Below are positions 1-63,964 of a stretch of DNA of 63,964 nt, one piece after another. This DNA comes from Chloroflexota bacterium (lineage in GTDB: Bacteria; Chloroflexota; Dehalococcoidia; SHYB01). The stretch's first letter is position 1. Each line of letters starts with the position of its first letter. The position numbers were made by a program, and so were the translations under genes. Under the pieces are notes generated by a model. It did not search any database, was not told the origin of the DNA, and worked only from the letters and a program-made list of their open reading frames with translations. The stretch covers positions 1 through 63,964 of the forward strand of contig JACZVV010000002.1 in the NCBI GenBank assembly GCA_022572465.1. The letters run 5' to 3'.

Positions 1-1
1 G

Positions 2-169
2 AGAAGATTATACCATTCTGAAGAGCAGGAAGAGCTTGATGAAGCACTATTTAGGAATGGGGCTATTCTGTTATGTAGTGAGCCGACGCCAGAACGCTGC
101 CACCGGAGACTGGCTGCGGAGTATCTAAATCAGGAGATGTTTGCAGGCGCTCGTATCGAGCATCTTTGA
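2..169 (+). CDS. DUF488-family protein, C-terminal fragment (5' end outside window)
   Basis: Own translation of frame +2 (too short for the ORF track): ...RNGAILLCSEPTPERCHRRLAAEYLNQEMFAGARIEHL*, stop TGA 167-169. The LLC-E-x5-CHR block is the C-terminal signature I recall for DUF488. Lies in the low-GC left edge. Confidence 0.4.
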   Translation, partial: RRLYHSEEQEELDEALFRNGAILLCSEPTPERCHRRLAAEYLNQEMFAGARIEHL

Positions 170-180
170 TCGGCGTTGTC

Positions 181-1398
181 ATGCAAAAGACTCTGGTAAT
201 AACAGACGTTTCCAGGATGAGCGGAGATAAAGTTTGTGTCGCTGGGCTTGACGCACAAGGCAATTGTGTTCGACCGATTATGCGAGGTCACATGCGGGAG
301 TCCCACCTCTATCAGGGGGGGGAGCTAGTAGTGCACCCCAGAGCGAAGGTTCAGTTTGATCTGTCGGCTCGTCAGATATCACTTCCCCATTCAGAGGATA
401 TGGAGTTCAGGCTAGATTCGATAGCGAACAAAGGCATTTGCAGCGATGTGGAGTGGGAGAGCGCACTGAAGCAGTCCTGCTTCTCGAGCGTCGCGGATAT
501 ATTTGATGGGTATCTAGTTGACGATCGATATGTGCTACCTGGCCGGGAAACGCGTTCGCTTGGAACCGTCACAGATGTTGGCATAGTCTATGTTGAGATA
601 GATGACTACTTTCGAAGGCGCTACAGATTAGACTTCAGAGACGCTCAAGGCGATGCATATCTACGTGTGCCAATCAATGATCTGACGTTTCGGGCCTATC
701 TTGATGAATTGTGCAACACTTCGGGAGGTGAGATGAAAGCGACACGGGTCGCGCTGGACGAGTTGCGGTCGTCCAGCAGGGTATACCTGCGAATTGGCCT
801 CGCTCGACCCTGGAAGCGAGAAGGTTATCCCAAGGCCTGCTGGACCCAGGTGACGGGCATCTACACCTTGCCCGACTACCTTGAGCCGGGACTGGACATC
901 GTGTTCGTCGGCATCAACCCCGGTTGGCGCTCGGCAAACGAGGGCCATTACTTCGCCACGCCCCGAAATCGGTTCTGGCCCGCCTTCAACGCGGCTGAGC
1001 TGACGCCGGCGCCGTTGGGGCCGGAGACCGACTCCCACGCGCTCCGCTATGGAATTGGTTTCACCGACTTGGTCAAGCGGGCGACGCGGCAGATGGCGGA
1101 GCTGAAGACCGCCGAGTTTCGCGAGGGCGCACCGGTTCTCCAGGGAAAGCTGATGGATTGCCAGCCGCGCGTGGTGTGCTTCAACGGCGTCAGCGGCTAC
1201 AAGAACTACCTCCGGTTTGCCGAATCGACCACCGGCGCCGTGGAGATAGGACTCCAACCCCGGCAGATCGGCCGCTCCAAGGTCTTCGTGGTCCCGTCCA
1301 CCAGTCCGGCCAATGCCGCCGTCTCGCTGGAGGAGATCGTGGCCAGCCTCCGCGAGCTCAAGGGGCTCGTAGCGACGTTGGAGGATGGCGATGGCTAA
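181..1398 (+). CDS. Two-domain protein: uncharacterised ~230-aa N-terminal domain fused to a Mug/TDG-type (UDG family 2) mismatch DNA glycosylase
   Basis: ORF track 166..1398; ATG 181 (MQKTLVITDV) preferred over TTG 166. In the C-terminal ~165 aa, DIVFVGINPGWRSANEGHYFATPRNRFWPAF and VVPSTSPAN match the GINPG..NRFW and PNPSG blocks of E. coli Mug. The N-terminal part (VITDVSRMSGDKVCVAGLD...) has no motif I can name. Confidence 0.75.
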   Translation: MQKTLVITDVSRMSGDKVCVAGLDAQGNCVRPIMRGHMRESHLYQGGELVVHPRAKVQFDLSARQISLPHSEDMEFRLDSIANKGICSDVEWESALKQSCFSSVADIFDGYLVDDRYVLPGRETRSLGTVTDVGIVYVEIDDYFRRRYRLDFRDAQGDAYLRVPINDLTFRAYLDELCNTSGGEMKATRVALDELRSSSRVYLRIGLARPWKREGYPKACWTQVTGIYTLPDYLEPGLDIVFVGINPGWRSANEGHYFATPRNRFWPAFNAAELTPAPLGPETDSHALRYGIGFTDLVKRATRQMAELKTAEFREGAPVLQGKLMDCQPRVVCFNGVSGYKNYLRFAESTTGAVEIGLQPRQIGRSKVFVVPSTSPANAAVSLEEIVASLRELKGLVATLEDGDG

Positions 1399-1984
1399 GC
1401 TCCGCGCTTTCATCGCCGTCGAGCTGGGCGAGGCGCTCCGGCGAGCGCTCGGAGAGGTGCAGGCCCAGGTGAGGGCGGCGGTCGATCTGCCGGTGCGCTG
1501 GGTTGAGCCCGAAAAGGCCCATCTGACGCTCAAGTTTCTGGGCGACATCGACGAAGGCCAGGTCGAGGGCATCGTGTCGGCGATGGCCGACATCGCCTCC
1601 CAGGCCCAGCCGTTGACCGTGGCCCTCGGCGACGTTGGCGGCTTCCCCACGCTGGCCCGGCCTCGGGTGCTATGGGTCGGCCTCCGGGGCGACGTCGGCC
1701 CCCTGACGGACCTGCAACAGGCCCTGGAGCGCCGGCTGGAATCGCTGGGTTTCGCTGCCGAAGGCCGCCCCTTCGCACCGCATCTGACGCTTGGCAGGGT
1801 GCGAGGCGGCGACCGCTCTCGACGCTTGGACGAGGCTACCGGGCTCGCCGCGGACGCCCCTTCAGCGGAGGCGGTCCAACGGGTCGATCGCATCAGTCTG
1901 ATGCAAAGCACCCTCCGGGCCCAGGGCGCTGAGTACCGGTCGCTACGGTCCGTAATTCTGGGCTCCGAGTTGTCAGTCCCCTAG
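1385..1984 (+). CDS. thpR: RNA 2',3'-cyclic phosphodiesterase / 2'-5' RNA ligase family (2H phosphoesterase)
   Basis: Two H-x-T-x motifs (HLTLKFLG and HLTLGRV) about 85 aa apart; 199 aa; start overlaps the upstream stop by 14 nt. Confidence 0.8.
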   Translation: MAMAKLRAFIAVELGEALRRALGEVQAQVRAAVDLPVRWVEPEKAHLTLKFLGDIDEGQVEGIVSAMADIASQAQPLTVALGDVGGFPTLARPRVLWVGLRGDVGPLTDLQQALERRLESLGFAAEGRPFAPHLTLGRVRGGDRSRRLDEATGLAADAPSAEAVQRVDRISLMQSTLRAQGAEYRSLRSVILGSELSVP

Positions 1985-2042
1985 TCTCTCGTGTATACTT
2001 CTCATCTGTATCACTCTTCTCAAGGTGGAGGTGCGCGTCGCG

Positions 2043-2246
2043 ATGGAGTTCCCGAAATGTCAAAAATGCGCCGTGGGCGACCTGGTTCCTTTATCCGATT
2101 TTGGTAGCCAGGGGGCGCCGATTCACTACAAGGCCTGGGTCTGCACGAACCCCGAATGCGCGTACAATATCAAGATCCGTAACGGCGACGTCTACCTGAA
2201 CGAACCCATCAACGATGGGGTCAATCACCCAGCCAGGTTTCGATAG
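2043..2246 (+). CDS. Small zinc-ribbon protein, function unknown
   Basis: ORF track 2025..2246; ATG 2043 preceded by GGAGG. KCQKC plus CTNPEC gives a 4-Cys zinc-ribbon pattern. No family recognised. Confidence 0.5.
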   Translation: MEFPKCQKCAVGDLVPLSDFGSQGAPIHYKAWVCTNPECAYNIKIRNGDVYLNEPINDGVNHPARFR

Positions 2247-2452
2247 GGCGATACGCGCCAAGGTCCAACACCCTCCCGGCTTCACCTGGGCGCGCCCGCG
2301 CATGTAATTTAAGGCTGGCCGATGGCTTTGCGCCGATCGCCGCCGTTGGCAGCTACTGCTTCTACTCCGTAAAGGCCCGCGTCGTCGAGCAGTTGGTCCG
2401 GGGCAGCGTCGTCTCTCCTGGGGCGTGACGCGGCCTCCGGGCCGGCGCCCTC

Positions 2453-3139
2453 CTACCAGGGGCTTACGCGGTAGAACATCGAGGCCCCATCGATCTGGAC
2501 ATAATCGGGGACGCCCGGCGAAGAGAATCGGCGGCCAACCTCTCCCGCCAGCCATTGCGGATCGCCGATATCCGACTCGTACACCGCCAGGAATCTGGGC
2601 TGGCCGGGGTCCGCCATCGACCGGAAGGGCTCCCCGGTGATCAGCTCGCCGAAGGACCCGGTGTGGTAGAGGCCCAGCTCCACCACCTCCGGCACGTGGG
2701 TCTCGGTGTACCACCGCTTGACGTCGGCCTCCTTGCTGGGTTCCTGGGCGTCGATTCGGACCGCCAGCAGACTCTGAGTCCGCTTGCGCCGGTCGGTGCT
2801 CGACACGATGGTGAGCTGACGGTAGACGCCGTAAAAGGCCCTGGCGGTGCCGGCGTGGATTCGATGCTCCGTTCGAAGCTTCGCCACCGTTTTCGTGAAC
2901 TCGGCATACGCGCCGTCGAGGTCTTGCCAGTAGCACTCGTAGAAGGCCAGGAACTTGCCCTCGCCAGGCCGAGGGGGCGAGAAGACGTTGTGAAACATCG
3001 TGGCGTTGACGAAGATCCCCGGCTCGGTGACGTCAGGGAAATGGACGTCGTGATACCACTGGTTGTACTCGATCTCCTTGGCGGGATCGTCGACGTTGGT
3101 GTTGGTGTACATGATCCCGACGGGCCGTCGACCGTCCAT
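2453..3139 (-). CDS. Hypothetical protein with an internal duplication (tandem alpha+beta-barrel, EthD/DUF4286-like, tentative)
   Basis: ORF track 2453..3226; in-frame ATG at 3139 has AGGAGGA upstream. Two homologous halves: EYNQWYHDVHFPDV...KFLAFYE and DVKRWYTETHVPEV...RFLAVYE. Confidence 0.55.
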   Translation of the reverse strand: MDGRRPVGIMYTNTNVDDPAKEIEYNQWYHDVHFPDVTEPGIFVNATMFHNVFSPPRPGEGKFLAFYECYWQDLDGAYAEFTKTVAKLRTEHRIHAGTARAFYGVYRQLTIVSSTDRRKRTQSLLAVRIDAQEPSKEADVKRWYTETHVPEVVELGLYHTGSFGELITGEPFRSMADPGQPRFLAVYESDIGDPQWLAGEVGRRFSSPGVPDYVQIDGASMFYRVSPW

Positions 3140-3189
3140 GCAGCGCCTCCTCCTGGTGTAACCTGTGTCCCCGGTTGCACACGCAATCC

Positions 3190-3210
3190 CCTCTCCCTTC
3201 GAGGGAGAGG
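3190..3210 (-). terminator. Perfect 9-10 bp GC-rich hairpin downstream of the LLM gene (no U-tract)
   Basis: CCTCTCCCT-TCG-AGGGAGAGG read directly, located between the LLM stop (3278) and the next minus-strand start (3139). Confidence 0.3.
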
Positions 3211-3277
3211 GTGAGGGTGATCCCAATCTGTCGGCCCCATTTTCGGGATGGCTTCACGTGTCGTCGAAACGTGAACG

Positions 3278-4237
3278 TCACGCGAACCGCGGCATCACCT
3301 CACGGGCAAAGGTGCGGAGATTGTCCAGCTCTTCCACGTCCCAAAAGCTCACGATGAAGTATTCGACGCCGGCGTCGACGAGGGCCTGAAGCTGCTGGGA
3401 GATCTGGTCGGGCGTGCCCATGATCGTCCGGTTGCGAAAGTGCGGCTCGTTGGAGCCGGCCGGACACAGGCGTTGGATCTTCGCCGCCTCTTCGGCCTTG
3501 TCCGCCGCCAGCATGACCGGCGTCAGCCGCGTCTTGAGGATGGCGTCGTAGTCCGTTCCCAGCCGCTGGCAGTGGCCGCGCAGCACGCCGAGAACGCGGG
3601 CGCACTCCTCCGGCGTCCCACCTCCGAGGTTGTGGGCCTGGGCGTATTGGGCCGTGATCCGCAGCGTCACCTTCTCGCCGTTGCCGCCGACGAGGATCGG
3701 CGGGTGAGGCTTTTGGACCGGCTTGGGACTGTTCACGGCGTCGCGGACCTGGTAGTACTTCCCTTCGAACGTTGCGCGCTCCTGGGTCCACATCGCCAGG
3801 AGCACCTGTATCGCCTCCTCCAGCTTTCGCATCCGCACGCCCACCTCGGGGAAATCGAGGCCGTAGGCCTTGTGCTCCCAGTCGCACCATCCGGCGCCCA
3901 TCCCCACGATCAGTCTTCCGTGGCTCACGACGTCGATGGTGGAGGTGATCTTGGCCAGGATCGACGGACTCCGGAACCCCGCGGCGGAGACCAGGCTGCC
4001 CAGCTTGATTCGCGTGGTGCTGGCCGCCAGGGCCGCCAGACTCGACCAGCACTCGGGCAGCGGGTCGGTCTCCGGCGCTACGACAGGGATCTGGAACAGA
4101 TGGTCCATGAGCCAGACGGAGTCGAAGCCCAGCTCCTCGGCCGTCTGGGTGATCTCGCGCCCCACGTCGAAGACGTTGTCGTTGGCTCTCGTGGGGAACG
4201 AAAAGCTGGGCAACTGAAGGCCGAACTGGGCTGGCAT
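3278..4237 (-). CDS. Luciferase-like monooxygenase (LLM) family, F420/FMN-dependent oxidoreductase
   Basis: Inner part of the 736-aa ORF 3278..5488. Start MPAQFGLQLPSF at 4237 (319 aa counted) has AGGAG upstream. Typical LLM blocks: GFDSVWLMDHLF, IVGMGAGW, KPHPPILVGG. The upstream 417 codons are antisense to the recombinase gene and were rejected. Confidence 0.8.
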   Translation of the reverse strand: MPAQFGLQLPSFSFPTRANDNVFDVGREITQTAEELGFDSVWLMDHLFQIPVVAPETDPLPECWSSLAALAASTTRIKLGSLVSAAGFRSPSILAKITSTIDVVSHGRLIVGMGAGWCDWEHKAYGLDFPEVGVRMRKLEEAIQVLLAMWTQERATFEGKYYQVRDAVNSPKPVQKPHPPILVGGNGEKVTLRITAQYAQAHNLGGGTPEECARVLGVLRGHCQRLGTDYDAILKTRLTPVMLAADKAEEAAKIQRLCPAGSNEPHFRNRTIMGTPDQISQQLQALVDAGVEYFIVSFWDVEELDNLRTFAREVMPRFA

Positions 4238-4411
4238 GGTTGACTCCTGGCTTCGAGCTATGCAGGCGGGCGCGGCCGGGGCCGAACGCGCCCATACCGT
4301 GCATGGGATGGCGCGGCCTGTCAAGGGTTCCAAGGAGGCCTGCCGGCGATGCGCCGTCGCGGTCGTTATGGTAACATGGATGCATATGTCAACCCTCCGG
4401 GAGTCCCATCG

Positions 4412-5323
4412 ATGAAGCAGCACGTCCAGCAGTTCCTCGAGTTCCTCACGGCGGAGAAGGGCTTCTCCACCAATACCCGCGACGCCTACCAGAACGACCT
4501 GAACCAGCTCATGACGTTCCTGGCGCCCCGGCTCGGATCCGCCGCAACCGGCGACGGCTGGTCGAAGACGACCCGCGCAATGCTCTCCGACTACGTGATG
4601 GAGCTGCGCGACCGGGACTATGCTCCAACCACCGTCGCCCGAAAGATCGCGGCCGCCAAGTCGTTCTTCAACTTTCTGGTCGACGAGGCCCTGGTGACGG
4701 AGGACCCCACGGAGGACCTGGCGTCGCCCAAGGTGGGCCGTCCGCTGCCCAAGCATCTCAGCTACCAAGAGGTAGCGCTCCTCTTGGCCCAACCGGACAA
4801 GAAGGGTGCGTCGCCCGATGGCTTGCGCGACAAGGCGCTGCTTCAGCTGGTCTACGCCACCGGCATGCGCGTCACCGAGATGGTATCGCTGGACGTTGGC
4901 GACGTTAACCTCGAAAGCGGGATGGTCCGGTGCATGGGCAAAGGTTCGAAGGAGCGCATCATCCCGGTGCACCAAGAGGCCGTGGCCGTCATCGACACCT
5001 ACGTCCGCCAGGGCCGGCCGGGACTGCTGCGGAGCATCCTGGAGCCGGCCCTGTTCTTGAACCGGAGAGGGCAGAGGCTCACCCGCCAGGGCTTCTGGCT
5101 CATCTTGAAAAACTACGCCGCCGAGGCGGGGTTTCGGTCCAAGATCACGCCCCACGTGCTGCGGCACAGCTTCGCCACCCACATGCTGCGGGGCGGCGCT
5201 CCGCTGCGCAACGTCCAGGAGCTGTTGGGTCACGCCAACATCTCCACGACCCAGGTCTACACGCACCTGACCAGCGACCACGTTCGCCAGGAGTACGACA
5301 AGGCCCATCCCAGGGCGACCTAG
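4412..5323 (+). CDS. xerD: Tyrosine site-specific recombinase, XerC/XerD type
   Basis: Catalytic set: ATGMRVTEM (Arg), HVLRHSFATHML (H-x-x-R), LGHANISTTQVYTHL (His, Tyr). The C-terminal ..AHPRA matches E. coli XerC/XerD. ATG 4412 (MKQHVQQFLEFL) chosen inside ORF 4349..5323. I cannot separate XerC from XerD by eye. Confidence 0.8.
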   Translation: MKQHVQQFLEFLTAEKGFSTNTRDAYQNDLNQLMTFLAPRLGSAATGDGWSKTTRAMLSDYVMELRDRDYAPTTVARKIAAAKSFFNFLVDEALVTEDPTEDLASPKVGRPLPKHLSYQEVALLLAQPDKKGASPDGLRDKALLQLVYATGMRVTEMVSLDVGDVNLESGMVRCMGKGSKERIIPVHQEAVAVIDTYVRQGRPGLLRSILEPALFLNRRGQRLTRQGFWLILKNYAAEAGFRSKITPHVLRHSFATHMLRGGAPLRNVQELLGHANISTTQVYTHLTSDHVRQEYDKAHPRAT

Positions 5324-5333
5324 GAGACCGACG

Positions 5334-5801
5334 ATGGCCGCGCCGAGCCTGCGCATCGCCGTTGGCAGCGACCAGCGGACCGAATTGACCGACTCCCTGG
5401 TCGACGGGCTCCGGCGGCGCAAGATCGACGTCGAGCTTTTCGGCGCCCTGACCGCCGACGACCCCAATTGGCCCGAAGTGGCCCGCAAGGTCGCCGAGGG
5501 CGTGGCGTCCGGCCGGTTCGATCAGGGTGTGCTCTGCTGCTGGACCGGCACCGGCGTTGCCATGGCGGCAAACAAGGTGCCCGGCGCCCGCGCCGCCCTG
5601 TGCGCCGACGCCGAAACGGCCCGCGGCGCCCGGAAATGGAACGACGCCAACATCCTCTGTCTCAGCCTGCGCCTGACGTCCACCGCTCTGGCCGACGAGA
5701 TCATCGACGCGTGGATGGCGACCGGCGTCGACGACAGCGAGCGGGCCAATATCCAGCGGCTCAAGGCCATGGATGCGCCGACCGGCGTCCGCGTCGAATG
5801 A
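5334..5801 (+). CDS. rpiB: Ribose-5-phosphate isomerase B (RpiB/LacA/LacB family)
   Basis: RIAVGSDQ, CCWTGTGVAMAANK and ANILCLS blocks; 155 aa; AGGAG before the ATG. Confidence 0.8.
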   Translation: MAAPSLRIAVGSDQRTELTDSLVDGLRRRKIDVELFGALTADDPNWPEVARKVAEGVASGRFDQGVLCCWTGTGVAMAANKVPGARAALCADAETARGARKWNDANILCLSLRLTSTALADEIIDAWMATGVDDSERANIQRLKAMDAPTGVRVE

Positions 5802-5994
5802 CGGCTGTGTCAGACGAACAGCAGCAGATAGCGTCATACATTCCGGGTAATCAGCTCGTTGTCGACGCGATGCCGCCAACCTTGGACTTGCTGTCCAGTT
5901 TCCGGTTGTGGTATAGACTAACGTTCAAATCAGCCTACGCTGCGAGTCGAGAAGCCTGACGTACAGGGCTTAGGACAAGCGGAGGAGGTGGCAG

Positions 5995-6714
5995 ATGCCG
6001 GTCGTGACCATCGCCGGTCGGTTCGGGAGTCCTGCACGAGAGGTGGGCCTGGAGGTCGCTGGACTCTTGGGCGCCGACTACGTCGACCATCAGATCATCG
6101 CCCAAGCGGCCACGCGGTCCGGGGCGTCGGTGGAGGATTTGGCCCAGATGGACGAGCAGGCGATGCGGGGACGGGACCGCCTCGCCCGATTCTTCCAGAA
6201 CTTCCTGGAAAAATCCGCCGCTGCCGGCTCCGCCGGAGACCCGTTCCTCGGTCCCACCGGCATCGAGGTCCTGATGTCCCGAAGCATGGCCGAGGCGGCC
6301 CAGCCCGCCGAGAGCAGCGCCGAACGGCTCAACGACACCCGCTACATCAAGGTCATCACTGAAGTGATCCAGGACTTGGCCCGAGGCGGGAGCGCCGTGC
6401 TCATCGGGCGAGGCAGCAATGTGATCTTGAGAGACCTGCAGAACGCGCTCCATGTCTACATCGTTTCCAGCCTGGAATCTCGCGTCGAAGAGACGATGCG
6501 CCGGGAGAGCGTGGACAAGGCCCGAGCGGAGAAGCTTCTGAAAGGGCGCGAGGACGGCAGGTCCGCGTGGTACAAAAAATATTTTAAAGTGGCGCCCGAA
6601 GACCCCACCCTCTACCACATCTTCTTGAACTCCGACCGCATGGGAATGCGGAAATGTGCCAGGGTCGTCGTCGAGGCGGCGAGTGAGATGAAAAGCGTGG
6701 TGGCGCAGAGCTAG
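5995..6714 (+). CDS. Cytidylate-kinase-like family protein
   Basis: The N-terminal VVTIAGRFGSPAREVG block and ~240 aa length resemble the cytidylate-kinase-like family. GGAGGAGG RBS. Confidence 0.55.
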   Translation: MPVVTIAGRFGSPAREVGLEVAGLLGADYVDHQIIAQAATRSGASVEDLAQMDEQAMRGRDRLARFFQNFLEKSAAAGSAGDPFLGPTGIEVLMSRSMAEAAQPAESSAERLNDTRYIKVITEVIQDLARGGSAVLIGRGSNVILRDLQNALHVYIVSSLESRVEETMRRESVDKARAEKLLKGREDGRSAWYKKYFKVAPEDPTLYHIFLNSDRMGMRKCARVVVEAASEMKSVVAQS

Positions 6715-6812
6715 TACGCAGTCGACAGGGTTTCAACAGTGCATTGGCCGGTTGTTGATGACCTCTCCTCCTGCCCCATCAGAATCTAGTTGGCCGAGCG
6801 GCTAGCGGCGAA

Positions 6813-6878
6813 GGGCCGGAAATATTGATGCGGCTCAGCCGCCGCCTTGCGGCGCTTCCTCGCCGGCCACTATAATAA
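6813..6878 (+). repeat. Dispersed repeat copy 1 with an embedded promoter-like box (TTGCGG-18-TATAAT)
   Basis: GGGCCGGAAATATTGATGCGGCTCAGCCGCCGCCTTGCGGCG...TATAATAA. The first 44 nt match 16377.. with 2 mismatches. Contains hairpins GCGGC-TCA-GCCGC and GCCGC-CTT-GCGGC. The -10 lies about 29 nt before the ATG at 6905. Confidence 0.7.
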
Positions 6879-6904
6879 AGTGGACGTGCCTCCAAGAGTG
6901 AACC

Positions 6905-7252
6905 ATGCCCAGACGCTCCAAACAGATTGCGGCCCGGCAAGCGGCCCTGGCGAAAAAAAAGAAAAAGACCGGTCCCCGGCCGGCCATAATCTTTCGCCAA
7001 CAGGAATCGACAACCGTCACCCAGGCCGAGGCGGTGGCGACGCCGCCTCCCGTTCGACCGGGCGCGGACACGCCCGATTTCGAGGTTCCCGTCCGAGCCC
7101 GGGCAGCGCCCGCGTCCGCGCCTGCCGCGCCCGCCGCGCCCCGAGGCGCCCTGCCGACCAGCCCGTATCAGAGCAGCGACCTGAAGCGCATCGGAAAGCT
7201 CGCGGCGGTGCTGATGGTCGTCCTCATCGTTCTCACTTTCGTGATCGGATAG
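6905..7252 (+). CDS. Small tail-anchored membrane protein, Lys-rich N-terminus and Ala/Pro-rich middle
   Basis: KKKKK run, AP-rich segment, single C-terminal TM helix IGKLAAVLMVVLIVLTFVIG. No homology recognised. Confidence 0.5.
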   Translation: MPRRSKQIAARQAALAKKKKKTGPRPAIIFRQQESTTVTQAEAVATPPPVRPGADTPDFEVPVRARAAPASAPAAPAAPRGALPTSPYQSSDLKRIGKLAAVLMVVLIVLTFVIG

Positions 7253-7325
7253 GGGCTCGTTCGGCCTATCGCGCGGATGTGGACAGGCTCGGCGCTTCGG
7301 CCCCCGCGCTAGAGATCTGACAGCG

Positions 7326-9185
7326 ATGGAATCCGCCATAGCGGCCCAGCTTGTCTCGGCTGTCCCGACGCACCCCGGCGTCTACATCATGAAAGACGCC
7401 GGCGCTGCCGTCCTCTACGTGGGCAAGGCCGCCAACCTCCGCAGCCGCCTGCGCTCTTACTTCGGCTCTCCTGGGGAGCTTTCGTTGAAGCTGACGGAGA
7501 TGATGCCCCGCGTGGCGGAGTTCGAATATATCGTGACCGACTCGGAGGCCGAGGCGCTGCTGCTGGAGAACAACCTGATCAAGCGCCACAAGCCGCGTTT
7601 CAACATCCGTCTCAAAGACGACAAGAACTACCCCTACATCAAGATCTCCCTGAACGAGAGCTTCCCGCGCTTGGACGTGACGCGAAAGGTCATCGACGAC
7701 GGCGGCAGATATTTCGGCCCCTTCGCCAGCGCCAAATCGATGCGCCAGACCATGGCCCTCCTCAAGCGCCTGTTCCCCTACCGATCGTGCACCAAGAAGA
7801 TCACCGGCAAGGACGCTCGGCCGTGCCTGGAGTATCACATCCATCGGTGTGTCGCGCCGTGTGTGGGCCTGGTGGATGAAAAGGAGTACAACCAGGTCAT
7901 TCAACAAGTGATCATGTTCCTCGAAGGGAAGCACGACACGGTGCTGCGTCAGCTCAACGAGGCGATGCGCCAGGCGTCGGACGCGCTCCAGTTCGAGCGG
8001 GCCGCGACGCTGCGGGACCAGGTCCGGGCCATTGAGCGGGTGGCCCAGGAGCAGAAGGTGGTGTCGCTGGTGCGCAAGGACCAGGACGTGGTCGCCGTGG
8101 CGCAGGGTGACGACGAGGCTTGGGTCGAGGTCTTCTTCATCCGGCGGGGGCTCCTCATCGGGCGCGACCACTTCATCATGGAAGGCGCCGGCAGCGAGCC
8201 GCCCGAGCGCGTCATCGGCGAGTTCGTCAAGCAGTACTATCCCACGGCCTCCCACGTGCCGGCCGAGATCCTGCTCCAGCATGAGCCCGTCGATCGCCCG
8301 GCGCTCGAGCATCTGATGCGACAGCTGAGGGGCAAGCCGGTGGTCTTCAAGGTGCCCGCGCGAGGAGAGCGCAAGAGACTGATCGACCTGGTGTCGAAGA
8401 ACGCCCATGAAGGGCTCGAGATGCGGAGAGCCAAGTGGCTGGCCGACCGGGAGAAGGTCTCGTCGGCGCTGGAGGAGGTCCAGGAGCAGCTGAGCTTGCC
8501 GGAGCTTCCCACAAGGATCGAGATCTACGACATCTCTAACATCCAAGGGACCAGCGCGGTGGGCAGCATGGTGGTGTTCGAGAACGGCAAGCCCAAGCGT
8601 TCGGCCTATCGCCGGTTCAAGATCAAGACCGTGAGCGGCGCCGACGACTACGCGATGATGCAAGAGGTGCTGCGACGGCGCTTCGGCAAGCTGGGACGCA
8701 ACGCCGACGGCGGAGCGGCGGCGTCCGAGAGCGGGGACGGTGACGATCGTGGCTGGGGCATCGTGCCGAACCTGGTGCTCATCGACGGTGGCCGGGGCCA
8801 CCTCAACGCCGCGCTGGAGGTCTTGCTGGGGCTGGGACTGGCGGCGCTCCCATTGGCCAGCATCGCCAAACGGGAGGAAGAGGTCTACATCCCGGATATG
8901 GCCGACCCCATCGCGCTGCCGCGGAACTCCCAGGGGCTGTACCTGGTGCAGCGGATGCGGGACGAGGCCCATCGCTTCGCCATTACCTACCATCGCCAGG
9001 TGCGGTCGAGGCGGGGAACGCGTTCGGCGCTGGATGACGTGAGCGGCATCGGCCCCCGCAGAAAGAAGGCGCTGATCCGGCGCTTTGGCTCGGTCCAAGG
9101 GATTCGTGACGCGGCGACGGACGAGCTGGCGGCGGTCGCCGGCATGACCCGCTCACTCGCCGAACGGGTGAAGCAGACCTTATGA
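7326..9185 (+). CDS. uvrC: Excinuclease ABC subunit C
   Basis: GIY-YIG N-terminus (GVYIMKDAGAAVLYVGKAANLRSRLRSYF), UVR motif (FERAATLRDQVRAIE), C-terminal HhH region; 619 aa. Confidence 0.95.
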   Translation: MESAIAAQLVSAVPTHPGVYIMKDAGAAVLYVGKAANLRSRLRSYFGSPGELSLKLTEMMPRVAEFEYIVTDSEAEALLLENNLIKRHKPRFNIRLKDDKNYPYIKISLNESFPRLDVTRKVIDDGGRYFGPFASAKSMRQTMALLKRLFPYRSCTKKITGKDARPCLEYHIHRCVAPCVGLVDEKEYNQVIQQVIMFLEGKHDTVLRQLNEAMRQASDALQFERAATLRDQVRAIERVAQEQKVVSLVRKDQDVVAVAQGDDEAWVEVFFIRRGLLIGRDHFIMEGAGSEPPERVIGEFVKQYYPTASHVPAEILLQHEPVDRPALEHLMRQLRGKPVVFKVPARGERKRLIDLVSKNAHEGLEMRRAKWLADREKVSSALEEVQEQLSLPELPTRIEIYDISNIQGTSAVGSMVVFENGKPKRSAYRRFKIKTVSGADDYAMMQEVLRRRFGKLGRNADGGAAASESGDGDDRGWGIVPNLVLIDGGRGHLNAALEVLLGLGLAALPLASIAKREEEVYIPDMADPIALPRNSQGLYLVQRMRDEAHRFAITYHRQVRSRRGTRSALDDVSGIGPRRKKALIRRFGSVQGIRDAATDELAAVAGMTRSLAERVKQTL

Positions 9186-9289
9186 GAGGACGCAAGGCCA
9201 TCGCCGGTCGCGTACAATCCGCTGCCCACGGCAGTCCTGGTGAATCACGCCGCCGTCGATTGCGCCCGGTACCGAGGTAGAGCCTGGCC

Positions 9290-9703
9290 GTGAGCTACTA
9301 CATCGTCGACGATATCTGCATCGGATGCGGCGCCTGCGAGTACGTCTGTCCTACGTTGGCCATCGGCCGCTTGGACAGCGAGTCGTACCGGGTGACGTTC
9401 ATCATCGACGAGATGCTGTGCAACGATTGCGACGCCTGTCCCAGCACCTGCCCCGTGGACTGCATCCATCAGGAACCCGAGTCGATCATCTGCCACGGTC
9501 GAGGCTGCCCCCTCAACGAGCGTTCGACCTTGCGCGACTGGGAGTGCTCCGAGCTGGTGGAGCGATGTCCGACGTGCGACAACGTGCTGTGGCGCGAGCC
9601 CGGAAGCGAGAAGTGGATCTGCTTCAAGTGCGATGCCGGCAAAAACACCTGCCCGAAGGTCAGGGCGGCCCAGAAGCCGGACTATCGTGTGGTGCCGCGT
9701 TAG
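9290..9703 (+). CDS. 2x[4Fe-4S] ferredoxin-domain protein with a C-terminal zinc-ribbon-like tail
   Basis: GTG start. CIGCGACEYVCP and CNDCDACPSTCP are CxxCxxCxxxCP motifs, followed by CPTC...CFKC. Confidence 0.75.
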   Translation: MSYYIVDDICIGCGACEYVCPTLAIGRLDSESYRVTFIIDEMLCNDCDACPSTCPVDCIHQEPESIICHGRGCPLNERSTLRDWECSELVERCPTCDNVLWREPGSEKWICFKCDAGKNTCPKVRAAQKPDYRVVPR

Positions 9704-9774
9704 GCGTGGTCTCTCGTGGCGAGAGGCGGTCACGTAAACGTTCGCCGAACCCCCAAGACGAGGATGGAACCGGC

Positions 9775-10248
9775 ATGCCGGAGACACCGTTCCAGGACGA
9801 GATTCTAGAGAACCATTGCTGGGGCTGCTCCCCGGTCAACGAGCACGGGCTCCAGATCAAGAGCCATTGGTCGGGCGACGAGGCGGTGTGCACGTGGCAT
9901 CCGAAGGAGTATCATCGCGCGGGCCCGGCACATGTGCTCAACGGCGGGATCATCGCCAGCATCATCGACTGTCACTGTGTCTGCGCGGCCATCGCCGCCG
10001 CGTATCGGGCCGAGAGACGGCCCATCCACAGCGACCCGCCTCTCTTCTATGCCACCGCCTCGCTGCAGATCACCTATCTGAAGCCGACGCCCATCGATGG
10101 GCCGGTGGAGCTACGAGCGAAGATCAAGGAGATGACCGACCGGAAGACGGTCCTCGATTGTTCCCTCACGGCGGCGGGAGAGGAGCGCGCCCGGGGCGAG
10201 GTGGTGGTGGTGCGGGTGCCCGCCGCCTGGTATCGGCCGCCGCGCTAG
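9775..10248 (+). CDS. PaaI/4HBT-type hotdog-fold thioesterase
   Basis: Inner ATG of ORF 9325..10248 (MPETPFQDE; 157 aa counted). The NGGIIASIIDCH block and the size fit hotdog thioesterases. Confidence 0.65.
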   Translation: MPETPFQDEILENHCWGCSPVNEHGLQIKSHWSGDEAVCTWHPKEYHRAGPAHVLNGGIIASIIDCHCVCAAIAAAYRAERRPIHSDPPLFYATASLQITYLKPTPIDGPVELRAKIKEMTDRKTVLDCSLTAAGEERARGEVVVVRVPAAWYRPPR

Positions 10249-10266
10249 CCCCGGGTCGCGTGGCCT

Positions 10267-11478
10267 CTAATACAGCACCTTGTCCGCTTCCATGGCGTCG
10301 ATCTCGGCCTCAGTGCGGCCTAGAATCTCGCCGTAGACGAACCGGTTGTACTGGCCCATCATCGTCGCGGGCCGCTGAATGCCGCCGGGCGTCTTGCTCA
10401 GCTTCCACGGGATGCCGTAGATGACCTCTTTGCCCAACGGGTGGTCCATCTCCACCCAATCCCCGCGGGCGTTGAAGTGCGGGTCGTCGAACGCCTCCTT
10501 GGCGCTGAGCGCCGGAAAGGCGGCGATCCCCGCCCGTTGGAGCTGGCGGGTCACCTGGCGGTGGGTCAGGGTCGAAGTCCATCGAGTGATGATGCCGTCC
10601 ATCTCGTCGTGGTTGGTCTGGCGGCTGTAGGTGTCGCCGAATCGCTCGTCGTCGGCCAGGTCGGGCCGCTCCATGGCGTCGCACAGGCCGCGCCACTCGT
10701 CCTCCGTCTTCACGGCGATGGTGACCCAGTTGTCCTTGCCCTTGCAGCGATAGACGCCGTGGGGCGCCATCAGGTCGTCCCGGTTCCCCTTGGGGTATTG
10801 GATGCGCCCGTTGAAGACGTAGTCCATGATGGGGCCGCCGAGGGTGGTCGCGCAGGCCTCCCACTGGGAGAGGTCGATGTACTGTCCTTTCCCGGTGCGG
10901 GCCCGGTAGCGGAGGGCCGAGAGCACCGCGAAGGCGCCGAGGATGCCCATCATCGGGTCGGGGATGCTGGTCCCGTAGGTGGTGGGACGGCTGTCGCCGA
11001 TATACCCCTGGTGAACGTCGAGCCCGCCGAGGCAGCTGATGATGTTGCCGTAGGTGGCGATCTTCGCCGAGGGGCCGTCCTGGCCCGCGGCCGAAAGGGA
11101 GATCATGATGACATCGGGCCGGAGGCTTTTGACCGCATCGTAGTCCAGCCCGTACCGTTTCACCGTTCCGGGGGTGAAGTTCTCGATCACCACGTCGGCG
11201 CTGCGCACCATGTCCCGGGCCAGCTCCTGGCCCTTGTCTGTGGTGAGGTCGAGCGTCACGCCCAGCAGGTCGCGAAAGGTGTTGGCGGCGTAGAGGCTCT
11301 CCAGGGGATAGTCCTCGTGAATCGAGGGCGGCAGGAAGCGAATGACGTCGGGCCGCTTGCGCGTCTCGATCTTGATGACCTGGGCGCCCATGTCGCCCAG
11401 CGTATGGCCCAGGACCGGCGCGGCCCAGACCCAGCCGAAGTTGATGACGCGGAGGTTTTCCAGCGGGAACTTGGTCAT
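10267..11478 (-). CDS. Family III (CaiB/BaiF) CoA-transferase, subtype A
   Basis: 403 aa; N-terminus LRVINFGWVWAAPVLGHTLGDMGAQVIKIE. Closest in-window paralog is 13982..15277. Confidence 0.85.
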   Translation of the reverse strand: MTKFPLENLRVINFGWVWAAPVLGHTLGDMGAQVIKIETRKRPDVIRFLPPSIHEDYPLESLYAANTFRDLLGVTLDLTTDKGQELARDMVRSADVVIENFTPGTVKRYGLDYDAVKSLRPDVIMISLSAAGQDGPSAKIATYGNIISCLGGLDVHQGYIGDSRPTTYGTSIPDPMMGILGAFAVLSALRYRARTGKGQYIDLSQWEACATTLGGPIMDYVFNGRIQYPKGNRDDLMAPHGVYRCKGKDNWVTIAVKTEDEWRGLCDAMERPDLADDERFGDTYSRQTNHDEMDGIITRWTSTLTHRQVTRQLQRAGIAAFPALSAKEAFDDPHFNARGDWVEMDHPLGKEVIYGIPWKLSKTPGGIQRPATMMGQYNRFVYGEILGRTEAEIDAMEADKVLY

Positions 11479-11491
11479 GGGTCGCTCCTCG

Positions 11492-12712
11492 TTAGATGAT
11501 CCCCGTGCGGCGGAGGTCGGTCAGATCGACGTTGCTGAACCCCAGGCGTCCGCCGTATATGAGCTGGTTGTGCTGGCCGAGGGTCGGTGCGGACCGGACC
11601 AGGCTCCACGGCGTCTCGGACAGGACGTAGGGCTTGCCCGGCACGCGGACCGGGCCGAGGACAGGGTGTTCGGCCTCGGCGAGGAAGCCGCGGGCGATCA
11701 TGTGCTCGTGCTCGACGATGTCGCCCGCGTTGTAGAGCGGGCCGCAGGGCACCCGCTCCGCTTGAAGGGCGGCGAAGACCTCCTCCTTGGTGCGCTCGGC
11801 GAACCAGGGGGCCATCAACTCGTCGATCTCGTCGGCGTATTCGACCCGCTCGTGGGACGGCACGTCGAAGATGGGGTCGGTGGCCCAATCGGGGCTGCCC
11901 ATGGCCCGGACCAGCCCATGCCAGTGGTGCAGCTCCAGGGGCATGATGAAGATGTAGCCGTCCTTGCACGCGTACATCCCCACCGGCGCGCCCGTCCGCG
12001 GGGCGTTGGCGCCGGTTCGTGCCCCGTGCTCGCCGGTGAGGTGATACAACGTGACGATCTGATAGCCCATGATGTGCGTCGTCAGGATGTCGGTCTCGGA
12101 GATGTCCACCAGCTGGCCCTCGCCGGTGAGGTCGCGGGCGGCGAGGGCGATCATGGTTGCGGCGGCGGCCGAGACCGCAGACCAGTGATCGGCGTGGTAC
12201 CAGGAGCCGCGCAGGGGCTCCCGGTCCGGCTCGCCGACGTACCGGTGGGCCACGCCGGACCCCTGCCAGGCCGTCAGGTCGTAGCCTTTGTAGTTGCGGT
12301 AGGGCCCGGTGCGGCCGAAGGTGGTGACCGACGTCATCACCAGGCGAGGGTTCAGCTTGCTCAGGGTATCGTAGTCCAGCCCCAACCCCTTCAGGACACC
12401 CGGCTGTTGGTTCTCCACCAGCACGTCGGCGTCGGCGATGAGGGAGGTGAAGATATCGAAGCCGGTGGCGGTGCTGGGGTCGAGGGTGACGCCGTATTTG
12501 TTGCCGTTGAGGTAGATGAAGAAGCCGCTCTTCTCGAGATTCGGCACGTCGCCGGGGAAGGGGCCGAACCGGCGGGCCTCGTCTCCGATCTTGGGCGGCT
12601 CGATCTTGATCACTTCGGCCCCCAGGTCGGCCAGCAGCTTGCCGCAGAACGGCGCCGAGATGAAGCTGCCGAACTCGACGACCTTGAGTCCTTCTAGGGC
12701 ACGGTCAGGCAC
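11492..12712 (-). CDS. Family III (CaiB/BaiF) CoA-transferase, subtype B
   Basis: 406 aa; LKVVEFGSFISAPFCGKLLADLGAEVIKIEPPKIGDEARRFGPFP. Closest paralog is 12765..13979. 13-nt gap to the downstream paralog. Confidence 0.85.
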   Translation of the reverse strand: MPDRALEGLKVVEFGSFISAPFCGKLLADLGAEVIKIEPPKIGDEARRFGPFPGDVPNLEKSGFFIYLNGNKYGVTLDPSTATGFDIFTSLIADADVLVENQQPGVLKGLGLDYDTLSKLNPRLVMTSVTTFGRTGPYRNYKGYDLTAWQGSGVAHRYVGEPDREPLRGSWYHADHWSAVSAAAATMIALAARDLTGEGQLVDISETDILTTHIMGYQIVTLYHLTGEHGARTGANAPRTGAPVGMYACKDGYIFIMPLELHHWHGLVRAMGSPDWATDPIFDVPSHERVEYADEIDELMAPWFAERTKEEVFAALQAERVPCGPLYNAGDIVEHEHMIARGFLAEAEHPVLGPVRVPGKPYVLSETPWSLVRSAPTLGQHNQLIYGGRLGFSNVDLTDLRRTGII

Positions 12713-12764
12713 GGATTACCTCCACGGGCCACAGCAAGGGGGCCTTGATTGCGGGCCGCCAACG

Positions 12765-13979
12765 CTAGATTACTCCCATTCGGGCCAACTTCACCAGGTC
12801 GGTCCGGGTAAACCCCAGACGGCCGGTCAGGACCTCCTCGTTGTGCTCGCCCAACAAGGGCGCTCGGCCCTTTTTCCAAGGCGTCGCGGCCGGCCGGAAC
12901 GGCGGGCCGGGATACTCCATCGGGCCGGCGGCCGGGTGATCGACCTCGACGAAGAACTCGCGCTGACGGAAGTGCGGGTCGGCGAACAGGTCCTCCATCG
13001 TATTGATGGGAGAGCCGGCGATCTCGTTGCACAGCTCCATGATTTCCCGCTTGGCGTGGGAGAGGATCCAGGGGAGGAAGAGCTCGTCGATCTCTTCGGC
13101 CAGGTCCAGGTTTTGGAAGTTCTCGCCGGTGTACCTGGGGTCCTCGGAGAGCTCGGGCATGCCGATCATGGAGCAGAAGATGGGCCACCAGGCCTGTTGG
13201 GCGCTGGTGAAGTGGGCGTAGCCGTCGGCGCAGGGGTAGGCCCCGAAGGGCAGCACGCTGAACCGCCGGCCGAACGCGCGGCGGAACGTCGGCTCTCCGG
13301 CGTAGGCCATGGCCATCAGCGACGCGCCGTTCCGGTCGACGCTGGAGGCCTGCCCCTCCATGATGGAGTAGTCGACGTGCTGGCCCACGCCGTCGGCTTG
13401 ACTGCCGAAGTAGGCGCCGATGGCCGCTACCGCCGCCGTGTTTCCCGCCTGGAACAGGGTAGCGGTCCCAGCGAGCTTCAACGGCTCGCGATCGGGGACG
13501 CCGGTGCAGTGCATGCCGACGCCCATGGCGTAGGCGATCAGCTCGGTCATCTCGTAGTCCCGATAGGGACCCCACTGACCGAAGCTGGAGATGGACGTGA
13601 CCACGATGTCGGGCTTGATCCGGCGAACGTCGTCGAAGCCGAAGCCCCACTTGGCCATGACGCCGGGCCGGTAGCTCTCCAGCAGGATGTCCACTTGCGG
13701 AACCAGGTCGCGGAGGATGCGACGGCCGGTCTCGGTTTTCAGGTTCACGGTGACGCTTTTTTTATTGGTGTTGAGGGCCAGGAAGACGCCGCTCTTCTCC
13801 GAATGGGGCACGTCGTTGGGGAAGGGGCCGATCCTCCGGGCGACGTCGCCCGTCCCGGGCCGCTCGATCTTGATCACCTCGGCGCCGTAGTCGGCCAGCA
13901 GCTTGGCGCAGTAGGGGCCGGCGACGGCCTGCGTGAGGTCCAGTACGGTGACGTCGGAGAGCAACGATTCCATCGCCAA
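12765..13979 (-). CDS. Family III (CaiB/BaiF) CoA-transferase, subtype B
   Basis: 404 aa; VTVLDLTQAVAGPYCAKLLADYGAEVIKIERPGTGDVARRIGPFP. 2-nt gap to the upstream paralog. Confidence 0.85.
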   Translation of the reverse strand: MAMESLLSDVTVLDLTQAVAGPYCAKLLADYGAEVIKIERPGTGDVARRIGPFPNDVPHSEKSGVFLALNTNKKSVTVNLKTETGRRILRDLVPQVDILLESYRPGVMAKWGFGFDDVRRIKPDIVVTSISSFGQWGPYRDYEMTELIAYAMGVGMHCTGVPDREPLKLAGTATLFQAGNTAAVAAIGAYFGSQADGVGQHVDYSIMEGQASSVDRNGASLMAMAYAGEPTFRRAFGRRFSVLPFGAYPCADGYAHFTSAQQAWWPIFCSMIGMPELSEDPRYTGENFQNLDLAEEIDELFLPWILSHAKREIMELCNEIAGSPINTMEDLFADPHFRQREFFVEVDHPAAGPMEYPGPPFRPAATPWKKGRAPLLGEHNEEVLTGRLGFTRTDLVKLARMGVI

Positions 13980-13981
13980 GC

Positions 13982-15277
13982 CTATTGGGCCGCCGCGCCG
14001 ACGTAGACCTCGCCGATCTGCTGCTCGTCGACGAGCCGCTGGTAGTCGCCGTCGCTATAGCCCATCAGATCCCGGTACAGATAGTCGTTATGCTGGCCCA
14101 GCGTGGGCGCCGGGCTCCGAACGTGGAGCGGCGTTTCGGAAAACCGGAAGCCTCTGCCGGGGTGGAGATGGATGCCGGCCTCGGGCTCCGACACGAGCTC
14201 GAAGAAGCCACGGGCGTGAAGGTGAGGATCGTAGTGGGCATCCTGGTAAGCGATGACCGGCCCCGACGGAACGCCCGCAGCCTGGAGCGTCTCCATGACA
14301 GCGTACTTGTCTTTGTCCTGGGCCCAGGCGCTCAGGATGCGGTCCAGCTCGTCATGGTTGCGGATCCGGTTGGACGTCGTGCCGAAGCGGGGATCGGAGG
14401 CCAGGGACGGTTGGCCGATGGCGCGGCACAGGCTGTGCCACTCGGCGTTGGACCTGACGGATATGGCCACCCAGTCGTCCTCGCCCAGGCACCGGTACAC
14501 TCCCTGGGGCGCGATGGAGACGTGGCGATTGCCGATGGATTCCTGGGACCGGCGGTTCATCGAGTAGTCCATGAATGCGGGCGTCAGGTGGTGGACCATG
14601 TTCTCGGCCTGGGACATGTCGATGAACTGGCCTACGCCGGTGCGCCGGCGATAGTGGAGCGCCGCGATGAGGGCGAAGGCGGCGCTGACTCCGGCGGCGG
14701 CGTCGGCGTGGAAGATCACGTAGGTCATGCTGGGGTCGGCGTCGGGATAGCCTCGAAGCCAGGTGTGGCCGACGATCGCCTCGGTGTTGGCGCCGAAGCC
14801 CCGGTAGCGGGCGTAGGGCCCGGTGGTGCCGAAGGCGGGCATGGCCAGATACACGATGTCGGGCCGGACAGCCCTCATCGCCTCGTAGGTTATGCCGAAC
14901 CTGGCCAGGGTCGAGGTGCGGTTGTTGTCCAGCAGCACGTCGCTGACTGCGGCCAAACGCAGGACGGCCTCCAGGCCGTCGGGCCGGGTGAGGTCGAGGG
15001 TGATGCTGCATTTGCTGCGGCCGGGGAAGTTGAAGTAACCGTAGCGGTTCCAGGGCCGCTCGCCGGGGGTGCGATCGACGTAGTAGGCGCCGCGAGCTTG
15101 CTCCAGGATGGTTGGACTCGGCCGCGGCGCCCCTCGCGAAACCTGGTCGGCGCGATTGATGGACTCGACGCGGATGACCTCGGCGCCCAGGTCGCCCAGG
15201 AGCATCGAGGCCCACGGTCCGGCCCAAACGACGGTGAAATCGAGCACGCGAATACCGTGGAGAGGGAGACGGGCCAT
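13982..15277 (-). CDS. Family III (CaiB/BaiF) CoA-transferase, subtype A
   Basis: Inner ATG 15277 (MARLPLHGIRVLDFTVVWAGPWASMLLGDLGAEVIRVE; 431 aa counted) of ORF 13982..15769. The Arg/Ser-rich 164-codon extension was rejected. Confidence 0.8.
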   Translation of the reverse strand: MARLPLHGIRVLDFTVVWAGPWASMLLGDLGAEVIRVESINRADQVSRGAPRPSPTILEQARGAYYVDRTPGERPWNRYGYFNFPGRSKCSITLDLTRPDGLEAVLRLAAVSDVLLDNNRTSTLARFGITYEAMRAVRPDIVYLAMPAFGTTGPYARYRGFGANTEAIVGHTWLRGYPDADPSMTYVIFHADAAAGVSAAFALIAALHYRRRTGVGQFIDMSQAENMVHHLTPAFMDYSMNRRSQESIGNRHVSIAPQGVYRCLGEDDWVAISVRSNAEWHSLCRAIGQPSLASDPRFGTTSNRIRNHDELDRILSAWAQDKDKYAVMETLQAAGVPSGPVIAYQDAHYDPHLHARGFFELVSEPEAGIHLHPGRGFRFSETPLHVRSPAPTLGQHNDYLYRDLMGYSDGDYQRLVDEQQIGEVYVGAAAQ

Positions 15278-15504
15278 GGTAGTCCCACCAGAAAAGGCTC
15301 GCCCCATCTTATGGAGCGGGCTCAGGGGTGTCAAGCAAAGCAACGGGAGCCGCGCGTCCTCGCGGGAAGCACGGCGGGGATGAGCCACGGTCGTCGAACG
15401 CGTCCTTACGGACGGGCTCGCGCGGGCGGACGGGCTCGCGCGGGGCCTCCGCCCCGACTCGACGCTCCCTTGCGTTAGCAGGCCCGAACAGCCTACCATT
15501 TTGG

Positions 15505-16353
15505 ATGGCGTGGCTGAACCGGCCGCGATCGGAGCCTTCGTTGACGGTGAGCAAGGAGATATCGATCGATGGCGGGCGGGCCCACTACCTCGAGTTGGGC
15601 CGCGGCAGGCCGGTCGTCTTACTGCACGGGATCCCCGGCGACTCGCGCACCTGGCGTTACAACGTCGACGTGCTGGCCAGCCGGTTTCGAGTGCTGGCGT
15701 TGGACCTGCCCGGATGGGGACGAAGCGAGATGCCCCGCCGGTTCGCCTACTCCCTGGAAGACCTCGCACGGTTCGTCCACGGATTTTCGACGGCGCTGGA
15801 GCTCGAGCGGCCGTCGCTGATGGGTCTCCATCTGGGTGGCCTGGTGGCGCTGGAAACGGCCCTCCGGCATCCCGATCAGATGGGGCGCCTGGTCGTGATT
15901 GGGGCGCCGCTCCTTTCGACGGACACGCCGTTGCGGTTGGAGCCGCCGGGTAGTCTCCTGGGACGGCTGTGGTTCAAGCTGGGGTCCGCCCGCGCGGTGA
16001 AGCGGCTGATGCGGCGGGGTTTCCTGGACCGCGGCAACCTGACAGCAGACCTGGTCCCCGGCTACGCCCGGGCCCTGCGGCGGGGGCGAACCCTTCAGGG
16101 CATCGCTTTGGGCAACGCGGCGATCCGCGAACGGTGGCCCGAGCTGCGCCGTGACCTGGCGCGTCTCGCGACGCCGACCCTGGCGGTCTGGGGAGCGGAG
16201 GACGCCGTGACGTCGCTGGACAACGCTCGATTCCTGGTGGACACGGCGCCGGACGCGGCGCTTTTCGTGGTGGGACACACAGGCCACTGCTGCCACGAGG
16301 AGGCCCCGGCCGGATTCAATCGCGCCGTCATGGAGTTCCTGGGCGGCCGCTGA
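15505..16353 (+). CDS. Alpha/beta-hydrolase-fold protein with a non-canonical nucleophile elbow
   Basis: ORF 15328..16353, ATG 15505 (MAWLNRP) chosen. VVLLHGIPGDSRTW and the C-terminal GHTGHCCHEEAP fit the fold, but the elbow reads G-L-H-L-G-G instead of G-x-S-x-G. Confidence 0.65.
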   Translation: MAWLNRPRSEPSLTVSKEISIDGGRAHYLELGRGRPVVLLHGIPGDSRTWRYNVDVLASRFRVLALDLPGWGRSEMPRRFAYSLEDLARFVHGFSTALELERPSLMGLHLGGLVALETALRHPDQMGRLVVIGAPLLSTDTPLRLEPPGSLLGRLWFKLGSARAVKRLMRRGFLDRGNLTADLVPGYARALRRGRTLQGIALGNAAIRERWPELRRDLARLATPTLAVWGAEDAVTSLDNARFLVDTAPDAALFVVGHTGHCCHEEAPAGFNRAVMEFLGGR

Positions 16354-16376
16354 GGCGGTTGAACCGCAACAACATT

Positions 16377-16442
16377 GGGCCGGAAATGCTGATGCGGCTC
16401 AGCCGCCGCCTTGCGGCGGGGCCAGGCCGGGTGCTACAATAA
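16377..16442 (+). repeat. Dispersed repeat copy 2 with an embedded promoter-like box (TTGCGG-18-TACAAT)
   Basis: GGGCCGGAAATGCTGATGCGGCTCAGCCGCCGCCTTGCGGCG...TACAATAA. Same layout as 6813..6878. Sits between the hydrolase stop and the pyrR leader. Confidence 0.7.
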
Positions 16443-17132
<690 letters not shown>

Positions 17133-17164
17133 GACGGCGGGCGACGCCGTCGGGGAGGTTGCTC

Positions 17165-18166
17165 ATGGCCGTGTCGAGAGTTGTCGAGGAAAGGCCGGCG
17201 CCCAGCGAGCTGTTGGGAACGGAGCCACGTCGCCAGCACGTGTTGGACCTGGACGACTTCAGCGCCGCCGAGATCGAGCAGACCCTGGAGACCGCCGATG
17301 CGATGGCCGAGGTCTTGGGCCGGCAGATTCGCAAGGTGCCGACCCTGCGAGGCCGGACGATCGTGACGTTGTTCTACGAGCCCAGCACTCGCACCCGGGC
17401 GTCGTTCGAGCAGGCGGGCAAGATCCTGAGCGCCGACGTCATCAACCTCACCAGCTCCGAGAGCAGCAGTCGCAAGGGCGAGTCGCTGGTTGACACCGCC
17501 CGCACGTTGGAGGCGATGGGCGCCGACATCATCGTGCTGCGCCACAGCATGTCCGGCGCGCCGTACCTGGTGGCTCGCCACACCTCGATCAGCGTCATCA
17601 ACGCCGGCGACGGCTGGCACGCGCACCCCACCCAGGCGTTGCTGGACCTGCACACCATCAAGCAGCGGTTCAAGAGAATCCAGGGGCTGAAGGTCGTCAT
17701 CGTCGGCGACATCCTCCATAGCAGAGTGGCCCGCTCCAACGTCTGGGGGCTGCGCACCATGGGCGCCGACGTCACCCTTTGCGGACCGCCCACGTTGCTT
17801 CCAACCGATGTCCTGGAGGCCTTCGGGAAGGCTCCAGGAGGCCTCGCTATCGAGACGGACCTGGACACGGCCCTGGATGGCGCGGACGTGGTCATGGCGC
17901 TGCGAATTCAGCACGAGCGCCAAACGGCCGGGCTGCTGCCCAGCGTGCGCGAGTACATCCGGTGCTACCAGGTCAACGAAGAGCGGATGGGCAGAGCCAA
18001 GGAGACGGCCCTCGTCATGCATCCCGGCCCGATGAACGACGGCGTGGAGATCAGCCACGGCCTGGCTCACGGGGCGCGGTCCTTGGTGGAGTCTCAGGTG
18101 ACCAACGGAGTAGCCGTCCGTATGGCGCTGCTCTATATGCTGGCCTCGCCGGGGGTGGAATCGTGA
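17165..18166 (+). CDS. pyrB: Aspartate carbamoyltransferase catalytic subunit
   Basis: TLFYEPSTRTRASFE, HPTQALLD and HPGPMN motifs. ATG 17165 follows GGGGAGG (ORF track starts at TTG 17159). Confidence 0.95.
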   Translation: MAVSRVVEERPAPSELLGTEPRRQHVLDLDDFSAAEIEQTLETADAMAEVLGRQIRKVPTLRGRTIVTLFYEPSTRTRASFEQAGKILSADVINLTSSESSSRKGESLVDTARTLEAMGADIIVLRHSMSGAPYLVARHTSISVINAGDGWHAHPTQALLDLHTIKQRFKRIQGLKVVIVGDILHSRVARSNVWGLRTMGADVTLCGPPTLLPTDVLEAFGKAPGGLAIETDLDTALDGADVVMALRIQHERQTAGLLPSVREYIRCYQVNEERMGRAKETALVMHPGPMNDGVEISHGLAHGARSLVESQVTNGVAVRMALLYMLASPGVES

Positions 18167-19533
18167 GCGCGTCGCTGCTCATCCGCGGCGGACGGATCGT
18201 GGATCCAGCCAACGGTATCGATGCGGTGGGCGACCTGCTGGTGCGAGATGGGCGCGTAGCGGCCGTCGATACCAGCGGAGGGCTCAACGCGCCGGAGGGG
18301 ACGCCCGAGTTGGACGCCCGGGGCCTGGTGGTCGCGCCGGGGTTCGTCGATCTCCACTGCCACCTCCGCGAACCGGGCTTCGAGGAGAAGGAGACGATCG
18401 CCACGGGGACGCGGGCGGCGGCGCGAGGCGGTTTCACGACCGTCTGCTGCATGCCCAACACGCACCCGGCCATCGACACCAGGGCCACGGTCGAATTCAT
18501 CCTGGGCCAGGCGCGAGCCGAAGGCGCCGTTCGTGTCCTGCCCGTGGGCGCGGTGACGATCGAGCGGGCGGGGCGCGAGCTGGTGGATATGAGCGAGCTG
18601 GCCGAGGCCGGCGTGGTGGCCTTTTCCGACGACGGCATGCCCGTGGCCGACGCGCACCTGATGCGCAGCGCTCTCGCCTTGAGCCGCGTCCTGGGCCTGC
18701 CGGTGATGGACCACTGCGAGGACCAATCGCTGGCGAGGGGCGTCATGCACGAGGGCCGCGTGGCGACGGCCCTGGGCCTGGGCGGCAATCCCGCGGCTGC
18801 CGAGGACACGATGGTTGCTCGAGACATTTTCCTCGCCGAGCTCACCGGCGGCCACGTCCACATCGCCCATCTGAGCACCAAAGGCGCGGTGGACCTGGTG
18901 AGGCAGGCCAAGGAGCGGGGCCTGGCGGTGACCGCCGAGGTCACGCCGCATCACCTGACCCTGACTGACGAGACGATCGCCGGCCGAAAGGGCCTCGACG
19001 GCGGAAGGCACGATGGCTTGGCGGCCGGCAACGCCTACGACTCCAACGCCAAGGTGAACCCGCCGCTGCGCTCCCAGGACCACGTGGACGCGTTGGTGGC
19101 CGGGCTGCGAAACGGAGTGATCGACGCCATCGCAACCGACCATGCGCCCCATACGGTGGTGGACAAGCTTTGCGAGTTCGACCTCGCTGAGTTCGGGATC
19201 AGCGGCTTCGAAACGGCTCTGGGCAACGTCCTGGCCCTGGTCCACGACGGACGCATTGGGCTTCCCGCCCTCGTCGAGCGGCTTACGTGGGGGCCGGCGC
19301 GGATCATCGATGTCGGGCGCACCGGAATCGGCACGCTGGGCGTGGGGGCGCCGGGCGACGTGGTCCTCTTCGATCTCGATCAGGAGTGGGTCGTCGACGC
19401 CGAGTCCTTCGCTTCTAAGGGAAAGAACACCCCGCTGGACGGCCGGCGGCTGAAGGGGCAGGTGGTGGCGACGGTGGTCGGGGGGTCGGTGGCGCATGCG
19501 GCGCGCGACACGGTGATGGCCCATGGCCGGTAA
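18163..19533 (+). CDS. pyrC: Dihydroorotase
   Basis: GTG 18163 overlaps the pyrB stop (GTGA). FVDLHCHLREPG and ATDHAPH motifs. The first 128 codons of ORF 17779..19533 overlap pyrB out of frame and were rejected. Confidence 0.9.
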   Translation: MSASLLIRGGRIVDPANGIDAVGDLLVRDGRVAAVDTSGGLNAPEGTPELDARGLVVAPGFVDLHCHLREPGFEEKETIATGTRAAARGGFTTVCCMPNTHPAIDTRATVEFILGQARAEGAVRVLPVGAVTIERAGRELVDMSELAEAGVVAFSDDGMPVADAHLMRSALALSRVLGLPVMDHCEDQSLARGVMHEGRVATALGLGGNPAAAEDTMVARDIFLAELTGGHVHIAHLSTKGAVDLVRQAKERGLAVTAEVTPHHLTLTDETIAGRKGLDGGRHDGLAAGNAYDSNAKVNPPLRSQDHVDALVAGLRNGVIDAIATDHAPHTVVDKLCEFDLAEFGISGFETALGNVLALVHDGRIGLPALVERLTWGPARIIDVGRTGIGTLGVGAPGDVVLFDLDQEWVVDAESFASKGKNTPLDGRRLKGQVVATVVGGSVAHAARDTVMAHGR

Positions 19534-20623
19534 GGCGCTCCTGGTCCTGGAAGACGGGACGGTGTTCCAGGGAAAGTCCTTTGGCGCGGCCTCCACGTCG
19601 TTCGGCGAAGTGGTGTTCAACACCAGCATGACCGGTTACCAGGAGATGCTGACGGACCCTTCCTACGCGGGCCAGATCGTGATGCCCACCTACCCGCTCA
19701 TCGGGAACTATGGCATCAACGACGAGGACTTCGAGTCGGCGAAGGTCCAGGTAAGCGGGTTCGTGGTGCGCGAGCATTGCGAGCTGCCGAGCCACTGGCA
19801 GAGCACGCGAACGCTGCATCAGTTCCTGGAGTCCCAGGGGATTCCCGCCATCAGCGGCATCGATACCAGGGCGTTGACGCGACGCCTGCGGAGCCGCGGC
19901 GTGATGATGGGCGTGGTCACCTCAAGCTACGCGCCCGGCGAGGCGCTGGAATTTTTGAAGCGTCAGCCTGCCTACGGCGACGTGGACCTGGTGCAGCAGG
20001 TCACCGCTCCGGAGGCTTACGACTGGGACGGAGCTCCAGCCGGCGGGGACCGGCCGACTCGCTGGGACGTCACGCTGATCGACCTGGGCCTGAAGTACAA
20101 CGTCGCGCGTATTCTGCATGCCAAGGGCTGCCGGGTCACGGTGGTCCCGGCGAGGACGTCGCCCGAGGAGGTGCTCGCCGCCGCGCCCGATGGCGTAGTC
20201 CTGTCGCCGGGGCCCGGCGATCCGGCCTTGCTGGAGTACATGACGGCCACGGCCAAGGGACTCGTCGGGCGCGTCCCGGTTATGGGCATCTGCCTGGGAC
20301 ACCAGGTGCTGGCCCACGCCCTGGGCTGCAAGACGTACAAGCTGAAGTTCGGGCATCGCGGCGGCAACCACCCGGTGAGAGACCTGGCCACGGGGCGAAT
20401 CCAGATCACGGCTCAGAACCACGGCTACGCGGTCGACCCCGACAGCCTGCCGCCGGAGGTGACGGTCAGCCACGTCAACCTGAACGACGGCACGGTGGAG
20501 GGCATCCGCCACCGAAGCCTGCCGCTGCTTTCGATCCAATACCATTCGGAAGCGTCGCCGGGGCCGATGGACAACGTGGCGATGTTCGACCGGTTTCTGG
20601 ATATGGTCGGCGAGGCGAGATGA
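19523..20623 (+). CDS. carA: Carbamoyl-phosphate synthase small (glutaminase) subunit
   Basis: N-terminus ALLVLEDGTVFQGKSFG, GATase motif GICLGHQ, HRGGNHPV; overlaps pyrC by 11 nt. Confidence 0.95.
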   Translation: MAGKALLVLEDGTVFQGKSFGAASTSFGEVVFNTSMTGYQEMLTDPSYAGQIVMPTYPLIGNYGINDEDFESAKVQVSGFVVREHCELPSHWQSTRTLHQFLESQGIPAISGIDTRALTRRLRSRGVMMGVVTSSYAPGEALEFLKRQPAYGDVDLVQQVTAPEAYDWDGAPAGGDRPTRWDVTLIDLGLKYNVARILHAKGCRVTVVPARTSPEEVLAAAPDGVVLSPGPGDPALLEYMTATAKGLVGRVPVMGICLGHQVLAHALGCKTYKLKFGHRGGNHPVRDLATGRIQITAQNHGYAVDPDSLPPEVTVSHVNLNDGTVEGIRHRSLPLLSIQYHSEASPGPMDNVAMFDRFLDMVGEAR

Positions 20624-20648
20624 GAAGAAGTTTCCGCAAGTTGCGCAG

Positions 20649-21386
20649 ATGAGGGGACGGCGGACCGTTCGGATGGATGATTCCGACAACAGCCCAGCAG
20701 TTCAGCGGATAGCCATCGCCAAGGCCGGGGCCACCGAGGAGCAGTACATCTGGTTCCGGGACCTGGCCGATCGGGCCTACAACTGCCGCCGGTGCCCGCG
20801 GATGGAGCCCAACTCCGCGGTGCTGGGGCCGCTCAACGGACGGATCGAGGCCAGGGTGTTCGTCGTCGGCGAGGCGCCCGGCCGGTTCGGCTCGGCCGTC
20901 ACCCGCGTTCCGTTCCACGGCGACCGCAGCGGCGAGAACTTCACCAAGCTGCTCGAGCATGCCGGTCTGCGGCGGGAGGACCTCTTCATCGCCAACGCGG
21001 TCCAATGCAACCCCAAGGACGAGCAGGGACGCAACGACCGTCCCACGGCCCGCGAGATCCACAACTGCTCCGAGTACGTGCGGGAGCTGCTGGACATCGT
21101 CCAGCCGGTGTACGTGGTGACGTTGGGGCAGAAAGCGCTGGATGGGCTCCACGTGATCGAGCCGCATGCCATCGTGCTGAAGGACGACGTCGCGAAGGCG
21201 GTCCCGTGGCGCGGCTTGAAGGTGGTGGCGCTGTACCACCCCAGCGGCCGGGCGATGGCCCGGCGTCCGATCCAGCGCCAGGCCGAGGACTACCGGCGTT
21301 TGGGCGTCATCCTGCGCACCGACCCGGACCTGCGCGAGCCGGCCGAGGCGCCGGCGGTGAATCGGACGGACGATGAACAAACCTGA
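20649..21386 (+). CDS. Uracil-DNA glycosylase, family 4-like (Fe-S type)
   Basis: CRRCPRM, VFVVGEAPGRFGSAVTRVPFHGDRSGENF (GEAPG motif A), ALYHPSG (HPS motif B). The stop overlaps the carB start by 14 nt. Confidence 0.8.
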   Translation: MRGRRTVRMDDSDNSPAVQRIAIAKAGATEEQYIWFRDLADRAYNCRRCPRMEPNSAVLGPLNGRIEARVFVVGEAPGRFGSAVTRVPFHGDRSGENFTKLLEHAGLRREDLFIANAVQCNPKDEQGRNDRPTAREIHNCSEYVRELLDIVQPVYVVTLGQKALDGLHVIEPHAIVLKDDVAKAVPWRGLKVVALYHPSGRAMARRPIQRQAEDYRRLGVILRTDPDLREPAEAPAVNRTDDEQT

Positions 21387-24300
21387 GAAAGTGCTGGTCA
21401 TCGGTTCGGGGCCCATCGTCATCGGGCAGGCGGCCGAGTTCGACTACGCGGGCACCCAGGCGTGCAAGGCCCTGCGGGAGGAGGGCGTCGTCTCCGTTCT
21501 GGTCAACTCCAACCCGGCCACCATCATGACCGACCAGGGCATCGCCGACATCGTGTATATCGAGCCGCTGACCGTCGAGGTGCTGGAGCGGGTGATCAAG
21601 CGCGAGCGGCCCGATGGCCTGATCCCGACGTTGGGAGGCCAGACCGCTCTGAACCTTGCGGTGGAGTTGGCCCAGGCCGGCGTCCTGGATCGATACGAGG
21701 TCCGGCTCCTGGGCACGCCGTTGGAGAGCATCCGCACCGCCGAGGACCGCGAGCTTTTCAAGGCGATGCTGGAGGGCATCGGCGAGCCGGTGGTGGAGGG
21801 CGATACCGCGAAGACGCTGGAGCAGGCCGAGGGCGTCGCGCGACGGATCGGGCTCCCCGCGGTGATCCGGCCGGCCTATACGCTCGGCGGGACCGGCGGC
21901 GGCATCGCCGAAACATGGGAGGAGTTTCGCCGCATTGCCGGTGGCGGGCTGGCGGTGAGCCCCATCCATCAGATTTTGATCGAGCGCAGCCTGGTGGGCT
22001 GGAAGGAGATCGAGTACGAGGTGATGCGCGACAGCGCCGACACCTGCATCACGATCTGCAACATGGAAAACATGGACCCGATGGGAGTCCACACGGGCGA
22101 CAGCATCGTCGTGGCGCCTAGCCAGACGCTGACGGACCACGAGTACCATATGCTGCGGTCGGCGAGCTTGAAGATCATCCGCGCCCTGGGAATCGAGGGC
22201 GGTTGCAATATCCAATACGCCCTGGCGCCGCACCCGGCCGTGGGAGCGCCCCGCGTTCCCGACGGGCGCTCGTACTACATCATCGAGGTCAACCCGAGGG
22301 TGAGCCGCAGCTCGGCGTTGGCCAGCAAGGCCACCGGCTATCCGATCGCCCGGGTCTCGACCAAGATCGCCGTCGGCAAGCGGCTGGACGAGATCCCCAA
22401 CGCGGTGACCCGCAAGACGTCCTCGGCGTTCGAGCCGGCCATGGACTACTGCGTCGTCAAGATCCCTCGCTGGCCTTTCGACAAGTTTGCCACCGCCGAC
22501 CGTACCGTGGGCACGCAGATGAAGGCCACCGGCGAGGTCATGGCCATCGACCGGTCGTTCGAGGGGTCGCTGCAAAAGGCGGTCCAGTCTCTGGATACGG
22601 GCGCCAAATCGATTCTCTGGGAGGACCCGGCGTGGCTTAGCGAGGGTCAGTTCGACGTCGACCGGCTGCCGTTGTATCCCAACGACATGCGGTTGTGGGC
22701 TCTCCTGGCGGCGCTGCGCCGGAACGTGCCGGTGGAAGAGCTGTCGCGGCGCACGGGGATCGACCCCTGGTTCTGCTCCAAGCTGGACGCGATCGTGGCC
22801 ATGGAGCGACGGCTGCTGGCCGAGACGGTCGGCCCCGACCTGCTGCTCGAGGCCAAACGGATGGGTTTTCCCGACGAAACGATCGCGACGCTGGCCGATC
22901 GGCTTCCGGAGCAGATTCGCACGCTACGCCGGGAGTGGGGCATCCTGCCGGTGTACAAGATGGTCGACACCTGCGCCGCGGAGTTCGCCGCCGAGACGCC
23001 CTATTTCTACAGCACGTATGAGCAGGAGAATGAGGCCAAGGCCGACGGCGGTCCCAAGGCCGTGATCATCGGCAGCGGCCCCATCCGCATCGGGCAGGGG
23101 ATCGAGTTCGACTATTGCAGCGTCCACGCCGCCCAGGCCCTCCAGGCGAACGGCGTGAAGAGCATCATGATCAACTCCAACCCCGAGACGGTCTCGACCG
23201 ACTTCGATGCCAGCGACCGGCTCTATTTCGAGCCTTTGGACGAAGAGAAGGTGCGGGACATCGTGGAGAACGAGTCGTTCAGGGACTCGTCGGGCAAGGA
23301 GACGCTGCCGCCAACGTGCGTCCAGTTCGGAGGCCAGACGGCGGTCAACATGGCCACGTCGCTGGCCCGGACCGGCCTTCCGATCCTGGGCTCCGGCGCC
23401 GAGACGCTGGACCTGGCCGAGGACCGGGGGCGCTTCGAGGACTTCTTGAACCGCCTGGGCATTCCGCAGCCGCCGGGCGCGGCCACCGCCGATGTCCAGG
23501 AGGCGTTGAACGTCGCCAAGCTCATCGGTTACCCGGCCCTGGTGCGGCCCAGCTACGTCCTTGGCGGACGGGCGATGGAGATCGTGCACAACGCCACCGA
23601 GCTGGTGCGGTATATGCAGATCGCCCTGGAGGTGAGTGGAGGGCGTCCGATTCTGATCGACAAGTACTTGGAGGGCAAGGAGGTCGAGGTCGACGCCGTC
23701 TGCGACGGTCGGAGCGTCTACATTCCGGGCATCATGGAGCACATCGAGCGGGCGGGGGTCCACAGCGGCGACGCGATGTGCGTGTATCCCGCCGTGACGC
23801 TGACCGGCGCCGAGGTCGACACTATCGTCGAGTACACCGAACGAATCGGCGTGGGGATGGATTTCAAGGGGCTGATGAACGTCCAGTTCGTGATCATGCC
23901 CAGCCGGGATAACGGCGAGCCGGCGGTCTATATCATCGAGGTCAATCCCCGCTCGAGCCGCACCGTCCCGTTCATCTCCAAGGTGACCGGCGTCCCGCTG
24001 GTCAAGATGGCCACCGAGGTGATGCTGGGCAAGAGCCTGGCGGAACAGGGCTACGAAGGGCCGCTGCACCCGCGGATGCCGCTGGTGGCGGTGAAGGCGC
24101 CGGTCTTCTCCATGTCCAAGCTGGCGGGCGTCGACACCTATCTTGGCCCCGAGATGAAGTCTACCGGCGAGGTGATGGGCATCGACCGGACCCTGGACGG
24201 CGCTCTGGCCAAAGCGCTGATCGCGTCGGGAATGATGTTGCCTCCCACAGGCGGCGTACTGCTCAGCGTTGCCGACCGGGACAAGCCCGAGGCGATGCCG

Positions 24301-24699
24301 TTGATCCGCCAGCTGGCCGACCAGGGGTACGAGCTCTACGCCACGGAAGGGACGGCGGCGACCATCGAGAGCATGGGGATCAAGGCGACGCTCACGACCA
24401 AGAAGCTAGGGGAGGGTCACCCTAACGTGGTGGACGTGATCGAGGACGGCACGGTCCAGGCGGTGATCAACACCATCTCGGGCGGCCGGGGGCCGTTGCG
24501 GGACGGCTTTCACATTCGAAGGGCCGCGGTGGAGCGCCGCATCCCCTGCTTCACGTCGCTGGACACCGCCTCGGCGGCCGTGCGCTCGGTCGTCAGGGGC
24601 GCCGGTTCGTATAACGTGCTGTCGATGCCCGAATACCTCGCGGCGGCTGAGGTGGCTGAGCCACATCGGAATTTCCGGCCTCAAGTCGCTAGTGACTGA
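21373..24699 (+). CDS. carB: Carbamoyl-phosphate synthase large subunit
   Basis: 1108 aa. Duplicated ATP-grasp halves begin KVLVIGSGPIVIGQAAEFDYAGTQA and KAVIIGSGPIRIGQGIEFDYC; MGS-like C-terminus. The last ~16 codons are encoded by a dispersed-repeat copy. Confidence 0.97.
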   Translation: MNKPEKVLVIGSGPIVIGQAAEFDYAGTQACKALREEGVVSVLVNSNPATIMTDQGIADIVYIEPLTVEVLERVIKRERPDGLIPTLGGQTALNLAVELAQAGVLDRYEVRLLGTPLESIRTAEDRELFKAMLEGIGEPVVEGDTAKTLEQAEGVARRIGLPAVIRPAYTLGGTGGGIAETWEEFRRIAGGGLAVSPIHQILIERSLVGWKEIEYEVMRDSADTCITICNMENMDPMGVHTGDSIVVAPSQTLTDHEYHMLRSASLKIIRALGIEGGCNIQYALAPHPAVGAPRVPDGRSYYIIEVNPRVSRSSALASKATGYPIARVSTKIAVGKRLDEIPNAVTRKTSSAFEPAMDYCVVKIPRWPFDKFATADRTVGTQMKATGEVMAIDRSFEGSLQKAVQSLDTGAKSILWEDPAWLSEGQFDVDRLPLYPNDMRLWALLAALRRNVPVEELSRRTGIDPWFCSKLDAIVAMERRLLAETVGPDLLLEAKRMGFPDETIATLADRLPEQIRTLRREWGILPVYKMVDTCAAEFAAETPYFYSTYEQENEAKADGGPKAVIIGSGPIRIGQGIEFDYCSVHAAQALQANGVKSIMINSNPETVSTDFDASDRLYFEPLDEEKVRDIVENESFRDSSGKETLPPTCVQFGGQTAVNMATSLARTGLPILGSGAETLDLAEDRGRFEDFLNRLGIPQPPGAATADVQEALNVAKLIGYPALVRPSYVLGGRAMEIVHNATELVRYMQIALEVSGGRPILIDKYLEGKEVEVDAVCDGRSVYIPGIMEHIERAGVHSGDAMCVYPAVTLTGAEVDTIVEYTERIGVGMDFKGLMNVQFVIMPSRDNGEPAVYIIEVNPRSSRTVPFISKVTGVPLVKMATEVMLGKSLAEQGYEGPLHPRMPLVAVKAPVFSMSKLAGVDTYLGPEMKSTGEVMGIDRTLDGALAKALIASGMMLPPTGGVLLSVADRDKPEAMPLIRQLADQGYELYATEGTAATIESMGIKATLTTKKLGEGHPNVVDVIEDGTVQAVINTISGGRGPLRDGFHIRRAAVERRIPCFTSLDTASAAVRSVVRGAGSYNVLSMPEYLAAAEVAEPHRNFRPQVASD

Positions 24700-24743
24700 G
24701 CCACATCAGCATTCCGGGCCTAATATTGCCGCGGCTCAGCCGC
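24654..24743. repeat. Cluster of three dispersed-repeat copies (two reverse, one forward partial) between convergent carB and the SDR gene
   Basis: GGCTGAGCCACATCGGAATTTCCGGCC and CTGAGCCACATCAGCATTCCGGGCC are reverse complements of the GGCCGGAAAT-NN-(T)GATG-YGGCTCAGCC core. They are followed by AATATTGCCGCGGCTCAGCCGC in forward orientation. Confidence 0.65.
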
Positions 24744-25642
24744 TAGTAGAGCTCGCGCAGCTCGGGTATCTCGAACTTGGGCATCACCTGGGCCAGCTCG
24801 TCGGGCGTCCAACGGCCGTCTTTGAACGCGGTCTTGGTTACCGTCAGCGGTTGGAACAGGCCCACCGACCCGCCCTGGACGAAGAAGTATTGCCCGTTGA
24901 TGGCGCCCGCCTCTTCGGTGCAGAGGAAGGCCACCATCACCGCGACATCCTCGGGCTCCTGAGCTACCGATAGCATGCGCTCGGCCCGATCGGCGTCGAG
25001 GCCTCGCTCCTTGGCGCGGTCGATCGATTCGGTGACCATGCGCGTCAACGCCGCGGAGGGGTTGACGCCGTTGACGGTGATGCCGAAGGGCGCCAGGTCG
25101 CGGCACACGACGTTGGTGAAGCCGAAGATGCCGCCTTTGCCCGCGCCGTAGGGCGCCGCGCCGGGGCTGCCCCAGAGGCCCGCTCGCGACACCATGTTGA
25201 CGATCCGGCCATACCCTTGCTCTTTCATGGGCCCGGCGGCGTGCCGGGTGCAGTTGAAGGTTCCGAACAGGTGCACGCCGACCACGGACGCAAAGATCTC
25301 GGGGTCCAGCTCGTGAATCGGCGCGCCGGCGGTGGTGCCCGCGTTGTTGACCAGGATGTCGATCTTGCCGAACTCTTTGATGGCGGTGCCGATGATCCTC
25401 CCGGCGGCGTCGAAGTCGGAGACGGAATCGAGGTTGGCCACGGCCTTGCCGCCGTTGGCCTTAATTTCGTTGGCAACCTCGTTGGCCGGCGCGGCGTCGC
25501 TCCCGGTGCCTTCGGTGGTCACGCCCAGGTCGTTGACCACCACGCTGGCCCCCATCTCGGCGAGCTTCAAGGCGACGGCGCGGCCGATGCCCCGGCCCCC
25601 GCCGGTCACGACGGCCACTCGATTGTCCAGGTTCAGGCTCAT
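24743..25642 (-). CDS. Short-chain dehydrogenase/reductase (SDR)
   Basis: VAVVTGGGRGIGRAVA (TGxxxGxG) and YGAGK (YxxxK); 299 aa. Confidence 0.85.
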   Translation of the reverse strand: MSLNLDNRVAVVTGGGRGIGRAVALKLAEMGASVVVNDLGVTTEGTGSDAAPANEVANEIKANGGKAVANLDSVSDFDAAGRIIGTAIKEFGKIDILVNNAGTTAGAPIHELDPEIFASVVGVHLFGTFNCTRHAAGPMKEQGYGRIVNMVSRAGLWGSPGAAPYGAGKGGIFGFTNVVCRDLAPFGITVNGVNPSAALTRMVTESIDRAKERGLDADRAERMLSVAQEPEDVAVMVAFLCTEEAGAINGQYFFVQGGSVGLFQPLTVTKTAFKDGRWTPDELAQVMPKFEIPELRELY

Positions 25643-25663
25643 CGGCAGACCTCCGTTCCTTCG

Positions 25664-26626
25664 CTAACCGCCCTCGAAGTAGCGGCGGGGGTTGTCGACC
25701 AGCATCGTGTTCAGCGTGTCGCTGGTGATTCCCGTGGCCTTCAGCTTCGGCAAGAACTCCCGGAGCAGGTAGGTGTAGCTTCGCTTCTTGGCCACTTCAG
25801 GATCGCTCATCATCGTCATTCGCATGCCGTGCATACAGCCGACGTGGTCGTGGGAAAGCACGATCCGCTCGGTGAACCCCATGGCCACCAGGGCGGCGAC
25901 GACGCCCACCTTGGCTTCGTCGCTGACGTGCCCTTCCAGGCCAACGCGGTCGAAGCCCACGTACGCGCCTCGGGTGAGGATGTTGCGAAGGTAGTCCAGA
26001 TTGGCGCTGTCGCTGCAATGGCCCACGGTGACGTAACGAAGGTCGATCCCCTCTCCCTCGAAGATGTCCAACTGGTCCGGGCCCATGGTGCCGTCGGTGG
26101 TATGGGTGGTGATGGGGACGCCGGTGGCCTTGTGGGCGCGCGCGGCGGCCTGGAGCACCTTGCGCTCGTTATCGGTGACGAGGCCGGGGCCGGTGGCGCA
26201 CTTGATCACGCCGGGTCTGATGTGGTCCGGCCCAATGCCATCGGTGATCTCTTTGATGAAGATGCCGGCCAGGTCGTCGACGGATTTCATCTTGAAGTAG
26301 GGCGGCAGTCCGGAGAAGGTGCCCTGCTCATGATAGAGGCCGGTGGCGCAGACGATGTTGACGCCGGAGGCCTCGGAGACGTCTCTCATGAAATCGACCT
26401 TGCGGCCGAGCTCGATGGGGATCGGGTCGATGATGCTGGAGATGCCCGCGGCGCGGAGCTCTTTCATGTCGCCAATCAGGCTCAAGAGCTGGCCCTCCCG
26501 GTCGAACGGAAGGGTGGTGTCGTACTCGACGCCCATGGGCGAGGCCAGCAGGTGCTCGTGGGTCAGCATGCCGCCGAGGTCGGCGGTGGAGATGGGCCCG
26601 AGGACGGTGTTGATCGTCGCGGCCAT
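25664..26626 (-). CDS. Phosphotriesterase-family (PTE/PHP) amidohydrolase
   Basis: ATG 26626 follows GAAGGAGG (M10 of ORF 25664..26653). GMLTHEHLL (HxH), VTVGHCSD and LSHDH blocks typical of PTE-like lactonases/hydrolases. Confidence 0.75.
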   Translation of the reverse strand: MAATINTVLGPISTADLGGMLTHEHLLASPMGVEYDTTLPFDREGQLLSLIGDMKELRAAGISSIIDPIPIELGRKVDFMRDVSEASGVNIVCATGLYHEQGTFSGLPPYFKMKSVDDLAGIFIKEITDGIGPDHIRPGVIKCATGPGLVTDNERKVLQAAARAHKATGVPITTHTTDGTMGPDQLDIFEGEGIDLRYVTVGHCSDSANLDYLRNILTRGAYVGFDRVGLEGHVSDEAKVGVVAALVAMGFTERIVLSHDHVGCMHGMRMTMMSDPEVAKKRSYTYLLREFLPKLKATGITSDTLNTMLVDNPRRYFEGG

Positions 26627-26710
26627 GGCGCCTCCTTCAGGGGTGGGCCTCAATCAACGAGGGCGCCCCGGGACGAGGCGCCGCCTGGAGCTCCCCCGCG
26701 GATGGAGTCG

Positions 26711-27628
26711 TCAGGTGCGCAACCGCGGGTCGAGAACGTCCCGGAGGGAGTCGCCAAGCATGTTGAAGCCGAACACGGTTATCGCCAGGCACAGGCCGGG
26801 GAACACGGCGTTCCACGGAGCGTCCTCGGCATGCTGTCGGGCCTGACCGGCAAGCATGGAGCCCCACGCTGGGTTCGGTGGAGGCGTGCCCAGGCCGAGG
26901 AACGACAACGAGGCCTCGATGATGATGGCGATGCCCAGGGCGGCCGTCACGAGAATCATGACAGGCGCAAAGGTCTGCGTCGCCACGTGTCTCCATATGA
27001 TCCTGGTGTCGGTCGCCCCCAGCGCTCGGGCCGCTTGCACGTACTCCATGGTCCGGACCGATAGCACGACGGAGCGGACGATACGGGCGGTGCCTGGGAC
27101 CTGGATGATCGAGATGGCGATGATGACGTTTCGCGTCGACGCGCCCAGCATCGCGACGATTGCCAGGGCCAGGACCAGGATGGGCAAGGCCATGAGCATG
27201 TCGACGAATCGTTGGATCGTCGCGTCCCGCCAGTCGGGGTAGAAGCCGCTGTAGAGTCCTAGAAAAAACCCAACGAACGTTCCGGAGGAGACGCCGATGA
27301 TCGCGATACTCAAAGATGACCGGGCGCCGATCATCAGGCGGCTCATATTGTCTCGGCCCAGGTGGTCGGTGCCCAGGACGAACCCACTAACCCACTGGGG
27401 CCCGTGCAACAGGTCCTTCGAGTTGATCTTTAATGGATCATGGGGAATCAACCAAGGCCCGAATACGGCGATAATCGCGGCGAACGTCAGGATAAACAGG
27501 CCGATGGCCCCCATGGGCTTTTTCTTGGTAAACCACCAGAGCCAACGGATAGCGGCGCCGAAGGTCGACAAACCGGTGCCGGAGTATCGGCGGAGCCGAT
27601 CCGCGGCTATTTCCGGTTGCGAGGCCAT
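26711..27628 (-). CDS. ABC transporter permease, DppC/OppC-like
   Basis: Multi-TM protein with the EAA-type loop YVQAARALGATDTRIIWRHV and a C-terminal GDSLRDVLDPRL. Confidence 0.85.
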   Translation of the reverse strand: MASQPEIAADRLRRYSGTGLSTFGAAIRWLWWFTKKKPMGAIGLFILTFAAIIAVFGPWLIPHDPLKINSKDLLHGPQWVSGFVLGTDHLGRDNMSRLMIGARSSLSIAIIGVSSGTFVGFFLGLYSGFYPDWRDATIQRFVDMLMALPILVLALAIVAMLGASTRNVIIAISIIQVPGTARIVRSVVLSVRTMEYVQAARALGATDTRIIWRHVATQTFAPVMILVTAALGIAIIIEASLSFLGLGTPPPNPAWGSMLAGQARQHAEDAPWNAVFPGLCLAITVFGFNMLGDSLRDVLDPRLRT

Positions 27629-27665
27629 GAGTCCATTTCGTTATCCGACCAGCGGCGGGCCCGGC

Positions 27666-28625
27666 TCACCCGTAGCGGACCCGCGGGTCGAGCCAGGCGT
27701 ACAGCAGGTCGACGACGAGGTTGGCGAATAATATGATTATGGCGAACAGCATCACCAATGCCTGCACCATGGGGAAGTCACGGGAGTTGATGGAGACGAT
27801 CAGGCTCTGCCCCAGGCCAGGCAGGTTCCAGATCTGCTCCATGATCACGGTGCCGCCGATGAGAGCGGCGTACTGCAACCCGACGATCGTCACCACGGGC
27901 AAGAGGGCGTTCTTGAGCGCGTGGCGGATCACGACGGAGCGCTCCCTGAGGCCCTTGGCCCACGCGGTGCGAATATAGTCCTGACGCAGGACCTCCAGAA
28001 GGGTCGACCGGGTCATCCGGGCTACCACGGCGGCCAGCAGGTAGCCCAACCCCAAAGCGCCCCATATCACCTGCTGGAAATTGGCCCAGGGGTCGTCCCA
28101 GATATGCTCGTAGCCCAGAGGCGGTATCCAGTTGAACCAGATGACCATGAACAGCAGCATCAGCGTTGCCACCCAGAAGTTCGGCATCGCCAGTCCGCCG
28201 ATGGTGACGATCCGGGCGGTGTAGTCGATCCAGGTGTCCTGGCGCATCGCCATGATGATGCCGAGGGGCAGAGCGATCGACATGGAGAGCAGCACCGTCA
28301 GCGTCGCGATTTCGAACGTCAGGGGGAATCGAGTGCGGATCTCGTCAAATACCGGAATGTCGGTCCGCAGCGAGTGGCCAAAGTCGCCTTTGAGCATGCC
28401 GCCGACCCAGGTGAAGTACTGGACCGGGAGCGGCCGGTTGAGGCCCAGCTCATCTCTGAGCGCTTCTAGCTGGATTGGGTCGACCTCGCCCGTTCCCTCG
28501 GGGCCGATGAGAATCATGAGGGCGACATCGCCGGGAACGATCCTCATCAAGATGAAGATGAGGATTGAAACGCCAATAAGGACGGGAATGAACTGGAAGA
28601 ATCGTCGGATGATGTAATTTTTCAT
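27666..28625 (-). CDS. ABC transporter permease, DppB/OppB-like
   Basis: MKNYIIRRFFQFIPVLIGVSILIFILMRIVPGD N-terminus, loop YIRTAWAKGLRERSVVIRHALKNALLPVVT, C-terminal DLLYAWLDPRVRY. Confidence 0.85.
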   Translation of the reverse strand: MKNYIIRRFFQFIPVLIGVSILIFILMRIVPGDVALMILIGPEGTGEVDPIQLEALRDELGLNRPLPVQYFTWVGGMLKGDFGHSLRTDIPVFDEIRTRFPLTFEIATLTVLLSMSIALPLGIIMAMRQDTWIDYTARIVTIGGLAMPNFWVATLMLLFMVIWFNWIPPLGYEHIWDDPWANFQQVIWGALGLGYLLAAVVARMTRSTLLEVLRQDYIRTAWAKGLRERSVVIRHALKNALLPVVTIVGLQYAALIGGTVIMEQIWNLPGLGQSLIVSINSRDFPMVQALVMLFAIIILFANLVVDLLYAWLDPRVRYG

Positions 28626-28733
28626 CGGAGTTGAAAAGACGTTCTTGTGCGGCTACACAAAAACAGGGCCAGACCGCGCGCCCCGTTGCTCCTTTTCAAA
28701 CCTGTTGCGACAACTCGTTTCAGATTGGCCGCA

Positions 28734-28762
28734 AGAATAGCAAAGGCATTTCCGTTTGTCAA
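28734..28762 (-). promoter_or_regulatory. Sigma-70-like promoter candidate for the permease operon (TTGACA-17-TATTCT)
   Basis: Read on the minus strand between the eno stop and the permease start. Would give a ~105-nt 5' UTR. Confidence 0.4.
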
Positions 28763-28850
28763 TACGAGTCGTTGGGGACGTTGGATTCCGCCACAGCGGC
28801 GGGCTCTTTCGAGGCGTGGCGTGGTGGGGCCGGCCACGGAGTATGCCGGC

Positions 28851-30167
<1,317 letters not shown>

Positions 30168-30194
30168 TCAGTGATTGGTCTCAGCCGCAGCCTC

Positions 30195-30710
30195 CTACGT
30201 CGTCGAGGCCGGCGCCGATGACCGCCCTCGGCTCTGGGCAGCCTGGATGGCTTTCTCCACGGCGTCGGAGGGATCGTCGGCCGGGATGATGGACCGGTCC
30301 TCCGCGCCGTCGGGGCGGGTGAGGGACCACGACCGCAGGCCGACAACGGGCCGATCGTATCCTCGGGCCAGGGCGATCTCCGAGAGCGTGCCGTACTCGC
30401 CATGGATGGCGATGGACACCTCGGCGGTGAGCACGATGATGGCGTTGCGAGCGTAGCCCATACCGGTGGCGATGGCGGTGTCGACGTACGGATTGGCGCT
30501 GCGAGGTTCTTCGCCGGGCAGGATGCCGATGGTGGCGCCTCCCTCCGATTTGGCGCCCTTGCACGCCGCCTCCATGACGCCGTTGAGGCCGCCACAGACG
30601 ACGACATGCCCGCGGCGCGCCACCTCGCGGCCGACGGCCTCGGCCAGCGCGTACGCCTCGGCCGAGCAGCCGTCACCTTTGCCGATCACCGCGATGATCA
30701 CTTGAGTCAC
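30195..30710 (-). CDS. TIGR00725-like (SLOG/LOG-related Rossmann) family protein
   Basis: IAVIGKGDGCSAEAYALAEAVGREVARRGHVVVCGGLNGVMEAACKGA pattern; 171 aa; GTG start. Confidence 0.55.
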   Translation of the reverse strand: MTQVIIAVIGKGDGCSAEAYALAEAVGREVARRGHVVVCGGLNGVMEAACKGAKSEGGATIGILPGEEPRSANPYVDTAIATGMGYARNAIIVLTAEVSIAIHGEYGTLSEIALARGYDRPVVGLRSWSLTRPDGAEDRSIIPADDPSDAVEKAIQAAQSRGRSSAPASTT

Positions 30711-30823
30711 TCCTGGCGGGAGCCATTATAGCATCGACCCAGGCCGCGGCCCGGTGCCGGTTTTGCCCCCGGCGTCGATGCGATAGACTACCTGCGCATC
30801 ATTAGCTGAGGAGGGCCGCGCTC

Positions 30824-31873
30824 ATGAAATCTCGAATCGCCGTGCTGGAGACGCCGGGGCAACCGCTGGTCGTCGATGAGGTCGACCTGCCGGACCCAAA
30901 AGAGGGCCAGGTGCGAGTGAAGCTCTTCGCCAGCGGCATCTGTCATTCTCAGCTTCACCAGATCCACAACCCCGCGACTCCCGTGCCGACCCTCCTGGGA
31001 CATGAGGCCACTGGCGTCGTGGAGGCCGTCGGGCAGGCGGTGACGCACGTGAAGGAGGGAGACCACGTCATCGTGACCTGGCTGCCTCGGGCCGCAAAGC
31101 CGGGCGACACGAGTCCGCAGCCGATCGAGGTGCCGTGGCGGGGGGGCGTGGCAAGGGGGCCGGTCTTCACCTGGGCCGAGCGCACCGTCGCGCCCCAGGA
31201 GTACGTGGTCAAGATCCCCCGAGACGTCCCCACCGCCGTGACGTCGATCGTCGGATGCGCGGTGATGACGGGATGCGGCGCGGCCTACAACACCGCCCAG
31301 GTCCGGCAGGGAGAGTCGGTGGTGGTGTTTGGAGTCGGCGGCGTGGGCCTGTGCATCGTCTCGGCCGCGGCGGTGCTGGGCGCTTCGCCGATCATCGCCG
31401 TCGACCTCGCGGACGAGAAGCTGGAATTCGCCCGCCGTTTCGGCGCTACCGTCGTCGTCAACGCCTCGCGGACCGACGCCGTGGAAGAGGTGCGCAAGCT
31501 CACCGGCGGCGGCGCGGACTACGCCTTCGACGCCATCGGAGTTCAGGAGACGATGGCCCAGGTTCTCCAGGCGACCCGTCCGGGGTCCTTCGGGCTCAAC
31601 TCCGGCGGCACGTCGGTCCTGGTGGGTGTGCCTCAGGGCAATGCCGACCTGCCCATGCGCGACCTCCTGATCGGAGAGCGAAAATACATCGCGTCGCTGG
31701 GAGGCTCGGGGAGGCCGGAGACCGATTTCCCTCGCTACCTTGCCTGGTACGATGAGGGCCGGCTCAAGCTGGACGATCTGGTGACCCGCCGGTACCGGCT
31801 TGAGCAGATCAACGACGCGCTGCGAGACCTTCAGGAAGGGCGCATCGCGGGTCGCAGCATCATCGAGTATTAG
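30824..31873 (+). CDS. Zinc-dependent alcohol dehydrogenase (MDR family)
   Basis: GICHSQLH, GHEATGVVEAVG, VVFGVGGVGL Rossmann motif; 349 aa. Confidence 0.85.
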   Translation: MKSRIAVLETPGQPLVVDEVDLPDPKEGQVRVKLFASGICHSQLHQIHNPATPVPTLLGHEATGVVEAVGQAVTHVKEGDHVIVTWLPRAAKPGDTSPQPIEVPWRGGVARGPVFTWAERTVAPQEYVVKIPRDVPTAVTSIVGCAVMTGCGAAYNTAQVRQGESVVVFGVGGVGLCIVSAAAVLGASPIIAVDLADEKLEFARRFGATVVVNASRTDAVEEVRKLTGGGADYAFDAIGVQETMAQVLQATRPGSFGLNSGGTSVLVGVPQGNADLPMRDLLIGERKYIASLGGSGRPETDFPRYLAWYDEGRLKLDDLVTRRYRLEQINDALRDLQEGRIAGRSIIEY

Positions 31874-31919
31874 GGGAAGGGACGAGGGCGAGGGAGGAGG
31901 AAGAGGGAGGGTGGAGGTC
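31873..31919 (+). repeat. 47-nt polypurine G-run tract that fills a convergent intergenic spacer
   Basis: GGGGAAGGGACGAGGGCGAGGGAGGAGGAAGAGGGAGGGTGGAGGTCG: six runs of three or more G, almost no pyrimidines. Confidence 0.8.
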
Positions 31920-31920
31920 G

Positions 31921-33186
31921 CTACAACCGGCGTATCCTGGCCGAGGAGATGACGATCAACAGCATGGCCGCAACGAGCGTGGCGCCCAAGGCCATGATGG
32001 TCGGCTGGAGGTCGACGCTCTCGGCGACGGCGCCACTGACCAGGACGCCCAGCGGCTGGAGGCTGAACGACAGCATGAAGTACAGCGACATGACGCGGCC
32101 CCGGAACTGATCGGCGACGTTGACCTGAAGCAGCGTGTTGGTGAGCGTAAGGGTGATGGCGCCCGCGGCGCCAAGAGCAGCCAGTACGGGGATGGAAAAG
32201 GCGAAGCTGCTGGTGCCTCCGAGCAGCAGCAGCAAGAGGCCCGTGGTGGTCACGGCGGCCACCAGCAGCCGGCCTTTCCAGCGAAATTCGCCCAAGAACG
32301 TGACGATCAGCGCGCCCACCAGTCCCCCGGCGCCGCCGGCGGCCATCAAGTATGCCAGGACGCTGCCCTTGTCCTGATTCAGAACGTTGCCCACATAGGC
32401 CGGCAGGAGCTGCATGTAGGCCATGCCCAAGAAGCCGGACACGAAACCGATGAGCAGCAGCAGCGCAATAGTGTTGTCGCGCCGAGCGTACTTGGCGCCC
32501 TCGACCATGCTCTGGAGAAAGGGAAGGCGCTCGTTGATCTGGGGCTGGGGTGGGGTGCGCATCATCAGGACCATGGCCATCGCCACCACATAGCCGGCCG
32601 CCTGAACGAAGAACGTCCCTTCGATTCCCACGGTGCCCACCAGCACTCCGCCTATCGTCGGGCCGATCACCCGCATCGAGTTCATCGATACGGTGTTGAG
32701 GGCGATGGCATTGGGCAAGTCTCGCTTGCCGACGAGGTCGTGGACCAGGGACTGGCGCGACGGGCCGTTGGTGGCGAAGCAGGTGCCGCTGGCCAATGCG
32801 CCGAGGTAGAGGTGCCAGATCTTGACGGTGTCGCTCAGGACCAGGAAGGCCAAGATCAGAGCGATGACCATCAGGCCGACCTGACTGACCAGAATCACGC
32901 GGCGGCGGTTGAATCGGTCGGCCAAGGCGCCGCCAACGGGCGCCCCCATGAACATGCCCACCCCCATGAAGAAGGAGACGAGGCCCAACTGAAGAGTCGA
33001 TTCGGTGAGGGTGTAGACCAGCCAACCCTTGCCGACCTGCTGCGTCCACTGCCCCAGCTGGGTGGCGACGTTGCCCGCCATGAGCAGCCGGAAGTCGCGG
33101 TGCGCCAGCGCGGCATAGATACGGGTCCGGGGAGGCGGGCCGGCGGCGTCGGCGCCAGCGGGTGACTCGGTATCCTGCTTCGACAA
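31921..33186 (-). CDS. MFS transporter (12-TM type)
   Basis: 421 aa, repeated hydrophobic helices, MFS-like loop GALADRFNRRRV between TM2 and TM3. Confidence 0.8.
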   Translation of the reverse strand: MSKQDTESPAGADAAGPPPRTRIYAALAHRDFRLLMAGNVATQLGQWTQQVGKGWLVYTLTESTLQLGLVSFFMGVGMFMGAPVGGALADRFNRRRVILVSQVGLMVIALILAFLVLSDTVKIWHLYLGALASGTCFATNGPSRQSLVHDLVGKRDLPNAIALNTVSMNSMRVIGPTIGGVLVGTVGIEGTFFVQAAGYVVAMAMVLMMRTPPQPQINERLPFLQSMVEGAKYARRDNTIALLLLIGFVSGFLGMAYMQLLPAYVGNVLNQDKGSVLAYLMAAGGAGGLVGALIVTFLGEFRWKGRLLVAAVTTTGLLLLLLGGTSSFAFSIPVLAALGAAGAITLTLTNTLLQVNVADQFRGRVMSLYFMLSFSLQPLGVLVSGAVAESVDLQPTIMALGATLVAAMLLIVISSARIRRL

Positions 33187-33195
33187 TCCCGTCCC

Positions 33196-33654
33196 CTAGA
33201 CCTTCTCGGCCTCGCGCGGTTCCTTCGACAAGGCCAGGATCTGCTCCAGCGCCCGCGCCAGCTCGTCCTGTCGCTCCCGAGGCCATTCGCTCAACAGATT
33301 GGCCAGATAGGCTTCGACCTGCTTGCGGCAGTGGCCCTCGACCTGGCGGCCTTCGCAGGTGATCCGGATGATGACGTGCCGCCGGTCGATTTGGTGAGCG
33401 AGCCGCTCGGCCAACCCCTTGTTGACCAGGGCGTCGACGTTGCGGGTGGCCGTCGGTAGGGCGACGTTGAGGGTCCGGGCGATCTCGGTTACGGAGCAGT
33501 CGAGGTTGGCCAGCAAGCGCAGGGCCGAGAACTGGGCCATGGTGAGCTGCACGGCGAATCCCGCGCGGCGGACTTCCAGCGCCAGGGCGCGGTTGATAGC
33601 AGGCAGCACGGCGAGGATGCGGCTTGCCGGCGGCCGGCGATGACGATTGGACAT
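33196..33654 (-). CDS. MarR-family transcriptional regulator
   Basis: M31 of ORF 33196..33744 (MSNRHRRPP). Winged-HTH segment CSVTEIARTLNVALPTATRNVDALVNKGLAERL. Immediately upstream of the MFS gene. Confidence 0.8.
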   Translation of the reverse strand: MSNRHRRPPASRILAVLPAINRALALEVRRAGFAVQLTMAQFSALRLLANLDCSVTEIARTLNVALPTATRNVDALVNKGLAERLAHQIDRRHVIIRITCEGRQVEGHCRKQVEAYLANLLSEWPRERQDELARALEQILALSKEPREAEKV

Positions 33655-33870
33655 GTTGCTCGTGCTAATAGTTAGGAGTGCTAAGGACCGGCTCCAGTAT
33701 ACAACCCGGTACAGCCGAAATCCATACCGGCCGTCTCCCCTCAAGGGGTTTTCGTTGTCACTGGCGAGGAGGTCTCCATCATGGTCCGAAGGGGTCCGAC
33801 TTCCTCGAACCGTGAACGGCCCTTCGGAGAGTCTGTGGGCGGTATCGGCGCCGGGCGCCGACGGTCGTGT

Positions 33871-36465
33871 TCAGCCTTGGGGCGAGGGGTCAGCAACCGG
33901 CTCGAGCGACACGACGTACTCCACCGGCGCCGTAGTGGTCTGGGCCAGGGCCGCGACCATCAGCACCGCGCCCAGCACCCCGCCGGTATCCAGCGTCAGA
34001 ATCAGCTCACCCCGGTTCATGGAGTCCAGCGGCACGGTGATCACCTGAGCCGGGTCGCCTGGGACCAGGACCCGGACGGCGAACCGCTGGGCGACGAGGT
34101 TGTTGGAGCGCACGAACCCGCTGGCCTCCCACTCGCCGAGGGACTCGGCGTCGTCGGAGTAGCCGATCTCCGGGATCGCCAGGTCGTCGATGGCCAGGCC
34201 GTCGTTGTCCACCGCCTGGTCGGTGATGTACTCGAAACGAATCCAAACGAGCGCGCCGGCGTACGGGGTCAGGTCGACGGTCTCCCGGATCCAGACCGGC
34301 TCGCTGCCACCGCCGCTGACGCCGGTGTAGGCGGGCCCGAAGCTCTGGTCGACCGGATCGTCGTCGGTGGTGTGCTCACCAGGCAAGACGTCCCAGGTCT
34401 CGCCGCCGTCCCGCGACGCTTCGACGTAGGCGTAGTCGTAGTCCTGCTCGATGTCGTGCCACAAGCTAAAGCTCAGGGTAGCCTGGGAGACTCCGGTGAG
34501 GTCGAAACGGCGCGTCAGGGTCGTGTCGATGGAGTCGCCACGGTTGCTCCACCAGAAGAACTCGCCGCTGGGCGCCTCGGTGGGGATCAGCGGTGACGAC
34601 GCAGGCCCCTGGAACGTAAGGCGCATCGAGTCGCCCTCGGGCGCCAGCTTGATGTAATCGGCGGCGTATTGGTGCACCGTCCCCGTGAGCTCGCCGGGAC
34701 CGTCCAACGTCGCCGCCAGCGACCGCCGAGGAGTGTCGCCCGCGGGCGAGTCGGGTCCATCGAGCCGTGGATGCAGGTAGCCTTCGGTCGCCCAGTCGAC
34801 GAACGCCGCGTCGAAGCCGCCGTCGACGCCTTGCCCGGCGAGGAACTCATCGACGCCTCGGATGCCCTGCTCCTCGCTGGAGATCAGCAAGGCCACGGCG
34901 TCCTGTCCGAATCGGTTGCTCAGGTAACGGTAGAAGAGGTAGGTCGCGCCGTAGTGAGGCAGGGTGGCGGACGATTCATCGGGCCAGGTGGTGAGCTGGG
35001 TGTCGGGCCGGCTCAAAAAGTCCGCCAAGAAGCTTGCGCCGTAGCCAGCGGCCTGGGCGACGTACTCCGATGCGCCCTCCTGCATCCAGCTCTGCTCAAC
35101 GGGGTCCGCCTGGGCCTGGGCCGCATGCTGCAACTCGTGGGCCAGGACGGAGAAATAGCGGTCCGTCCCCGGTCGAAGAATCCGTACGTTGATGTAGATC
35201 ATGGGCCGCTCTTGGCTGAAGCGATAGACGGCGCGGGGAAGGAGATCGGCCTGGTTGAAGTACCCGGCCACGCCGGGGATGCGCGCGTGGAGGATCGTCA
35301 TGCGGGAGTCGATGCCCGCGCCGGGGTCCCAATCGGGGTTGGCCAGTCGCCGCACCTCGGGGATGATGCGTTCCTCCAGCTCGCGGGCCGAGCGTTCCAG
35401 GTCCTCGGCGGCTATCGAGACGCTGTCCTCGACGTAAAAATAGGCGTTGGGACTGACGTGCCGGAGGGTCGCCCGCACCGTAAAAGGCCGGCGTTCGTCC
35501 AGGTCCAGAACGTTGAACTGCTCCTGGCGTCCGACGGCGTGGTCCGTGCCTCGGTAGGCGATGGGTTCGATCGTTCCGGCGCCCTTGAGCTTGAGCCGGA
35601 GGGCCTGCTCGATGGGGTCGCCCTTGGGCGGCACAGGGATCGGCAGGTAACGTGGCCCAGGAGGCGTCGGCGTCGGTTGAGGCGTCGGTGTCGGTTCAGG
35701 CGTCGGCTCGGGTGTCGACGTGGCCGTAGGGGCCGGCGTCGGTGGAGCGGACGTGGGCGTGCTGTTGGAGGTGGGCGTCGCCGTCGGCGGAGGACGTACC
35801 GGCGGCGCTGCCGAGGGGGAGAATTCGCCGGTCAGGCCGTCGACCGTTCCCGAAACGACGCCTTCGGGCGTCTCGCAGAAGACGTGCCAAGTCAGGCTTT
35901 GTTGGTCGCCTACCAACGTCATCGAGCGGACCTGGCATCCGCTCCAGTGCTCGACCGCGGCCCTGGCTACCGCAGCGGGACCGGTCCGCAGGGCTCGAAC
36001 GTCGATGCCCGGTTTCGGATGGCCCAGGAGGGGCGTGAGATGCCCGGATATGACCTCCCACTGCTCGATTGGGGCATCACGCGTGGGGACAGTGATGTTG
36101 ACCGCCTGGGTCGCTGCGGCGTCGGTGAACCGGAAGATCAGTGGCTGGCCGCCGGGACCGATGCCGAGCTGCCGCAGCACCGCGCCGGCGACGATCTCGC
36201 GGGCCCGGAGCGTCGCTGCGTCGGCCACGGCGGCCAGCGCGACGGCGTCGGCATGACGTTCGGCCGGCGTGGGTGCGCGATCCGGTGTTGGCTCGCCGGT
36301 CGCGATGGCCGTTGGCGACGGCGCGGACGTCGGTGTGCTGGTCGAGCCGCTGCATGCCGCGACGACGAGTCCAACCGTCAACGCCAGGGCTATCGCGGCC
36401 AGCGCTGGGCTCGTCCGGGGGGAACGGGTCCTCTTTCGCCTTTCGAGTGTCGTGGTGGTTGGCAT
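33871..36465 (-). CDS. Secreted lipoprotein zinc metalloprotease (HExxH gluzincin) with a PT-rich linker
   Basis: Signal peptide plus lipobox (LTVGLVVAAC-SG), PT linker (..[28 protein letters not shown]), LAHELQHAAQ with a downstream Glu (WMQEGASEY). The C-terminal WHDIEQDYDYAYVEASRDGGETW...IRFEYITD block recalls InhA/M6-type peptidases (recollection only). Confidence 0.7.
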   Translation of the reverse strand: MPTTTTLERRKRTRSPRTSPALAAIALALTVGLVVAACSGSTSTPTSAPSPTAIATGEPTPDRAPTPAERHADAVALAAVADAATLRAREIVAGAVLRQLGIGPGGQPLIFRFTDAAATQAVNITVPTRDAPIEQWEVISGHLTPLLGHPKPGIDVRALRTGPAAVARAAVEHWSGCQVRSMTLVGDQQSLTWHVFCETPEGVVSGTVDGLTGEFSPSAAPPVRPPPTATPTSNSTPTSAPPTPAPTATSTPEPTPEPTPTPQPTPTPPGPRYLPIPVPPKGDPIEQALRLKLKGAGTIEPIAYRGTDHAVGRQEQFNVLDLDERRPFTVRATLRHVSPNAYFYVEDSVSIAAEDLERSARELEERIIPEVRRLANPDWDPGAGIDSRMTILHARIPGVAGYFNQADLLPRAVYRFSQERPMIYINVRILRPGTDRYFSVLAHELQHAAQAQADPVEQSWMQEGASEYVAQAAGYGASFLADFLSRPDTQLTTWPDESSATLPHYGATYLFYRYLSNRFGQDAVALLISSEEQGIRGVDEFLAGQGVDGGFDAAFVDWATEGYLHPRLDGPDSPAGDTPRRSLAATLDGPGELTGTVHQYAADYIKLAPEGDSMRLTFQGPASSPLIPTEAPSGEFFWWSNRGDSIDTTLTRRFDLTGVSQATLSFSLWHDIEQDYDYAYVEASRDGGETWDVLPGEHTTDDDPVDQSFGPAYTGVSGGGSEPVWIRETVDLTPYAGALVWIRFEYITDQAVDNDGLAIDDLAIPEIGYSDDAESLGEWEASGFVRSNNLVAQRFAVRVLVPGDPAQVITVPLDSMNRGELILTLDTGGVLGAVLMVAALAQTTTAPVEYVVSLEPVADPSPQG

Positions 36466-36478
36466 GGTCCTTCCTGAG

Positions 36479-36484
36479 TATAAT
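36479..36484. promoter_or_regulatory. Shared -10 box (TATAAT forward, TATACT on the reverse strand, offset 2 nt) in a 26-nt divergent spacer
   Basis: GAGTATAATCG read directly. The TATAAT ends 7 nt before ATG 36492. On the other strand TATACT ends 11 nt before the protease ATG at 36465. Confidence 0.4.
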
Positions 36485-36491
36485 CGCAGGT

Positions 36492-37247
36492 ATGTTCCGG
36501 CGGTTGAAAATCTGGAGTCGAGCGCTGGGCCGGCGACCCTTTCGCCGGTGGATGATTCCTCTTTTAGGTACGACGGCGCTGGCGGTCGCGGCTTGCGGCG
36601 GCGGCGATGCGGCGACGGCGACGCCGGCGGCGCCGGGCCTGTCGCCGAGGGACGTCTTGGACTCTTCGGCGGCGGCGATGGCCGAGGTCAGCTCGTTCCG
36701 CTACTCGCTGGAGAACTTCGGTGGGGAGACGCCGCTAACCGCCGGCCTGTCGATGCGGAGCGCCCGGGGCGTCATGGCCCAGCCGGACCAGCTGACGGCC
36801 CAGATCTCGGCCTCCTTTTCGGGATTTCGCGTGGAGGTGAACGTCATTAGCGTCGGCCAGCGGACGTACATGACCAACCCCATCACCGGCGCCTGGCAGA
36901 CCTTCGACACGGGACTGAGCCCCGTGGCGTTTTTCGACCCCGCCAAGGGCGTTAATCTCATTCTCCAGGGCATGATTCAGCCGTCGATCGGTGAGCCGAG
37001 CGAAGTGGATGGCGCTCCGGCCGTTCGCATCGTGGGCCAACTGCCGGCGGAGGCGGTGCAGTTCATCGCGGGTAGCTTCGCCGAGGGGTCGGTGCTGGAA
37101 GCCGAGCTCTTGATCGGCCAAGAGGATCGGCTGCTGAAACATGTCCGGCTGGCCGGGCGCATAACGGAGGGGGAGCCCGATGGGATGGTCAGGGTGCTGA
37201 CCTTCTCCGACTTCAACCAGACCTTCGATATCAAGCCGCCGGTCTAG
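36492..37247 (+). CDS. LppX/LprAFG-family lipoprotein (LprG-like)
   Basis: Inner ATG of ORF 36141..37247 (251 aa counted). Lipobox LLGTTALAVAAC-GGG. Aligns by eye with M. tuberculosis LprG: IVGQLPAEAVQFIAG vs ISGKVSAQAVNQIAP; C-terminal FDIKPPV vs VQVTKPPV. Confidence 0.7.
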   Translation: MFRRLKIWSRALGRRPFRRWMIPLLGTTALAVAACGGGDAATATPAAPGLSPRDVLDSSAAAMAEVSSFRYSLENFGGETPLTAGLSMRSARGVMAQPDQLTAQISASFSGFRVEVNVISVGQRTYMTNPITGAWQTFDTGLSPVAFFDPAKGVNLILQGMIQPSIGEPSEVDGAPAVRIVGQLPAEAVQFIAGSFAEGSVLEAELLIGQEDRLLKHVRLAGRITEGEPDGMVRVLTFSDFNQTFDIKPPV

Positions 37248-37265
37248 GGTTTCGCCCGGGACGCC

Positions 37266-38765
37266 ATGGCACGGTCGGGCGACCGTTCGGACCGCAACGC
37301 TTCTGCCTCCGGCGTCGTGCTCGCGCTGGCCGGCGCCGGCGTTTTCCTCGCTGCCCTGGACCAGACGTCCGTCGTCACCGCGCTCCCGGAGATCATCAAC
37401 GACATCGATCTCCCGGTGACCGATCTGGACCGCGGCGCCTGGATCATCACGGGCTACCTGGTGGGCTACACGGCGGCCATGCCCCTGGTGGGGCGGCTCT
37501 CCGACACCTACGGGCACCGCCGGGTCTACGTGGCGTCGATGCTGGTCTTCATGCTGGGCTCTGCCCTGGTCGCCGTCGGCGACAGCTTGGGCTGGCTCAT
37601 CGGCGCTCGGATCGTCCAGGCCGTGGGCGGCGGGGCGGTGGTGCCGGTGGCCATCGCCCTGGTGAGCCAGAACCTCCCCGAGTCCAGGCGCGGCATCGCC
37701 ATCGGAGCCGTCGTCGCCGTCGCCGAGGCGGGGGCCGTCCTTGGGCCGCTGTACGGCGGACTCATCATCGAACTGCTGGACTGGCGCTGGATCTTCTGGT
37801 CGAATCTTCCCGTGGGCGGCGTCATCATCCTGATGATGGCGGCGACGGTGAAGGATGATCGACCTTCGGCGGGCGCCGTCGACTACACCGGGGGGCTGCT
37901 TCTGGGCGCCAGCTTGGTTTTGCTGGCGCTGGGCCTCTCCGGCGACGCGCTGCTTGGTCCGGGCGTTGGGTGGCAAGCTGGATTCCTCGCCGCGGCGGGC
38001 GTATCGCTGCTGTCGTTTTTCTGGTGGGAGGCGAGGGCCACCGAACCCCTGCTGCCCTTGCATTTGTTGCGGCTGGTCCCGCTCGCCGCGGCAAACGGGG
38101 CCAACGTCCTCATCGGCGGCGCGCTGATCCTGGCGCTGGTGAACATTCCCCTGATGACGGACACCATCATGGGCAAGCAGCCCCTGGAGGGCGGGCTTCG
38201 ATTGCTCCGTCTGACGATGATGATCCCCATCGGAGCGGTGCTCGGCGGGTTGCTGTACCAGCGGTTCGGCTATCGTCTCCCGATGGTTACGGGGCTGACG
38301 CTCGCCGCTCTCGGCTTTGTTCTGCTGGGCCGGTGGCCATTGGACGTGGGCGACCCCAGGATGTCGCTGGAGCTGATGGTGGGAGGGCTGGGGTTCGGGC
38401 TGGTGGTGACTCCGGTGACGCTGGCGGCCCTGAACCATGTGGGTGAGGGGCAGCGCGCGACCTCGGCGGCCCTGGTTACGGTGATGCGGATGGTGGGCAT
38501 GATCGCGGGGCTTTCGGCCTTGAGCTCCTGGGGGCAGGACCGCTTCCAATCGCTGGTGGGCCGCATACCGCTCCCGGTCCAGCAGGCGGGAGAGGCCGAC
38601 GCGTTGTTCGAGGTGCGGTCCGCCGTGTACCAGGACCAGGCGCTGAACGCCGCGCTGACCTTCTTTCACGAGGTGTTCTTCGCGGCCGCCATCGTGTGCG
38701 GCGTGGCCCTGGTGGGCGCGTTCTTGATGGGGCGAAAGGGCGGGGAGGTGGTGGACCCGAGCTGA
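37266..38765 (+). CDS. MFS transporter, DHA2-like (~14 TM), P55/Rv1410c-like by context
   Basis: 499 aa; 18 nt downstream of the LprG-like gene; LDQTSVVTALPEI and GRLSDTYGHRRV motifs typical of drug:H+ antiporter MFS. Confidence 0.8.
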   Translation: MARSGDRSDRNASASGVVLALAGAGVFLAALDQTSVVTALPEIINDIDLPVTDLDRGAWIITGYLVGYTAAMPLVGRLSDTYGHRRVYVASMLVFMLGSALVAVGDSLGWLIGARIVQAVGGGAVVPVAIALVSQNLPESRRGIAIGAVVAVAEAGAVLGPLYGGLIIELLDWRWIFWSNLPVGGVIILMMAATVKDDRPSAGAVDYTGGLLLGASLVLLALGLSGDALLGPGVGWQAGFLAAAGVSLLSFFWWEARATEPLLPLHLLRLVPLAAANGANVLIGGALILALVNIPLMTDTIMGKQPLEGGLRLLRLTMMIPIGAVLGGLLYQRFGYRLPMVTGLTLAALGFVLLGRWPLDVGDPRMSLELMVGGLGFGLVVTPVTLAALNHVGEGQRATSAALVTVMRMVGMIAGLSALSSWGQDRFQSLVGRIPLPVQQAGEADALFEVRSAVYQDQALNAALTFFHEVFFAAAIVCGVALVGAFLMGRKGGEVVDPS

Positions 38766-38771
38766 GGCGCG

Positions 38772-39635
38772 TTACGTGTCTTGCCGGGAGCTCACCTGGA
38801 CACTGCGCTGAGCCTGCGTTGGACCCGGCGCCTGCCGGGCCAGCGCCGTCAGGGTCTCGCCGCCGGCGCTCGACGATATGAGATAGCTTTTGAAGGCCGA
38901 GACTTTCATCCAGGTGCCGGTGCTGGCGCCGGTGCTACTGAAGCCGGACGTCACGATGACGCCTTCTTCTGAAGTGTTGGTGAACCGGATGGTGTAGGTG
39001 CCGCCGGTGACGAGGTTGCCGGGCACGATCCCGTTGGCGGGACTGGTCGACCCGAAGGCGTCGAGCACCTGAGGACCGAGAGCGCCGGTGCCCTCGAAGA
39101 CCGCCAGCTCCCAGTCGGTGTCGGGCGCGAACGCCCAGTTGATTTCCAACGGAGTGTTGGTGCGGACGTTGGGCAGCAGATACTGGAAGCTGACTTCGGG
39201 GCCGAGGACCAACAGGCTGGTGGAGCTCTCGGGGTCGACCAGCGTCGGCCCGAAGAGCAGCGAGTCGTCGCCGGGTGGCTGCGAGATGGTGATCGTCGCC
39301 GAAATACCGTTGACGGTGACGCTGGGGATCGTGTAGCCAACGTCCAGCGCGTCTAGCCCCAGGGCCAGGTCCTTGATCACGGCCTCGATCCCCGCCTCGG
39401 CGGCGTAGTAGGCCTCTTCTCCTACCGTGTCGTCTTGGATCTGATCGATGCTGGACGAGAGGAAGGTCATCCAGGGCACGATGATCAGGATGCCCACGGT
39501 CAGCACCACCATCACGGCGGGCATGATGAAGCCGCGCTGGCCACCCAGACTCCGTGCGCTCCGTATCGGCGACGGGGCGCCGTGGCTATGGGAGCGTCGG
39601 GAGCATGAGGAACGCTTGAAGGGTCGTCGTGTCAT
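38772..39635 (-). CDS. PilX-like minor pilin
   Basis: GGQRG-FIMPAVMVVLTVGILII hydrophobic N-terminus and EEAYYAAEAGIEAVI (PilX_N-type [FY]YAAEAG motif). Start uncertain: ATG 39635 overlaps the upstream gene by 50 nt and gives a 35-aa Arg/Ser/His-rich leader; a CTG near 39548 would give a ~6-aa leader. Confidence 0.6.
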   Translation of the reverse strand: MTRRPFKRSSCSRRSHSHGAPSPIRSARSLGGQRGFIMPAVMVVLTVGILIIVPWMTFLSSSIDQIQDDTVGEEAYYAAEAGIEAVIKDLALGLDALDVGYTIPSVTVNGISATITISQPPGDDSLLFGPTLVDPESSTSLLVLGPEVSFQYLLPNVRTNTPLEINWAFAPDTDWELAVFEGTGALGPQVLDAFGSTSPANGIVPGNLVTGGTYTIRFTNTSEEGVIVTSGFSSTGASTGTWMKVSAFKSYLISSSAGGETLTALARQAPGPTQAQRSVQVSSRQDT

Positions 39636-40704
39636 AGGCAAGCATGCCGTCCGCGCCGGATTGCGTGTCGAACTGGACCGTTACTTCTATTTTATGCCCC
39701 GCCGCTAGGGTGTAGGCAACTGCGTTGCCCTTCAGCGTGACTTGGGTCCACCCGGAGGACGAGGTGAACCAGGCCAGGGCGCGGTTGCCGATGACCGTGG
39801 AGGCGTCGAGTCCGGGGTCGTAGTCTTTGAACGTAGCTATCGCCAGCATCTTGTGCCCGCTGGCGAACCCATCCGCCGCGCCCATGAGGAAGAGATTGAT
39901 CCGCCCGACGATGGTGATGGACTGGGCCAGCGCGTCGGAACGCCAGTCCTGGTGCTTGGTTTTGTCGGTCTCGTCCACGGCGGAGGAGAGGACGAGCGTC
40001 AGGCCCGCGTCGGAGTTACGGTCCTGGTCGTAGTTGTAGAGGGTCGTCGTGGTGGGAATGGTGCTGCTGAGGGGCAGGTTGACCCGAGCGTTGGTGGCCG
40101 CCACCGGCGGCGTGGGCTTGTTGTGCAAGAAGTAGTACTGGTACTCGATGGGGTTGGTCTGCTCGGGACGCAGAGACACCTCCAGGGTAGTCGATTGCTG
40201 GAAATCGTCCACCTGGTCGGCGCTCAGGTCCTCGCTGGTGACCGTGATGCTCACGGTCAGGAGACGCTCGGTCGAGGTGGGGATCAGCGGGTTGACCGTC
40301 GTCGTCACCGTGTACGAAACGTCGCCAACGACTTCGATCATGTGCACCAGAGGCAACAGGGGTTCGGCCACGTTGCCGATATACTCCTGGCGGTAGAGGA
40401 CCTTTTCCTCCCACAGGTACTCCACCCGGTGCCGCGTGGGCGGGAAGGCGCTGAAGTCCAGCCATCGAAAAATGCCGTACACGGGGGAGGTCCCGGCCTC
40501 AAACGACTCGGCGTTGGACACGTCCTGCTTGATGGTGGCGGATGCCGACCGGAGCTGATTGTGGATGCCCACCTCGCCCAGGCTGCGGCGTGGCGTCGTC
40601 TGGAACTGGCGCAGGGCCGCCACGATGCCGCCCAGGACCAGGGCGCCGATGGTCAAGGCGGTGATCAGCTCGACCGTGGAGAAGCCCCTGCCGTTCGGAA
40701 TCAT
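39586..40704 (-). CDS. Prepilin-type minor pilin, PilW-like
   Basis: MIPNGRG-FSTVELITALTIGALVLGGIVAAL is a class III signal (cleavage/methylation motif with Glu+5); 372 aa. Confidence 0.7.
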   Translation of the reverse strand: MIPNGRGFSTVELITALTIGALVLGGIVAALRQFQTTPRRSLGEVGIHNQLRSASATIKQDVSNAESFEAGTSPVYGIFRWLDFSAFPPTRHRVEYLWEEKVLYRQEYIGNVAEPLLPLVHMIEVVGDVSYTVTTTVNPLIPTSTERLLTVSITVTSEDLSADQVDDFQQSTTLEVSLRPEQTNPIEYQYYFLHNKPTPPVAATNARVNLPLSSTIPTTTTLYNYDQDRNSDAGLTLVLSSAVDETDKTKHQDWRSDALAQSITIVGRINLFLMGAADGFASGHKMLAIATFKDYDPGLDASTVIGNRALAWFTSSSGWTQVTLKGNAVAYTLAAGHKIEVTVQFDTQSGADGMLAYDTTTLQAFLMLPTLP

Positions 40705-40762
40705 TTCACGAGCTCGTTTAAGGTAAGCCGAAGCTAAGACGCGGTTGAGTCGATGGCGCTGG

Positions 40763-43700
40763 CTAATCGTCGTATATCCAGAAATTCGTGGTATTGTTGC
40801 CTCCCGGGGCGTAGAATGCGCCGTCCAGGTAGCTCAAGGCGCCGCCGGCACTCACATTTGCGGGCGTACTGGCCAGGACGATCCAAGTATTCCCAGTGAT
40901 GCTATAGCGCCAGAACGCTGTCGAGATGTCTCCGCGCAGCGCATAGACCGACAGGCCTTCGGTCGCCAGAGCGCCTCCCTGATCGACGGTCGCGGGGGTG
41001 GTCTCCAGGGCGGTCCAGGTGTCGAAGCCGACGTTGTACCTCCAGAATGTCGTCTGACCGCCGCCGCGGAGGGCGTAGACCTTGCCGTTGAGGTAGATGA
41101 GAGCGCCTCCCGCTCCGACCGTCAACGGCGTATCGGCCAGGCCGGTCCAGCTATCGCCGGCGATGCTGTACTTCCAGAACGCCTGCATGTTGGTGGCGGA
41201 ACCGCCGTCGCCTGTGAAGGCGTAGATGGTGTCCGATCCGTCCCAGGCGAGCGAGCCGCCCCAGCCAGCGTTGGTCGGGACACTAGCTTTGACCTCCCAC
41301 AGGCCGGAGCTGACGTTGAACCGCCAGAAATCCACTCGCTTGCCGCCGCGGAAGGCGTAGATGTATGCCGAGCCGCCGTCGTTGGCGTAGGCCAGCGCGC
41401 CGCCCTCCTTGACCGTGGCCGGAGCGTCGGCCACGGCGCTCCAGGTAGCGGAATCCACGGTGTACTTCCAGAACGTCTTTGGGGAGGAGCCCCTTAGCGC
41501 GTAGAAATCGGTCCCGTCCGTTGCCAGCGCTCCCCCTTTGCCGACGTTGGCGGGCGTGTTGGTGAGAGCGGTCCAGCTGGCCGATGGCCCCGCGGTCGGG
41601 AAGGGCGTGGGCGTGGGCGTCGGCGTCGGGGTTGGCGTGGGCGTGGGCGTCGGCGTGGGCGTGGGCGTGGGCGTCGGCGTTGGTGTCGGCGTTGACGTGG
41701 GGGTTGACGTCGCGGTTGGCGCCGGTGTGGGGGTGGGCGTTGGCGGCGGGAGAGTAGGAGTCCCGCAGCGCCAGAAGTTCGTCGCCAAATCGCCGCGGAG
41801 AGCGTAGTGGGCCCCGTTCAGATGGACGAGGCTCCCGCCATCGGCTATGTTGGCTGGCGTGTTTGTTTGAGTTAACCACGTGTTGGCAGGAACGCTGAAG
41901 CGCCAAAAGTCGTTGTTTCCGTCGCCTCGAAGGGCGTACAGCGAATCACCCACGCCTGACTGGATGAACGAACCACCGCCGACGACGTTGGCGGGGGCGT
42001 TCGGCAGCGTGGTCCACGAGTCGGGGCCGATTTCATATCGCCAGAAGGCGATGCTGCTGTTGCCGCGGAAGGCGTAGACGGATCCGGTCTCGTACGTGAG
42101 GGCGCCGCCTTTCTCGACGGTTCCCGGCGCATTGGCCAGGGTGGACCAACCGTCACCGGAGATGCTGTACTTCCAAAACGTCGTGGTGAAGCCGCCCCGA
42201 AAGGCGTAAATGCCGTCTGCACCGTCCCAGGCTAAAGCGCCTCCCCAATCGATATTCGCCGGAGTGGTCGCCATGGTCTCCCAGCTCCCGGAGCTGATGT
42301 TGAACCGCCAGAAGTCGTTACTCCCTTCGCCCCGGAGCGCGTAGATATAGCGGGCGCCGCCAACGGTGGCGTAGAGGAGGGACCCACCGTTGCCGACGTT
42401 CGCGGGCGCGATGGTTGAAGAGGACCAAGAGTTCGTGCTGATGGTGTACTTCCAGAAGTCCCGCGTCGTGTCGCCCCGGAACGCGAAGATGTTGATGAGG
42501 TCGGTGGCCAGGGAGCCGCCGTCATGGACGTTGGCCGGCGTGTTGGCCAGGGAGACCCACGAGCAGACCTCCACCGGCAACGGCGTCGCTGCCGGCGTAG
42601 GTGTCGGCCCAATCGTCGGCGTTGGGGTGGGCCCCGCGGTTGGCGTCGGCCCAGGTGTCGGCGTCGGCGTAGGTGTCGGCCCGATCGTCGGCGTAGGTGT
42701 CGGCCCAATCGTCGGCGTTGGAGTGGGCCCCGCCGTTGCCGTCGCTGTTGGAGCCGCCGTTGGAGTCGGCGTTGGCGGCGGAGGCACACCGGTGTTGAAC
42801 TTCTGGAAATCGGGCGTGTTGTTGCCGCTCAGGGCATAGACAGCGCCATTCAGGTGCGCCAGCGATCCACCCTGGCCCACGGTGGTCGGAGCGTCGTCCG
42901 CAGTCGACCAGGTACCGTCGGCGATGCTGAACTTCCAGAAGTCCGTCGTCGTGCCACCACGGAATGCGTAGACGAAGGTCCCGTCGGTGGTGAGACTGCC
43001 ACCCTCGTCCACCGCGGCGGGTGTATCCGGAAGGATGGTCCAGGTCCCGCTGCTGACGTCATATTTCCAGAACGAGGTGGAGCCGCCGCCGCCCATGGCG
43101 TAGAGGTTGCCCGAATCGTAGACCAGCGAGCCGCCGGCCCCGACGTCCCCCGGGGCGTCGGCCAGGCTGGTCCAGCTATCGTCGGCGATGCTGTACGCCC
43201 AGAACGCCTTCTTGTTGGTCCCCGCGCCGCCGTCGCCGGTGAAGGCATAGATGGTGTCCGCGCCGTCCCAGGCCAGGGACCCGCCCCAGCCGACCAAGCT
43301 GGGCGCCGCGGCCATTGGTTCCCAGAGGCCGGAGCCGATGTCGAAGCGCCAGAAGTCCAAAGTACCGATGCCGCCGAAGGCGTAGAGGTAGCCTGCGCCG
43401 CCATCGGTGGCATAGGTCAGAGCGCCGCCCTCGTTCACGTCGGCAAGCGCGTCGTTCAGTATGCTCCACGTGCCGCCGGCCACGAAGTACTTGTAGAGCG
43501 CCTTCTTGTTGGCGCCGCCGCCCCAGTTGCCGCCGAAAGCGTAGAGGTCGACGCCGTCGGTCGTCAGGGCGCCGCCCTTGCCGATTTTGTTGGGCGCGTT
43601 GGCGGAGACTACCCAACCCGGAGGAACGGGTTTTGGCGGCAGCGGCTCCGGAATCCCGGGGTTGAACTTCCAGAAATCGGGCGTGTTGTTGCCGCGCAGG

Positions 43701-44935
43701 GCATAGACAGCGCCATTGAGGTGGGCCAGCGACCCTCCTTGTTTCACGGTCGCCGGGGCATCGTCCGCGGCCCCCCAGGACTCTTCCGAGATGCTGAACT
43801 GCCAGAAGTCGCGCGTCGCGTTGCCCCGGAAGGCGAAGACGGAGGTGCCGTCGGTGGCGAGCCTGCCGCCCTGGTTGACCGCTTTGGGCGTTGGCGGCAG
43901 GAAGGACCAGGCGCCCGAGCTGACGTTGTAGCGCCAGAATTCTTTCCTGTTGCCGCCGCGCAGGGCGTAGAGGTTGCCCGAATCGTAGACCAGCGCGCCG
44001 CCGGCCTTGACGGTCCCCGGGGCGTCGGCCAGGCCGGTCCAGCTATCGCCGGCGATGCTGTACTTCCAGAACGCCTTGTTGTTGGTGCCCTGGCCGCCGT
44101 CGCCGGTGAAGGCGTAGATCGTATCCGAGCCGTCCCAGGCCAGGGAGCCGCCCCAGCCGGCCTTGCTGGGCGCCGCCGCCTTGAGCTCCCAGAGGCCGGA
44201 GCCGATGTTGAAGCGCCAGAAGTCCAGCTGCTCGCCGCCGCGGAGGGCGTAGAGGTAGCCCGAGCCGCCGTCGGTGGCGTAGGCCAGTGCGCCGCCCTCT
44301 TTGACGTCGGCGGGCGCGTCGGCCAGTGTGCTCCACGAGTTGCTGGAGACGCGGTACTTGTAGAAGGCCTTCTTGTTGGCGCTGGCGCCCCAGTCGCCTC
44401 CGAAAGCGTAGAGGTCGACGCCGTCGGTCGCCAGGGAGCCGCCCTTGCCGATGTTGTTGGGCGCGCCGGCGGGGTTGGGAACTACCCAACCCGATGGAAC
44501 GGGCGTTGGCGTCGGCGTCACGTCGGGTATGGGCGTCGGCGCCGGCACTCCCTCGGCCGCCTGGATCGCCGGCAGGTCCCGGGTCTTGTAGGCCGTGAGC
44601 ACGGTGTCGCCGGCGTCGTAGGATACCGTAACCGTGATCTCCTGGAGCAAGCCGGGCTCCAGGATTATCCCGGCGATGGTGATGGTGTAGTCGGTGGAAG
44701 GCGGCGCGATGGTGGCGTAGTCGATCGGCTCGGCGTAGGGCTGGTTCTTGATCGACTCGATTTGGGAGCGGGCCAGTTGAAGGGCGGTGGTGTCTTGCTT
44801 GACCAGGTCGGTGCTGCGGATGCCTAGAGCAAGGGAGCTGAGCAGTGCGGTGAGGACCAGACCGACCAAAGCGGTGCCGATCATGATCTCCACCAGGGTG
44901 AGACCGCGCTGGCCGGCGGGCCTGTCTCTACTCAT
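40763..44935 (-). CDS. Giant PilV/GspI-like pseudopilin fused to four Kelch-like six-bladed beta-propellers via PT linkers
   Basis: ORF 40763..44974 (GTG); ATG 44935 gives [33 protein letters not shown] ~130-aa pilin domain ([13 protein letters not shown]) is followed by four ~270-aa modules. Each module is six repeats of W..LA.AP..V..GGAL..DG...YA[FL]RG.....FW[KR][YF]. The modules are separated by Pro/Thr linkers. Confidence 0.8.
41582..41764 (-). repeat. Imperfect hexanucleotide (GGCGTS)n tandem repeat encoding a (TP)n linker
   Basis: Plus-strand GGCGTGGGCGTGGGCGTCGGCGTCGGGGTTGGCGTGGGCGTGGGCGTCGGCGTGGGCGTGGGCGTGGGCGTC... encodes ..[34 protein letters not shown]. Coordinates derived from residue counts, +/-6 nt. 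Confidence 0.8.
42566..42790 (-). repeat. PT linker with a repeated 27-nt unit (PTPTIGPTP)
   Basis: Encodes [68 protein letters not shown]. The unit GGTGTCGGCCCAATCGTCGGCGT recurs three times on the plus strand. Confidence 0.75.
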
Positions 44936-45141
44936 GGCGCTTTGCTGTCTTTCAGGGCCGGCCCCCGACGCCACCCGTCGAGCGTCAAGTCGGGCCCAAC
45001 CTCAGAGAGGGGAGCCGGTGACCCTACAAGTACGACCTTCCCGGTTGGGTAGATGATTCGCGGGCCCGGGCGGCGACGAACCTTTCGGGCGCGCCGTTCT
45101 TGGCCGTGCCGGCGACTTACCGAAATTTCACAACCAGGTTC

Positions 45142-45159
45142 AATACTATTCTAATACTA
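45142..45159. promoter_or_regulatory. Direct repeat AATACTA-N4-AATACTA (11-bp period) in an AT-rich island
   Basis: Plus strand CAATACTATTCTAATACTAAATCA, directly 3' of the pilin-propeller stop (45162-45164) and ~190 nt upstream of the giant gene. Local GC is far below the window average. Confidence 0.4.
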
Positions 45160-45161
45160 AA

Positions 45162-46739
45162 TCAAAACCTCCAGAAGTCTTTCATATCGCCGCCGCGGAA
45201 CGCATAGATGTCTCCGCCGACGAAGGTCAGGGCTCCTCCATCGTTGACGTTGGCGGGCGTGTCGGCAAGGTTGGTCCAGCTATTAGCGCCGACGTCGTAT
45301 CTCCAGAAACGGTTGTTGCCGTTGCCGCGCAGGCCGAAGATGAAGGTCCCGTCGGTGGTCAACCCGCCGCCGCCCTTGACGAACTCCGGCGCGTCCGACA
45401 GGGAGCTCCAGGAGTCCGAGCCCACGTTGTACTTCCAGAAATCCTTGGTGTTGTTGCCCCGGAGGGCGTAGAGGGCGCCCGAGAGGAAGACCAGGGCGCC
45501 GCCGTCCCGGACGTTCTCCGGAGCGTCGGCCGCCGTGGACCAGCTATCGCCGGAGATGCTGTACTTCCAGAATTCTTTGCGGTTGTCGCCCCGGAACGCG
45601 TAGATGGTGTCCGCGCCGTCCCAGGCCAGGGCGCCGCCCCAGTACACGTTCTCCAGCGCGTCGGCTTGGGTCTCCCAGATCCCGCTGGTGATGTTGAACC
45701 GCCAGAAGTCCCGTTTGCGGTCCCCGCGGAAGGCGTAGACGTAAGGGCTGCCGCCATCGGTGGCGAAGGCCAGGGCCCCGCCTTGCTTGACGTTGTCCGG
45801 CGTGTTGGCCAGTGAGGCCCAGGTCCCGCTGGAGACGGTGAACTTCCAGAATTCTTTGGTATCGTCGCCCCGTAGCCCATAAACGTCGGTGCCGTCGTTG
45901 GTCAGGGCGCCGCCGCTGTTCACGTCCTCGGGGGCGTCCGCCAGCACCGTCCACGAGGGGATCGGCGTGGCGGTGGGCGTAGCCGTCGGCGTGGGCGTGG
46001 CGGTGGGCGTGGCCGTCGGCGTGGGCGTCGGCGGCGTGCCGGTGGGCGTGGCCGTGGCCACTACGGTTCCGCCGCCGATGGCGGCGTCGAAGGCCGCGTA
46101 CCAGACGCCGCTGGACTCGTAAGTTGGGACAACCAGCACGTTGAACAGCACGACCCACCGGAACTCGCCGTCGGTGATGCCGTTGCCGTTGGTGTGGTCG
46201 GTGTCGATGTCGGCGTTGGCCTCGGCGGCGGTCTCGGGGAGCCGTTTGAGATAGATGTTCTCTTCGCCGAGCATCGGATGGGCGGTTCCGGTCTTTTCGT
46301 TCTCGGGTCCGGCGACGGTGCCGAAGGCCTCGTTGGAGAGGAGCCCCATCCAGACCAGGCCGGCGTCGATGTCGGCGGTGGCGGCCGCGCCGCCGGTGGC
46401 GGGGCCCACGACGTGCTTGTCGATCCTCGGATTGTCGGGGGTGTTGGGGTCGAAGATGGTGACGCTGAGCTCCAGCTCCCCCGGTTGGCCGTCCTCGGTG
46501 GGCAGAAGGCGCTGCGCCGACTCGACGCCCCAACGGTTGGAGCTATCGGGCCCTCGGTGCTTGTCGGTGGAGAAGGCATCCACCGCCTGCTGCAAGAGCC
46601 GTTGGTCTTGCAGCAGGGCTGCCGCGCGGCCCCGGGCCAACAGCCCGACCACGCTGGGAATGGTGATGGCGGCCAGGATCGCGATGATGGCCACGACCGT
46701 CACCACCTCGATGAGCGTGAATCCTCGTTGGTTTCGCAT
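45162..46739 (-). CDS. Type IV pilin fused to one Kelch-like six-bladed beta-propeller
   Basis: MRNQRG-FTLIEVVTVVAIIAILAAITIPSV. A ~225-aa pilin domain paralogous to 46840..47535, then the linker [32 protein letters not shown], then six repeats (e.g. [44 protein letters not shown]). Confidence 0.85.
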   Translation of the reverse strand: MRNQRGFTLIEVVTVVAIIAILAAITIPSVVGLLARGRAAALLQDQRLLQQAVDAFSTDKHRGPDSSNRWGVESAQRLLPTEDGQPGELELSVTIFDPNTPDNPRIDKHVVGPATGGAAATADIDAGLVWMGLLSNEAFGTVAGPENEKTGTAHPMLGEENIYLKRLPETAAEANADIDTDHTNGNGITDGEFRWVVLFNVLVVPTYESSGVWYAAFDAAIGGGTVVATATPTGTPPTPTPTATPTATPTPTATPTATPIPSWTVLADAPEDVNSGGALTNDGTDVYGLRGDDTKEFWKFTVSSGTWASLANTPDNVKQGGALAFATDGGSPYVYAFRGDRKRDFWRFNITSGIWETQADALENVYWGGALAWDGADTIYAFRGDNRKEFWKYSISGDSWSTAADAPENVRDGGALVFLSGALYALRGNNTKDFWKYNVGSDSWSSLSDAPEFVKGGGGLTTDGTFIFGLRGNGNNRFWRYDVGANSWTNLADTPANVNDGGALTFVGGDIYAFRGGDMKDFWRF

Positions 46740-46777
46740 GGGCGCACTGCCGACCTCAGGGTGTACCCGCAGCTATC

Positions 46778-46820
46778 GAAAAAGAGAGGGCGCCCCTAAC
46801 TCCAGCCGGGGGCGCCCTCT
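46778..46820 (-). terminator. Rho-independent terminator after the 231-aa pilin gene
   Basis: Minus strand AGAGGGCGCCCC-(12 nt loop)-GGGGCGCCCTCT followed by CTTTTTCG. Perfect 12-bp stem. 20 nt after the stop, 38 nt before the next ATG. Confidence 0.8.
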
Positions 46821-46839
46821 TCGGTTCCCAATGTTCGCC

Positions 46840-47535
46840 TTAGGGGAAGGCGTCGTTGTACCCGACGTACCACTTGCTGTCGGTGACGCTCTTGTAGGCG
46901 GGCTTGATCTGGCCGTTGTGGAGCACGATCCAGGAGTAGGTCCCCTCGGTCCTGCCGTTGTCGTTCGTTGGGTCGTCGTCGGTATCGGTGTTGATCTCGG
47001 CAGCCGACTCGGGGAACTCCAGCAGGTACTCGCCCGTTTCGCCGCTCTGCGGGTGGGCGTCGCCGGACTCGTTCTGCTCGCCGCCCGAGCCCACGTTGTC
47101 CGACGGCTCGTTGACCAGGAGCCCGATCCATAGCGCCGCCTCTTCGATGTCGCTGTCGACGGCGTCGGCGCCCACGGGGGGGCCCGTCACGTGTTTCATG
47201 ACCTGGAAGTTGTCGCGGTCGGTGAAGTCGCCGTCTGTCAGGCTCGGGCTCAGCTCCACGTCGCCGACCTCGCCATCCTCGGTTGCGAACAGCCGCTTGT
47301 TACCGGTCAACCCCCAATTGAAGGTGACGTCCGGCCCCTTGTGCTTGTCGGTCTTGAACGCGTCCGACACCTGCTGGAGCTGCTTTTCGTCGGTCAGCAG
47401 CGCGCTTCTCTCACCCGAGCTAAGGAAGGTGAGGACGCTAGGGATGGCAACGGCGGCCAGCACGCCCAGGATCGCAATGGCGACGATAATCTCGATGAGG
47501 GTGAAACCCCTCTCTTGTCGCTTGAAATTGCGCAT
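46840..47535 (-). CDS. Type IV pilin (candidate major pilin), acidic, Cys-free
   Basis: MRNFKRQERG-FTLIEIIVAIAILGVLAAVAIPSV; 231 aa; own promoter candidate upstream and a strong terminator downstream. Confidence 0.85.
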   Translation of the reverse strand: MRNFKRQERGFTLIEIIVAIAILGVLAAVAIPSVLTFLSSGERSALLTDEKQLQQVSDAFKTDKHKGPDVTFNWGLTGNKRLFATEDGEVGDVELSPSLTDGDFTDRDNFQVMKHVTGPPVGADAVDSDIEEAALWIGLLVNEPSDNVGSGGEQNESGDAHPQSGETGEYLLEFPESAAEINTDTDDDPTNDNGRTEGTYSWIVLHNGQIKPAYKSVTDSKWYVGYNDAFP

Positions 47536-47692
47536 GGCTGCCCCATCCTTGTTGTCTTTAGCTTGCGTTTCGTTGGGTTTTCGGTCTGCTGGTTCGCCCG
47601 TTATGGGTGGCGGCGGACGGCGGGGCTGCCCGGCAGGGATTGGCTCTTCCGAGCTCCCCGCCGCCGTTCGCCATCTCGAGCAAACATGCTTT

Positions 47693-47721
47693 ATTTTACC
47701 GCAGTTTCAAACCTTTGTCAT
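47693..47721 (-). promoter_or_regulatory. Sigma-70-like promoter candidate (ATGACA-17-TAAAAT) for the 231-aa pilin
   Basis: Read on the minus strand in the 244-nt spacer between the two pilin genes; ~150-nt 5' UTR; AAGGA before the ATG. Confidence 0.4.
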
Positions 47722-47779
47722 GGATGCAGGCCAGCGACAGTGTGCACGGGGCAGCACCGCCGCCGGCCTCACTCAGCTC

Positions 47780-48445
47780 TTACTTGCCGTAGTCGGCGTC
47801 GTTCTTCAGCACGATGACGTTGTTGTTCTTGTCCACGTTCCAGACGAAGAAATCGTCGGCGCTGCCGTCGATGGCAAAGTCCACATGGATCTCGCAGGTC
47901 TCGCCGGCCGGGGTGCAACCGGTGATGGTAAGGTCCACTGTGTTGTTCCCGCCTTCCGTGATGTCGATGCTGTCCGGGGCCGTGAAGGTGCCGTGTTGCG
48001 GGGCACTCTTGATGAAGTCCGGCACCAGAAGGGCGGCGAAGTCAATGGAGCCGAAACAAGCGTCGATGGAAGCGTCGCGGCCCGCGCCGGCGCACGTCAC
48101 TTCCGTGCCGGCCGGTTTCAAGGACCCGTCGGATATGCCGGTGTCGTCGATGAAGATGATGATGATCCCGTCCCCATTGGTGTCGCCGCCTACGATGGCC
48201 GTGCCGGGGTTCGAGCTCTCAGAGACGGGGAAGGTGCCCGGGTTCACCGACTCGAACCGGGCCACGGCGGTGTCGGTGTTCTTCATGTCGCCGTCTTTAC
48301 CCGACGTACGGGCTTCGCCCGAGGTGCCGGTGACGGAAGCGGCGACGATGGTGGTCAGCAACGCAAGGATCGTGACCACAACGGTCATCTCCAGAAGGGT
48401 GAACCCCCTCTGGCTTCGAAAAAGCCTGCCTATCAGTTTTCGCAT
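47780..48445 (-). CDS. Type IV pilin with two Cys pairs
   Basis: ORF 47780..48469 (TTG); ATG 48445 follows GGGAGG and gives MRKLIGRLFRSQRG-FTLLEMTVVVTILALLTTIVAA. Cys pairs: VTCAGAGRDASIDAC and GCTPAGETC. Confidence 0.8.
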   Translation of the reverse strand: MRKLIGRLFRSQRGFTLLEMTVVVTILALLTTIVAASVTGTSGEARTSGKDGDMKNTDTAVARFESVNPGTFPVSESSNPGTAIVGGDTNGDGIIIIFIDDTGISDGSLKPAGTEVTCAGAGRDASIDACFGSIDFAALLVPDFIKSAPQHGTFTAPDSIDITEGGNNTVDLTITGCTPAGETCEIHVDFAIDGSADDFFVWNVDKNNNVIVLKNDADYGK

Positions 48446-48748
48446 CGATTGCCTCCCATTCGCAATCAACTTGGGGCGATCTGCTCGCCCGATGTCCTCC
48501 GGCTACGCTATTGCTTGAGTGCTCACGTTACATCTTCACCTCCGGCCAAGGGGTAATGAGCCGCATTTGATGTCCAGTATGCCCCCCGTGCCGGTCGTGC
48601 ACATCCCCCATACGGGTGATTTTTGGGAGTAGCCGATGATTAGCCCGGATCAGGGGAAAACCCCCAATGGGCGGCGCGGTTGCATTCTTGCGCGGCTGCG
48701 GGCATACTGCAACCATCGGTCAAACGCTTTCGATGAAGGGAGACGCTC

Positions 48749-49912
48749 ATGCTGGACATTCCGACGAAACCGTACGGAACGTTGGACCTGATCTCGGTCG
48801 ACGATCACATCATCGAGCCGGGCCACGTTTGGACCTCCCGCGCGCCTTCGAAACTGAAGGACCGGGCGCCCAAAGTGGTGGTCTCCGACGATGGGACCGA
48901 GATGTGGAAGGTGGAGGACCGGCTCAGCCCGAACGTCGGTCTGTCCACCATGGCCGGGCGATCGTACGAGGAGTTTACAATCAAGGCCCAGAATTTCAAG
49001 GACATGCGCCCGGGATGCTACGACGCCAAGGAGCGGATCAAGGACCTGGACCTGGATGGCGTCAAGGTGTCGTTCTGTTTTCCGGCGGTGCCGGGGCTGG
49101 GCGGCGAGTCGTTCATGAACATCAAGGACGTCGAGCTTCGCGACTGGGCGATCTCGGCCTACAACGACTACCTGATCGACGAGTTCCAGCCGGTGGCGCC
49201 GGGCCGGCTCATGGGGCTGGGGATCCTGCCGCTGACGGAGCCGGAGAAGGCCGTCGCCGAGATGCGCCGCATCGCGAAGCTGGGCGTCAAGGGGCTTTCG
49301 ATACCTTTCTGGTTCCACGAATCGGTGGAGGGCGCGAAGCCGCTGGTCGACTCGGTCTACGATCCGATCTGGACGGCGTGCGAAGAGCTGGACATGCCGA
49401 TCAACCTGCACATCGCGGCGGGACGCGGCGCCGGCGGCATGAGCGCGCTCTCCAGCGGCATTCCCGGCATGGCCGAGGCGTTCGTCACGGCGGCGCCGCT
49501 GACCAACTTCGACATCCTGAGCCAGATCATCTGGACGGGCATGCTGGACCGGCATCCCAAGCTGAAGGTCATCTCCAGCGAGGGCGGCATCGGCTGGGTG
49601 CCCTACTTCCTCGAGCGCAGCGACTACACCTACGAGAAGCACCGGTACTGGACGCACTCGTCGCTCAAGCAGAAGCCATCGGAGTTCTTCCACCGCCAGT
49701 GCTACGTCTGCTTCATCCACGACGAGGCCGGCGTCTTCGCGCGGCACCTCATCGGCGTCGACAACATGATGTGGGAGTCCGACTACCCGCACACCGACAC
49801 CACCTGGCCGAACAGCCACGACTGGGTGGAGAAGTCGATGCCGGGGATCCCCGCCGATGAGCGCCAGAAGATCACCTACGGCAACGCGACGCGGGTCTAC
49901 AACCTGAACTGA
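48749..49912 (+). CDS. Amidohydrolase-2 (ACMSD-like metal-dependent hydrolase/decarboxylase) family
   Basis: ISVDDHIIEPGHVW N-terminus and WESDYPHTDTTWPNS C-terminal block; AAGGGAG RBS; 387 aa. Confidence 0.8.
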   Translation: MLDIPTKPYGTLDLISVDDHIIEPGHVWTSRAPSKLKDRAPKVVVSDDGTEMWKVEDRLSPNVGLSTMAGRSYEEFTIKAQNFKDMRPGCYDAKERIKDLDLDGVKVSFCFPAVPGLGGESFMNIKDVELRDWAISAYNDYLIDEFQPVAPGRLMGLGILPLTEPEKAVAEMRRIAKLGVKGLSIPFWFHESVEGAKPLVDSVYDPIWTACEELDMPINLHIAAGRGAGGMSALSSGIPGMAEAFVTAAPLTNFDILSQIIWTGMLDRHPKLKVISSEGGIGWVPYFLERSDYTYEKHRYWTHSSLKQKPSEFFHRQCYVCFIHDEAGVFARHLIGVDNMMWESDYPHTDTTWPNSHDWVEKSMPGIPADERQKITYGNATRVYNLN

Positions 49913-49939
49913 CGCAAACAGCCTTTTGCTCGCATGGTA

Positions 49940-49970
49940 GGGGCGTCCCGATCCGATATCGGGACGCCCC
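49940..49970 (+). terminator. GC-rich hairpin downstream of the amidohydrolase gene
   Basis: GGGGCGTCCCGAT-CCGAT-ATCGGGACGCCCC (13-bp arms) about 28 nt after the stop; weak T-tract (TGCGTTT). Confidence 0.45.
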
Positions 49971-50078
49971 TGCGTTTAGATCAGTCCTTGCTTCAGGGAC
50001 GGCGCGACGGTATGATAGCCCAAACGCCGGGCCGCCCTCTTCGAGAGGGGCGCCAGAGGCGTTAGGCAGGGGTGTTCC

Positions 50079-52094
50079 GTGCGCCAGTACCGCTACTCGT
50101 TCTGGGATGGCACGCAAGAGCCGTTCGACCTTCACCCGGACGAGGTGATGGACGAGCTCGCCGACGACCTGTTTAACGACAGCAGCGTCATGCGCGCGCT
50201 CCAGCGCCTGATGCAACGCGGGATGACCAACCAGGCCGGTCAGCGCACCAAGGGCATTCGCGATCTTCTGGAGCAGCTGAAACAGCGGCGCCGGCAGGAG
50301 ATGGAGCGGTACGACCTCGGCTCGGTCCTCAACGACATCAAAGAGCGGCTGCAAGACATCGTCGATACGGAGCGGGAAGGGATCGACCGGCGGCTTCAGG
50401 AGGCGCGTCAGCGGGTGGCGCAAGATCCGTCGCAGGCGTCGCTGCTGCAAACGGTGCAGAACCTGGCCGACCGCCGCCGCGACACGCTGGACCAGCTCCC
50501 CGACGACCCGGCGGGCCAGATCAAACAGCTGAGCGACTACGACTTCATGGACGCCGAGGCGCGGCAGAAGTTTCAGGAGCTCATGGACGAGCTCAAGCAG
50601 AAGATGATGGAGCAGTACTTCAAGGACATGCAGAGCTCGCTCCAGGGGATGACGCCGGAGCAGATGCAGGGCATGAAGCAGATGCTCAAGGACCTGAACC
50701 AGATGCTGGACCAGCACTCGCGGGGTCAGCTGAGCGACGAGCAGTTCCAGCAGTTCATGCAGCGGTACGGCGAGATGTTCGGGCCCAATCAGCCGGCGAA
50801 CATGGAAGAGCTGATGGAGCAGATTCAGGAGCGGATGGCCCAGGCGCAGTCGCTGCTGGACAGCATGCCCGAGGAGACGCGGCAGCAGCTCCAGGACCTG
50901 ATGGCATCACTGATGGACGACGAGATGCGGCAAGAGCTGGGCATGCTCGCCGCGATGATGGACGACATGTACCCGCCGGACGAGCTCAGCCGGCAGTACC
51001 CTTTCAGCGGCCAGGAAGAGATCTCGCTGGACGAGGCCATGCGGGTCATGGACCAGCTTCAGCAGATGGAGAATCTCGAGGCCCAGCTGAAAGACATCCG
51101 AACGCCGGACGACCTGGAGCGAGTCGACGAGGAGAAGCTGGCGGAGCTTCTGGGCGAGGAGGCCAAGCGGACGTGGGAAGAGCTGAAGAAGCTGATGAAA
51201 CGCCTGGAGGAGGCCGGATACATCCGGCGCAAGGGCGACAGGCTGGAGCTGACGCCTCGGGGCATTCGTAAGATCGGCCAGAAGGCCGTCCGCGATATCT
51301 TCGCCCAGCTCAAGAAGGACCGCATTGGGAGCCACGAGACGAGATACCGGGGCATGGGCGGCGAGAACACGGGCGAGACCAAGCCCTGGGAGTTCGGCGA
51401 CGATTTCGCCGTCGACCTGCAAAAGTCGCTGATGAATACGGTGCGGCGGGAGGGCGTGGGGACTCCGCTGCGCATGCGGGTGGATGACTTCGAGGTCGAG
51501 CGGGTGGAGCACCGCACGGAGGCGGCGACGTGCCTGCTGCTTGACCGCAGCCGGTCGATGGGCTACTACGGCAACTTCACGGCGGCTAAGAAGGTCGCCA
51601 TCGCGCTCCACTCCCTCATCAGCAGCCAGTATCCCCGAGACGCCCTCTACATCATCGGGTTCTCCGACGTCGCGGTGGAGTTCAAAGGCGAAGATCTGCC
51701 GGAGCTGAGCTGGGACACCGGAATTTCGGGCACCAACATGCACCACGCGTTCATGATGTCGCGCAAGCTTCTGGCCAAGCACAAGGGCTGCACTCGTCAG
51801 ATCATCATGGTGACCGACGGCGAGCCTACGGCCCACCTGGACCACGGCGTGCCTTACTTCAGCTATCCGCCTTCGCCGCAGACCATCCGCGAGACGCTGA
51901 AGGAGGGCCGGCGGTGCGCCCAGGAAGGGATCGTCATCAACACTTTCATGCTGGAGAACAGCTATCCGCTGATCGATTTCATCAACCTCTTGTCGCGGGT
52001 CAACCGCGGCCGGGCCTTCTACGCCTCGCCCGACAAGCTCGGTGAATACGTATTGGTCGACTTCCTGAACAACCGCCGGACTCGAGTCGCGTAG
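50079..52094 (+). CDS. von Willebrand factor A (VWA) domain protein with a long Gln/Glu/Met-rich coiled-coil region
   Basis: GTG start. MIDAS DxSxS motif in CLLLDRSRSMG, later MVTDGEPTA. The N-terminal 350 aa are heptad-like (QQLQDLMASLMDDEMRQELGML...). Confidence 0.75.
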   Translation: MRQYRYSFWDGTQEPFDLHPDEVMDELADDLFNDSSVMRALQRLMQRGMTNQAGQRTKGIRDLLEQLKQRRRQEMERYDLGSVLNDIKERLQDIVDTEREGIDRRLQEARQRVAQDPSQASLLQTVQNLADRRRDTLDQLPDDPAGQIKQLSDYDFMDAEARQKFQELMDELKQKMMEQYFKDMQSSLQGMTPEQMQGMKQMLKDLNQMLDQHSRGQLSDEQFQQFMQRYGEMFGPNQPANMEELMEQIQERMAQAQSLLDSMPEETRQQLQDLMASLMDDEMRQELGMLAAMMDDMYPPDELSRQYPFSGQEEISLDEAMRVMDQLQQMENLEAQLKDIRTPDDLERVDEEKLAELLGEEAKRTWEELKKLMKRLEEAGYIRRKGDRLELTPRGIRKIGQKAVRDIFAQLKKDRIGSHETRYRGMGGENTGETKPWEFGDDFAVDLQKSLMNTVRREGVGTPLRMRVDDFEVERVEHRTEAATCLLLDRSRSMGYYGNFTAAKKVAIALHSLISSQYPRDALYIIGFSDVAVEFKGEDLPELSWDTGISGTNMHHAFMMSRKLLAKHKGCTRQIIMVTDGEPTAHLDHGVPYFSYPPSPQTIRETLKEGRRCAQEGIVINTFMLENSYPLIDFINLLSRVNRGRAFYASPDKLGEYVLVDFLNNRRTRVA

Positions 52095-52351
52095 CCGACG
52101 CCCGCGAGCCTGCCGATCCGATCGGCGCGCAGTGGTCGCAATCTCCGTATCCCGTATCCCGTCTACCGCGGCGGCCGGCCCACGCTTGAAACCCGACCAG
52201 GGTTCGGTCCCTTCCAGACAGATGCCTCCGGCGATCGCGGAGCGTCTCGCCGCGAGAAATAATCCGCCGGAGGCTGCGCCGCCGCGCCGGTGTTGCTATA
52301 ATCGTGCGGCAAAACGCCACAGCGCGCCGCGCTAACGGACAGGGAGGGATC

Positions 52352-53449
52352 ATGACCAAGTTCAACGTCATCTCCGCCGATTCGCACGTCGTCGAGCCGG
52401 GAGACCTCTGGACGAAGTACATGGAGCCGGCGTTCAAGGAGCGGGCGCCGTACTGCGTGCGGGAGGGCGAGAACGACGTCTTCAAGGCTGAAGGCGTCTC
52501 CCTGATCCAGGTCGCGGCGGTCTCCGGGGCAGGCCGGCCCAGCGATCAGCTCAAGAGCATGGGCAGCTACGAGAAGGACTCGCGCCCGGGGGCATGGGAC
52601 CCCAACGCTCGAATCGAGGACATGGAGGCCGACGGCGTCGAGGCCGAGGTGATCTACCCATCGGTGGCGCTGCGGATGTTCGGCATCTCCGACCTGCCCT
52701 ACCAGCTCGCTTGCTTCCGGGCCTACAACAGCTGGCTGGCCGACTTCGTGAAGGTCCACCCCGACCTGTTCAGGGGCATCGGCCTGGTGCCCATCGACGA
52801 CATCGAGGCGGCGGTCACCGAGCTGCATCGGTGCAAGGAGATCGGCCTCGGCGGCATCTCCGTCACCGTGAACCCGACGGAGGGACTCCATTACGACAAC
52901 CCCGTGTACTATCCCCTGTGGGCCGCGGCCGAGTCCAACGACATGCCCGTCAGCCTCCACATTCTCACCGAGCGGAGGTTCAAGCTCAAGACGGGTCTGG
53001 ATAGCCTCGTGGGGCAGGTGCTGGACCCCGGGGCCATCCAGGAGTGCTTGACTCGAATGATCTTCTCGGGCGTGTTCGTGAAATACCCCGGCTTGAAAGT
53101 CGTCTCGGCCGAGAACGACATCGGGTGGGCCGGCTACTTCGTCGAACGCATGGACTACCTGTTCGACCGGCGCCGCGCGTTCCAAAAGTGGGTCATTCCT
53201 CAGGAGACCAACCCCAGCGAGTACGTCAAGCGCAACTGCTTCCTCACGTTTATGCGCGACCGAGCGGGGATCCTGGTGCGCGACATCATCGGGGTGGACA
53301 ACATCATGTGGTCGTCGGACTACCCGCATCTCGACAGCACCTGGCCCAACTCACAGAAGATGATCGAGTACCTGTGTGGCGACATCCCGGCGGAGGACCG
53401 CCGTAAGATCGTCGCCGAGAACGCCGCTCGCCTCTACGGCTTCGACTAG
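52352..53449 (+). CDS. Amidohydrolase-2 family, paralog of 48749..49912
   Basis: M17 of ORF 52304..53449, preceded by AGGGAGGG. ISADSHVVEPGDLW and WSSDYPHLDSTWPNS blocks. Confidence 0.8.
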   Translation: MTKFNVISADSHVVEPGDLWTKYMEPAFKERAPYCVREGENDVFKAEGVSLIQVAAVSGAGRPSDQLKSMGSYEKDSRPGAWDPNARIEDMEADGVEAEVIYPSVALRMFGISDLPYQLACFRAYNSWLADFVKVHPDLFRGIGLVPIDDIEAAVTELHRCKEIGLGGISVTVNPTEGLHYDNPVYYPLWAAAESNDMPVSLHILTERRFKLKTGLDSLVGQVLDPGAIQECLTRMIFSGVFVKYPGLKVVSAENDIGWAGYFVERMDYLFDRRRAFQKWVIPQETNPSEYVKRNCFLTFMRDRAGILVRDIIGVDNIMWSSDYPHLDSTWPNSQKMIEYLCGDIPAEDRRKIVAENAARLYGFD

Positions 53450-53549
53450 ACGGGCGCGACGTCGAACGACCCTTCCACCCCTGAGCCGTTGGGGGAGTCG
53501 TTTGACCCCATGGGCGGCTTGCCCGGGTAAAGGACGGCTGTAGACGGCT

Positions 53550-54020
53550 ATGAGAGTCTCGCGTCATCGGACGATAGCCGCCGCCACCGATCAGGTCTGG
53601 CGGGTGATCGATTCCGTGGACCGCATCCCTGAATGGTCCAGCGGCGTGGAGTCGGCCTCGCACCTCTCGGGCCCCGAGAGAGGCCTGGGCCGAAAGCAGC
53701 GGCTGGTCCGGATTCTGTACACGCACGAGCTGGAGGTCGAGCAGGAGGTCGTCGTCTGGGAGCCGGGGCGCATCCTGGCGCTGGGACACCTGCGGGAGTC
53801 CGTGGACGGCCGCGAGACGAGCGGCGTCAGGAACTTCATCACCACTATCAGCATCACCGCCGAGGGCGGTGGGAGCCGCGTTGGACTGGAGTATCGATGG
53901 GACGCCGGGTTCGGCATCGCGTGGGTCCAGAGCAAGTTGATGGCCGGCCGCGTCATGGGCAAAGAGATCATCCAGACGTTGAAGAACATCGAACGGCTGG
54001 CGACTGAACGGGACTCGTAG
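53550..54020 (+). CDS. SRPBCC (START/polyketide-cyclase-like) family protein
   Basis: 156 aa; ATDQVWRVIDSVDRIPEWSSGVES is typical of the SRPBCC N-terminal strand-helix. Confidence 0.6.
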   Translation: MRVSRHRTIAAATDQVWRVIDSVDRIPEWSSGVESASHLSGPERGLGRKQRLVRILYTHELEVEQEVVVWEPGRILALGHLRESVDGRETSGVRNFITTISITAEGGGSRVGLEYRWDAGFGIAWVQSKLMAGRVMGKEIIQTLKNIERLATERDS

Positions 54021-54048
54021 GGCGGACCGGGAGTAGAGCCGCCTGAAC

Positions 54049-54099
54049 GCCGGCCTCTCCCGAACGCCTGCCCCTCCCGAACTCCGGCCCCGCCCGAAC
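54049..54099 (+). repeat. Three tandem 17-nt C-rich repeats ending in CCCGAAC (a fourth degenerate unit lies upstream)
   Basis: GCCGGCCTCTCCCGAAC / GCCTGCCCCTCCCGAAC / TCCGGCCCCGCCCGAAC, ending 20 nt before the -35 candidate. Confidence 0.75.
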
Positions 54100-54118
54100 A
54101 CAGAGTCGCCGGCCGCGC

Positions 54119-54146
54119 TTGATTCCCCGCCCCCTGTCGCTATACT
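54119..54146 (+). promoter_or_regulatory. Sigma-70-like promoter candidate (TTGATT-16-TATACT)
   Basis: About 43 nt upstream of ATG 54189; AAGGAGGGG RBS follows. Confidence 0.4.
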
Positions 54147-54188
54147 GGGCGATGACGTTTTCCACCCTCGAAAGGAGGGGCACTCCTC

Positions 54189-54896
54189 ATGCCCTTTGAC
54201 GCAATCGTGGCGGTGGCGCGGAAAGAGAAGCGGTTGATGCTGACCGAGGTCGAGGCCAAGCAGGCGCTCAAAGAGGCCGGCATCGACGTCGTGGACACTC
54301 GCCTGGCCAAGGACAAGGCCGAGGCCCAGCGGATAGCCAGAGAGATCGGATACCCCGTGGTGCTGAAGATCGTGTCGCCGGACATCATCCACAAGAGCGA
54401 CATCGGCGGCGTGAAGGTGGGCCTGGCGGACGAAGCCGCCGTCAGCACCGCCTTCGACGAGATCATGGCGGCAACCAAGAAGGCCAACGCCAAGGCCAAC
54501 GTCCACGGCGTCGCCGTTCAAGCCATGGCCAAGCAGGGCACCGAGGTGATCCTGGGCATGTCCAAGGACCCGCAGTTCGGGCCGGTGCTCATGTTCGGCC
54601 TGGGCGGCGTGCTGGTCGAGGTGCTGAAGGACGTGGCGTTCCGCATCGTGCCGCTGACCCCCAGGGATGCCGGCCAGATGGTGCGCGAGATCAAGGGCTA
54701 TCCGGTGCTGGAGGGCTATCGCGGCCAGGACCCGGCGGACGTCGCGCGGCTGGAGCAGGCGATTCTGACACTGTCGGAGTTCGTTGAGGGCCACCCCGAG
54801 ATCAAGGAGCTGGACATGAACCCCATCTTCGCCTACAAGGACGGGATCGCCGCGGTGGACGCCCGTATCGTGCTGGAGGACGAAGCGGCGTCGTAA
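54189..54896 (+). CDS. ADP-forming acyl-CoA synthetase, beta (ATP-grasp) subunit
   Basis: EAKQALKEAGIDVVDTRLAKDKAEAQRIAREIGYPVVLKIVSPDIIHKSDIGGVKVGL is the typical ATP-grasp_5 / acetate--CoA ligase (ADP-forming) block. Confidence 0.75.
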   Translation: MPFDAIVAVARKEKRLMLTEVEAKQALKEAGIDVVDTRLAKDKAEAQRIAREIGYPVVLKIVSPDIIHKSDIGGVKVGLADEAAVSTAFDEIMAATKKANAKANVHGVAVQAMAKQGTEVILGMSKDPQFGPVLMFGLGGVLVEVLKDVAFRIVPLTPRDAGQMVREIKGYPVLEGYRGQDPADVARLEQAILTLSEFVEGHPEIKELDMNPIFAYKDGIAAVDARIVLEDEAAS

Positions 54897-54939
54897 CGCC
54901 CGCCTGGGAACCAAGGCCACTCCGAGAGAGAGGACCCCG

Positions 54940-56364
54940 ATGCCGTTCGATTCCAAGACCCTGGACCGCGTCTTCAATCCCAAGACCGTCGTCGTGGTCG
55001 GCGACAAGAAGGCCACGCAGTATTCCTGGCTCCGCAACATGAAGACGGTCCAGGGCCGGCTCTTCTCAGTCCAGGTCGACCAGAACGAGATTCCAGGGAT
55101 CGAGGAGCTGGGCGTCACCAACTACACGAGTCTGCTGGACGTCCCGGGGCCCGTGGACTACGTGCTGGTCGCCGTGCCCCGAAAGGTCGTCCCCATCGTG
55201 CTGTCGGACTGTGTCAAGGCCAAGGTCGGCGGCGTCGGCATCTTCACGTCGGGGTTCGCCGAGACCGACGACGAGGGGAAGGGGCTCCAGCAGCTCATCG
55301 CCAAGATGGCCACCGACGCTCAGATGCCGCTCATCGGCCCCAACTGCATGGGGCTGTTCAACCCCAAAGCCGGCGTGCGCCACAGCGTGGACCAGTACCA
55401 CGGCGAGAGCGGCCCCGTGGCCTTTATCGGCCAGAGCGGCACCCATACGATCTTCTTCAGCACCACGCTGGAAGCCGTCCACGGCATCAAGCTGGCCAAG
55501 TCGGTCAGCTTCGGCAACGCCGCCGTGATGGACGTCTCGGACTTCATCGAGTACTTCGCCCAGGACCCCGAGGTGAAGGTCATCGGCGCCTACATCGAAG
55601 GGACGAAGAACGGGCGGCGGCTGTTCGAGACGCTGCGTAAGGTCGCGGCGCGGAAGCCGGTGCTGATCTGGAAGGGCGGCCAGACCGACGCCGGGGCGCG
55701 GGCGGCCAACTCCCACACCGGGTCGATGGCGTCGTCCCAGGCGGTGTGGGACGCCCTCATGCGCCAGACGGGCGCCATACGCGTCGACAGCCTCGACGAG
55801 ATCGTGGACACCACGGCGGCCATCCTCAAGCTGGGTGAGCTCCGAGGCCCGCGAGGCGCCCTGGTGTGCATGACCGGCGGCGAGTCCGTGGTGATCACCG
55901 ACACCTTCTCCAAACAGGGGCTGCAAGTACCGCTCCTCTCGGACAAGAGCTACGGCGAGCTCTCGTCGTTCTTCAACGTCATCGGCGGCAGCTACAAGAA
56001 CCCGCTGGACGTCAGTTGGAACTTTCAGTCCACCGACATGGCGAACCGGCTGCTGGGCATCCTCGACGAGGACGCCAACACCGATTTCCTGGGCCTGGAG
56101 ATCTTCGTGGGCTCCATGGGGCGGCGCCGCGAGCGGGACAAGGACAGCCAGGGCCGCAGCTTCTTCGACGCCGTCGCCGATTTCGCCAAAGGCTCCAGAA
56201 AGCCGTTTTTCGCTATGGTGACGGCCACGTCGGCGGAGAAAGAGGCGGTGGAGATCCGGCAGGTCCTCCGGGAGAAGGGCGTGCTCGCCTTCCCGTCGTT
56301 CCAGCGGGGAGCGATCGCCTATCGCAAAGCGCTGGACTACTGGACCGACAGGCCCGCCGGGTAG
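54940..56364 (+). CDS. ADP-forming acyl-CoA synthetase, alpha (CoA-binding + ligase-CoA) subunit
   Basis: VVVVGDKKA CoA-binding start, GPNCMGLFN, phosphohistidine loop ANSHTGSMAS; 474 aa. Confidence 0.75.
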   Translation: MPFDSKTLDRVFNPKTVVVVGDKKATQYSWLRNMKTVQGRLFSVQVDQNEIPGIEELGVTNYTSLLDVPGPVDYVLVAVPRKVVPIVLSDCVKAKVGGVGIFTSGFAETDDEGKGLQQLIAKMATDAQMPLIGPNCMGLFNPKAGVRHSVDQYHGESGPVAFIGQSGTHTIFFSTTLEAVHGIKLAKSVSFGNAAVMDVSDFIEYFAQDPEVKVIGAYIEGTKNGRRLFETLRKVAARKPVLIWKGGQTDAGARAANSHTGSMASSQAVWDALMRQTGAIRVDSLDEIVDTTAAILKLGELRGPRGALVCMTGGESVVITDTFSKQGLQVPLLSDKSYGELSSFFNVIGGSYKNPLDVSWNFQSTDMANRLLGILDEDANTDFLGLEIFVGSMGRRRERDKDSQGRSFFDAVADFAKGSRKPFFAMVTATSAEKEAVEIRQVLREKGVLAFPSFQRGAIAYRKALDYWTDRPAG

Positions 56365-56392
56365 CGGACGACTCCGCACTTGCCCCGCCCGG

Positions 56393-57157
56393 CTACCTGC
56401 CCTTGAACACCGCCGGACGTTTCTCGACGAACGCCCGCTTGGCCTCGGCGGCGTCCTCGGTCAGCTGCAGCACCGCGGTGCGCGTCTGCTCGAAGCGGTA
56501 GCCGTTCTTCAGGTCCATCCACTCGACCGTGTTGAGGCCTTCTTTGGCCAATCGAATCCCGATGGGCATCTTGGCCGCGATGATGGCGGCGTCGCTCATC
56601 GCTTCGTCCATCAGGCGGTCGGGCGGCACGACCTTGTGCACCGCGCCGAGGCGGTAGGCCTCCTGGGCGCTGAGCCGCTCGGCGGTGTAGTGCATCCGGC
56701 GCACGACGCCCTGGGGGAACAGGCGGAAGGAGTGGCGGGCGCCGCCCAAGAGGCCGACGTCGATCTCCGGCAGGCCGAAGGTCGCCTTTTCGGAGGCGAT
56801 GAGATAATCGCACGAGGCCGCGAGGCCGATGCCGGCCCCGAGGGTCGGGCCGTTGATGGCGCCGATGACCGGGATGGGGCACTCGTAGATGGCGTTGAAG
56901 CCCTCCCTGGCGGTGCGCCCATGGTCCTTCCTCGGCGCGGGAGCGCCTGGGATCCGGCTCCGCACGTCGACGCCGGCGCAGAACGCTCGCTCGCCGGTGG
57001 CGGTGAGGACGACCACCCGGGCGTCGTCCCGGTCGTGCAGCTCGTCGAAGATCTCGATGATATGCCCGTAGGCGTCGACGGCCATGGCGTTGACCGGCGG
57101 GTAGTCGATGGTGACCACCGCGATGTAGTCCTTGACGTCCAGACGGATTGGCGACAT
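56393..57157 (-). CDS. Enoyl-CoA hydratase/isomerase (crotonase) family
   Basis: Inner ATG 57157 (MSPIRLDVKDYIAVVTID; 254 aa counted) with a GGAGGAGG RBS. FCAGVDV and AINGPTLGAGIGLAASCD blocks. Confidence 0.85.
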   Translation of the reverse strand: MSPIRLDVKDYIAVVTIDYPPVNAMAVDAYGHIIEIFDELHDRDDARVVVLTATGERAFCAGVDVRSRIPGAPAPRKDHGRTAREGFNAIYECPIPVIGAINGPTLGAGIGLAASCDYLIASEKATFGLPEIDVGLLGGARHSFRLFPQGVVRRMHYTAERLSAQEAYRLGAVHKVVPPDRLMDEAMSDAAIIAAKMPIGIRLAKEGLNTVEWMDLKNGYRFEQTRTAVLQLTEDAAEAKRAFVEKRPAVFKGR

Positions 57158-57217
57158 TCGAAGGCCTCCTCCGCGCTCGTAGAATGGCCCCAAGCGGGGC
57201 CGGCGCGGTCGAAGGTG

Positions 57218-57246
57218 ATTATAGAGAGCCGAGAGGCCGGCGACAA
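57218..57246 (-). promoter_or_regulatory. Sigma-70-like promoter candidate (TTGTCG-17-TATAAT) for the crotonase gene
   Basis: Read on the minus strand in the 205-nt divergent spacer. Confidence 0.4.
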
Positions 57247-57297
57247 TCGAAAACGGCGACGCCGTTCCTGAAATGGGGCCGGAGCCCTCCCGATGTT

Positions 57298-57306
57298 TGG
57301 TACAAT
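57298..57306 (+). promoter_or_regulatory. Extended -10 candidate (TGGTACAAT) for the NusG/RfaH-like gene
   Basis: TG-N-TACAAT about 57 nt upstream of ATG 57363. Confidence 0.35.
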
Positions 57307-57362
57307 GAAACAGTCGTCCTCTGGAATCTGGCGGGCTCGGTCCAGGTGAGGAAGCACACTCC

Positions 57363-57884
57363 ATGGAATTGCGTTGGTATGCGGCGAAGGTCCATCGGGG
57401 CCTCGAATCGGCCCTGCGGGAGCAGCTGGTCCCCCTGGGGATCGAGCTCTACCACCCCGAGATCATCGTCAACAAGCAAGGCCGGCGCAGGCTCGAGCCC
57501 CTTTTCCCTTCATACCTTTTTTGCAAAGCCGACCCCGAAGACACGACCTGGCTCCAGGTGCGGCGGGCCAGAGGCCTCAAGTACTTCCTCGGTCCCGAGC
57601 ACCGTCCGACGCCGGTCGAGGACCGGATCGTGGAGACGGTGCGCGAACGAGTGGCCGATTGGAACGCCGGCGGCTGGCGAGAGGTCTTCAAACCAGGCGA
57701 CCCGGTGCTGGTGAACGCGGGGCCATTCAAAGGCCTGGAGGCGATCTTCGTTCGGTATCTACCCGCCAAGGAGCGGTGCAAGATCTTGCTCGCCACGCTG
57801 GCGCGTCAGCACGAGGTCGAGCTGGACACGGCCGTGACGTCGAGTCCGTCGGGGCCGAAACCGCTCTCGCCGGGCAAACCGTAG
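57363..57884 (+). CDS. NusG paralog, RfaH-like specialised transcription antiterminator (NGN + KOW)
   Basis: MELRWYAAKVHRG...EPLFPSYLFCKADPED aligns with RfaH (SWYLLYCKRGQ...EPLFPNYLFVEFDPE). KOW element GDPVLVNAGPFKGLEAIFV. Confidence 0.75.
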   Translation: MELRWYAAKVHRGLESALREQLVPLGIELYHPEIIVNKQGRRRLEPLFPSYLFCKADPEDTTWLQVRRARGLKYFLGPEHRPTPVEDRIVETVRERVADWNAGGWREVFKPGDPVLVNAGPFKGLEAIFVRYLPAKERCKILLATLARQHEVELDTAVTSSPSGPKPLSPGKP

Positions 57885-57918
57885 TTTCGGCGGGCGTCGC
57901 CGATGCCGCCGGCGGCGA

Positions 57919-58752
57919 TCACCTGCCAGTGTCGTGCAGGAACGAGCGCACGGCGGCGGCGAAGGCCGGCGGGTTGTCGCCGGCGACGGTGTGTCCGGCC
58001 TTCTCGATGACCACCAGCGAGCTCCCTGGGATGGCCTTCTGCAAGCGCTTGGCCGCGGCCGGCGAGAGGATATCGCTCAGCGCTCCCCGCACCAGCAGCG
58101 TCGGCGCTTTGATGCGGCGCACGTAGCCCCAAAGATCCTCCTGGCCGGCCTCGGCGCTGCGCCGGTTTCGGAACCGCCGGTCGTACTTCCAGGTCCATTG
58201 GCCGTCGGGGAGCTGGCGCAGGTGCCACGAGAGACGGTCACGCAGCTGCTCGATGGGCCGCAGCGGGTTGAACTGGTGCGCCCGCTCGACGAAGGCTTCC
58301 CTGGTCGGGAGAATGTCCGTGCGGCGTACGAACCGCTGGATGTTCTCGATCCCTTTCTTCATGATCTCCGGCCCGACGTCGACGATGACCAGCCGGTCGA
58401 TCCTCTCGGGGTGGATTCCGGCGTAGGCGATGGAGTTGCGGCCGCCCATGGAGAGGCCGACTAAAATTATTTTTTTCAGGTCCAGCGCCCGCACGAACCC
58501 ACCGATGTCGCGCAGGTGGGCCTTGAGGGTGTAGATCCCGTACTTGGACCAGCTGCTGTCGCCGTGGCCTCGTTGGTCCAGGGCGATCACGTGATAGTCG
58601 TGGCGCATCGCCCGGGAAAACTCATCCCAGCTATGGGCCGACTGGGAGCCGCCGTGAAGGAGCAGGACCGTCTGCTTGCCCTCGGTCCCCCAGTCCAGGT
58701 AGTGCAGCCGCATCTTGCCCACGACGATCTCTTTGTCCTGGAACTCAGCCAT
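57919..58752 (-). CDS. Alpha/beta hydrolase (canonical Ser nucleophile)
   Basis: VLLLHGGSQSAHSW and GLSMGG (GxSxG), C-terminal GHTVAGDNP; 277 aa. Confidence 0.8.
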   Translation of the reverse strand: MAEFQDKEIVVGKMRLHYLDWGTEGKQTVLLLHGGSQSAHSWDEFSRAMRHDYHVIALDQRGHGDSSWSKYGIYTLKAHLRDIGGFVRALDLKKIILVGLSMGGRNSIAYAGIHPERIDRLVIVDVGPEIMKKGIENIQRFVRRTDILPTREAFVERAHQFNPLRPIEQLRDRLSWHLRQLPDGQWTWKYDRRFRNRRSAEAGQEDLWGYVRRIKAPTLLVRGALSDILSPAAAKRLQKAIPGSSLVVIEKAGHTVAGDNPPAFAAAVRSFLHDTGR

Positions 58753-58875
58753 GGTCGGCGGACCTCCTTTCGGACGGGTACGATTAGCCGCCCGGCAAGC
58801 GTCGAGGGCCGGTCAGGGGGAACGCGGGCATCATACCGGCGATGGCGCCCAAATGCTACCCCAGCGCGACGGTGC

Positions 58876-59442
58876 TCACGGCGGAGGTTCGAGGACGGGG
58901 AGCCTCCACCATGCGCCGCCACGCCCGAGCTCGTCGCGCCCGAAGGCCATCAGCGGCGCCGCATCGCCCTGTTCGACCTGGAGAATGAGCCAACCCTCGT
59001 GGGACGCTCCTGGGTAGAGGTTCGCCACGATCCGAGGTTCGGGCTCGATCGCGAAGACGGGCTCGAGGTAGTCCTTGCCGTCGGAAGAGACGGCGGTGAA
59101 GTCGAAGGACGAGAGAAAGAATTGCGTGTCTTCGTCTGGCCCCCGAAGGTACTCGAAGGCAACCAGAGCCAGGACGTAGTCGAAGCCCTGAGCCGGACCG
59201 CCGTTGCTGCCGGAGGCTTCCAGGACACTCACCAGAGCCGGCAGGCCGCGAAGCGCCCGGTGCAACGTGAGCCGCACGCCGAACTCGCCATCGGCGGTCG
59301 TGATGGTGGTGGAGACCGGCTCGCCGATGCCGGCGGGGTTCTGGCGGGACGACTCCTCGCTCGACGAGCCTCCGCAAGCGGCGACCACCAGGGCGACGAC
59401 GACTCCCACGGTGGCGAAGCGCGTGGCGAGCGCTGCGGTCAA
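58876..59442 (-). CDS. Small lipoprotein (DUF4352-like beta-sandwich, tentative)
   Basis: Last 188 codons of ORF 58876..60294. TTG 59442 overlaps the DUF1015 stop (TTGA). Signal plus lipobox (M)TAALATRFATVGVVVALVVAAC-GG. Confidence 0.5.
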   Translation of the reverse strand: MTAALATRFATVGVVVALVVAACGGSSSEESSRQNPAGIGEPVSTTITTADGEFGVRLTLHRALRGLPALVSVLEASGSNGGPAQGFDYVLALVAFEYLRGPDEDTQFFLSSFDFTAVSSDGKDYLEPVFAIEPEPRIVANLYPGASHEGWLILQVEQGDAAPLMAFGRDELGRGGAWWRLPVLEPPP

Positions 59443-60770
59443 ACGACGCCATCCAGCGGGTTGATCACCAGGCCGGTCGCCAGCTTGGGGTGGAAGTAGG
59501 TGGACTTGGGCGGCAGCCGTTCGCCCCGGTCGGAAACGAACCGCAAGGTGTCCAAGGGCACGGATTTCGACATGAAGGCAAGCTGGCCCCGGCCCTCCGA
59601 GACTCGTTGGACCGCCTCCTCGGCATCCTGGGCGAAGATGAGCCAGCCCCGCTCTTCGGCCTCGGCCTCGTCGACGCCCAGGGCGGGCTTGAGGACCGCC
59701 TCCCGGAAGATAATGGACGCGAGGCCGGCCCAGGCCGTTGAATGGGTGTCGCCGGCGATGGCCTCCACCGTCTCGGGACTTCGCAGCCGCAGCGTGGAGC
59801 GCACGCCCGGCTCGAGGCCCCAGACCTGGAACAGGGCGCCGGTCTCGTCCAGGCTGTCCAGCGCGGCGTTGGCGATCTCTCGAGGCGGAGCGCCGGCCAT
59901 ATCGTGCCGTTCCTCGACGCAGACCGTCTCGATCCGTTGGCGAAGGCGGGTCATAGCTTCGGCTCCAAGCCCGGTCAGCACCCGATGGTAGGGGAGGTTG
60001 CGCAGCCCCGGGTCGTTGAACTCGACCAGCGTCGCCATGATGAAGCCGCAGGCCCGGTCGGGCTGCTGCTCTCCCTTGCCGGCCAGCACCTGGTCCCGAT
60101 AGGCCAGGGCCGTCTCGATGCGGTGGTGGCCGTCGGCGATGTAGAGCGGCTCCGGCGCCAGGGCCTCTCGCACGAGATTGATGACCATGGGGTTGATGAT
60201 CGGCCAGGTGGAGAACCGCTCGCCGGTGGCTGTGCGGGCCTCGATGGGTTGAAAGCCCTGGATGGCCTCCTCCAGCACGGGGCCGATCGACCACGGGTCT
60301 TCGTAGAGCAGCATGACCGGGCTGACGTTCGCCTGGGTGGCTACCATGAGCTTCAGACGGTCTTCCTTGGGTCCCGGGCGGGTGTACTCGTGGGGTTTGA
60401 TGCTTCCGTCGTCCAAAGGTTCCAGGCGCAACGCAACGGTAAGCTCCTGGCGAACGGCGGGACCGGTGCGGTCCGGGAACTCATGCCGCGTGAGATAGAT
60501 GGCCGCCGCCTGCTCTTGGGCCAGGACGCCCTCGCGGCGCCAGCGGCGATAGAGGTCGCCGGCCAGGGCGTAACGGTCTTTGGGACTGTCGTCCCCGGGA
60601 TCGCGGCTGAGCTCCAGTCGAACGACGTTGTGCTCGCTGAGGGCGTAGAGCCGGTCCTGCTCTTCGGGCGAGATGACGTCGAAGGGCTGCGAGATGACGT
60701 CGCCGAGGTCGCCCACGAGCGCCTGGCTATAACGGAGGCCACGGAATGCGCGAATCTCAGCCATGGTCAT
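59439..60770 (-). CDS. DUF1015-family protein
   Basis: N-terminus MAEIRAFRGLRYS and 443 aa length are characteristic of DUF1015. Confidence 0.7.
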   Translation of the reverse strand: MTMAEIRAFRGLRYSQALVGDLGDVISQPFDVISPEEQDRLYALSEHNVVRLELSRDPGDDSPKDRYALAGDLYRRWRREGVLAQEQAAAIYLTRHEFPDRTGPAVRQELTVALRLEPLDDGSIKPHEYTRPGPKEDRLKLMVATQANVSPVMLLYEDPWSIGPVLEEAIQGFQPIEARTATGERFSTWPIINPMVINLVREALAPEPLYIADGHHRIETALAYRDQVLAGKGEQQPDRACGFIMATLVEFNDPGLRNLPYHRVLTGLGAEAMTRLRQRIETVCVEERHDMAGAPPREIANAALDSLDETGALFQVWGLEPGVRSTLRLRSPETVEAIAGDTHSTAWAGLASIIFREAVLKPALGVDEAEAEERGWLIFAQDAEEAVQRVSEGRGQLAFMSKSVPLDTLRFVSDRGERLPPKSTYFHPKLATGLVINPLDGVV

Positions 60771-60883
60771 AGGTGCCGGACAGCCCGAGCCCAGAGAGTA
60801 TACCTACGGAGGGGCTTTGCGGTCTATCCGAACCCCTGGCGCGGTGATAGAATTCGCCCTGGCCCGAGGGTCGAGCCTTTTCG

Positions 60884-61804
60884 ATGGAATTCGCCTTTGC
60901 CTATCCCTACCAGCGTATCACCCGCTACCGGTCTTATCGCCAGCAGGAGACTTTCGAATACCTGATCCGCCGGGCCGACGCCTGGGGGTTCGACGCCATC
61001 ACGTCCGGCGACCACCTGTTCATGCCGGACTACTGGAAGCGGGTGGCGACGGAGGTCTGGTTCGATCCGTTCACGTTCCTGGCCTACGCGGCGGGCATCT
61101 CCAACCTGAAGGTGATCACCGACATCGTCGTGGTGCCTTACCGGACGCCGTTCCACACGGCCAAGGCGGTGGCCACGTTGGACTTCATGACCGGCGGGCG
61201 TGTCATCTTCGGCGCCGGCGTCGGCTATCTGGAGGGCGAGTTCGACACGCTGAAGGTGCCGTTTCGGGATCGCGGCACGATGACCGACGAGTATCTGGAG
61301 ATCATGAAGGTCCTGTGGACCGAGGACCGCCCCCGGTATGAGGGGAAGCACTTTCGGGTCGCCAACATCACGTTCTGGCCCAAACCGGTCCAGAAGCCGC
61401 ACCCGCCCATCTGGATCGGCGGACGCACCGGGCCGTCGGTGCGCCGGGCGGTCAAGTACGGCGACGGCTGGATTCCGTTCAACCTGGACCTGGCGGGGCT
61501 AGGGCGGGCGCTGGCGCTCTTCGAACGGCTCTGGGACGAGTCGGACGGGCGGCCGAAGGGATTCCAGATCGTGATGCGGGCGGAGCGAGTCAACGTGACG
61601 AGCCAGCCGATCAAGAGCGCCGATCGTCAGCCGTTCTGGGGCTCGCCGGAGCAGATCGGCGAGGACATCGAGCGCTACATCGACGCCGGCGCCACCTATC
61701 TGATCGTCAGCTTCCAGGGCTTCGAGCTGGAGGAGCACATGGAGAACATGGAGCGCTTCGCCCTGGAGGTGATGCCCCGGTTCCGGGGGACTGAGGCGAG
61801 GTAG
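60884..61804 (+). CDS. Luciferase-like monooxygenase (LLM) family F420-dependent oxidoreductase
   Basis: GFDAITSGDHLF, GRVIFGAGVGY, KPHPPIWIGG blocks; 306 aa. Confidence 0.8.
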   Translation: MEFAFAYPYQRITRYRSYRQQETFEYLIRRADAWGFDAITSGDHLFMPDYWKRVATEVWFDPFTFLAYAAGISNLKVITDIVVVPYRTPFHTAKAVATLDFMTGGRVIFGAGVGYLEGEFDTLKVPFRDRGTMTDEYLEIMKVLWTEDRPRYEGKHFRVANITFWPKPVQKPHPPIWIGGRTGPSVRRAVKYGDGWIPFNLDLAGLGRALALFERLWDESDGRPKGFQIVMRAERVNVTSQPIKSADRQPFWGSPEQIGEDIERYIDAGATYLIVSFQGFELEEHMENMERFALEVMPRFRGTEAR

Positions 61805-61854
61805 CATCTACCCTCTCCTGGCCGTTTCGCTCCCATCGCGCCAGGTTTGGCGCC

Positions 61855-62646
<792 letters not shown>

Positions 62647-63021
62647 TCTACTTTCCTCCCTCGCGCCCCGGCCTCCGACTACGTCCCGGCCAGTCGGGAT
62701 TCATCGGACAGGCGGGGCGGGCTTGGCGCATTATAGAGCGGCGCAGCGCGTTGCACCACGGCGGCGCCGTCCCGGAACCGTGTTTCAGTCGGATTCAGCG
62801 GTTCAGGGAGGTATCGAGACCGTCTTACTGGTGACAGGCACACAGCTGGCAGCTTCCCACGGACGCATCTTCGTAGTGCCTTGGCGACGTCCCTCATGGC
62901 GACATCTACGGCTTGATCCTCTTCTGCCCCGGTCCTAAGGCGGTCGCCGTCATGGCCGCAACATTACGTAACCAAGCGGGAAGGACAAGAGACGTCACTC
63001 TCGGTGCCTCATGACAGCGGG

Positions 63022-63957
63022 CTATGGGCTTTCTTCCACGACCACAACGGCGGTTTTCGTCGGATTCATGTGGTCGTGGTAGCCCCACACGCCCGCCGTG
63101 TAAAAGGTGAAGGACCAGGCGCCCTGTGGGGCGATGGGCCTCCCGGCATCGAACCCCGAGTACAGCTCGTGGGTCGGGTGGACGTTGGATGCCGGCCAGA
63201 TGAAGTCGCTGCCCGCGTTGACCCACCGGACCGTTTCGCCCGTTGCGATGGTCACACGTTCCGGAACGAAGCCGCCACCGGCCACCCGGACCTCGACGCT
63301 GGCGGCCTGCTCTTCACGGACCTCCGGCTCGAGGATGGGCTCAGCATCGGGCGCTAGCAGCTTCTCAAAGAACACCCTCCGCACGATCACCGGCCGTCCA
63401 TCAACCACCTCTATCCCGGCTCCGGCTACACACGTCTCTCGATAGTTCGCTACAACCTCCTGGCACAGGCTGAACCGATCATCCGGCTTCACAACCTGGA
63501 CCTCTATGGCTCTGCCTATATGCAGGTAACAATTCTCCCGGTAAGGTGCGTCCGCTGCGCCACAGAGTCGCAACGCCCTGTCCAGATTGGTCCCATCGAA
63601 GTTGAGGATATTGTCCACGCCCCCCGACACACAGTCGCCCTGGTAGGCCACGGGGAACCGGCGACACAGCTGCAGGGTCACCTCGAAGCTTCGAGAGGCG
63701 CTCTCGGGTCCGGCCAGTGTCTTCTGCCAGGCGGGGTTACTGACCATCAGGCCCAAGCTCTGGATACACGCCGATATATCGCGAGGCAACGCCTCCAGGC
63801 ACGCATGAGAGGCGAGACCGACGTCGAAGTCGAAGAAGGTGATCAGACGCCCCGCATGGTTGATGTAGCACTCCCATCGGTACCTCTCCGCCACCCGGTT
63901 ACAAGGAGCCAGAGGGTCGGTCTCCGAGAAGACGCCCGCTCGGGCCTCGCCTCTCAT
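63022..63957 (-). CDS. Cys-rich protein with a C-terminal cupredoxin-like domain (probably 5'-truncated by the window end)
   Basis: The reading frame stays open to the window edge and no signal peptide follows the ATG at 63957. The N-terminal part has about 11 Cys. The C-terminus VTIATGETVRWVNAGSDFIWPASNVHPTH...GVWGYHDHMNP looks like a cupredoxin beta-sandwich with His-rich metal ligands. Confidence 0.5.
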   Translation of the reverse strand: MRGEARAGVFSETDPLAPCNRVAERYRWECYINHAGRLITFFDFDVGLASHACLEALPRDISACIQSLGLMVSNPAWQKTLAGPESASRSFEVTLQLCRRFPVAYQGDCVSGGVDNILNFDGTNLDRALRLCGAADAPYRENCYLHIGRAIEVQVVKPDDRFSLCQEVVANYRETCVAGAGIEVVDGRPVIVRRVFFEKLLAPDAEPILEPEVREEQAASVEVRVAGGGFVPERVTIATGETVRWVNAGSDFIWPASNVHPTHELYSGFDAGRPIAPQGAWSFTFYTAGVWGYHDHMNPTKTAVVVVEESP

Positions 63958-63964
63958 GACGGCG

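Follow-up and report, generated by a model that had tools for sequence, protein, structure and literature searches.

A conserved Chloroflexota prepilin operon in which two modular pilins carry predicted Kelch propellers

Results

Six adjacent ORFs, all on the minus strand at positions 38772-48469, encode prepilin-type proteins designated G1 to G6 (Table 1). The window refers to the whole stretch of Chloroflexota DNA that was analysed, 63,964 nucleotides in length. Through a six-frame scan for the class III (prepilin) signal, combining the motif with a hydrophobic stretch, we observed that these six genes are the only ones in the 64-kb window to carry such a signal. The hydrophobic stretch follows the motif in all six products, and a short Gly-ended leader, a hydrophobic residue at +1 and Glu at +5 are present in G1-G5; G6 alone lacks Glu5, with Ala at this position. 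Scored against the N_methyl model (PF07963; also TIGR02532; curated cut-off 21.2 bits), G1, G2 and G3 lie above the cut-off, G4 reaches 21.1 bits and G5 14.4 bits, and G6 has no match. The GC3 of the six genes is of coding type (0.83-0.89), and the GC content of the cluster is 0.65-0.67 compared with 0.61-0.69 in the window. An earlier sequence-only reading had described six minus-strand class III genes whose GC content matches the host, and both descriptions were borne out, with every ORF lying where that reading had placed it. G1-G6 form a native operon of prepilin-type proteins that is conserved in relatives. The promoter-like match between G1 and G2 is the one such site in positions 38500-48900, where 1.0 is expected by chance.

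Table 1 Features of the prepilin operon (a slash marks the position after the signal Gly; scores are profile bit scores)
Feature	Position (nt)	Strand	Signal, scores and remarks
G1 prepilin, 221 aa	ORF 47780-48469, ATG 48445	-	QRG/FTLLE; N_methyl 31.2 bits
Sigma-70-like promoter match, G1-G2 gap	47693..47721	-	ATGACA-17-TAAAAT; hint only
G2 prepilin, 231 aa	46840-47535	-	MRNFKRQERG/FTLIE; N_methyl 37.7 bits
Weak terminator-like hairpin then T-run, just 3' of G2	46785..46797	-	hint only
G3 modular pilin, 525 aa	45162-46739	-	MRNQRG/FTLIE; N_methyl 35.4 bits, Kelch_6 49.6 bits
G3 pilin module	46065-46739	-	aa 1-225
G3 Pro/Thr linker, 36 aa	45957-46064	-
G3 six-bladed Kelch propeller	45165-45956	-	aa 262-525
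G4 modular minor pilin, 1390 aa	ORF 40763-44974, ATG 44935	-	QRG/LTLVE; Kelch_6 144.7 bits, N_methyl 21.1 bits
G4 small pilin module, GspI/PilV-class	44540-44935	-
G4 Kelch propellers, four	43664-44488, 42797-43621, 41765-42562, 40772-41578	-
G4 long Pro/Thr linkers	42563-42796, 41579-41764	-
G5 minor pilin, 372 aa	39586-40704	-	MIPNGRG/FSTVE
G5 C-terminal beta-rich domain	39589-40152	-	~aa 185-372
G6 PilX/GspK-type minor pilin without Glu5	ORF 38772-39641; part 38772..39545	-	GGQRG/FIMPA

G1 and G2 are plain pilins. The leader of G1 is MRKLIGRLFRSQRG, followed by FTLLE, and its start in the source annotation is the ATG at 48445. G1 shares 31% identity with its orthologue in a related assembly, L001, and is possibly either a GspH/FimU-like subunit or a second structural pilin. 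G2 is the likely candidate for the major pilin; its alpha1 region is matched by Myxococcus PilA and GspG models, and identity with its L001 orthologue is 55%.

Along its entire length, the pilin module of G3 shares 47% identity with G2, making G3 a full-length G2 paralogue to which one propeller has been added through a Pro/Thr linker. The G3 N-terminus is matched by the alpha1 helices of major pilins and GspG of known structure. AlphaFold2 predicted a helix at residues 9-57, a pilin head of low confidence and a propeller with a pLDDT of ~98, and the best Foldseek matches of this propeller in the PDB were six-bladed Kelch structures (SAKe6, NS1-BP, Keap1 and KLHL12; TMt 0.7-0.79). At the level of the model, a Keap1/KLHL-like six-bladed fold is thus confirmed for G3. 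The gene is intact, with 99% identity, in two independent assemblies (L039 and L040).

The four propellers of G4 share 49-55% identity with that of G3, from which their fold is read by sequence comparison, and 48-74% amino acid identity with one another. The blades number six in G3 and 24 in G4, follow the consensus W..la.aP..V..GGaLa.dg...YAfrG.....FW.y, and occur in no other ORF of the window; Kelch_6, Kelch_3 and Kelch_1 score above their cut-offs in both proteins, and the Pro/Thr linkers span 14-78 aa. The sequence-only reading had proposed Kelch propellers joined by Pro/Thr linkers, one on a 525-aa and four on a ~1390-aa pilin, with about 30 blades in total. The count is exactly 30, and the linkers, the repeat pattern and the Kelch assignment all held in the profile searches it had suggested (N_methyl for G1-G3, Kelch for G3 and G4) and in the AlphaFold2/Foldseek analysis of G3, whose repeats close into a six-bladed Kelch propeller in the model. 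Kelch folds may also be enzymes, such as mutarotases; an enzymatic reading (NanM/mutarotase) was not adopted, the matches being weak and far below cut-off.

In an alignment of the G4 pilin module with its orthologues, Gly-1 and Glu5 are invariant, and a homologue search with this module returned one match only. The label 'PilV-like' for G4 derives solely from weak GspI/ComGE/PilV scores.

G5 was assigned to the PilW/GspJ class from its operon position. Its own N_methyl score is low, and all seven members tested of its family (7/7) match this model, with a best E-value of 9.7e-8 and an invariant Glu5. Many Chloroflexota proteins share its C-terminal half, and weak PepX_C matches were also obtained. 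When GTDB representative genomes were scanned with the G5 family, no full cassette was recovered; the matches were confined to the C-terminal domain of G5, present in other proteins that are often of archaellum type.

The start of G6 is uncertain, lying either at the annotated ATG (39524) or at a possible CTG six codons before the Gly. In L001 and in a second related assembly, L003, the motif [QE]RG[FY]IMP precedes the annotated Met and is conserved at the amino acid level, and the orthologue in a third, L002, begins M/FLMP; in the looser form [QE]RG[FY][IL][ML]P the motif is conserved as well. In the G6 family (128 representatives), homology begins at ORF residues 31-35. Because the leader motif is conserved and family homology starts there, we regard G6 as real, and as atypical because it lacks Glu5. 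PilX_N does not match G6 itself and matches six of 45 relatives (best E-value 4.8e-5). The AlphaFold2 model (pLDDT 94.7) comprises a helix at residues 7-61 followed by a jelly-roll beta-sandwich, for which Foldseek found no minor pilin in the PDB, returning only weak jelly-roll matches (CBM36, CBM6, CUB and GOLD; TM <=0.48). G5 has no sequence relative in the PDB. Queried by sequence or profile with G5, with the G5 and G6 families and with the G4-type pilin module, the PDB yielded alpha1-helix matches at most, so that the V/W/X classes lack confirmation from solved minor pilins. Judged by gene order, size, the loss of Glu5 and weak profile scores, G4, G5 and G6 look like V/W/X-type minor pilins.

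The survey of related assemblies that the sequence-only reading had called for recovered the same cassette in L001, L002 and L003. It is conserved gene for gene, and the propeller load differs: L001 has one propeller on the G3 orthologue and none on that of G4, L003 has one on G3 and four on G4 (the G4 orthologue being 47% identical), and the L002 cassette has none. The locus of P0091 (L037) was rejected as a further example, as there is no pilin cassette there. Elsewhere in the Chloroflexota, members of this Kelch subfamily are fused to G5-type pilins (P0002, P0004, P0018 and P0020) and to G6-type pilins (P0016, P0039, P0184 and others), and the subfamily also occurs on archaeal-type class III N-termini.

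As the sequence-only reading had noted, assembly and secretin genes are missing from the window: none of its 47 ORFs matches T2SSE, T2SSF, Peptidase_A24 or other pilus-assembly or secretin Pfam families. Such genes accompany pilin genes in relatives. In L002, A24_N_bact and Peptidase_A24 lie upstream of the cassette with a two-component pair in between; in L030, T2SSE and T2SSF immediately precede V-like, pilin and G5-like genes; and in L031, pilins are followed by an A24 peptidase.

Discussion

The sequence-only reading had put the cluster forward as a candidate new system. This did not hold, as modular pilins, in which a non-pilin module is grafted onto a pilin, are an established and widespread class, for which Raynaud et al. 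(2021; PMC8179133) report over 1,200 members distributed among 264 architectures, and the N_methyl-Kelch combination is already catalogued there with one protein (IPR012902-IPR006652, Dataset S1; PMC8179133). Public databases hold several further N_methyl and Kelch proteins, one of them named prepilin-type by NCBI. G3 (pilin module, 36-aa linker and propeller) and G4 (pilin module and four propellers) both conform to the definition of a modular pilin. The accompanying claim that no propeller-pilin fusion has been characterised stands for Kelch: our literature search found no paper combining Kelch with a minor pilin, and a giant-gene preprint contained no pilin-propeller fusion. In a cable-bacteria paper mentioning both Kelch and pili, the Kelch gene is actin-linked and unrelated. 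The operon is therefore an uncharacterised, extreme case of the known modular-pilin design; four propellers on one minor pilin are extreme, and the 1390 aa of G4 compare with 860 aa for the largest modular pilin quoted (PMC8179133).

Among characterised modular pilins, tip display and adhesion have been proven experimentally for Streptococcus sanguinis PilB (vWA module) and PilC (lectin module) (PMC8179133). These share with G3 and G4 a class III signal and pilin module, a linker, and a module not specific to pili that the filament shows for adhesion, a role that in G3 and G4 is read from sequence. By contrast, the module of G3 and G4 is a six-bladed Kelch propeller, two such pilins occur in one operon, G4 bears four tandem copies, the linkers are long Pro/Thr tracts and the host belongs to the Chloroflexota. 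The type IVb subunits CofB of ETEC and TcpB of V. cholerae are tip-located and combine a pilin module with beta-rich domains on a flexible linker (PMC8179133). G4 similarly continues from its pilin module into extra beta-rich domains on a linker, whereas the extras of CofB and TcpB are family-specific beta-repeat or beta-sandwich domains, with one such subunit per system and no propellers.

In type IVa pili, PilY1/PilC sits on the FimU-PilV-PilW-PilX minor pilins. The present operon likewise unites propellers with minor pilins encoded together, G6 resembles PilX in its Glu5-less N-terminus, and tip display is proposed for G4. However, PilY1/PilC is not a pilin but a protein of its own, whose propeller belongs to a distinct family (IPR008707) that matches none of G1-G6, and the propellers here are of Kelch type and covalently part of pilins.

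Display on a type IV filament is the function that we favour. On balance, and with reasonable though incomplete confidence, we favour a pilin operon of a type IV filament, from a probably monoderm member of the Chloroflexota, in which two modular pilins display Kelch propellers. A prepilin peptidase encoded elsewhere would cut after the Gly, and polymerised G2 would form the shaft. G4 (I/V-class), G5 (J/W-class) and G6 (K/X-class) would make up a priming or tip complex with the Glu5-less G6 on top; if G4 belongs to this complex, its four-propeller chain would therefore hang from the filament tip. Incorporation of G3 would be infrequent or would take place close to the tip, and its tethered propeller would lie outside the filament. 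The propellers may serve as multivalent adhesins whose ligand would be a glycan, a protein or a particle, and would take the role that a separate PilY1/PilC propeller has in type IVa pili. A point against this model is that passage of a 1390-aa subunit across a wall or S-layer may be difficult.

The proteins might instead be displayed independently of a filament, in which case the class III signal and alpha1 helix would provide no more than a processed anchor in the membrane, or a short stalk, and no long pilus would be made. This would resemble the archaeal bindosome, in which a class III signal on sugar-binding proteins likewise sets a binding protein at the surface. The missing assembly genes in the window would fit such an arrangement, as would the bulk of four propellers on a single subunit, the archaeal-type filament systems that Chloroflexota also have, and the archaeal-type class III N-termini that bear the same Kelch subfamily. 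However, the bindosome differs in signal type and machinery from the bacterial GFTLIE-type signals and full pilin set found here. The cassette keeps a complete graded pilin set, including the Glu5-less subunit and the plain 231-aa major-pilin-like gene, as is typical of filament formers, and PilB/PilC homologues adjoin related cassettes. We therefore judge display by an anchor without a filament to be unlikely.

In type II secretion, GspI, GspJ and GspK form the tip, and GspK lacks Glu5. The order of the present genes, from a major-like through a small and a larger to a Glu5-less subunit, resembles gspG-H-I-J-K, and weak NCBIfam matches to GspG, GspH, GspI and ComGE raise the idea of a pseudopilus of T2SS-like secretion or Com-like DNA uptake whose propellers bind substrate or cargo. 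We find this quite improbable. The scores fall far below the family cut-offs (GspG 34-36 versus 88.85 bits, GspH 27 versus 80, GspI 17 versus 44), and the G6 model is a beta-sandwich in place of the alpha-domain of GspK. Com pilins are small, and the comGA and comGB genes that head Com operons are missing here. Neither a secretin nor any other T2SS gene lies in the window, and a monoderm envelope is described for Chloroflexota (PMC12488501).

A repeat misjoin behind the four-propeller ORF, or a decayed, non-functional operon, can be set aside as very improbable: although every short-read assembly from this species is broken within G4, nt 42521-43263 have no match in an independent assembly and the protein collection contains no exact G3 or G4 product, that independent assembly matches the rest of G4 with 99% identity on both flanks, the ORFs are uninterrupted with coding-type GC3, the G4 propeller modules are not collapsed copies because they differ by 18-36% in DNA, and the L003 orthologue has four propellers as well.

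A wider reading, which we offer tentatively and hold to be less likely than not, is that one Kelch subfamily provides interchangeable cargo for all kinds of type IV filament subunit in Chloroflexota, namely major-pilin paralogues, V/W/X minor pilins, archaeal-type pilins and leaderless-helix proteins like the archaellum ArlF/G-like proteins of L010. If true, this would imply a common ligand, and also a filament with propellers on both its shaft (G3) and its tip (the four-propeller chain of G4), an arrangement unseen in solved type IV filaments.

Type IV pili are thought to gain functions in two ways, through a separate tip adhesin such as PilY1/PilC or through a module grafted onto a pilin. 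The cassette grafts a propeller, the fold class of PilY1, straight onto a major-pilin paralogue and, in four copies, onto a small minor pilin. Automated annotation misses parts of this operon, among them the G6 leader and the exact G3 and G4 products. With propeller copy number ranging from 0 to 4 among close relatives, the cassette offers a natural test case for how large a cargo a pilin can carry through a monoderm envelope, whether the shaft, and not just the tip, can house a modular pilin, and what the environmental Chloroflexota, which are abundant and mostly uncultured, attach to.

A prepilin operon with six class III signals

Positions and lengths of G1-G6, six consecutive minus-strand ORFs spanning 38772-48469, are tabulated with those of their neighbours.

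Features in and around the six-gene cassette
Feature	Position	Strand	Description
G1	ORF 47780-48469	minus	221 aa from source-annotated ATG 48445
G2	46840-47535	minus	231 aa
G3	45162-46739	minus	525 aa
G4	ORF 40763-44974	minus	1390 aa from ATG 44935
G5	39586-40704	minus	372 aa
G6	ORF 38772-39641	minus	
MFS_1 transporter	37266-38765	plus	downstream neighbour of cassette
ORF at position of relatives' LppX_LprAFG lipoprotein gene	36141-37247		downstream neighbour of cassette
InhA-like_MAM metalloprotease	33871-36465	minus	864 aa, own Pro/Thr-rich linker; downstream neighbour
VWA_2 protein	50079-52094		671 aa, C-terminal VWA_2 and long highly charged helical region; just upstream of cassette
CoA-transferase family III	10267-15769		four tandem paralogues

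When all six frames of the entire window were scanned for a Gly-hydrophobic-x-x-x-Glu/Ala motif with a hydrophobic stretch after it, G1-G6 were the only ORFs recovered, which bears out the sequence-only reading of six prepilin-type genes; all six products carry class III signals. Third-position GC is of coding type in every ORF (0.83-0.89), and the overall GC of 0.65-0.67 is in line with the window, as expected of a cluster read as matching its host. Against the Pfam N_methyl cut-off of 21.2 bits, G1, G2 and G3 passed, whereas G4 scored 21.1 and G5 14.4; all seven members of the G5 family matched the profile (best E 9.7e-8), and Glu at +5 of the mature pilin (Glu5) is invariant among them. Alignment with orthologues showed Glu5 and Gly-1, the residue before the cleavage site, to be invariant in the ~125-aa pilin module of G4.

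G6 has Ala at +5 and gave no match in the N_methyl search. Its [QE]RG[FY]IMP motif, which precedes the Met given as start in the annotation, is kept at protein level in the related loci L001 and L003 and marks the point at which homology across the G6 family begins. The ATG of the L003 orthologue yields the leader MRRPEGRASAADGERG/YIMP (slash, cleavage site), and the orthologue in locus L002 begins M/FLMP. In the source annotation G6 begins at Met40 (250 aa), so that the conserved QRG/FIMP leader is left out. In the window as in L001, a CTG is found six to seven codons 5' of the leader Gly.

Consensus matches place a promoter-like site 5' of G2 and a weak terminator-like hairpin 3' of it, an arrangement compatible with a separately tuned major pilin gene. 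As had been noted from the sequence, assembly genes are missing from the window, a 63,964-bp NCBI contig: none of its 47 ORFs matched T2SSE, T2SSF, Peptidase_A24 or other Pfam pilus-assembly or secretin families. The other genes are chromosomal and metabolic (UvrC, CarAB, enolase, Amidohydro_2, luciferase-like oxygenases, CoA-transferase III), with enolase and CarB clustering at at least 90% identity with proteins of Chloroflexi/Chloroflexota bacterium MAGs. The catabolic content is rich in paralogues, including two genes each for Amidohydro_2, luciferase-like monooxygenases and enoyl-CoA hydratases. The VWA_2 gene sits between two Amidohydro_2 genes, a layout shared by L039, and the downstream neighbours (33871-38765) are kept beside the cassette in L001, L003, L033 and L034, which may reflect function or only close relatedness.

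Kelch propellers on G3 and G4

Kelch_6, Kelch_3 and Kelch_1 scored above their cut-offs in G3 and G4, and a whole-window scan found no Kelch-type blades outside these two. The repeats had been described accurately, with six blades in G3 and four sets of six in G4; all 30 together give the consensus W..la.aP..V..GGaLa.dg...YAfrG.....FW.y. Over 222 aligned residues G3 is 47% identical to G2, of which it is a full-length paralogue. In a sequence search its N-terminus matched alpha1 helices of major pilins and GspG with solved structures, and its pilin module leads, through a Pro/Thr linker of 36 residues, into a single propeller. In G4, four propellers follow the pilin module, with linkers of 17, 14, 78 and 62 residues (50-82% Pro+Thr).

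AlphaFold2, with a 59-sequence alignment, modelled G3 with an N-terminal helix at 9-57, a pilin head of low confidence and a propeller at 262-525 with pLDDT of about 98. The top Foldseek matches in the PDB were six-bladed Kelch structures, namely the designed SAKe6, NS1-BP, Keap1 and KLHL12 (TM-scores 0.7-0.79, rmsd 2-3 Å over about 260 residues), confirming the propeller fold.

Because the five propellers share only 48-74% protein and 64-82% DNA identity pairwise, they are diverged duplicates and not collapsed repeats. Assemblies of the same species from short reads are interrupted within G4, and L039 and L040 hold an intact G3. One independent sample supplied two scaffolds, with 99.0% identity to window 48798-43264 and 99.35% to 42520-38500, which corroborates all but 42521-43263; together with a four-propeller orthologue in L003, these scaffolds make the G4 architecture credible. 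The exact G3 and G4 products were absent from a 15-billion-protein collection in which G1, G2, G5 and G6 were present.

G5 and G6, putative PilW-like and PilX-like pilins

The N-terminal half of G5 is of pilin type, and its C-terminal half is rich in beta structure. G6, modelled with 45 relatives (pLDDT 94.7), is predicted to consist of a helix of 55 residues and, after it, a beta-sandwich only weakly resembling CBM, CUB and GOLD jelly-rolls; no solved minor pilin was among its Foldseek matches in the PDB. Its family counts 128 representatives among 1.84 billion clusters, with a PilX_N match in 6 of 45 members, and some members are long and carry Kelch blades (e.g. P0184, 1599 aa).

The G5 C-terminal domain also occurs in a Dehalococcoidia archaellum locus (L010:6239-10453) that encodes an archaellin (Arch_flagellin, E 2.8e-24) and ArlF/G-like proteins, one of which (571 aa) bears it with a TATTLYNYD motif. 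The domain is likewise found on FlaF/G-like N-termini at L005:9461-11140 and L008:9452-11113.

A conserved cassette with variable cargo

L001, a 3.6-Mb ENA contig, holds all six genes in unchanged order (31, 55, 55, 55, 44 and 43% identity from G1 to G6) and the same flanks: Amidohydro_2 on one side, MFS_1, LppX and InhA-like protease on the other. Its G3 orthologue carries one propeller; the G4 orthologue, a pilin of 206 aa with an acidic tail, carries none. In L003 (1343-5784), a 2x-coverage assembly, the Pro/Thr linker of the G3 orthologue runs to about 150 aa, and gene calling recovered only a 238-aa fragment of this protein; for the G4 orthologue it gave 788 and 564 aa with a 4-nt gap between them, an apparent frameshift, and the joined parts give a pilin module with four propellers. 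Transposase_mut fragments lie a short way upstream of this cassette. The L002 cassette is devoid of Kelch, and in L038 (Chloroflexi MAG GCA_022567755.1), a trio of PilV-, PilW- and PilX-like genes, the propeller is on the W-like, G5-type pilin (P0002, named 'prepilin-type protein' at NCBI).

Related cassettes are also linked to PilD, PilB and PilC homologues. In L002 the cassette is closely preceded by a prepilin peptidase gene (A24_N_bact and Peptidase_A24) and by a two-component pair. In L030 (Dehalococcoidales MAG), V-like, pilin and G5-like genes come immediately after T2SSF and T2SSE, the latter bearing an MshEN domain, and in L031 (Frankiaceae MAG) pilins are followed by an A24 peptidase.

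N-termini were sorted among 84 homologues of G3. Canonical GFTLIE-type N-termini occur in seven Kelch-bearing homologues and one without Kelch, and P0002, P0004, P0018 and P0023 pass the N_methyl cut-off. G6-type N-termini lacking Glu5 were counted by eye in about 11. Archaeal class III signals are found in four and a leaderless N-terminal helix in about ten; in about 20, a signal-peptide-like N-terminus precedes a conserved TWTQTSxxDF motif. Close Kelch homologues with other N-termini (P0025, P0056, P0066, P0074; P0019, P0021, P0024, P0030, P0031, P0035, P0051) have either archaeal-type class III signals (ERGVSxVIG, with DUF7289) or leaderless, ArlF/G-like hydrophobic helices. P0012 (918 aa, on a 4.6-kb ENA contig) joins A24_N_bact (E 1.7e-22), a prepilin peptidase N-terminal domain, to a same-subfamily propeller through about 590 residues; the Peptidase_A24 catalytic domain was not detected in it, and the fusion may be genuine or an artefact of gene calling.

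Discussion

On the best-supported reading, G1-G6 form an operon for the pilins of a type IV filament, and the genes for its assembly are located elsewhere. T2SS pseudopilin identity was rejected, as profile scores fell far below cut-offs, and the products do not belong to the PilY1/PilC family, to which a profile search found no match. In T2SS and type IVa pilus tip complexes (GspIJK, PilVWX), a subunit lacking Glu5 occupies the apex. By extension from these, G4, G5 and G6 would prime the filament and remain at its tip, from which the four G4 propellers would extend on up to about 170 residues of total Pro/Thr linker. G2 would form the shaft, with G3 as a minor, propeller-bearing variant; given its major-type pilin module and flexible linker, G3 may itself sit in the shaft, a possibility for modular pilins explicitly left open by Raynaud et al. 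(PMC8179133). The propellers would probably serve in binding, by analogy with S. sanguinis PilB/PilC and PilY1, although an enzymatic role is conceivable.

The proposal of a new display system proved too strong, since modular pilins are an established class, with over 1,200 proteins spread across 264 architectures and one listing of N_methyl-Kelch in Dataset S1 (PMC8179133). Our literature search found no study of any Kelch-bearing pilin. Propellers on two pilins of one operon have not been described, nor have four in tandem on a small minor pilin, and G4, at 1390 aa, exceeds the 860-aa extreme quoted for modular pilins (PMC8179133). Likewise undescribed is the spread of a single Kelch subfamily, as fusions, over all pilin classes in Chloroflexota. 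The occurrence of the G5-type domain on archaellum-type proteins indicates that bacterial-type minor pilins and archaellum accessory proteins of Chloroflexota share accessory domains, and the range of N-termini suggests that propellers of the same subfamily may be cargo on several filament types.

Follow-up and report, generated by a model that had tools for sequence, protein, structure and literature searches.

A paralogous pilin pair with an intervening terminator-like hairpin in a prepilin gene cluster of an uncultured Chloroflexota bacterium

In type IVa pili, a beta-propeller with an associated Ca-binding-type loop motif is presented at the tip by PilY1/PilC, which is held there via a minor-pilin complex. 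[quoted passage not shown] 2021, PMC8179133). In Streptococcus sanguinis, PilB carries a vWA module and PilC carries a lectin module (Raynaud et al. 2021, PMC8179133; Shahin et al. 2023, PMC9934059); for the PilA/PilC/PilB tip complex of this organism, it was proposed that modular PilB contacts the major pilins (PMC9934059; PMC8179133). A gene order of relevance here is known from Vibrio cholerae, where a putative rho-independent terminator stands between tcpA and tcpB, and also from cofA/cofB of ETEC (Ng et al. 2016, PMC5207764). The tcpA-tcpB terminator was taken to explain the higher transcription of the major pilin (PMC5207764).

In this current study, a 63,964-bp stretch of DNA (hereafter the window) from an uncultured, high-GC, Dehalococcoidia-like Chloroflexota bacterium of marine sediment was analyzed. 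The taxonomic placement draws on named homologues of the enolase, which were 66-68% identical and came without exception from Chloroflexi or Dehalococcoidia. The original prediction concerned two neighboring pilin genes, termed A and B here, and the hairpin between them. The observation of the pair and of the hairpin was confirmed, and the interpretation given to it is partly supported: the paralogous pair is real, but the six-gene prepilin cluster to which it belongs had been missed. We read the region, with a probability of roughly 0.55, as a type IV filament subunit cluster in which A would be the major pilin, B and the tip pilins would be produced by read-through, and the propellers would be displayed at or near the tip. 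Features of the region are listed in Table 1.

Table 1. Positions of the features discussed, as coordinates of the window.
Feature	Position	Strand	Description
K/PilX-like position protein	38772..39641	(-)	289 aa; GGQRG|FIMPAV, without Glu5; start codon uncertain
J-like position prepilin-type protein	39586..40704	(-)	372 aa; PNGRG|FSTVEL
I-like prepilin	40763..44935	(-)	1390 aa; AGQRG|LTLVEIM; 1403 aa if read to GTG 44974
Pilin B ORF	45162-46739	(-)	525 aa
Pilin B, six-bladed Kelch beta-propeller and stop codon	45162..45953	(-)	aa 263-525
Pilin B, Pro/Thr-rich linker	45954..46058	(-)	aa 228-262; predicted disordered
Pilin B, pilin module	46068..46739	(-)	aa 1-224; MRNQRG|FTLIEV, E5 and P22; paralogue of A
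Intrinsic-terminator-like element	46778..46820	(-)	12-bp perfect GC-rich stem at 46785-46820, 12-nt loop, then CTTTTTC
Pilin A	46840..47535	(-)	231 aa; bare prepilin KRQERG|FTLIEI, E5 and P22; presumptive major subunit
Promoter-like site ATGACA-17-TAAAAT	47693..47721	(-)	157 nt upstream of A ATG; consensus match only
Long GC-rich hairpin, without T-tract	47724..47772	(-)	directly past pilin0 stop codon (RNA fold)
Pilin0	47780..48445	(-)	221-aa prepilin RSQRG|FTLLEM; different head family; first cluster gene

Pilins A and B and the modules attached to them

When the two pilins were compared by BLASTP, A residues 6-229 aligned with B residues 2-220, and 102 of 224 positions were identical (46%), with 63% positives and 5 gap positions (E=2e-49). 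The two proteins thus align throughout the pilin part, as had been claimed, and the three peptide pairs quoted at that time all fall inside this alignment. Moreover, both proteins matched the N-methylation motif PF07963 (E=1.3e-9 for A and 6.6e-9 for B) as well as TIGR02532. Residues F1, E5, and P22 of the alpha1 assembly helix are common to A and B, and a hand count on the BLASTP alignment gave 30 identical residues among the first 55 of the mature proteins; the assembly interface that the pair was predicted to share is therefore upheld at the level of alpha1. The head domains are only ~40% identical.

Among orthologues, identity was 53-62% between A proteins and 44-61% between B proteins, compared with 35-45% between A and B. 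A-type proteins were bare without exception (219-279 aa) and had a conserved ...YP C-terminal end. A Kelch propeller was present on B in the window, in L005/L006, and in L001; B had no propeller at all in three other related loci (L002, L004, and L008). Given that identity within the lineages exceeds that between A and B, and that B is bare in three relatives, the sequences indicate two old lineages, A and B, each conserved on its own. As history, the view of B as a copy of A to which a linker and a propeller were added was thus mistaken. The extent of recent change was also compared between near-identical strains. Amino-acid change was highest in A (8 of 230 residues), compared with 1 of 221 in pilin0 and 3 of 525 in B; the dN/dS of 0.72 obtained for A derives from just 8.5 non-synonymous versus 3.5 synonymous changes.

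The AF2 model of A (pLDDT 87, pTM 0.78) contains an alpha1 of 50 residues (helix 13-62), followed by a seven-strand beta head, and A is predicted to adopt the lollipop fold. A Foldseek search of this model against the PDB returned no match for the head domain at E<=1e-3. When the A/B family profile was searched against the sequences of solved structures, matches were confined to alpha1, the best being Geobacter PilA-N, Myxococcus PilA, MshA, PAK, and GspG (best E=5.7e-13). The head domain of ~170 residues defines an uncharacterized family with roughly 100 cluster representatives; two contig scans of GTDB species representatives yielded generic alpha1 matches only and did not recover this family. 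Pilin A, every B orthologue, and some of the A orthologues do contain a loop of the type D-x-D-x-D...N-G-N-G, which had been put forward as a putative Ca-binding site. However, it is not a canonical EF-hand, and its deletion from four of the A orthologues (P0005, P0008, P0009, and P0012) shows that it is not a constant feature of the family.

Kelch propellers are built of six or seven four-stranded blades, with Kelch repeats of ~47 residues. The C-terminal part of B matched the Kelch families PF13964 (E=3e-13), PF13415, and PF01344, all above the curated cut-offs, and AF2 modeled aa 263-525 as a six-bladed propeller with a pLDDT of ~97. Foldseek aligned this propeller with the Kelch domains of Keap1, KLHL12, and NS1-BP (E ~1e-15; target TM-score 0.7-0.79). 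Across the linker region (aa 219-253), the pLDDT was <50. The Kelch matches and the modeled propeller agree with the composition originally given for B, namely a pilin module, a PT linker, and a propeller. Since its pilin module is joined to a propeller of a type known from Keap1 and KLHL proteins, B fits the definition of a modular pilin given above.

Other members of the pilin family carry a ConA-like lectin, CBM96 with PKD, InlB B-repeats, or a GH5 cellulase. Their placement in the B lineage is ambiguous and is supported solely by the C-terminal '...WYAA...GGG' motif. One member, P0335, is nearer to B (46%) than to A (40%); another, P0328, is 44% identical to B and 41% to A, yet its bit score is higher to A. 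The 1 kb upstream of the cellulase-bearing pilin (P0365) consisted of repetitive non-coding DNA, with no pilin gene. In another Chloroflexota contig (L090), a PilX-like protein is fused to Kelch within a canonical T4aP operon. The lectin, CBM, and cellulase modules found in the family suggest pilus-mediated attachment to polysaccharides or particles, and with the sister members bearing lectin, CBM96, and GH5 modules as an indirect hint, the propellers may have a role in adhesion.

The hairpin past pilin A and nearby transcription signals

The hairpin between the two pilin genes, AGAGGGCGCCCC-(12 nt)-GGGGCGCCCTCT at 46820-46785, begins ~20 nt past the A stop codon. In a custom scan of both strands of the whole window, it was the sole perfect stem of at least 9 bp with a following run of four or more T. 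The position of the hairpin after the A orthologue is kept in L001, L002, L004, L005/L006, and L008. Across these five lineages, compensatory changes were found at 5 of the 12 stem pairs, and the T-tract directly 3' of the stem is kept in four lineages. Judged by its sequence, the element has the structure that defines a Rho-independent terminator. A strong 12-bp terminator between the pilins had been proposed, and the perfect stem with its T-tract, its uniqueness in the window, and its conservation with compensatory changes all speak for that proposal.

Sequences around pilin A were also searched for other signals. The promoter-like site in front of A overlaps a GGTTTGAA...TAAAAT motif that is common to L005 and L008 and weaker in L002. 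In the ~38 nt between the T-tract and the B ATG, no promoter-like site was found. A sigma-54 promoter upstream of A was considered and rejected, as no -24/-12 match was seen by eye. An Rfam search of the 157-nt A leader and the surroundings of the hairpin, covering riboswitches and other such elements, gave nothing significant. With respect to expression, depth in the amplified metatranscriptome contigs (X4, X21, and X22) tracked DNA depth, and the values in X22 (6-12 for A and 3-5 for B) are untrustworthy as a measure of transcription. The true RNA-seq runs of the same study (X24-X26) gave only low-complexity matches to the PT linker and nothing else from the locus.

The six-gene cluster and the proposed fibre

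The pair lies within a cluster of six prepilin genes, comprising pilin0, A, B, a GspI-like 1403-aa pilin, a J-like gene, and a K-like gene. N_methyl/TIGR02532 matches were obtained for four of the six, and the other two have class-III-like N-termini. The pilin0 ORF reaches a TTG at 48469, and GGGAGG stands in front of the ATG at 48445; the protein, which matched PF07963 (E=1.5e-7) and TIGR02532, is also called at 221 aa in L005/L006. It was found upstream of A in all related loci and is duplicated in L003, and hairpins analogous to the one past its stop codon follow it in L001, L002, and L004.

In the 1403-aa protein, a GspI/ComGE-like pilin module is followed by four Kelch propellers with PT linkers between them; these propellers are 49-55% identical to the B propeller. 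Its PF07963 match (E=2.3e-4, 21.1 bits) is just under the 21.2-bit cut-off, and its matches to the ComGE (E=1.9e-4), XpsI (E=5e-3), and GspI (E=8e-3) models are far below the cut-offs. At the corresponding position, L001 has a bare protein of 169 aa. The J-like protein is 39% identical to a 371-aa protein of L003 with a weak N_methyl match, and it had no match in Pfam, NCBIfam, or the PDB sequences; the K-like protein is likewise 39% identical to an L003 protein, of 282 aa. Assignment of these three genes as I-, J-, and K-like draws on sub-threshold HMM matches, position, and N-terminal motifs. In L003, genes for assembly machinery (T2SSE, T2SSF, a PilM-like protein, and a prepilin peptidase), together with a two-component system, directly precede the same pilin set. 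When the L003 T2SSE, T2SSF, PilM-like, and A24 peptidase proteins were used as tblastn queries, no match was found in the 64-kb window. In L004, the I/J/K genes are not adjacent to the 0/A/B trio.

In the reading that we favor, A would be the major structural subunit, made from a short transcript of its own that would extend from the promoter-like site to the terminator past its stop codon. Several lines of evidence point to this role: the promoter-like site and the sole canonical terminator in 64 kb, the retention of the hairpin with compensatory changes in five further lineages, and the properties of A itself, which is always bare, resembles solved major pilins in alpha1, and shows the most strain-level amino-acid change. 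Pilin B retains the alpha1 assembly helix, and its free C-terminus would make it a carrier for an add-on module, here the Kelch propeller on its Pro/Thr tether. Both B and the three downstream tip-type minor pilins would be made only by read-through of the A terminator, which would keep the amount of B low and in constant proportion to that of A. Assembly would be primed by the I/J/K set, whose place would be the tip, and B, as a major-pilin-like subunit, would link this tip complex to the A shaft. As many as five ligand-binding propellers would then stand at the end of the fibre, where they would probably serve as adhesins for glycans or proteins. For the tip location, we rely on the order of A followed by B-I-J-K, which mirrors G followed by H-I-J-K, on the K-like protein lacking Glu5, on the I-like protein bearing the same propeller type as B, on the PilX-like-Kelch fusion of L090, and on the precedents of tcpA-terminator-tcpB and the S. 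sanguinis tip complex.

It had originally been suggested that a filament of A is occasionally decorated with, or capped by, propeller-bearing copies. In the shaft version of this model, B would copolymerize along the whole A shaft at a low read-through ratio, so that the filament is sparsely decorated with tethered propellers and not only capped by them. The assembly residues and the alpha1 identities shared by A and B are in line with this suggestion; moreover, the tether of ~35 residues, predicted to be disordered, could keep a propeller off the filament surface and would sterically allow B to enter the shaft as well as the tip. However, B heads an I-J-K-type tip gene set in which the I-like protein has the same propellers, the modular pilins of studied systems were modeled or shown at the tip, and heads that are so divergent do not assure packing of A against B. 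Given this cluster context (an I-like protein with four propellers, a J-like, and a K-like protein), a tip complex is favored over random decoration of the shaft, which we regard as rather unlikely.

A less likely arrangement is one in which pilin0 is the major subunit and both A and B have accessory roles in a heteropolymeric or multi-pilin fibre. Pilin0 is a full-length pilin with E5; it opens the cluster, its Shine-Dalgarno sequence (the GGGAGG noted above) is the best one, and a long hairpin comes after it, and its presence upstream of A at every locus and its duplication in L003 point in the same direction, so that pilin0 could be an alternative major subunit or an extra minor one. Its hairpin, however, has no T-tract, and it is to A that the canonical terminator and the promoter-like site belong. 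The best match of pilin0 to a solved major pilin had E=2.9e-5 in a single-sequence search, against the far stronger value given above for the A/B profile, the two query types being different, and almost no strain-level variation was seen in pilin0.

Least probable of all is that the hairpin serves mainly as a 3'-end stabilizer or processing barrier of the A mRNA instead of an attenuator. B-I-J-K would then have an unrecognized promoter or regulation of their own, and B could, for example, be the major subunit of a separate fibre made under particular conditions. The stable hairpin without T-tract past pilin0 does suggest a general use of 3' stem-loops, and Chloroflexota promoters are so poorly defined that the 40 nt before B could contain one that escaped notice. 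Against this view stand the retained T-tracts and the lack of a promoter-like site in this gap, and a shaft of bulky 525-aa, propeller-bearing subunits alone is sterically unlikely.

Comparison with known systems

To our knowledge, type IV pili have hardly been studied in Chloroflexota or, more generally, in uncultured bacteria of sediments. The locus provides a clean, comparatively supported example of the way in which such a pilus may be constructed, having a structural pilin that is always bare, an old carrier paralogue, and a conserved terminator that possibly fixes their ratio. It also extends the modular-pilin concept to Kelch propellers (five, on two subunits) and to a head family that has no solved structural relative. 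A more far-reaching and doubtful idea is that Dehalococcoidia-like Chloroflexota use a two-pilin scaffold as a programmable display fibre, whose B-lineage carrier repeatedly captured Kelch, ConA-type lectin, CBM96-PKD, and GH5 cellulase modules and whose ratio is set by the conserved leaky terminator, possibly with insertion along the whole length. If this were true, such a scaffold would be a cellulosome-like display fibre that captures or degrades sediment polymers, built on a head fold without a solved relative.

Among described systems, the minor pilins of secretion systems and type IVa pili offer a parallel in gene order. As in GspG followed by GspH-I-J-K (T2SS), and in FimU-PilVWX (T4aP), the cluster as read here has a presumptive major pilin, a major-like adaptor, and putative I-, J-, and K-like subunits, the last without Glu5. 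Here, in contrast, the assignments are positional and motif-based, with HMM scores far below the curated cut-offs; an extra pilin0 precedes A, and subunit size is two- to tenfold greater. With PilY1/PilC, the locus would have in common the presentation of propellers at the tip via minor pilins, as proposed here. PilY1, however, is not a pilin and has an IPR008707 propeller and not a Kelch propeller, whereas the propellers of this cluster are covalently fused to pilin modules.

The layout of major subunit, terminator, and minor subunit, originally described as classic, has its published precedent in tcpA-terminator-tcpB (PMC5207764). In both cases, a major pilin gene (presumptive here) and a putative terminator precede the gene of a much larger minor pilin, whose N-terminal segment is homologous and which has additional domains at its C-terminus. 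Similarity to TcpA or TcpB was not found beyond the N-terminal segment. TCP, moreover, is of type IVb, belongs to a diderm, and has only one minor pilin, whereas A is accompanied in the present cluster by five other pilin-like genes, an I/J/K-like set among them.

The S. sanguinis modular pilins share with B a pilin module with a class III signal peptide, a linker, and a C-terminal domain of ligand-binding type. They are of low abundance, their predicted place is at the tip alongside an I-like nucleator, and the organisms are monoderm, likewise here. In contrast to S. sanguinis, the module here is a Kelch propeller, with a second subunit that carries four; the tether is a long PT linker in place of a short loop; and the carrier module is a 46% paralogue of the presumptive major pilin, with a head of an uncharacterized family. 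Taken together, the design principles agree with those described for Streptococcus sanguinis and Vibrio cholerae, and the locus represents a further case of the modular pilin design already known, not a new kind of machine.

A paralogous pilin pair in a six-gene cluster

When the bare 231-aa pilin (A) was compared by BLASTP with the 525-aa propeller-bearing pilin (B), residues 6-229 of A aligned throughout with residues 2-220 of B at 46% identity (102/224) and 63% similarity (E=2e-49), and all three peptide pairs cited in the original prediction were found within this alignment. Both proteins contain the prepilin N-methylation motif (PF07963, TIGR02532), and their alpha1 helices have F1, E5, and P22 in common, with 30/55 residues identical. 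The paralogous pair, with a hairpin between its genes, was confirmed far beyond chance. The loop proposed as a Ca site was variable and was missing in four A orthologues.

In B, the pilin module is followed by a Pro/Thr-rich (PT) linker (aa 228-262). The C-terminal Kelch repeats score above Pfam cut-offs, and AlphaFold2 predicted a six-bladed propeller at aa 263-525 (pLDDT ~97), preceded by a disordered linker; Foldseek matched this propeller to the Kelch domains of Keap1, KLHL12, and NS1-BP and to designed Kelch proteins (E ~1e-15, TM 0.7-0.79). B is a modular pilin by the published definition. A was confidently modeled by AlphaFold2 as a 50-residue helix with a beta head (pLDDT 87), a predicted structure that conforms to the type IV pilin fold; its head fold had no match in the PDB. 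Judged by their sequences, A, B, and pilin0 (encoded upstream of A) are type IV pilins. The window's B was missing from both homology lists, and no precomputed Pfam match was recorded for its 525-aa orthologues in L005 and L006 (99% identical; L005 6850-8427), indicating that database annotation of B is missing; hmmscan of B does detect Kelch and N_methyl.

A and B belong to six consecutive prepilin-type genes on the minus strand (see table), a context that the original prediction did not see. The I-like, J-like, and K-like genes downstream of B are named after GspI, GspJ, and GspK, and the H/I/J/K likeness of the cluster is positional only. After its pilin N-terminus, the I-like 1403-aa ORF contains four Kelch propellers spaced by PT linkers. 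All five propellers are related: that of B shares 49-55% identity with the ORF's four, of which propellers 1 and 2 are 74% identical. In its first 552 codons, the ORF differed from that of strain L005 by 14 amino-acid and ~3 synonymous changes (dN/dS ~1.7, small counts). Chimeric joints linking the B gene to the 1403-aa gene occurred at the PT-linker repeats in Logan contigs from several runs; these are an assembly hazard, and a real deletion was rejected.

The cluster is bordered by amidohydrolase and MFS transporter genes, and no assembly ATPase, platform protein, or prepilin peptidase was found in the window. The metalloprotease, lipoprotein, and MFS transporter also lie near the clusters of related metagenome loci L001 and L004, and this neighborhood is conserved. 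All named homologues of the enolase encoded in the window are from Chloroflexi or Dehalococcoidia, and the window sequence occurs in marine-sediment metagenomes.

Features of the pilin region (window positions unless a locus is named; slashes mark the cleavage position)
Feature	Coordinates	Strand	Description
InhA-like M6 metalloprotease	33871-36465	-	MAM domain, PT-rich region; adjoins cluster
LppX/LprAFG-type lipoprotein	36141-37247	+	adjoins cluster
MFS transporter	37266-38765	+	adjoins cluster
K-like		-	289 aa; pilin-like N-terminus QRG/FIMPAV without Glu5
J-like		-	372 aa; N-terminus GRG/FSTVEL
I-like ORF	40763-44974 (probable start 44935)	-	1403 aa; N-terminus AGQRG/LTLVEIM; weak ComGE, XpsI, GspI matches
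B	45162-46739	-	525-aa prepilin, ...QRG/FTLIEV
PT-linker coding repeats	41616-41692, 45960-46030		depth spikes to ~1200x in Logan contigs of several runs
Putative intrinsic terminator	46820-46778	-	AGAGGGCGCCCC-12 nt-GGGGCGCCCTCT-CTTTTTC
A	46840-47535	-	231-aa prepilin, ...ERG/FTLIEI
GGTTTGAA motif	47693-47730	-
GGTTTGAA motif, L008	~2525-2555
GGTTTGAA motif, L002	~9815-9840		weaker
pilin0	47780-48445	-	head family differs from A/B
671-aa protein	50079-52094	+	Gln/Glu/Met-rich helical N-terminal half, C-terminal VWA domain; syntenic in L005

Putative transcription signals around pilin A

The 12-bp-stem hairpin with a T-tract reported between A and B was recovered, and in a custom scan of both strands it was the only perfect stem of at least 9 bp followed by at least 4 T in the window; it has the sequence hallmarks that define an intrinsic terminator. 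In L001, L002, L004, and L005, the stop codon of A is followed within ~25 nt by a hairpin and U-rich tract, and a similar hairpin with a weaker U-rich tail follows A in L008. RNAalifold analysis of five lineages gave 12 consensus pairs, 5 of them with changes on both sides that keep pairing.

Scanning also revealed a promoter-like ATGACA-17-TAAAAT 157 nt 5' of the A ATG. Overlapping this site is a conserved GGTTTGAA...TAAAAT motif: GGTTTGAA-N9-10-TA(A/G)(A/G)AT occurs ~150-165 nt upstream of the A start in three lineages, and the motif was not found upstream of A in L001 or L004. It could act as a promoter or be the site of a regulator, leaving a long untranslated leader. The 38 nt from the T-tract to the start codon of B contained no promoter-like site, a long hairpin without a T-tract follows pilin0, and no Rfam family matched in the region. 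The layout would be consistent with A forming a transcription unit of its own and with B and the genes after it needing read-through. Among runs from the same study, those of genuine RNA-seq had no reads from the locus, and in amplified metatranscriptome contigs depth mirrored DNA depth.

Related loci and the pilin head family

A word-indexed search returned few full-length relatives of A, all metagenomic, and seven contexts were recovered (L001, L002, L003, L004, L005, L006, and L008). L005/L006, from a near-identical strain, share the window's arrangement (pilin0, A, Kelch-bearing B, and the large protein). L001 (a 3.6-Mb contig) has the same gene order and neighbors, with a 513-aa B carrying a Kelch propeller and a bare, 169-aa I-like protein. 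L002, L004, and L008 encode pilin0, A, and a bare B (205-245 aa). The 205-aa L002 B (10762-11379) has an aberrant C-terminus (…TFQRHTGSFTRAHPMPRRAGSWLTW) in place of conserved beta strands, which suggests a frameshifted or degraded gene. The more distant L003 has a single A-type pilin and no B; there, T2SSE, T2SSF, three small genes (one PilM-like), prepilin peptidase, histidine kinase, and response regulator genes directly precede the pilin set, which connects these pilins to type IV filament machinery.

All-against-all identities were 53-62% for A-A and 44-61% for B-B, but only 35-45% for A-B, indicating that A and B are old lineages kept separately and ruling out B as a recent copy of A plus a propeller. 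The original description of B as A plus PT linker plus propeller holds as architecture, on Pfam, AlphaFold2, and Foldseek evidence, and fails as history. The propeller was added to B in particular lineages and, in that of the window, to the I-like pilin as well.

When 1.84 billion cluster representatives were searched with a profile, 62 proteins matched at E<=1e-30, and about 100 matched over the full head domain. Bare members have 200-280 aa; longer members carry an add-on module after an N-terminal pilin module. Among these homologous proteins, the add-on is a ConA-like lectin (P0328), InlB B-repeats with a GH5 cellulase (P0365), B-repeats only (P0367, P0385), Big_7/PKD only (P0408) or with CBM96 (P0431), Kelch (P0121), or domains without assignment (P0330, P0335, P0372); L092 (992-3217) is also listed among the module-bearing members. 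These sequences point to carbohydrate binding or hydrolysis displayed on pili. In alignments, all A-type proteins conserve the C-terminus ...GYNxxYP, and in B-type proteins, as in the loaded (module-bearing) members nearest to the window pair, ...WYAA...GGG closes the pilin module ahead of the linker. Pairwise scores give only partial support for assigning loaded members to the B type: P0335 has 46% identity to B against 40% to A, and P0328 is ambiguous. What can safely be said is that no A-type pilin is loaded and that carbohydrate-related modules are often carried by the family. In six proteins of 450-710 aa (P0398, P0426, P0427, P0429, P0454, P0470), the head domain (profile ~40-227) is C-terminal, and neither N_methyl nor further Pfam domains were found; these may be mis-called genes, fusions, or non-pilin uses of the domain.

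The Kelch family of B is common in Chloroflexota, joined to several kinds of type-IV-filament N-terminus. In L090 (7001-8323), Kelch is on a PilX-like protein inside a canonical complete T4aP operon (PilB-PilC-...-PilN-PilM-PilD-PilT). Other Chloroflexota Kelch fusions, among P0132, P0145, P0176, P0186, and P0194, have archaeal-type class III signal peptides (ERGVSxVIGA...), and P0132 joins Kelch to a prepilin-peptidase N-terminal domain (PF06750).

Proposed filament and comparison with known systems

Five observations favor A as the probable major pilin: the unique putative terminator and promoter-like site; the always bare A-type proteins with their conserved C-terminus; the profile's best solved matches (Geobacter PilA-N, Myxococcus PilA, MshA, PAK pilin, GspG, and PilE1; alpha1 only); the pilin-like AlphaFold2 model; and the changes relative to L005, which numbered 8/230 in A (dN/dS ~0.7), 1/221 in pilin0, and 3/525 in B (small counts), as expected if A is the most exposed subunit. 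Pilin0 as major subunit is a serious alternative, given that it is the first gene of the cluster, is conserved throughout, and has a ribosome-binding site that is strong.

With A as the major pilin, A would build the shaft, and B and the I-, J-, and K-like pilins would be made by read-through of the putative terminator, in small and fixed quantity. Assembly would be primed by the I/J/K set, which would occupy the tip, B as a major-pilin-like paralogue would join this complex to the shaft, and up to five tethered Kelch propellers could be shown at the fiber end as adhesins. The shaft sparsely decorated with B that was originally proposed would be served by the alpha1 residues shared with A and by the long tether of B, but is less likely, as gene context favors the tip.

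Brief searches of the literature turned up no account of pilins bearing Kelch or of pili from Dehalococcoidia-like bacteria, and Kelch is unmentioned in the supplementary text of a 2021 modular-pilin survey (PMC8179133). Given that this survey counted 264 modular architectures, B belongs to an already known design; added interest lies in the uncharacterised head fold, in two old paralogues split into bare and carrier forms, and in the conserved terminator separating them. The place of B in the cluster is that of GspH or FimU in other systems. In the S. sanguinis model, I-like PilA with modular PilC and PilB caps the pilus, and PilB touches major pilins (PMC9934059, PMC8179133); the tip proposed here would likewise contain modular subunits, with B linking to the shaft like PilB. 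In V. cholerae tcp, the higher transcription of tcpA than of the large minor pilin gene tcpB is attributed to a putative rho-independent terminator that follows tcpA (PMC5207764), an arrangement that the presumptive major pilin A, terminator, and large minor pilin B resemble.
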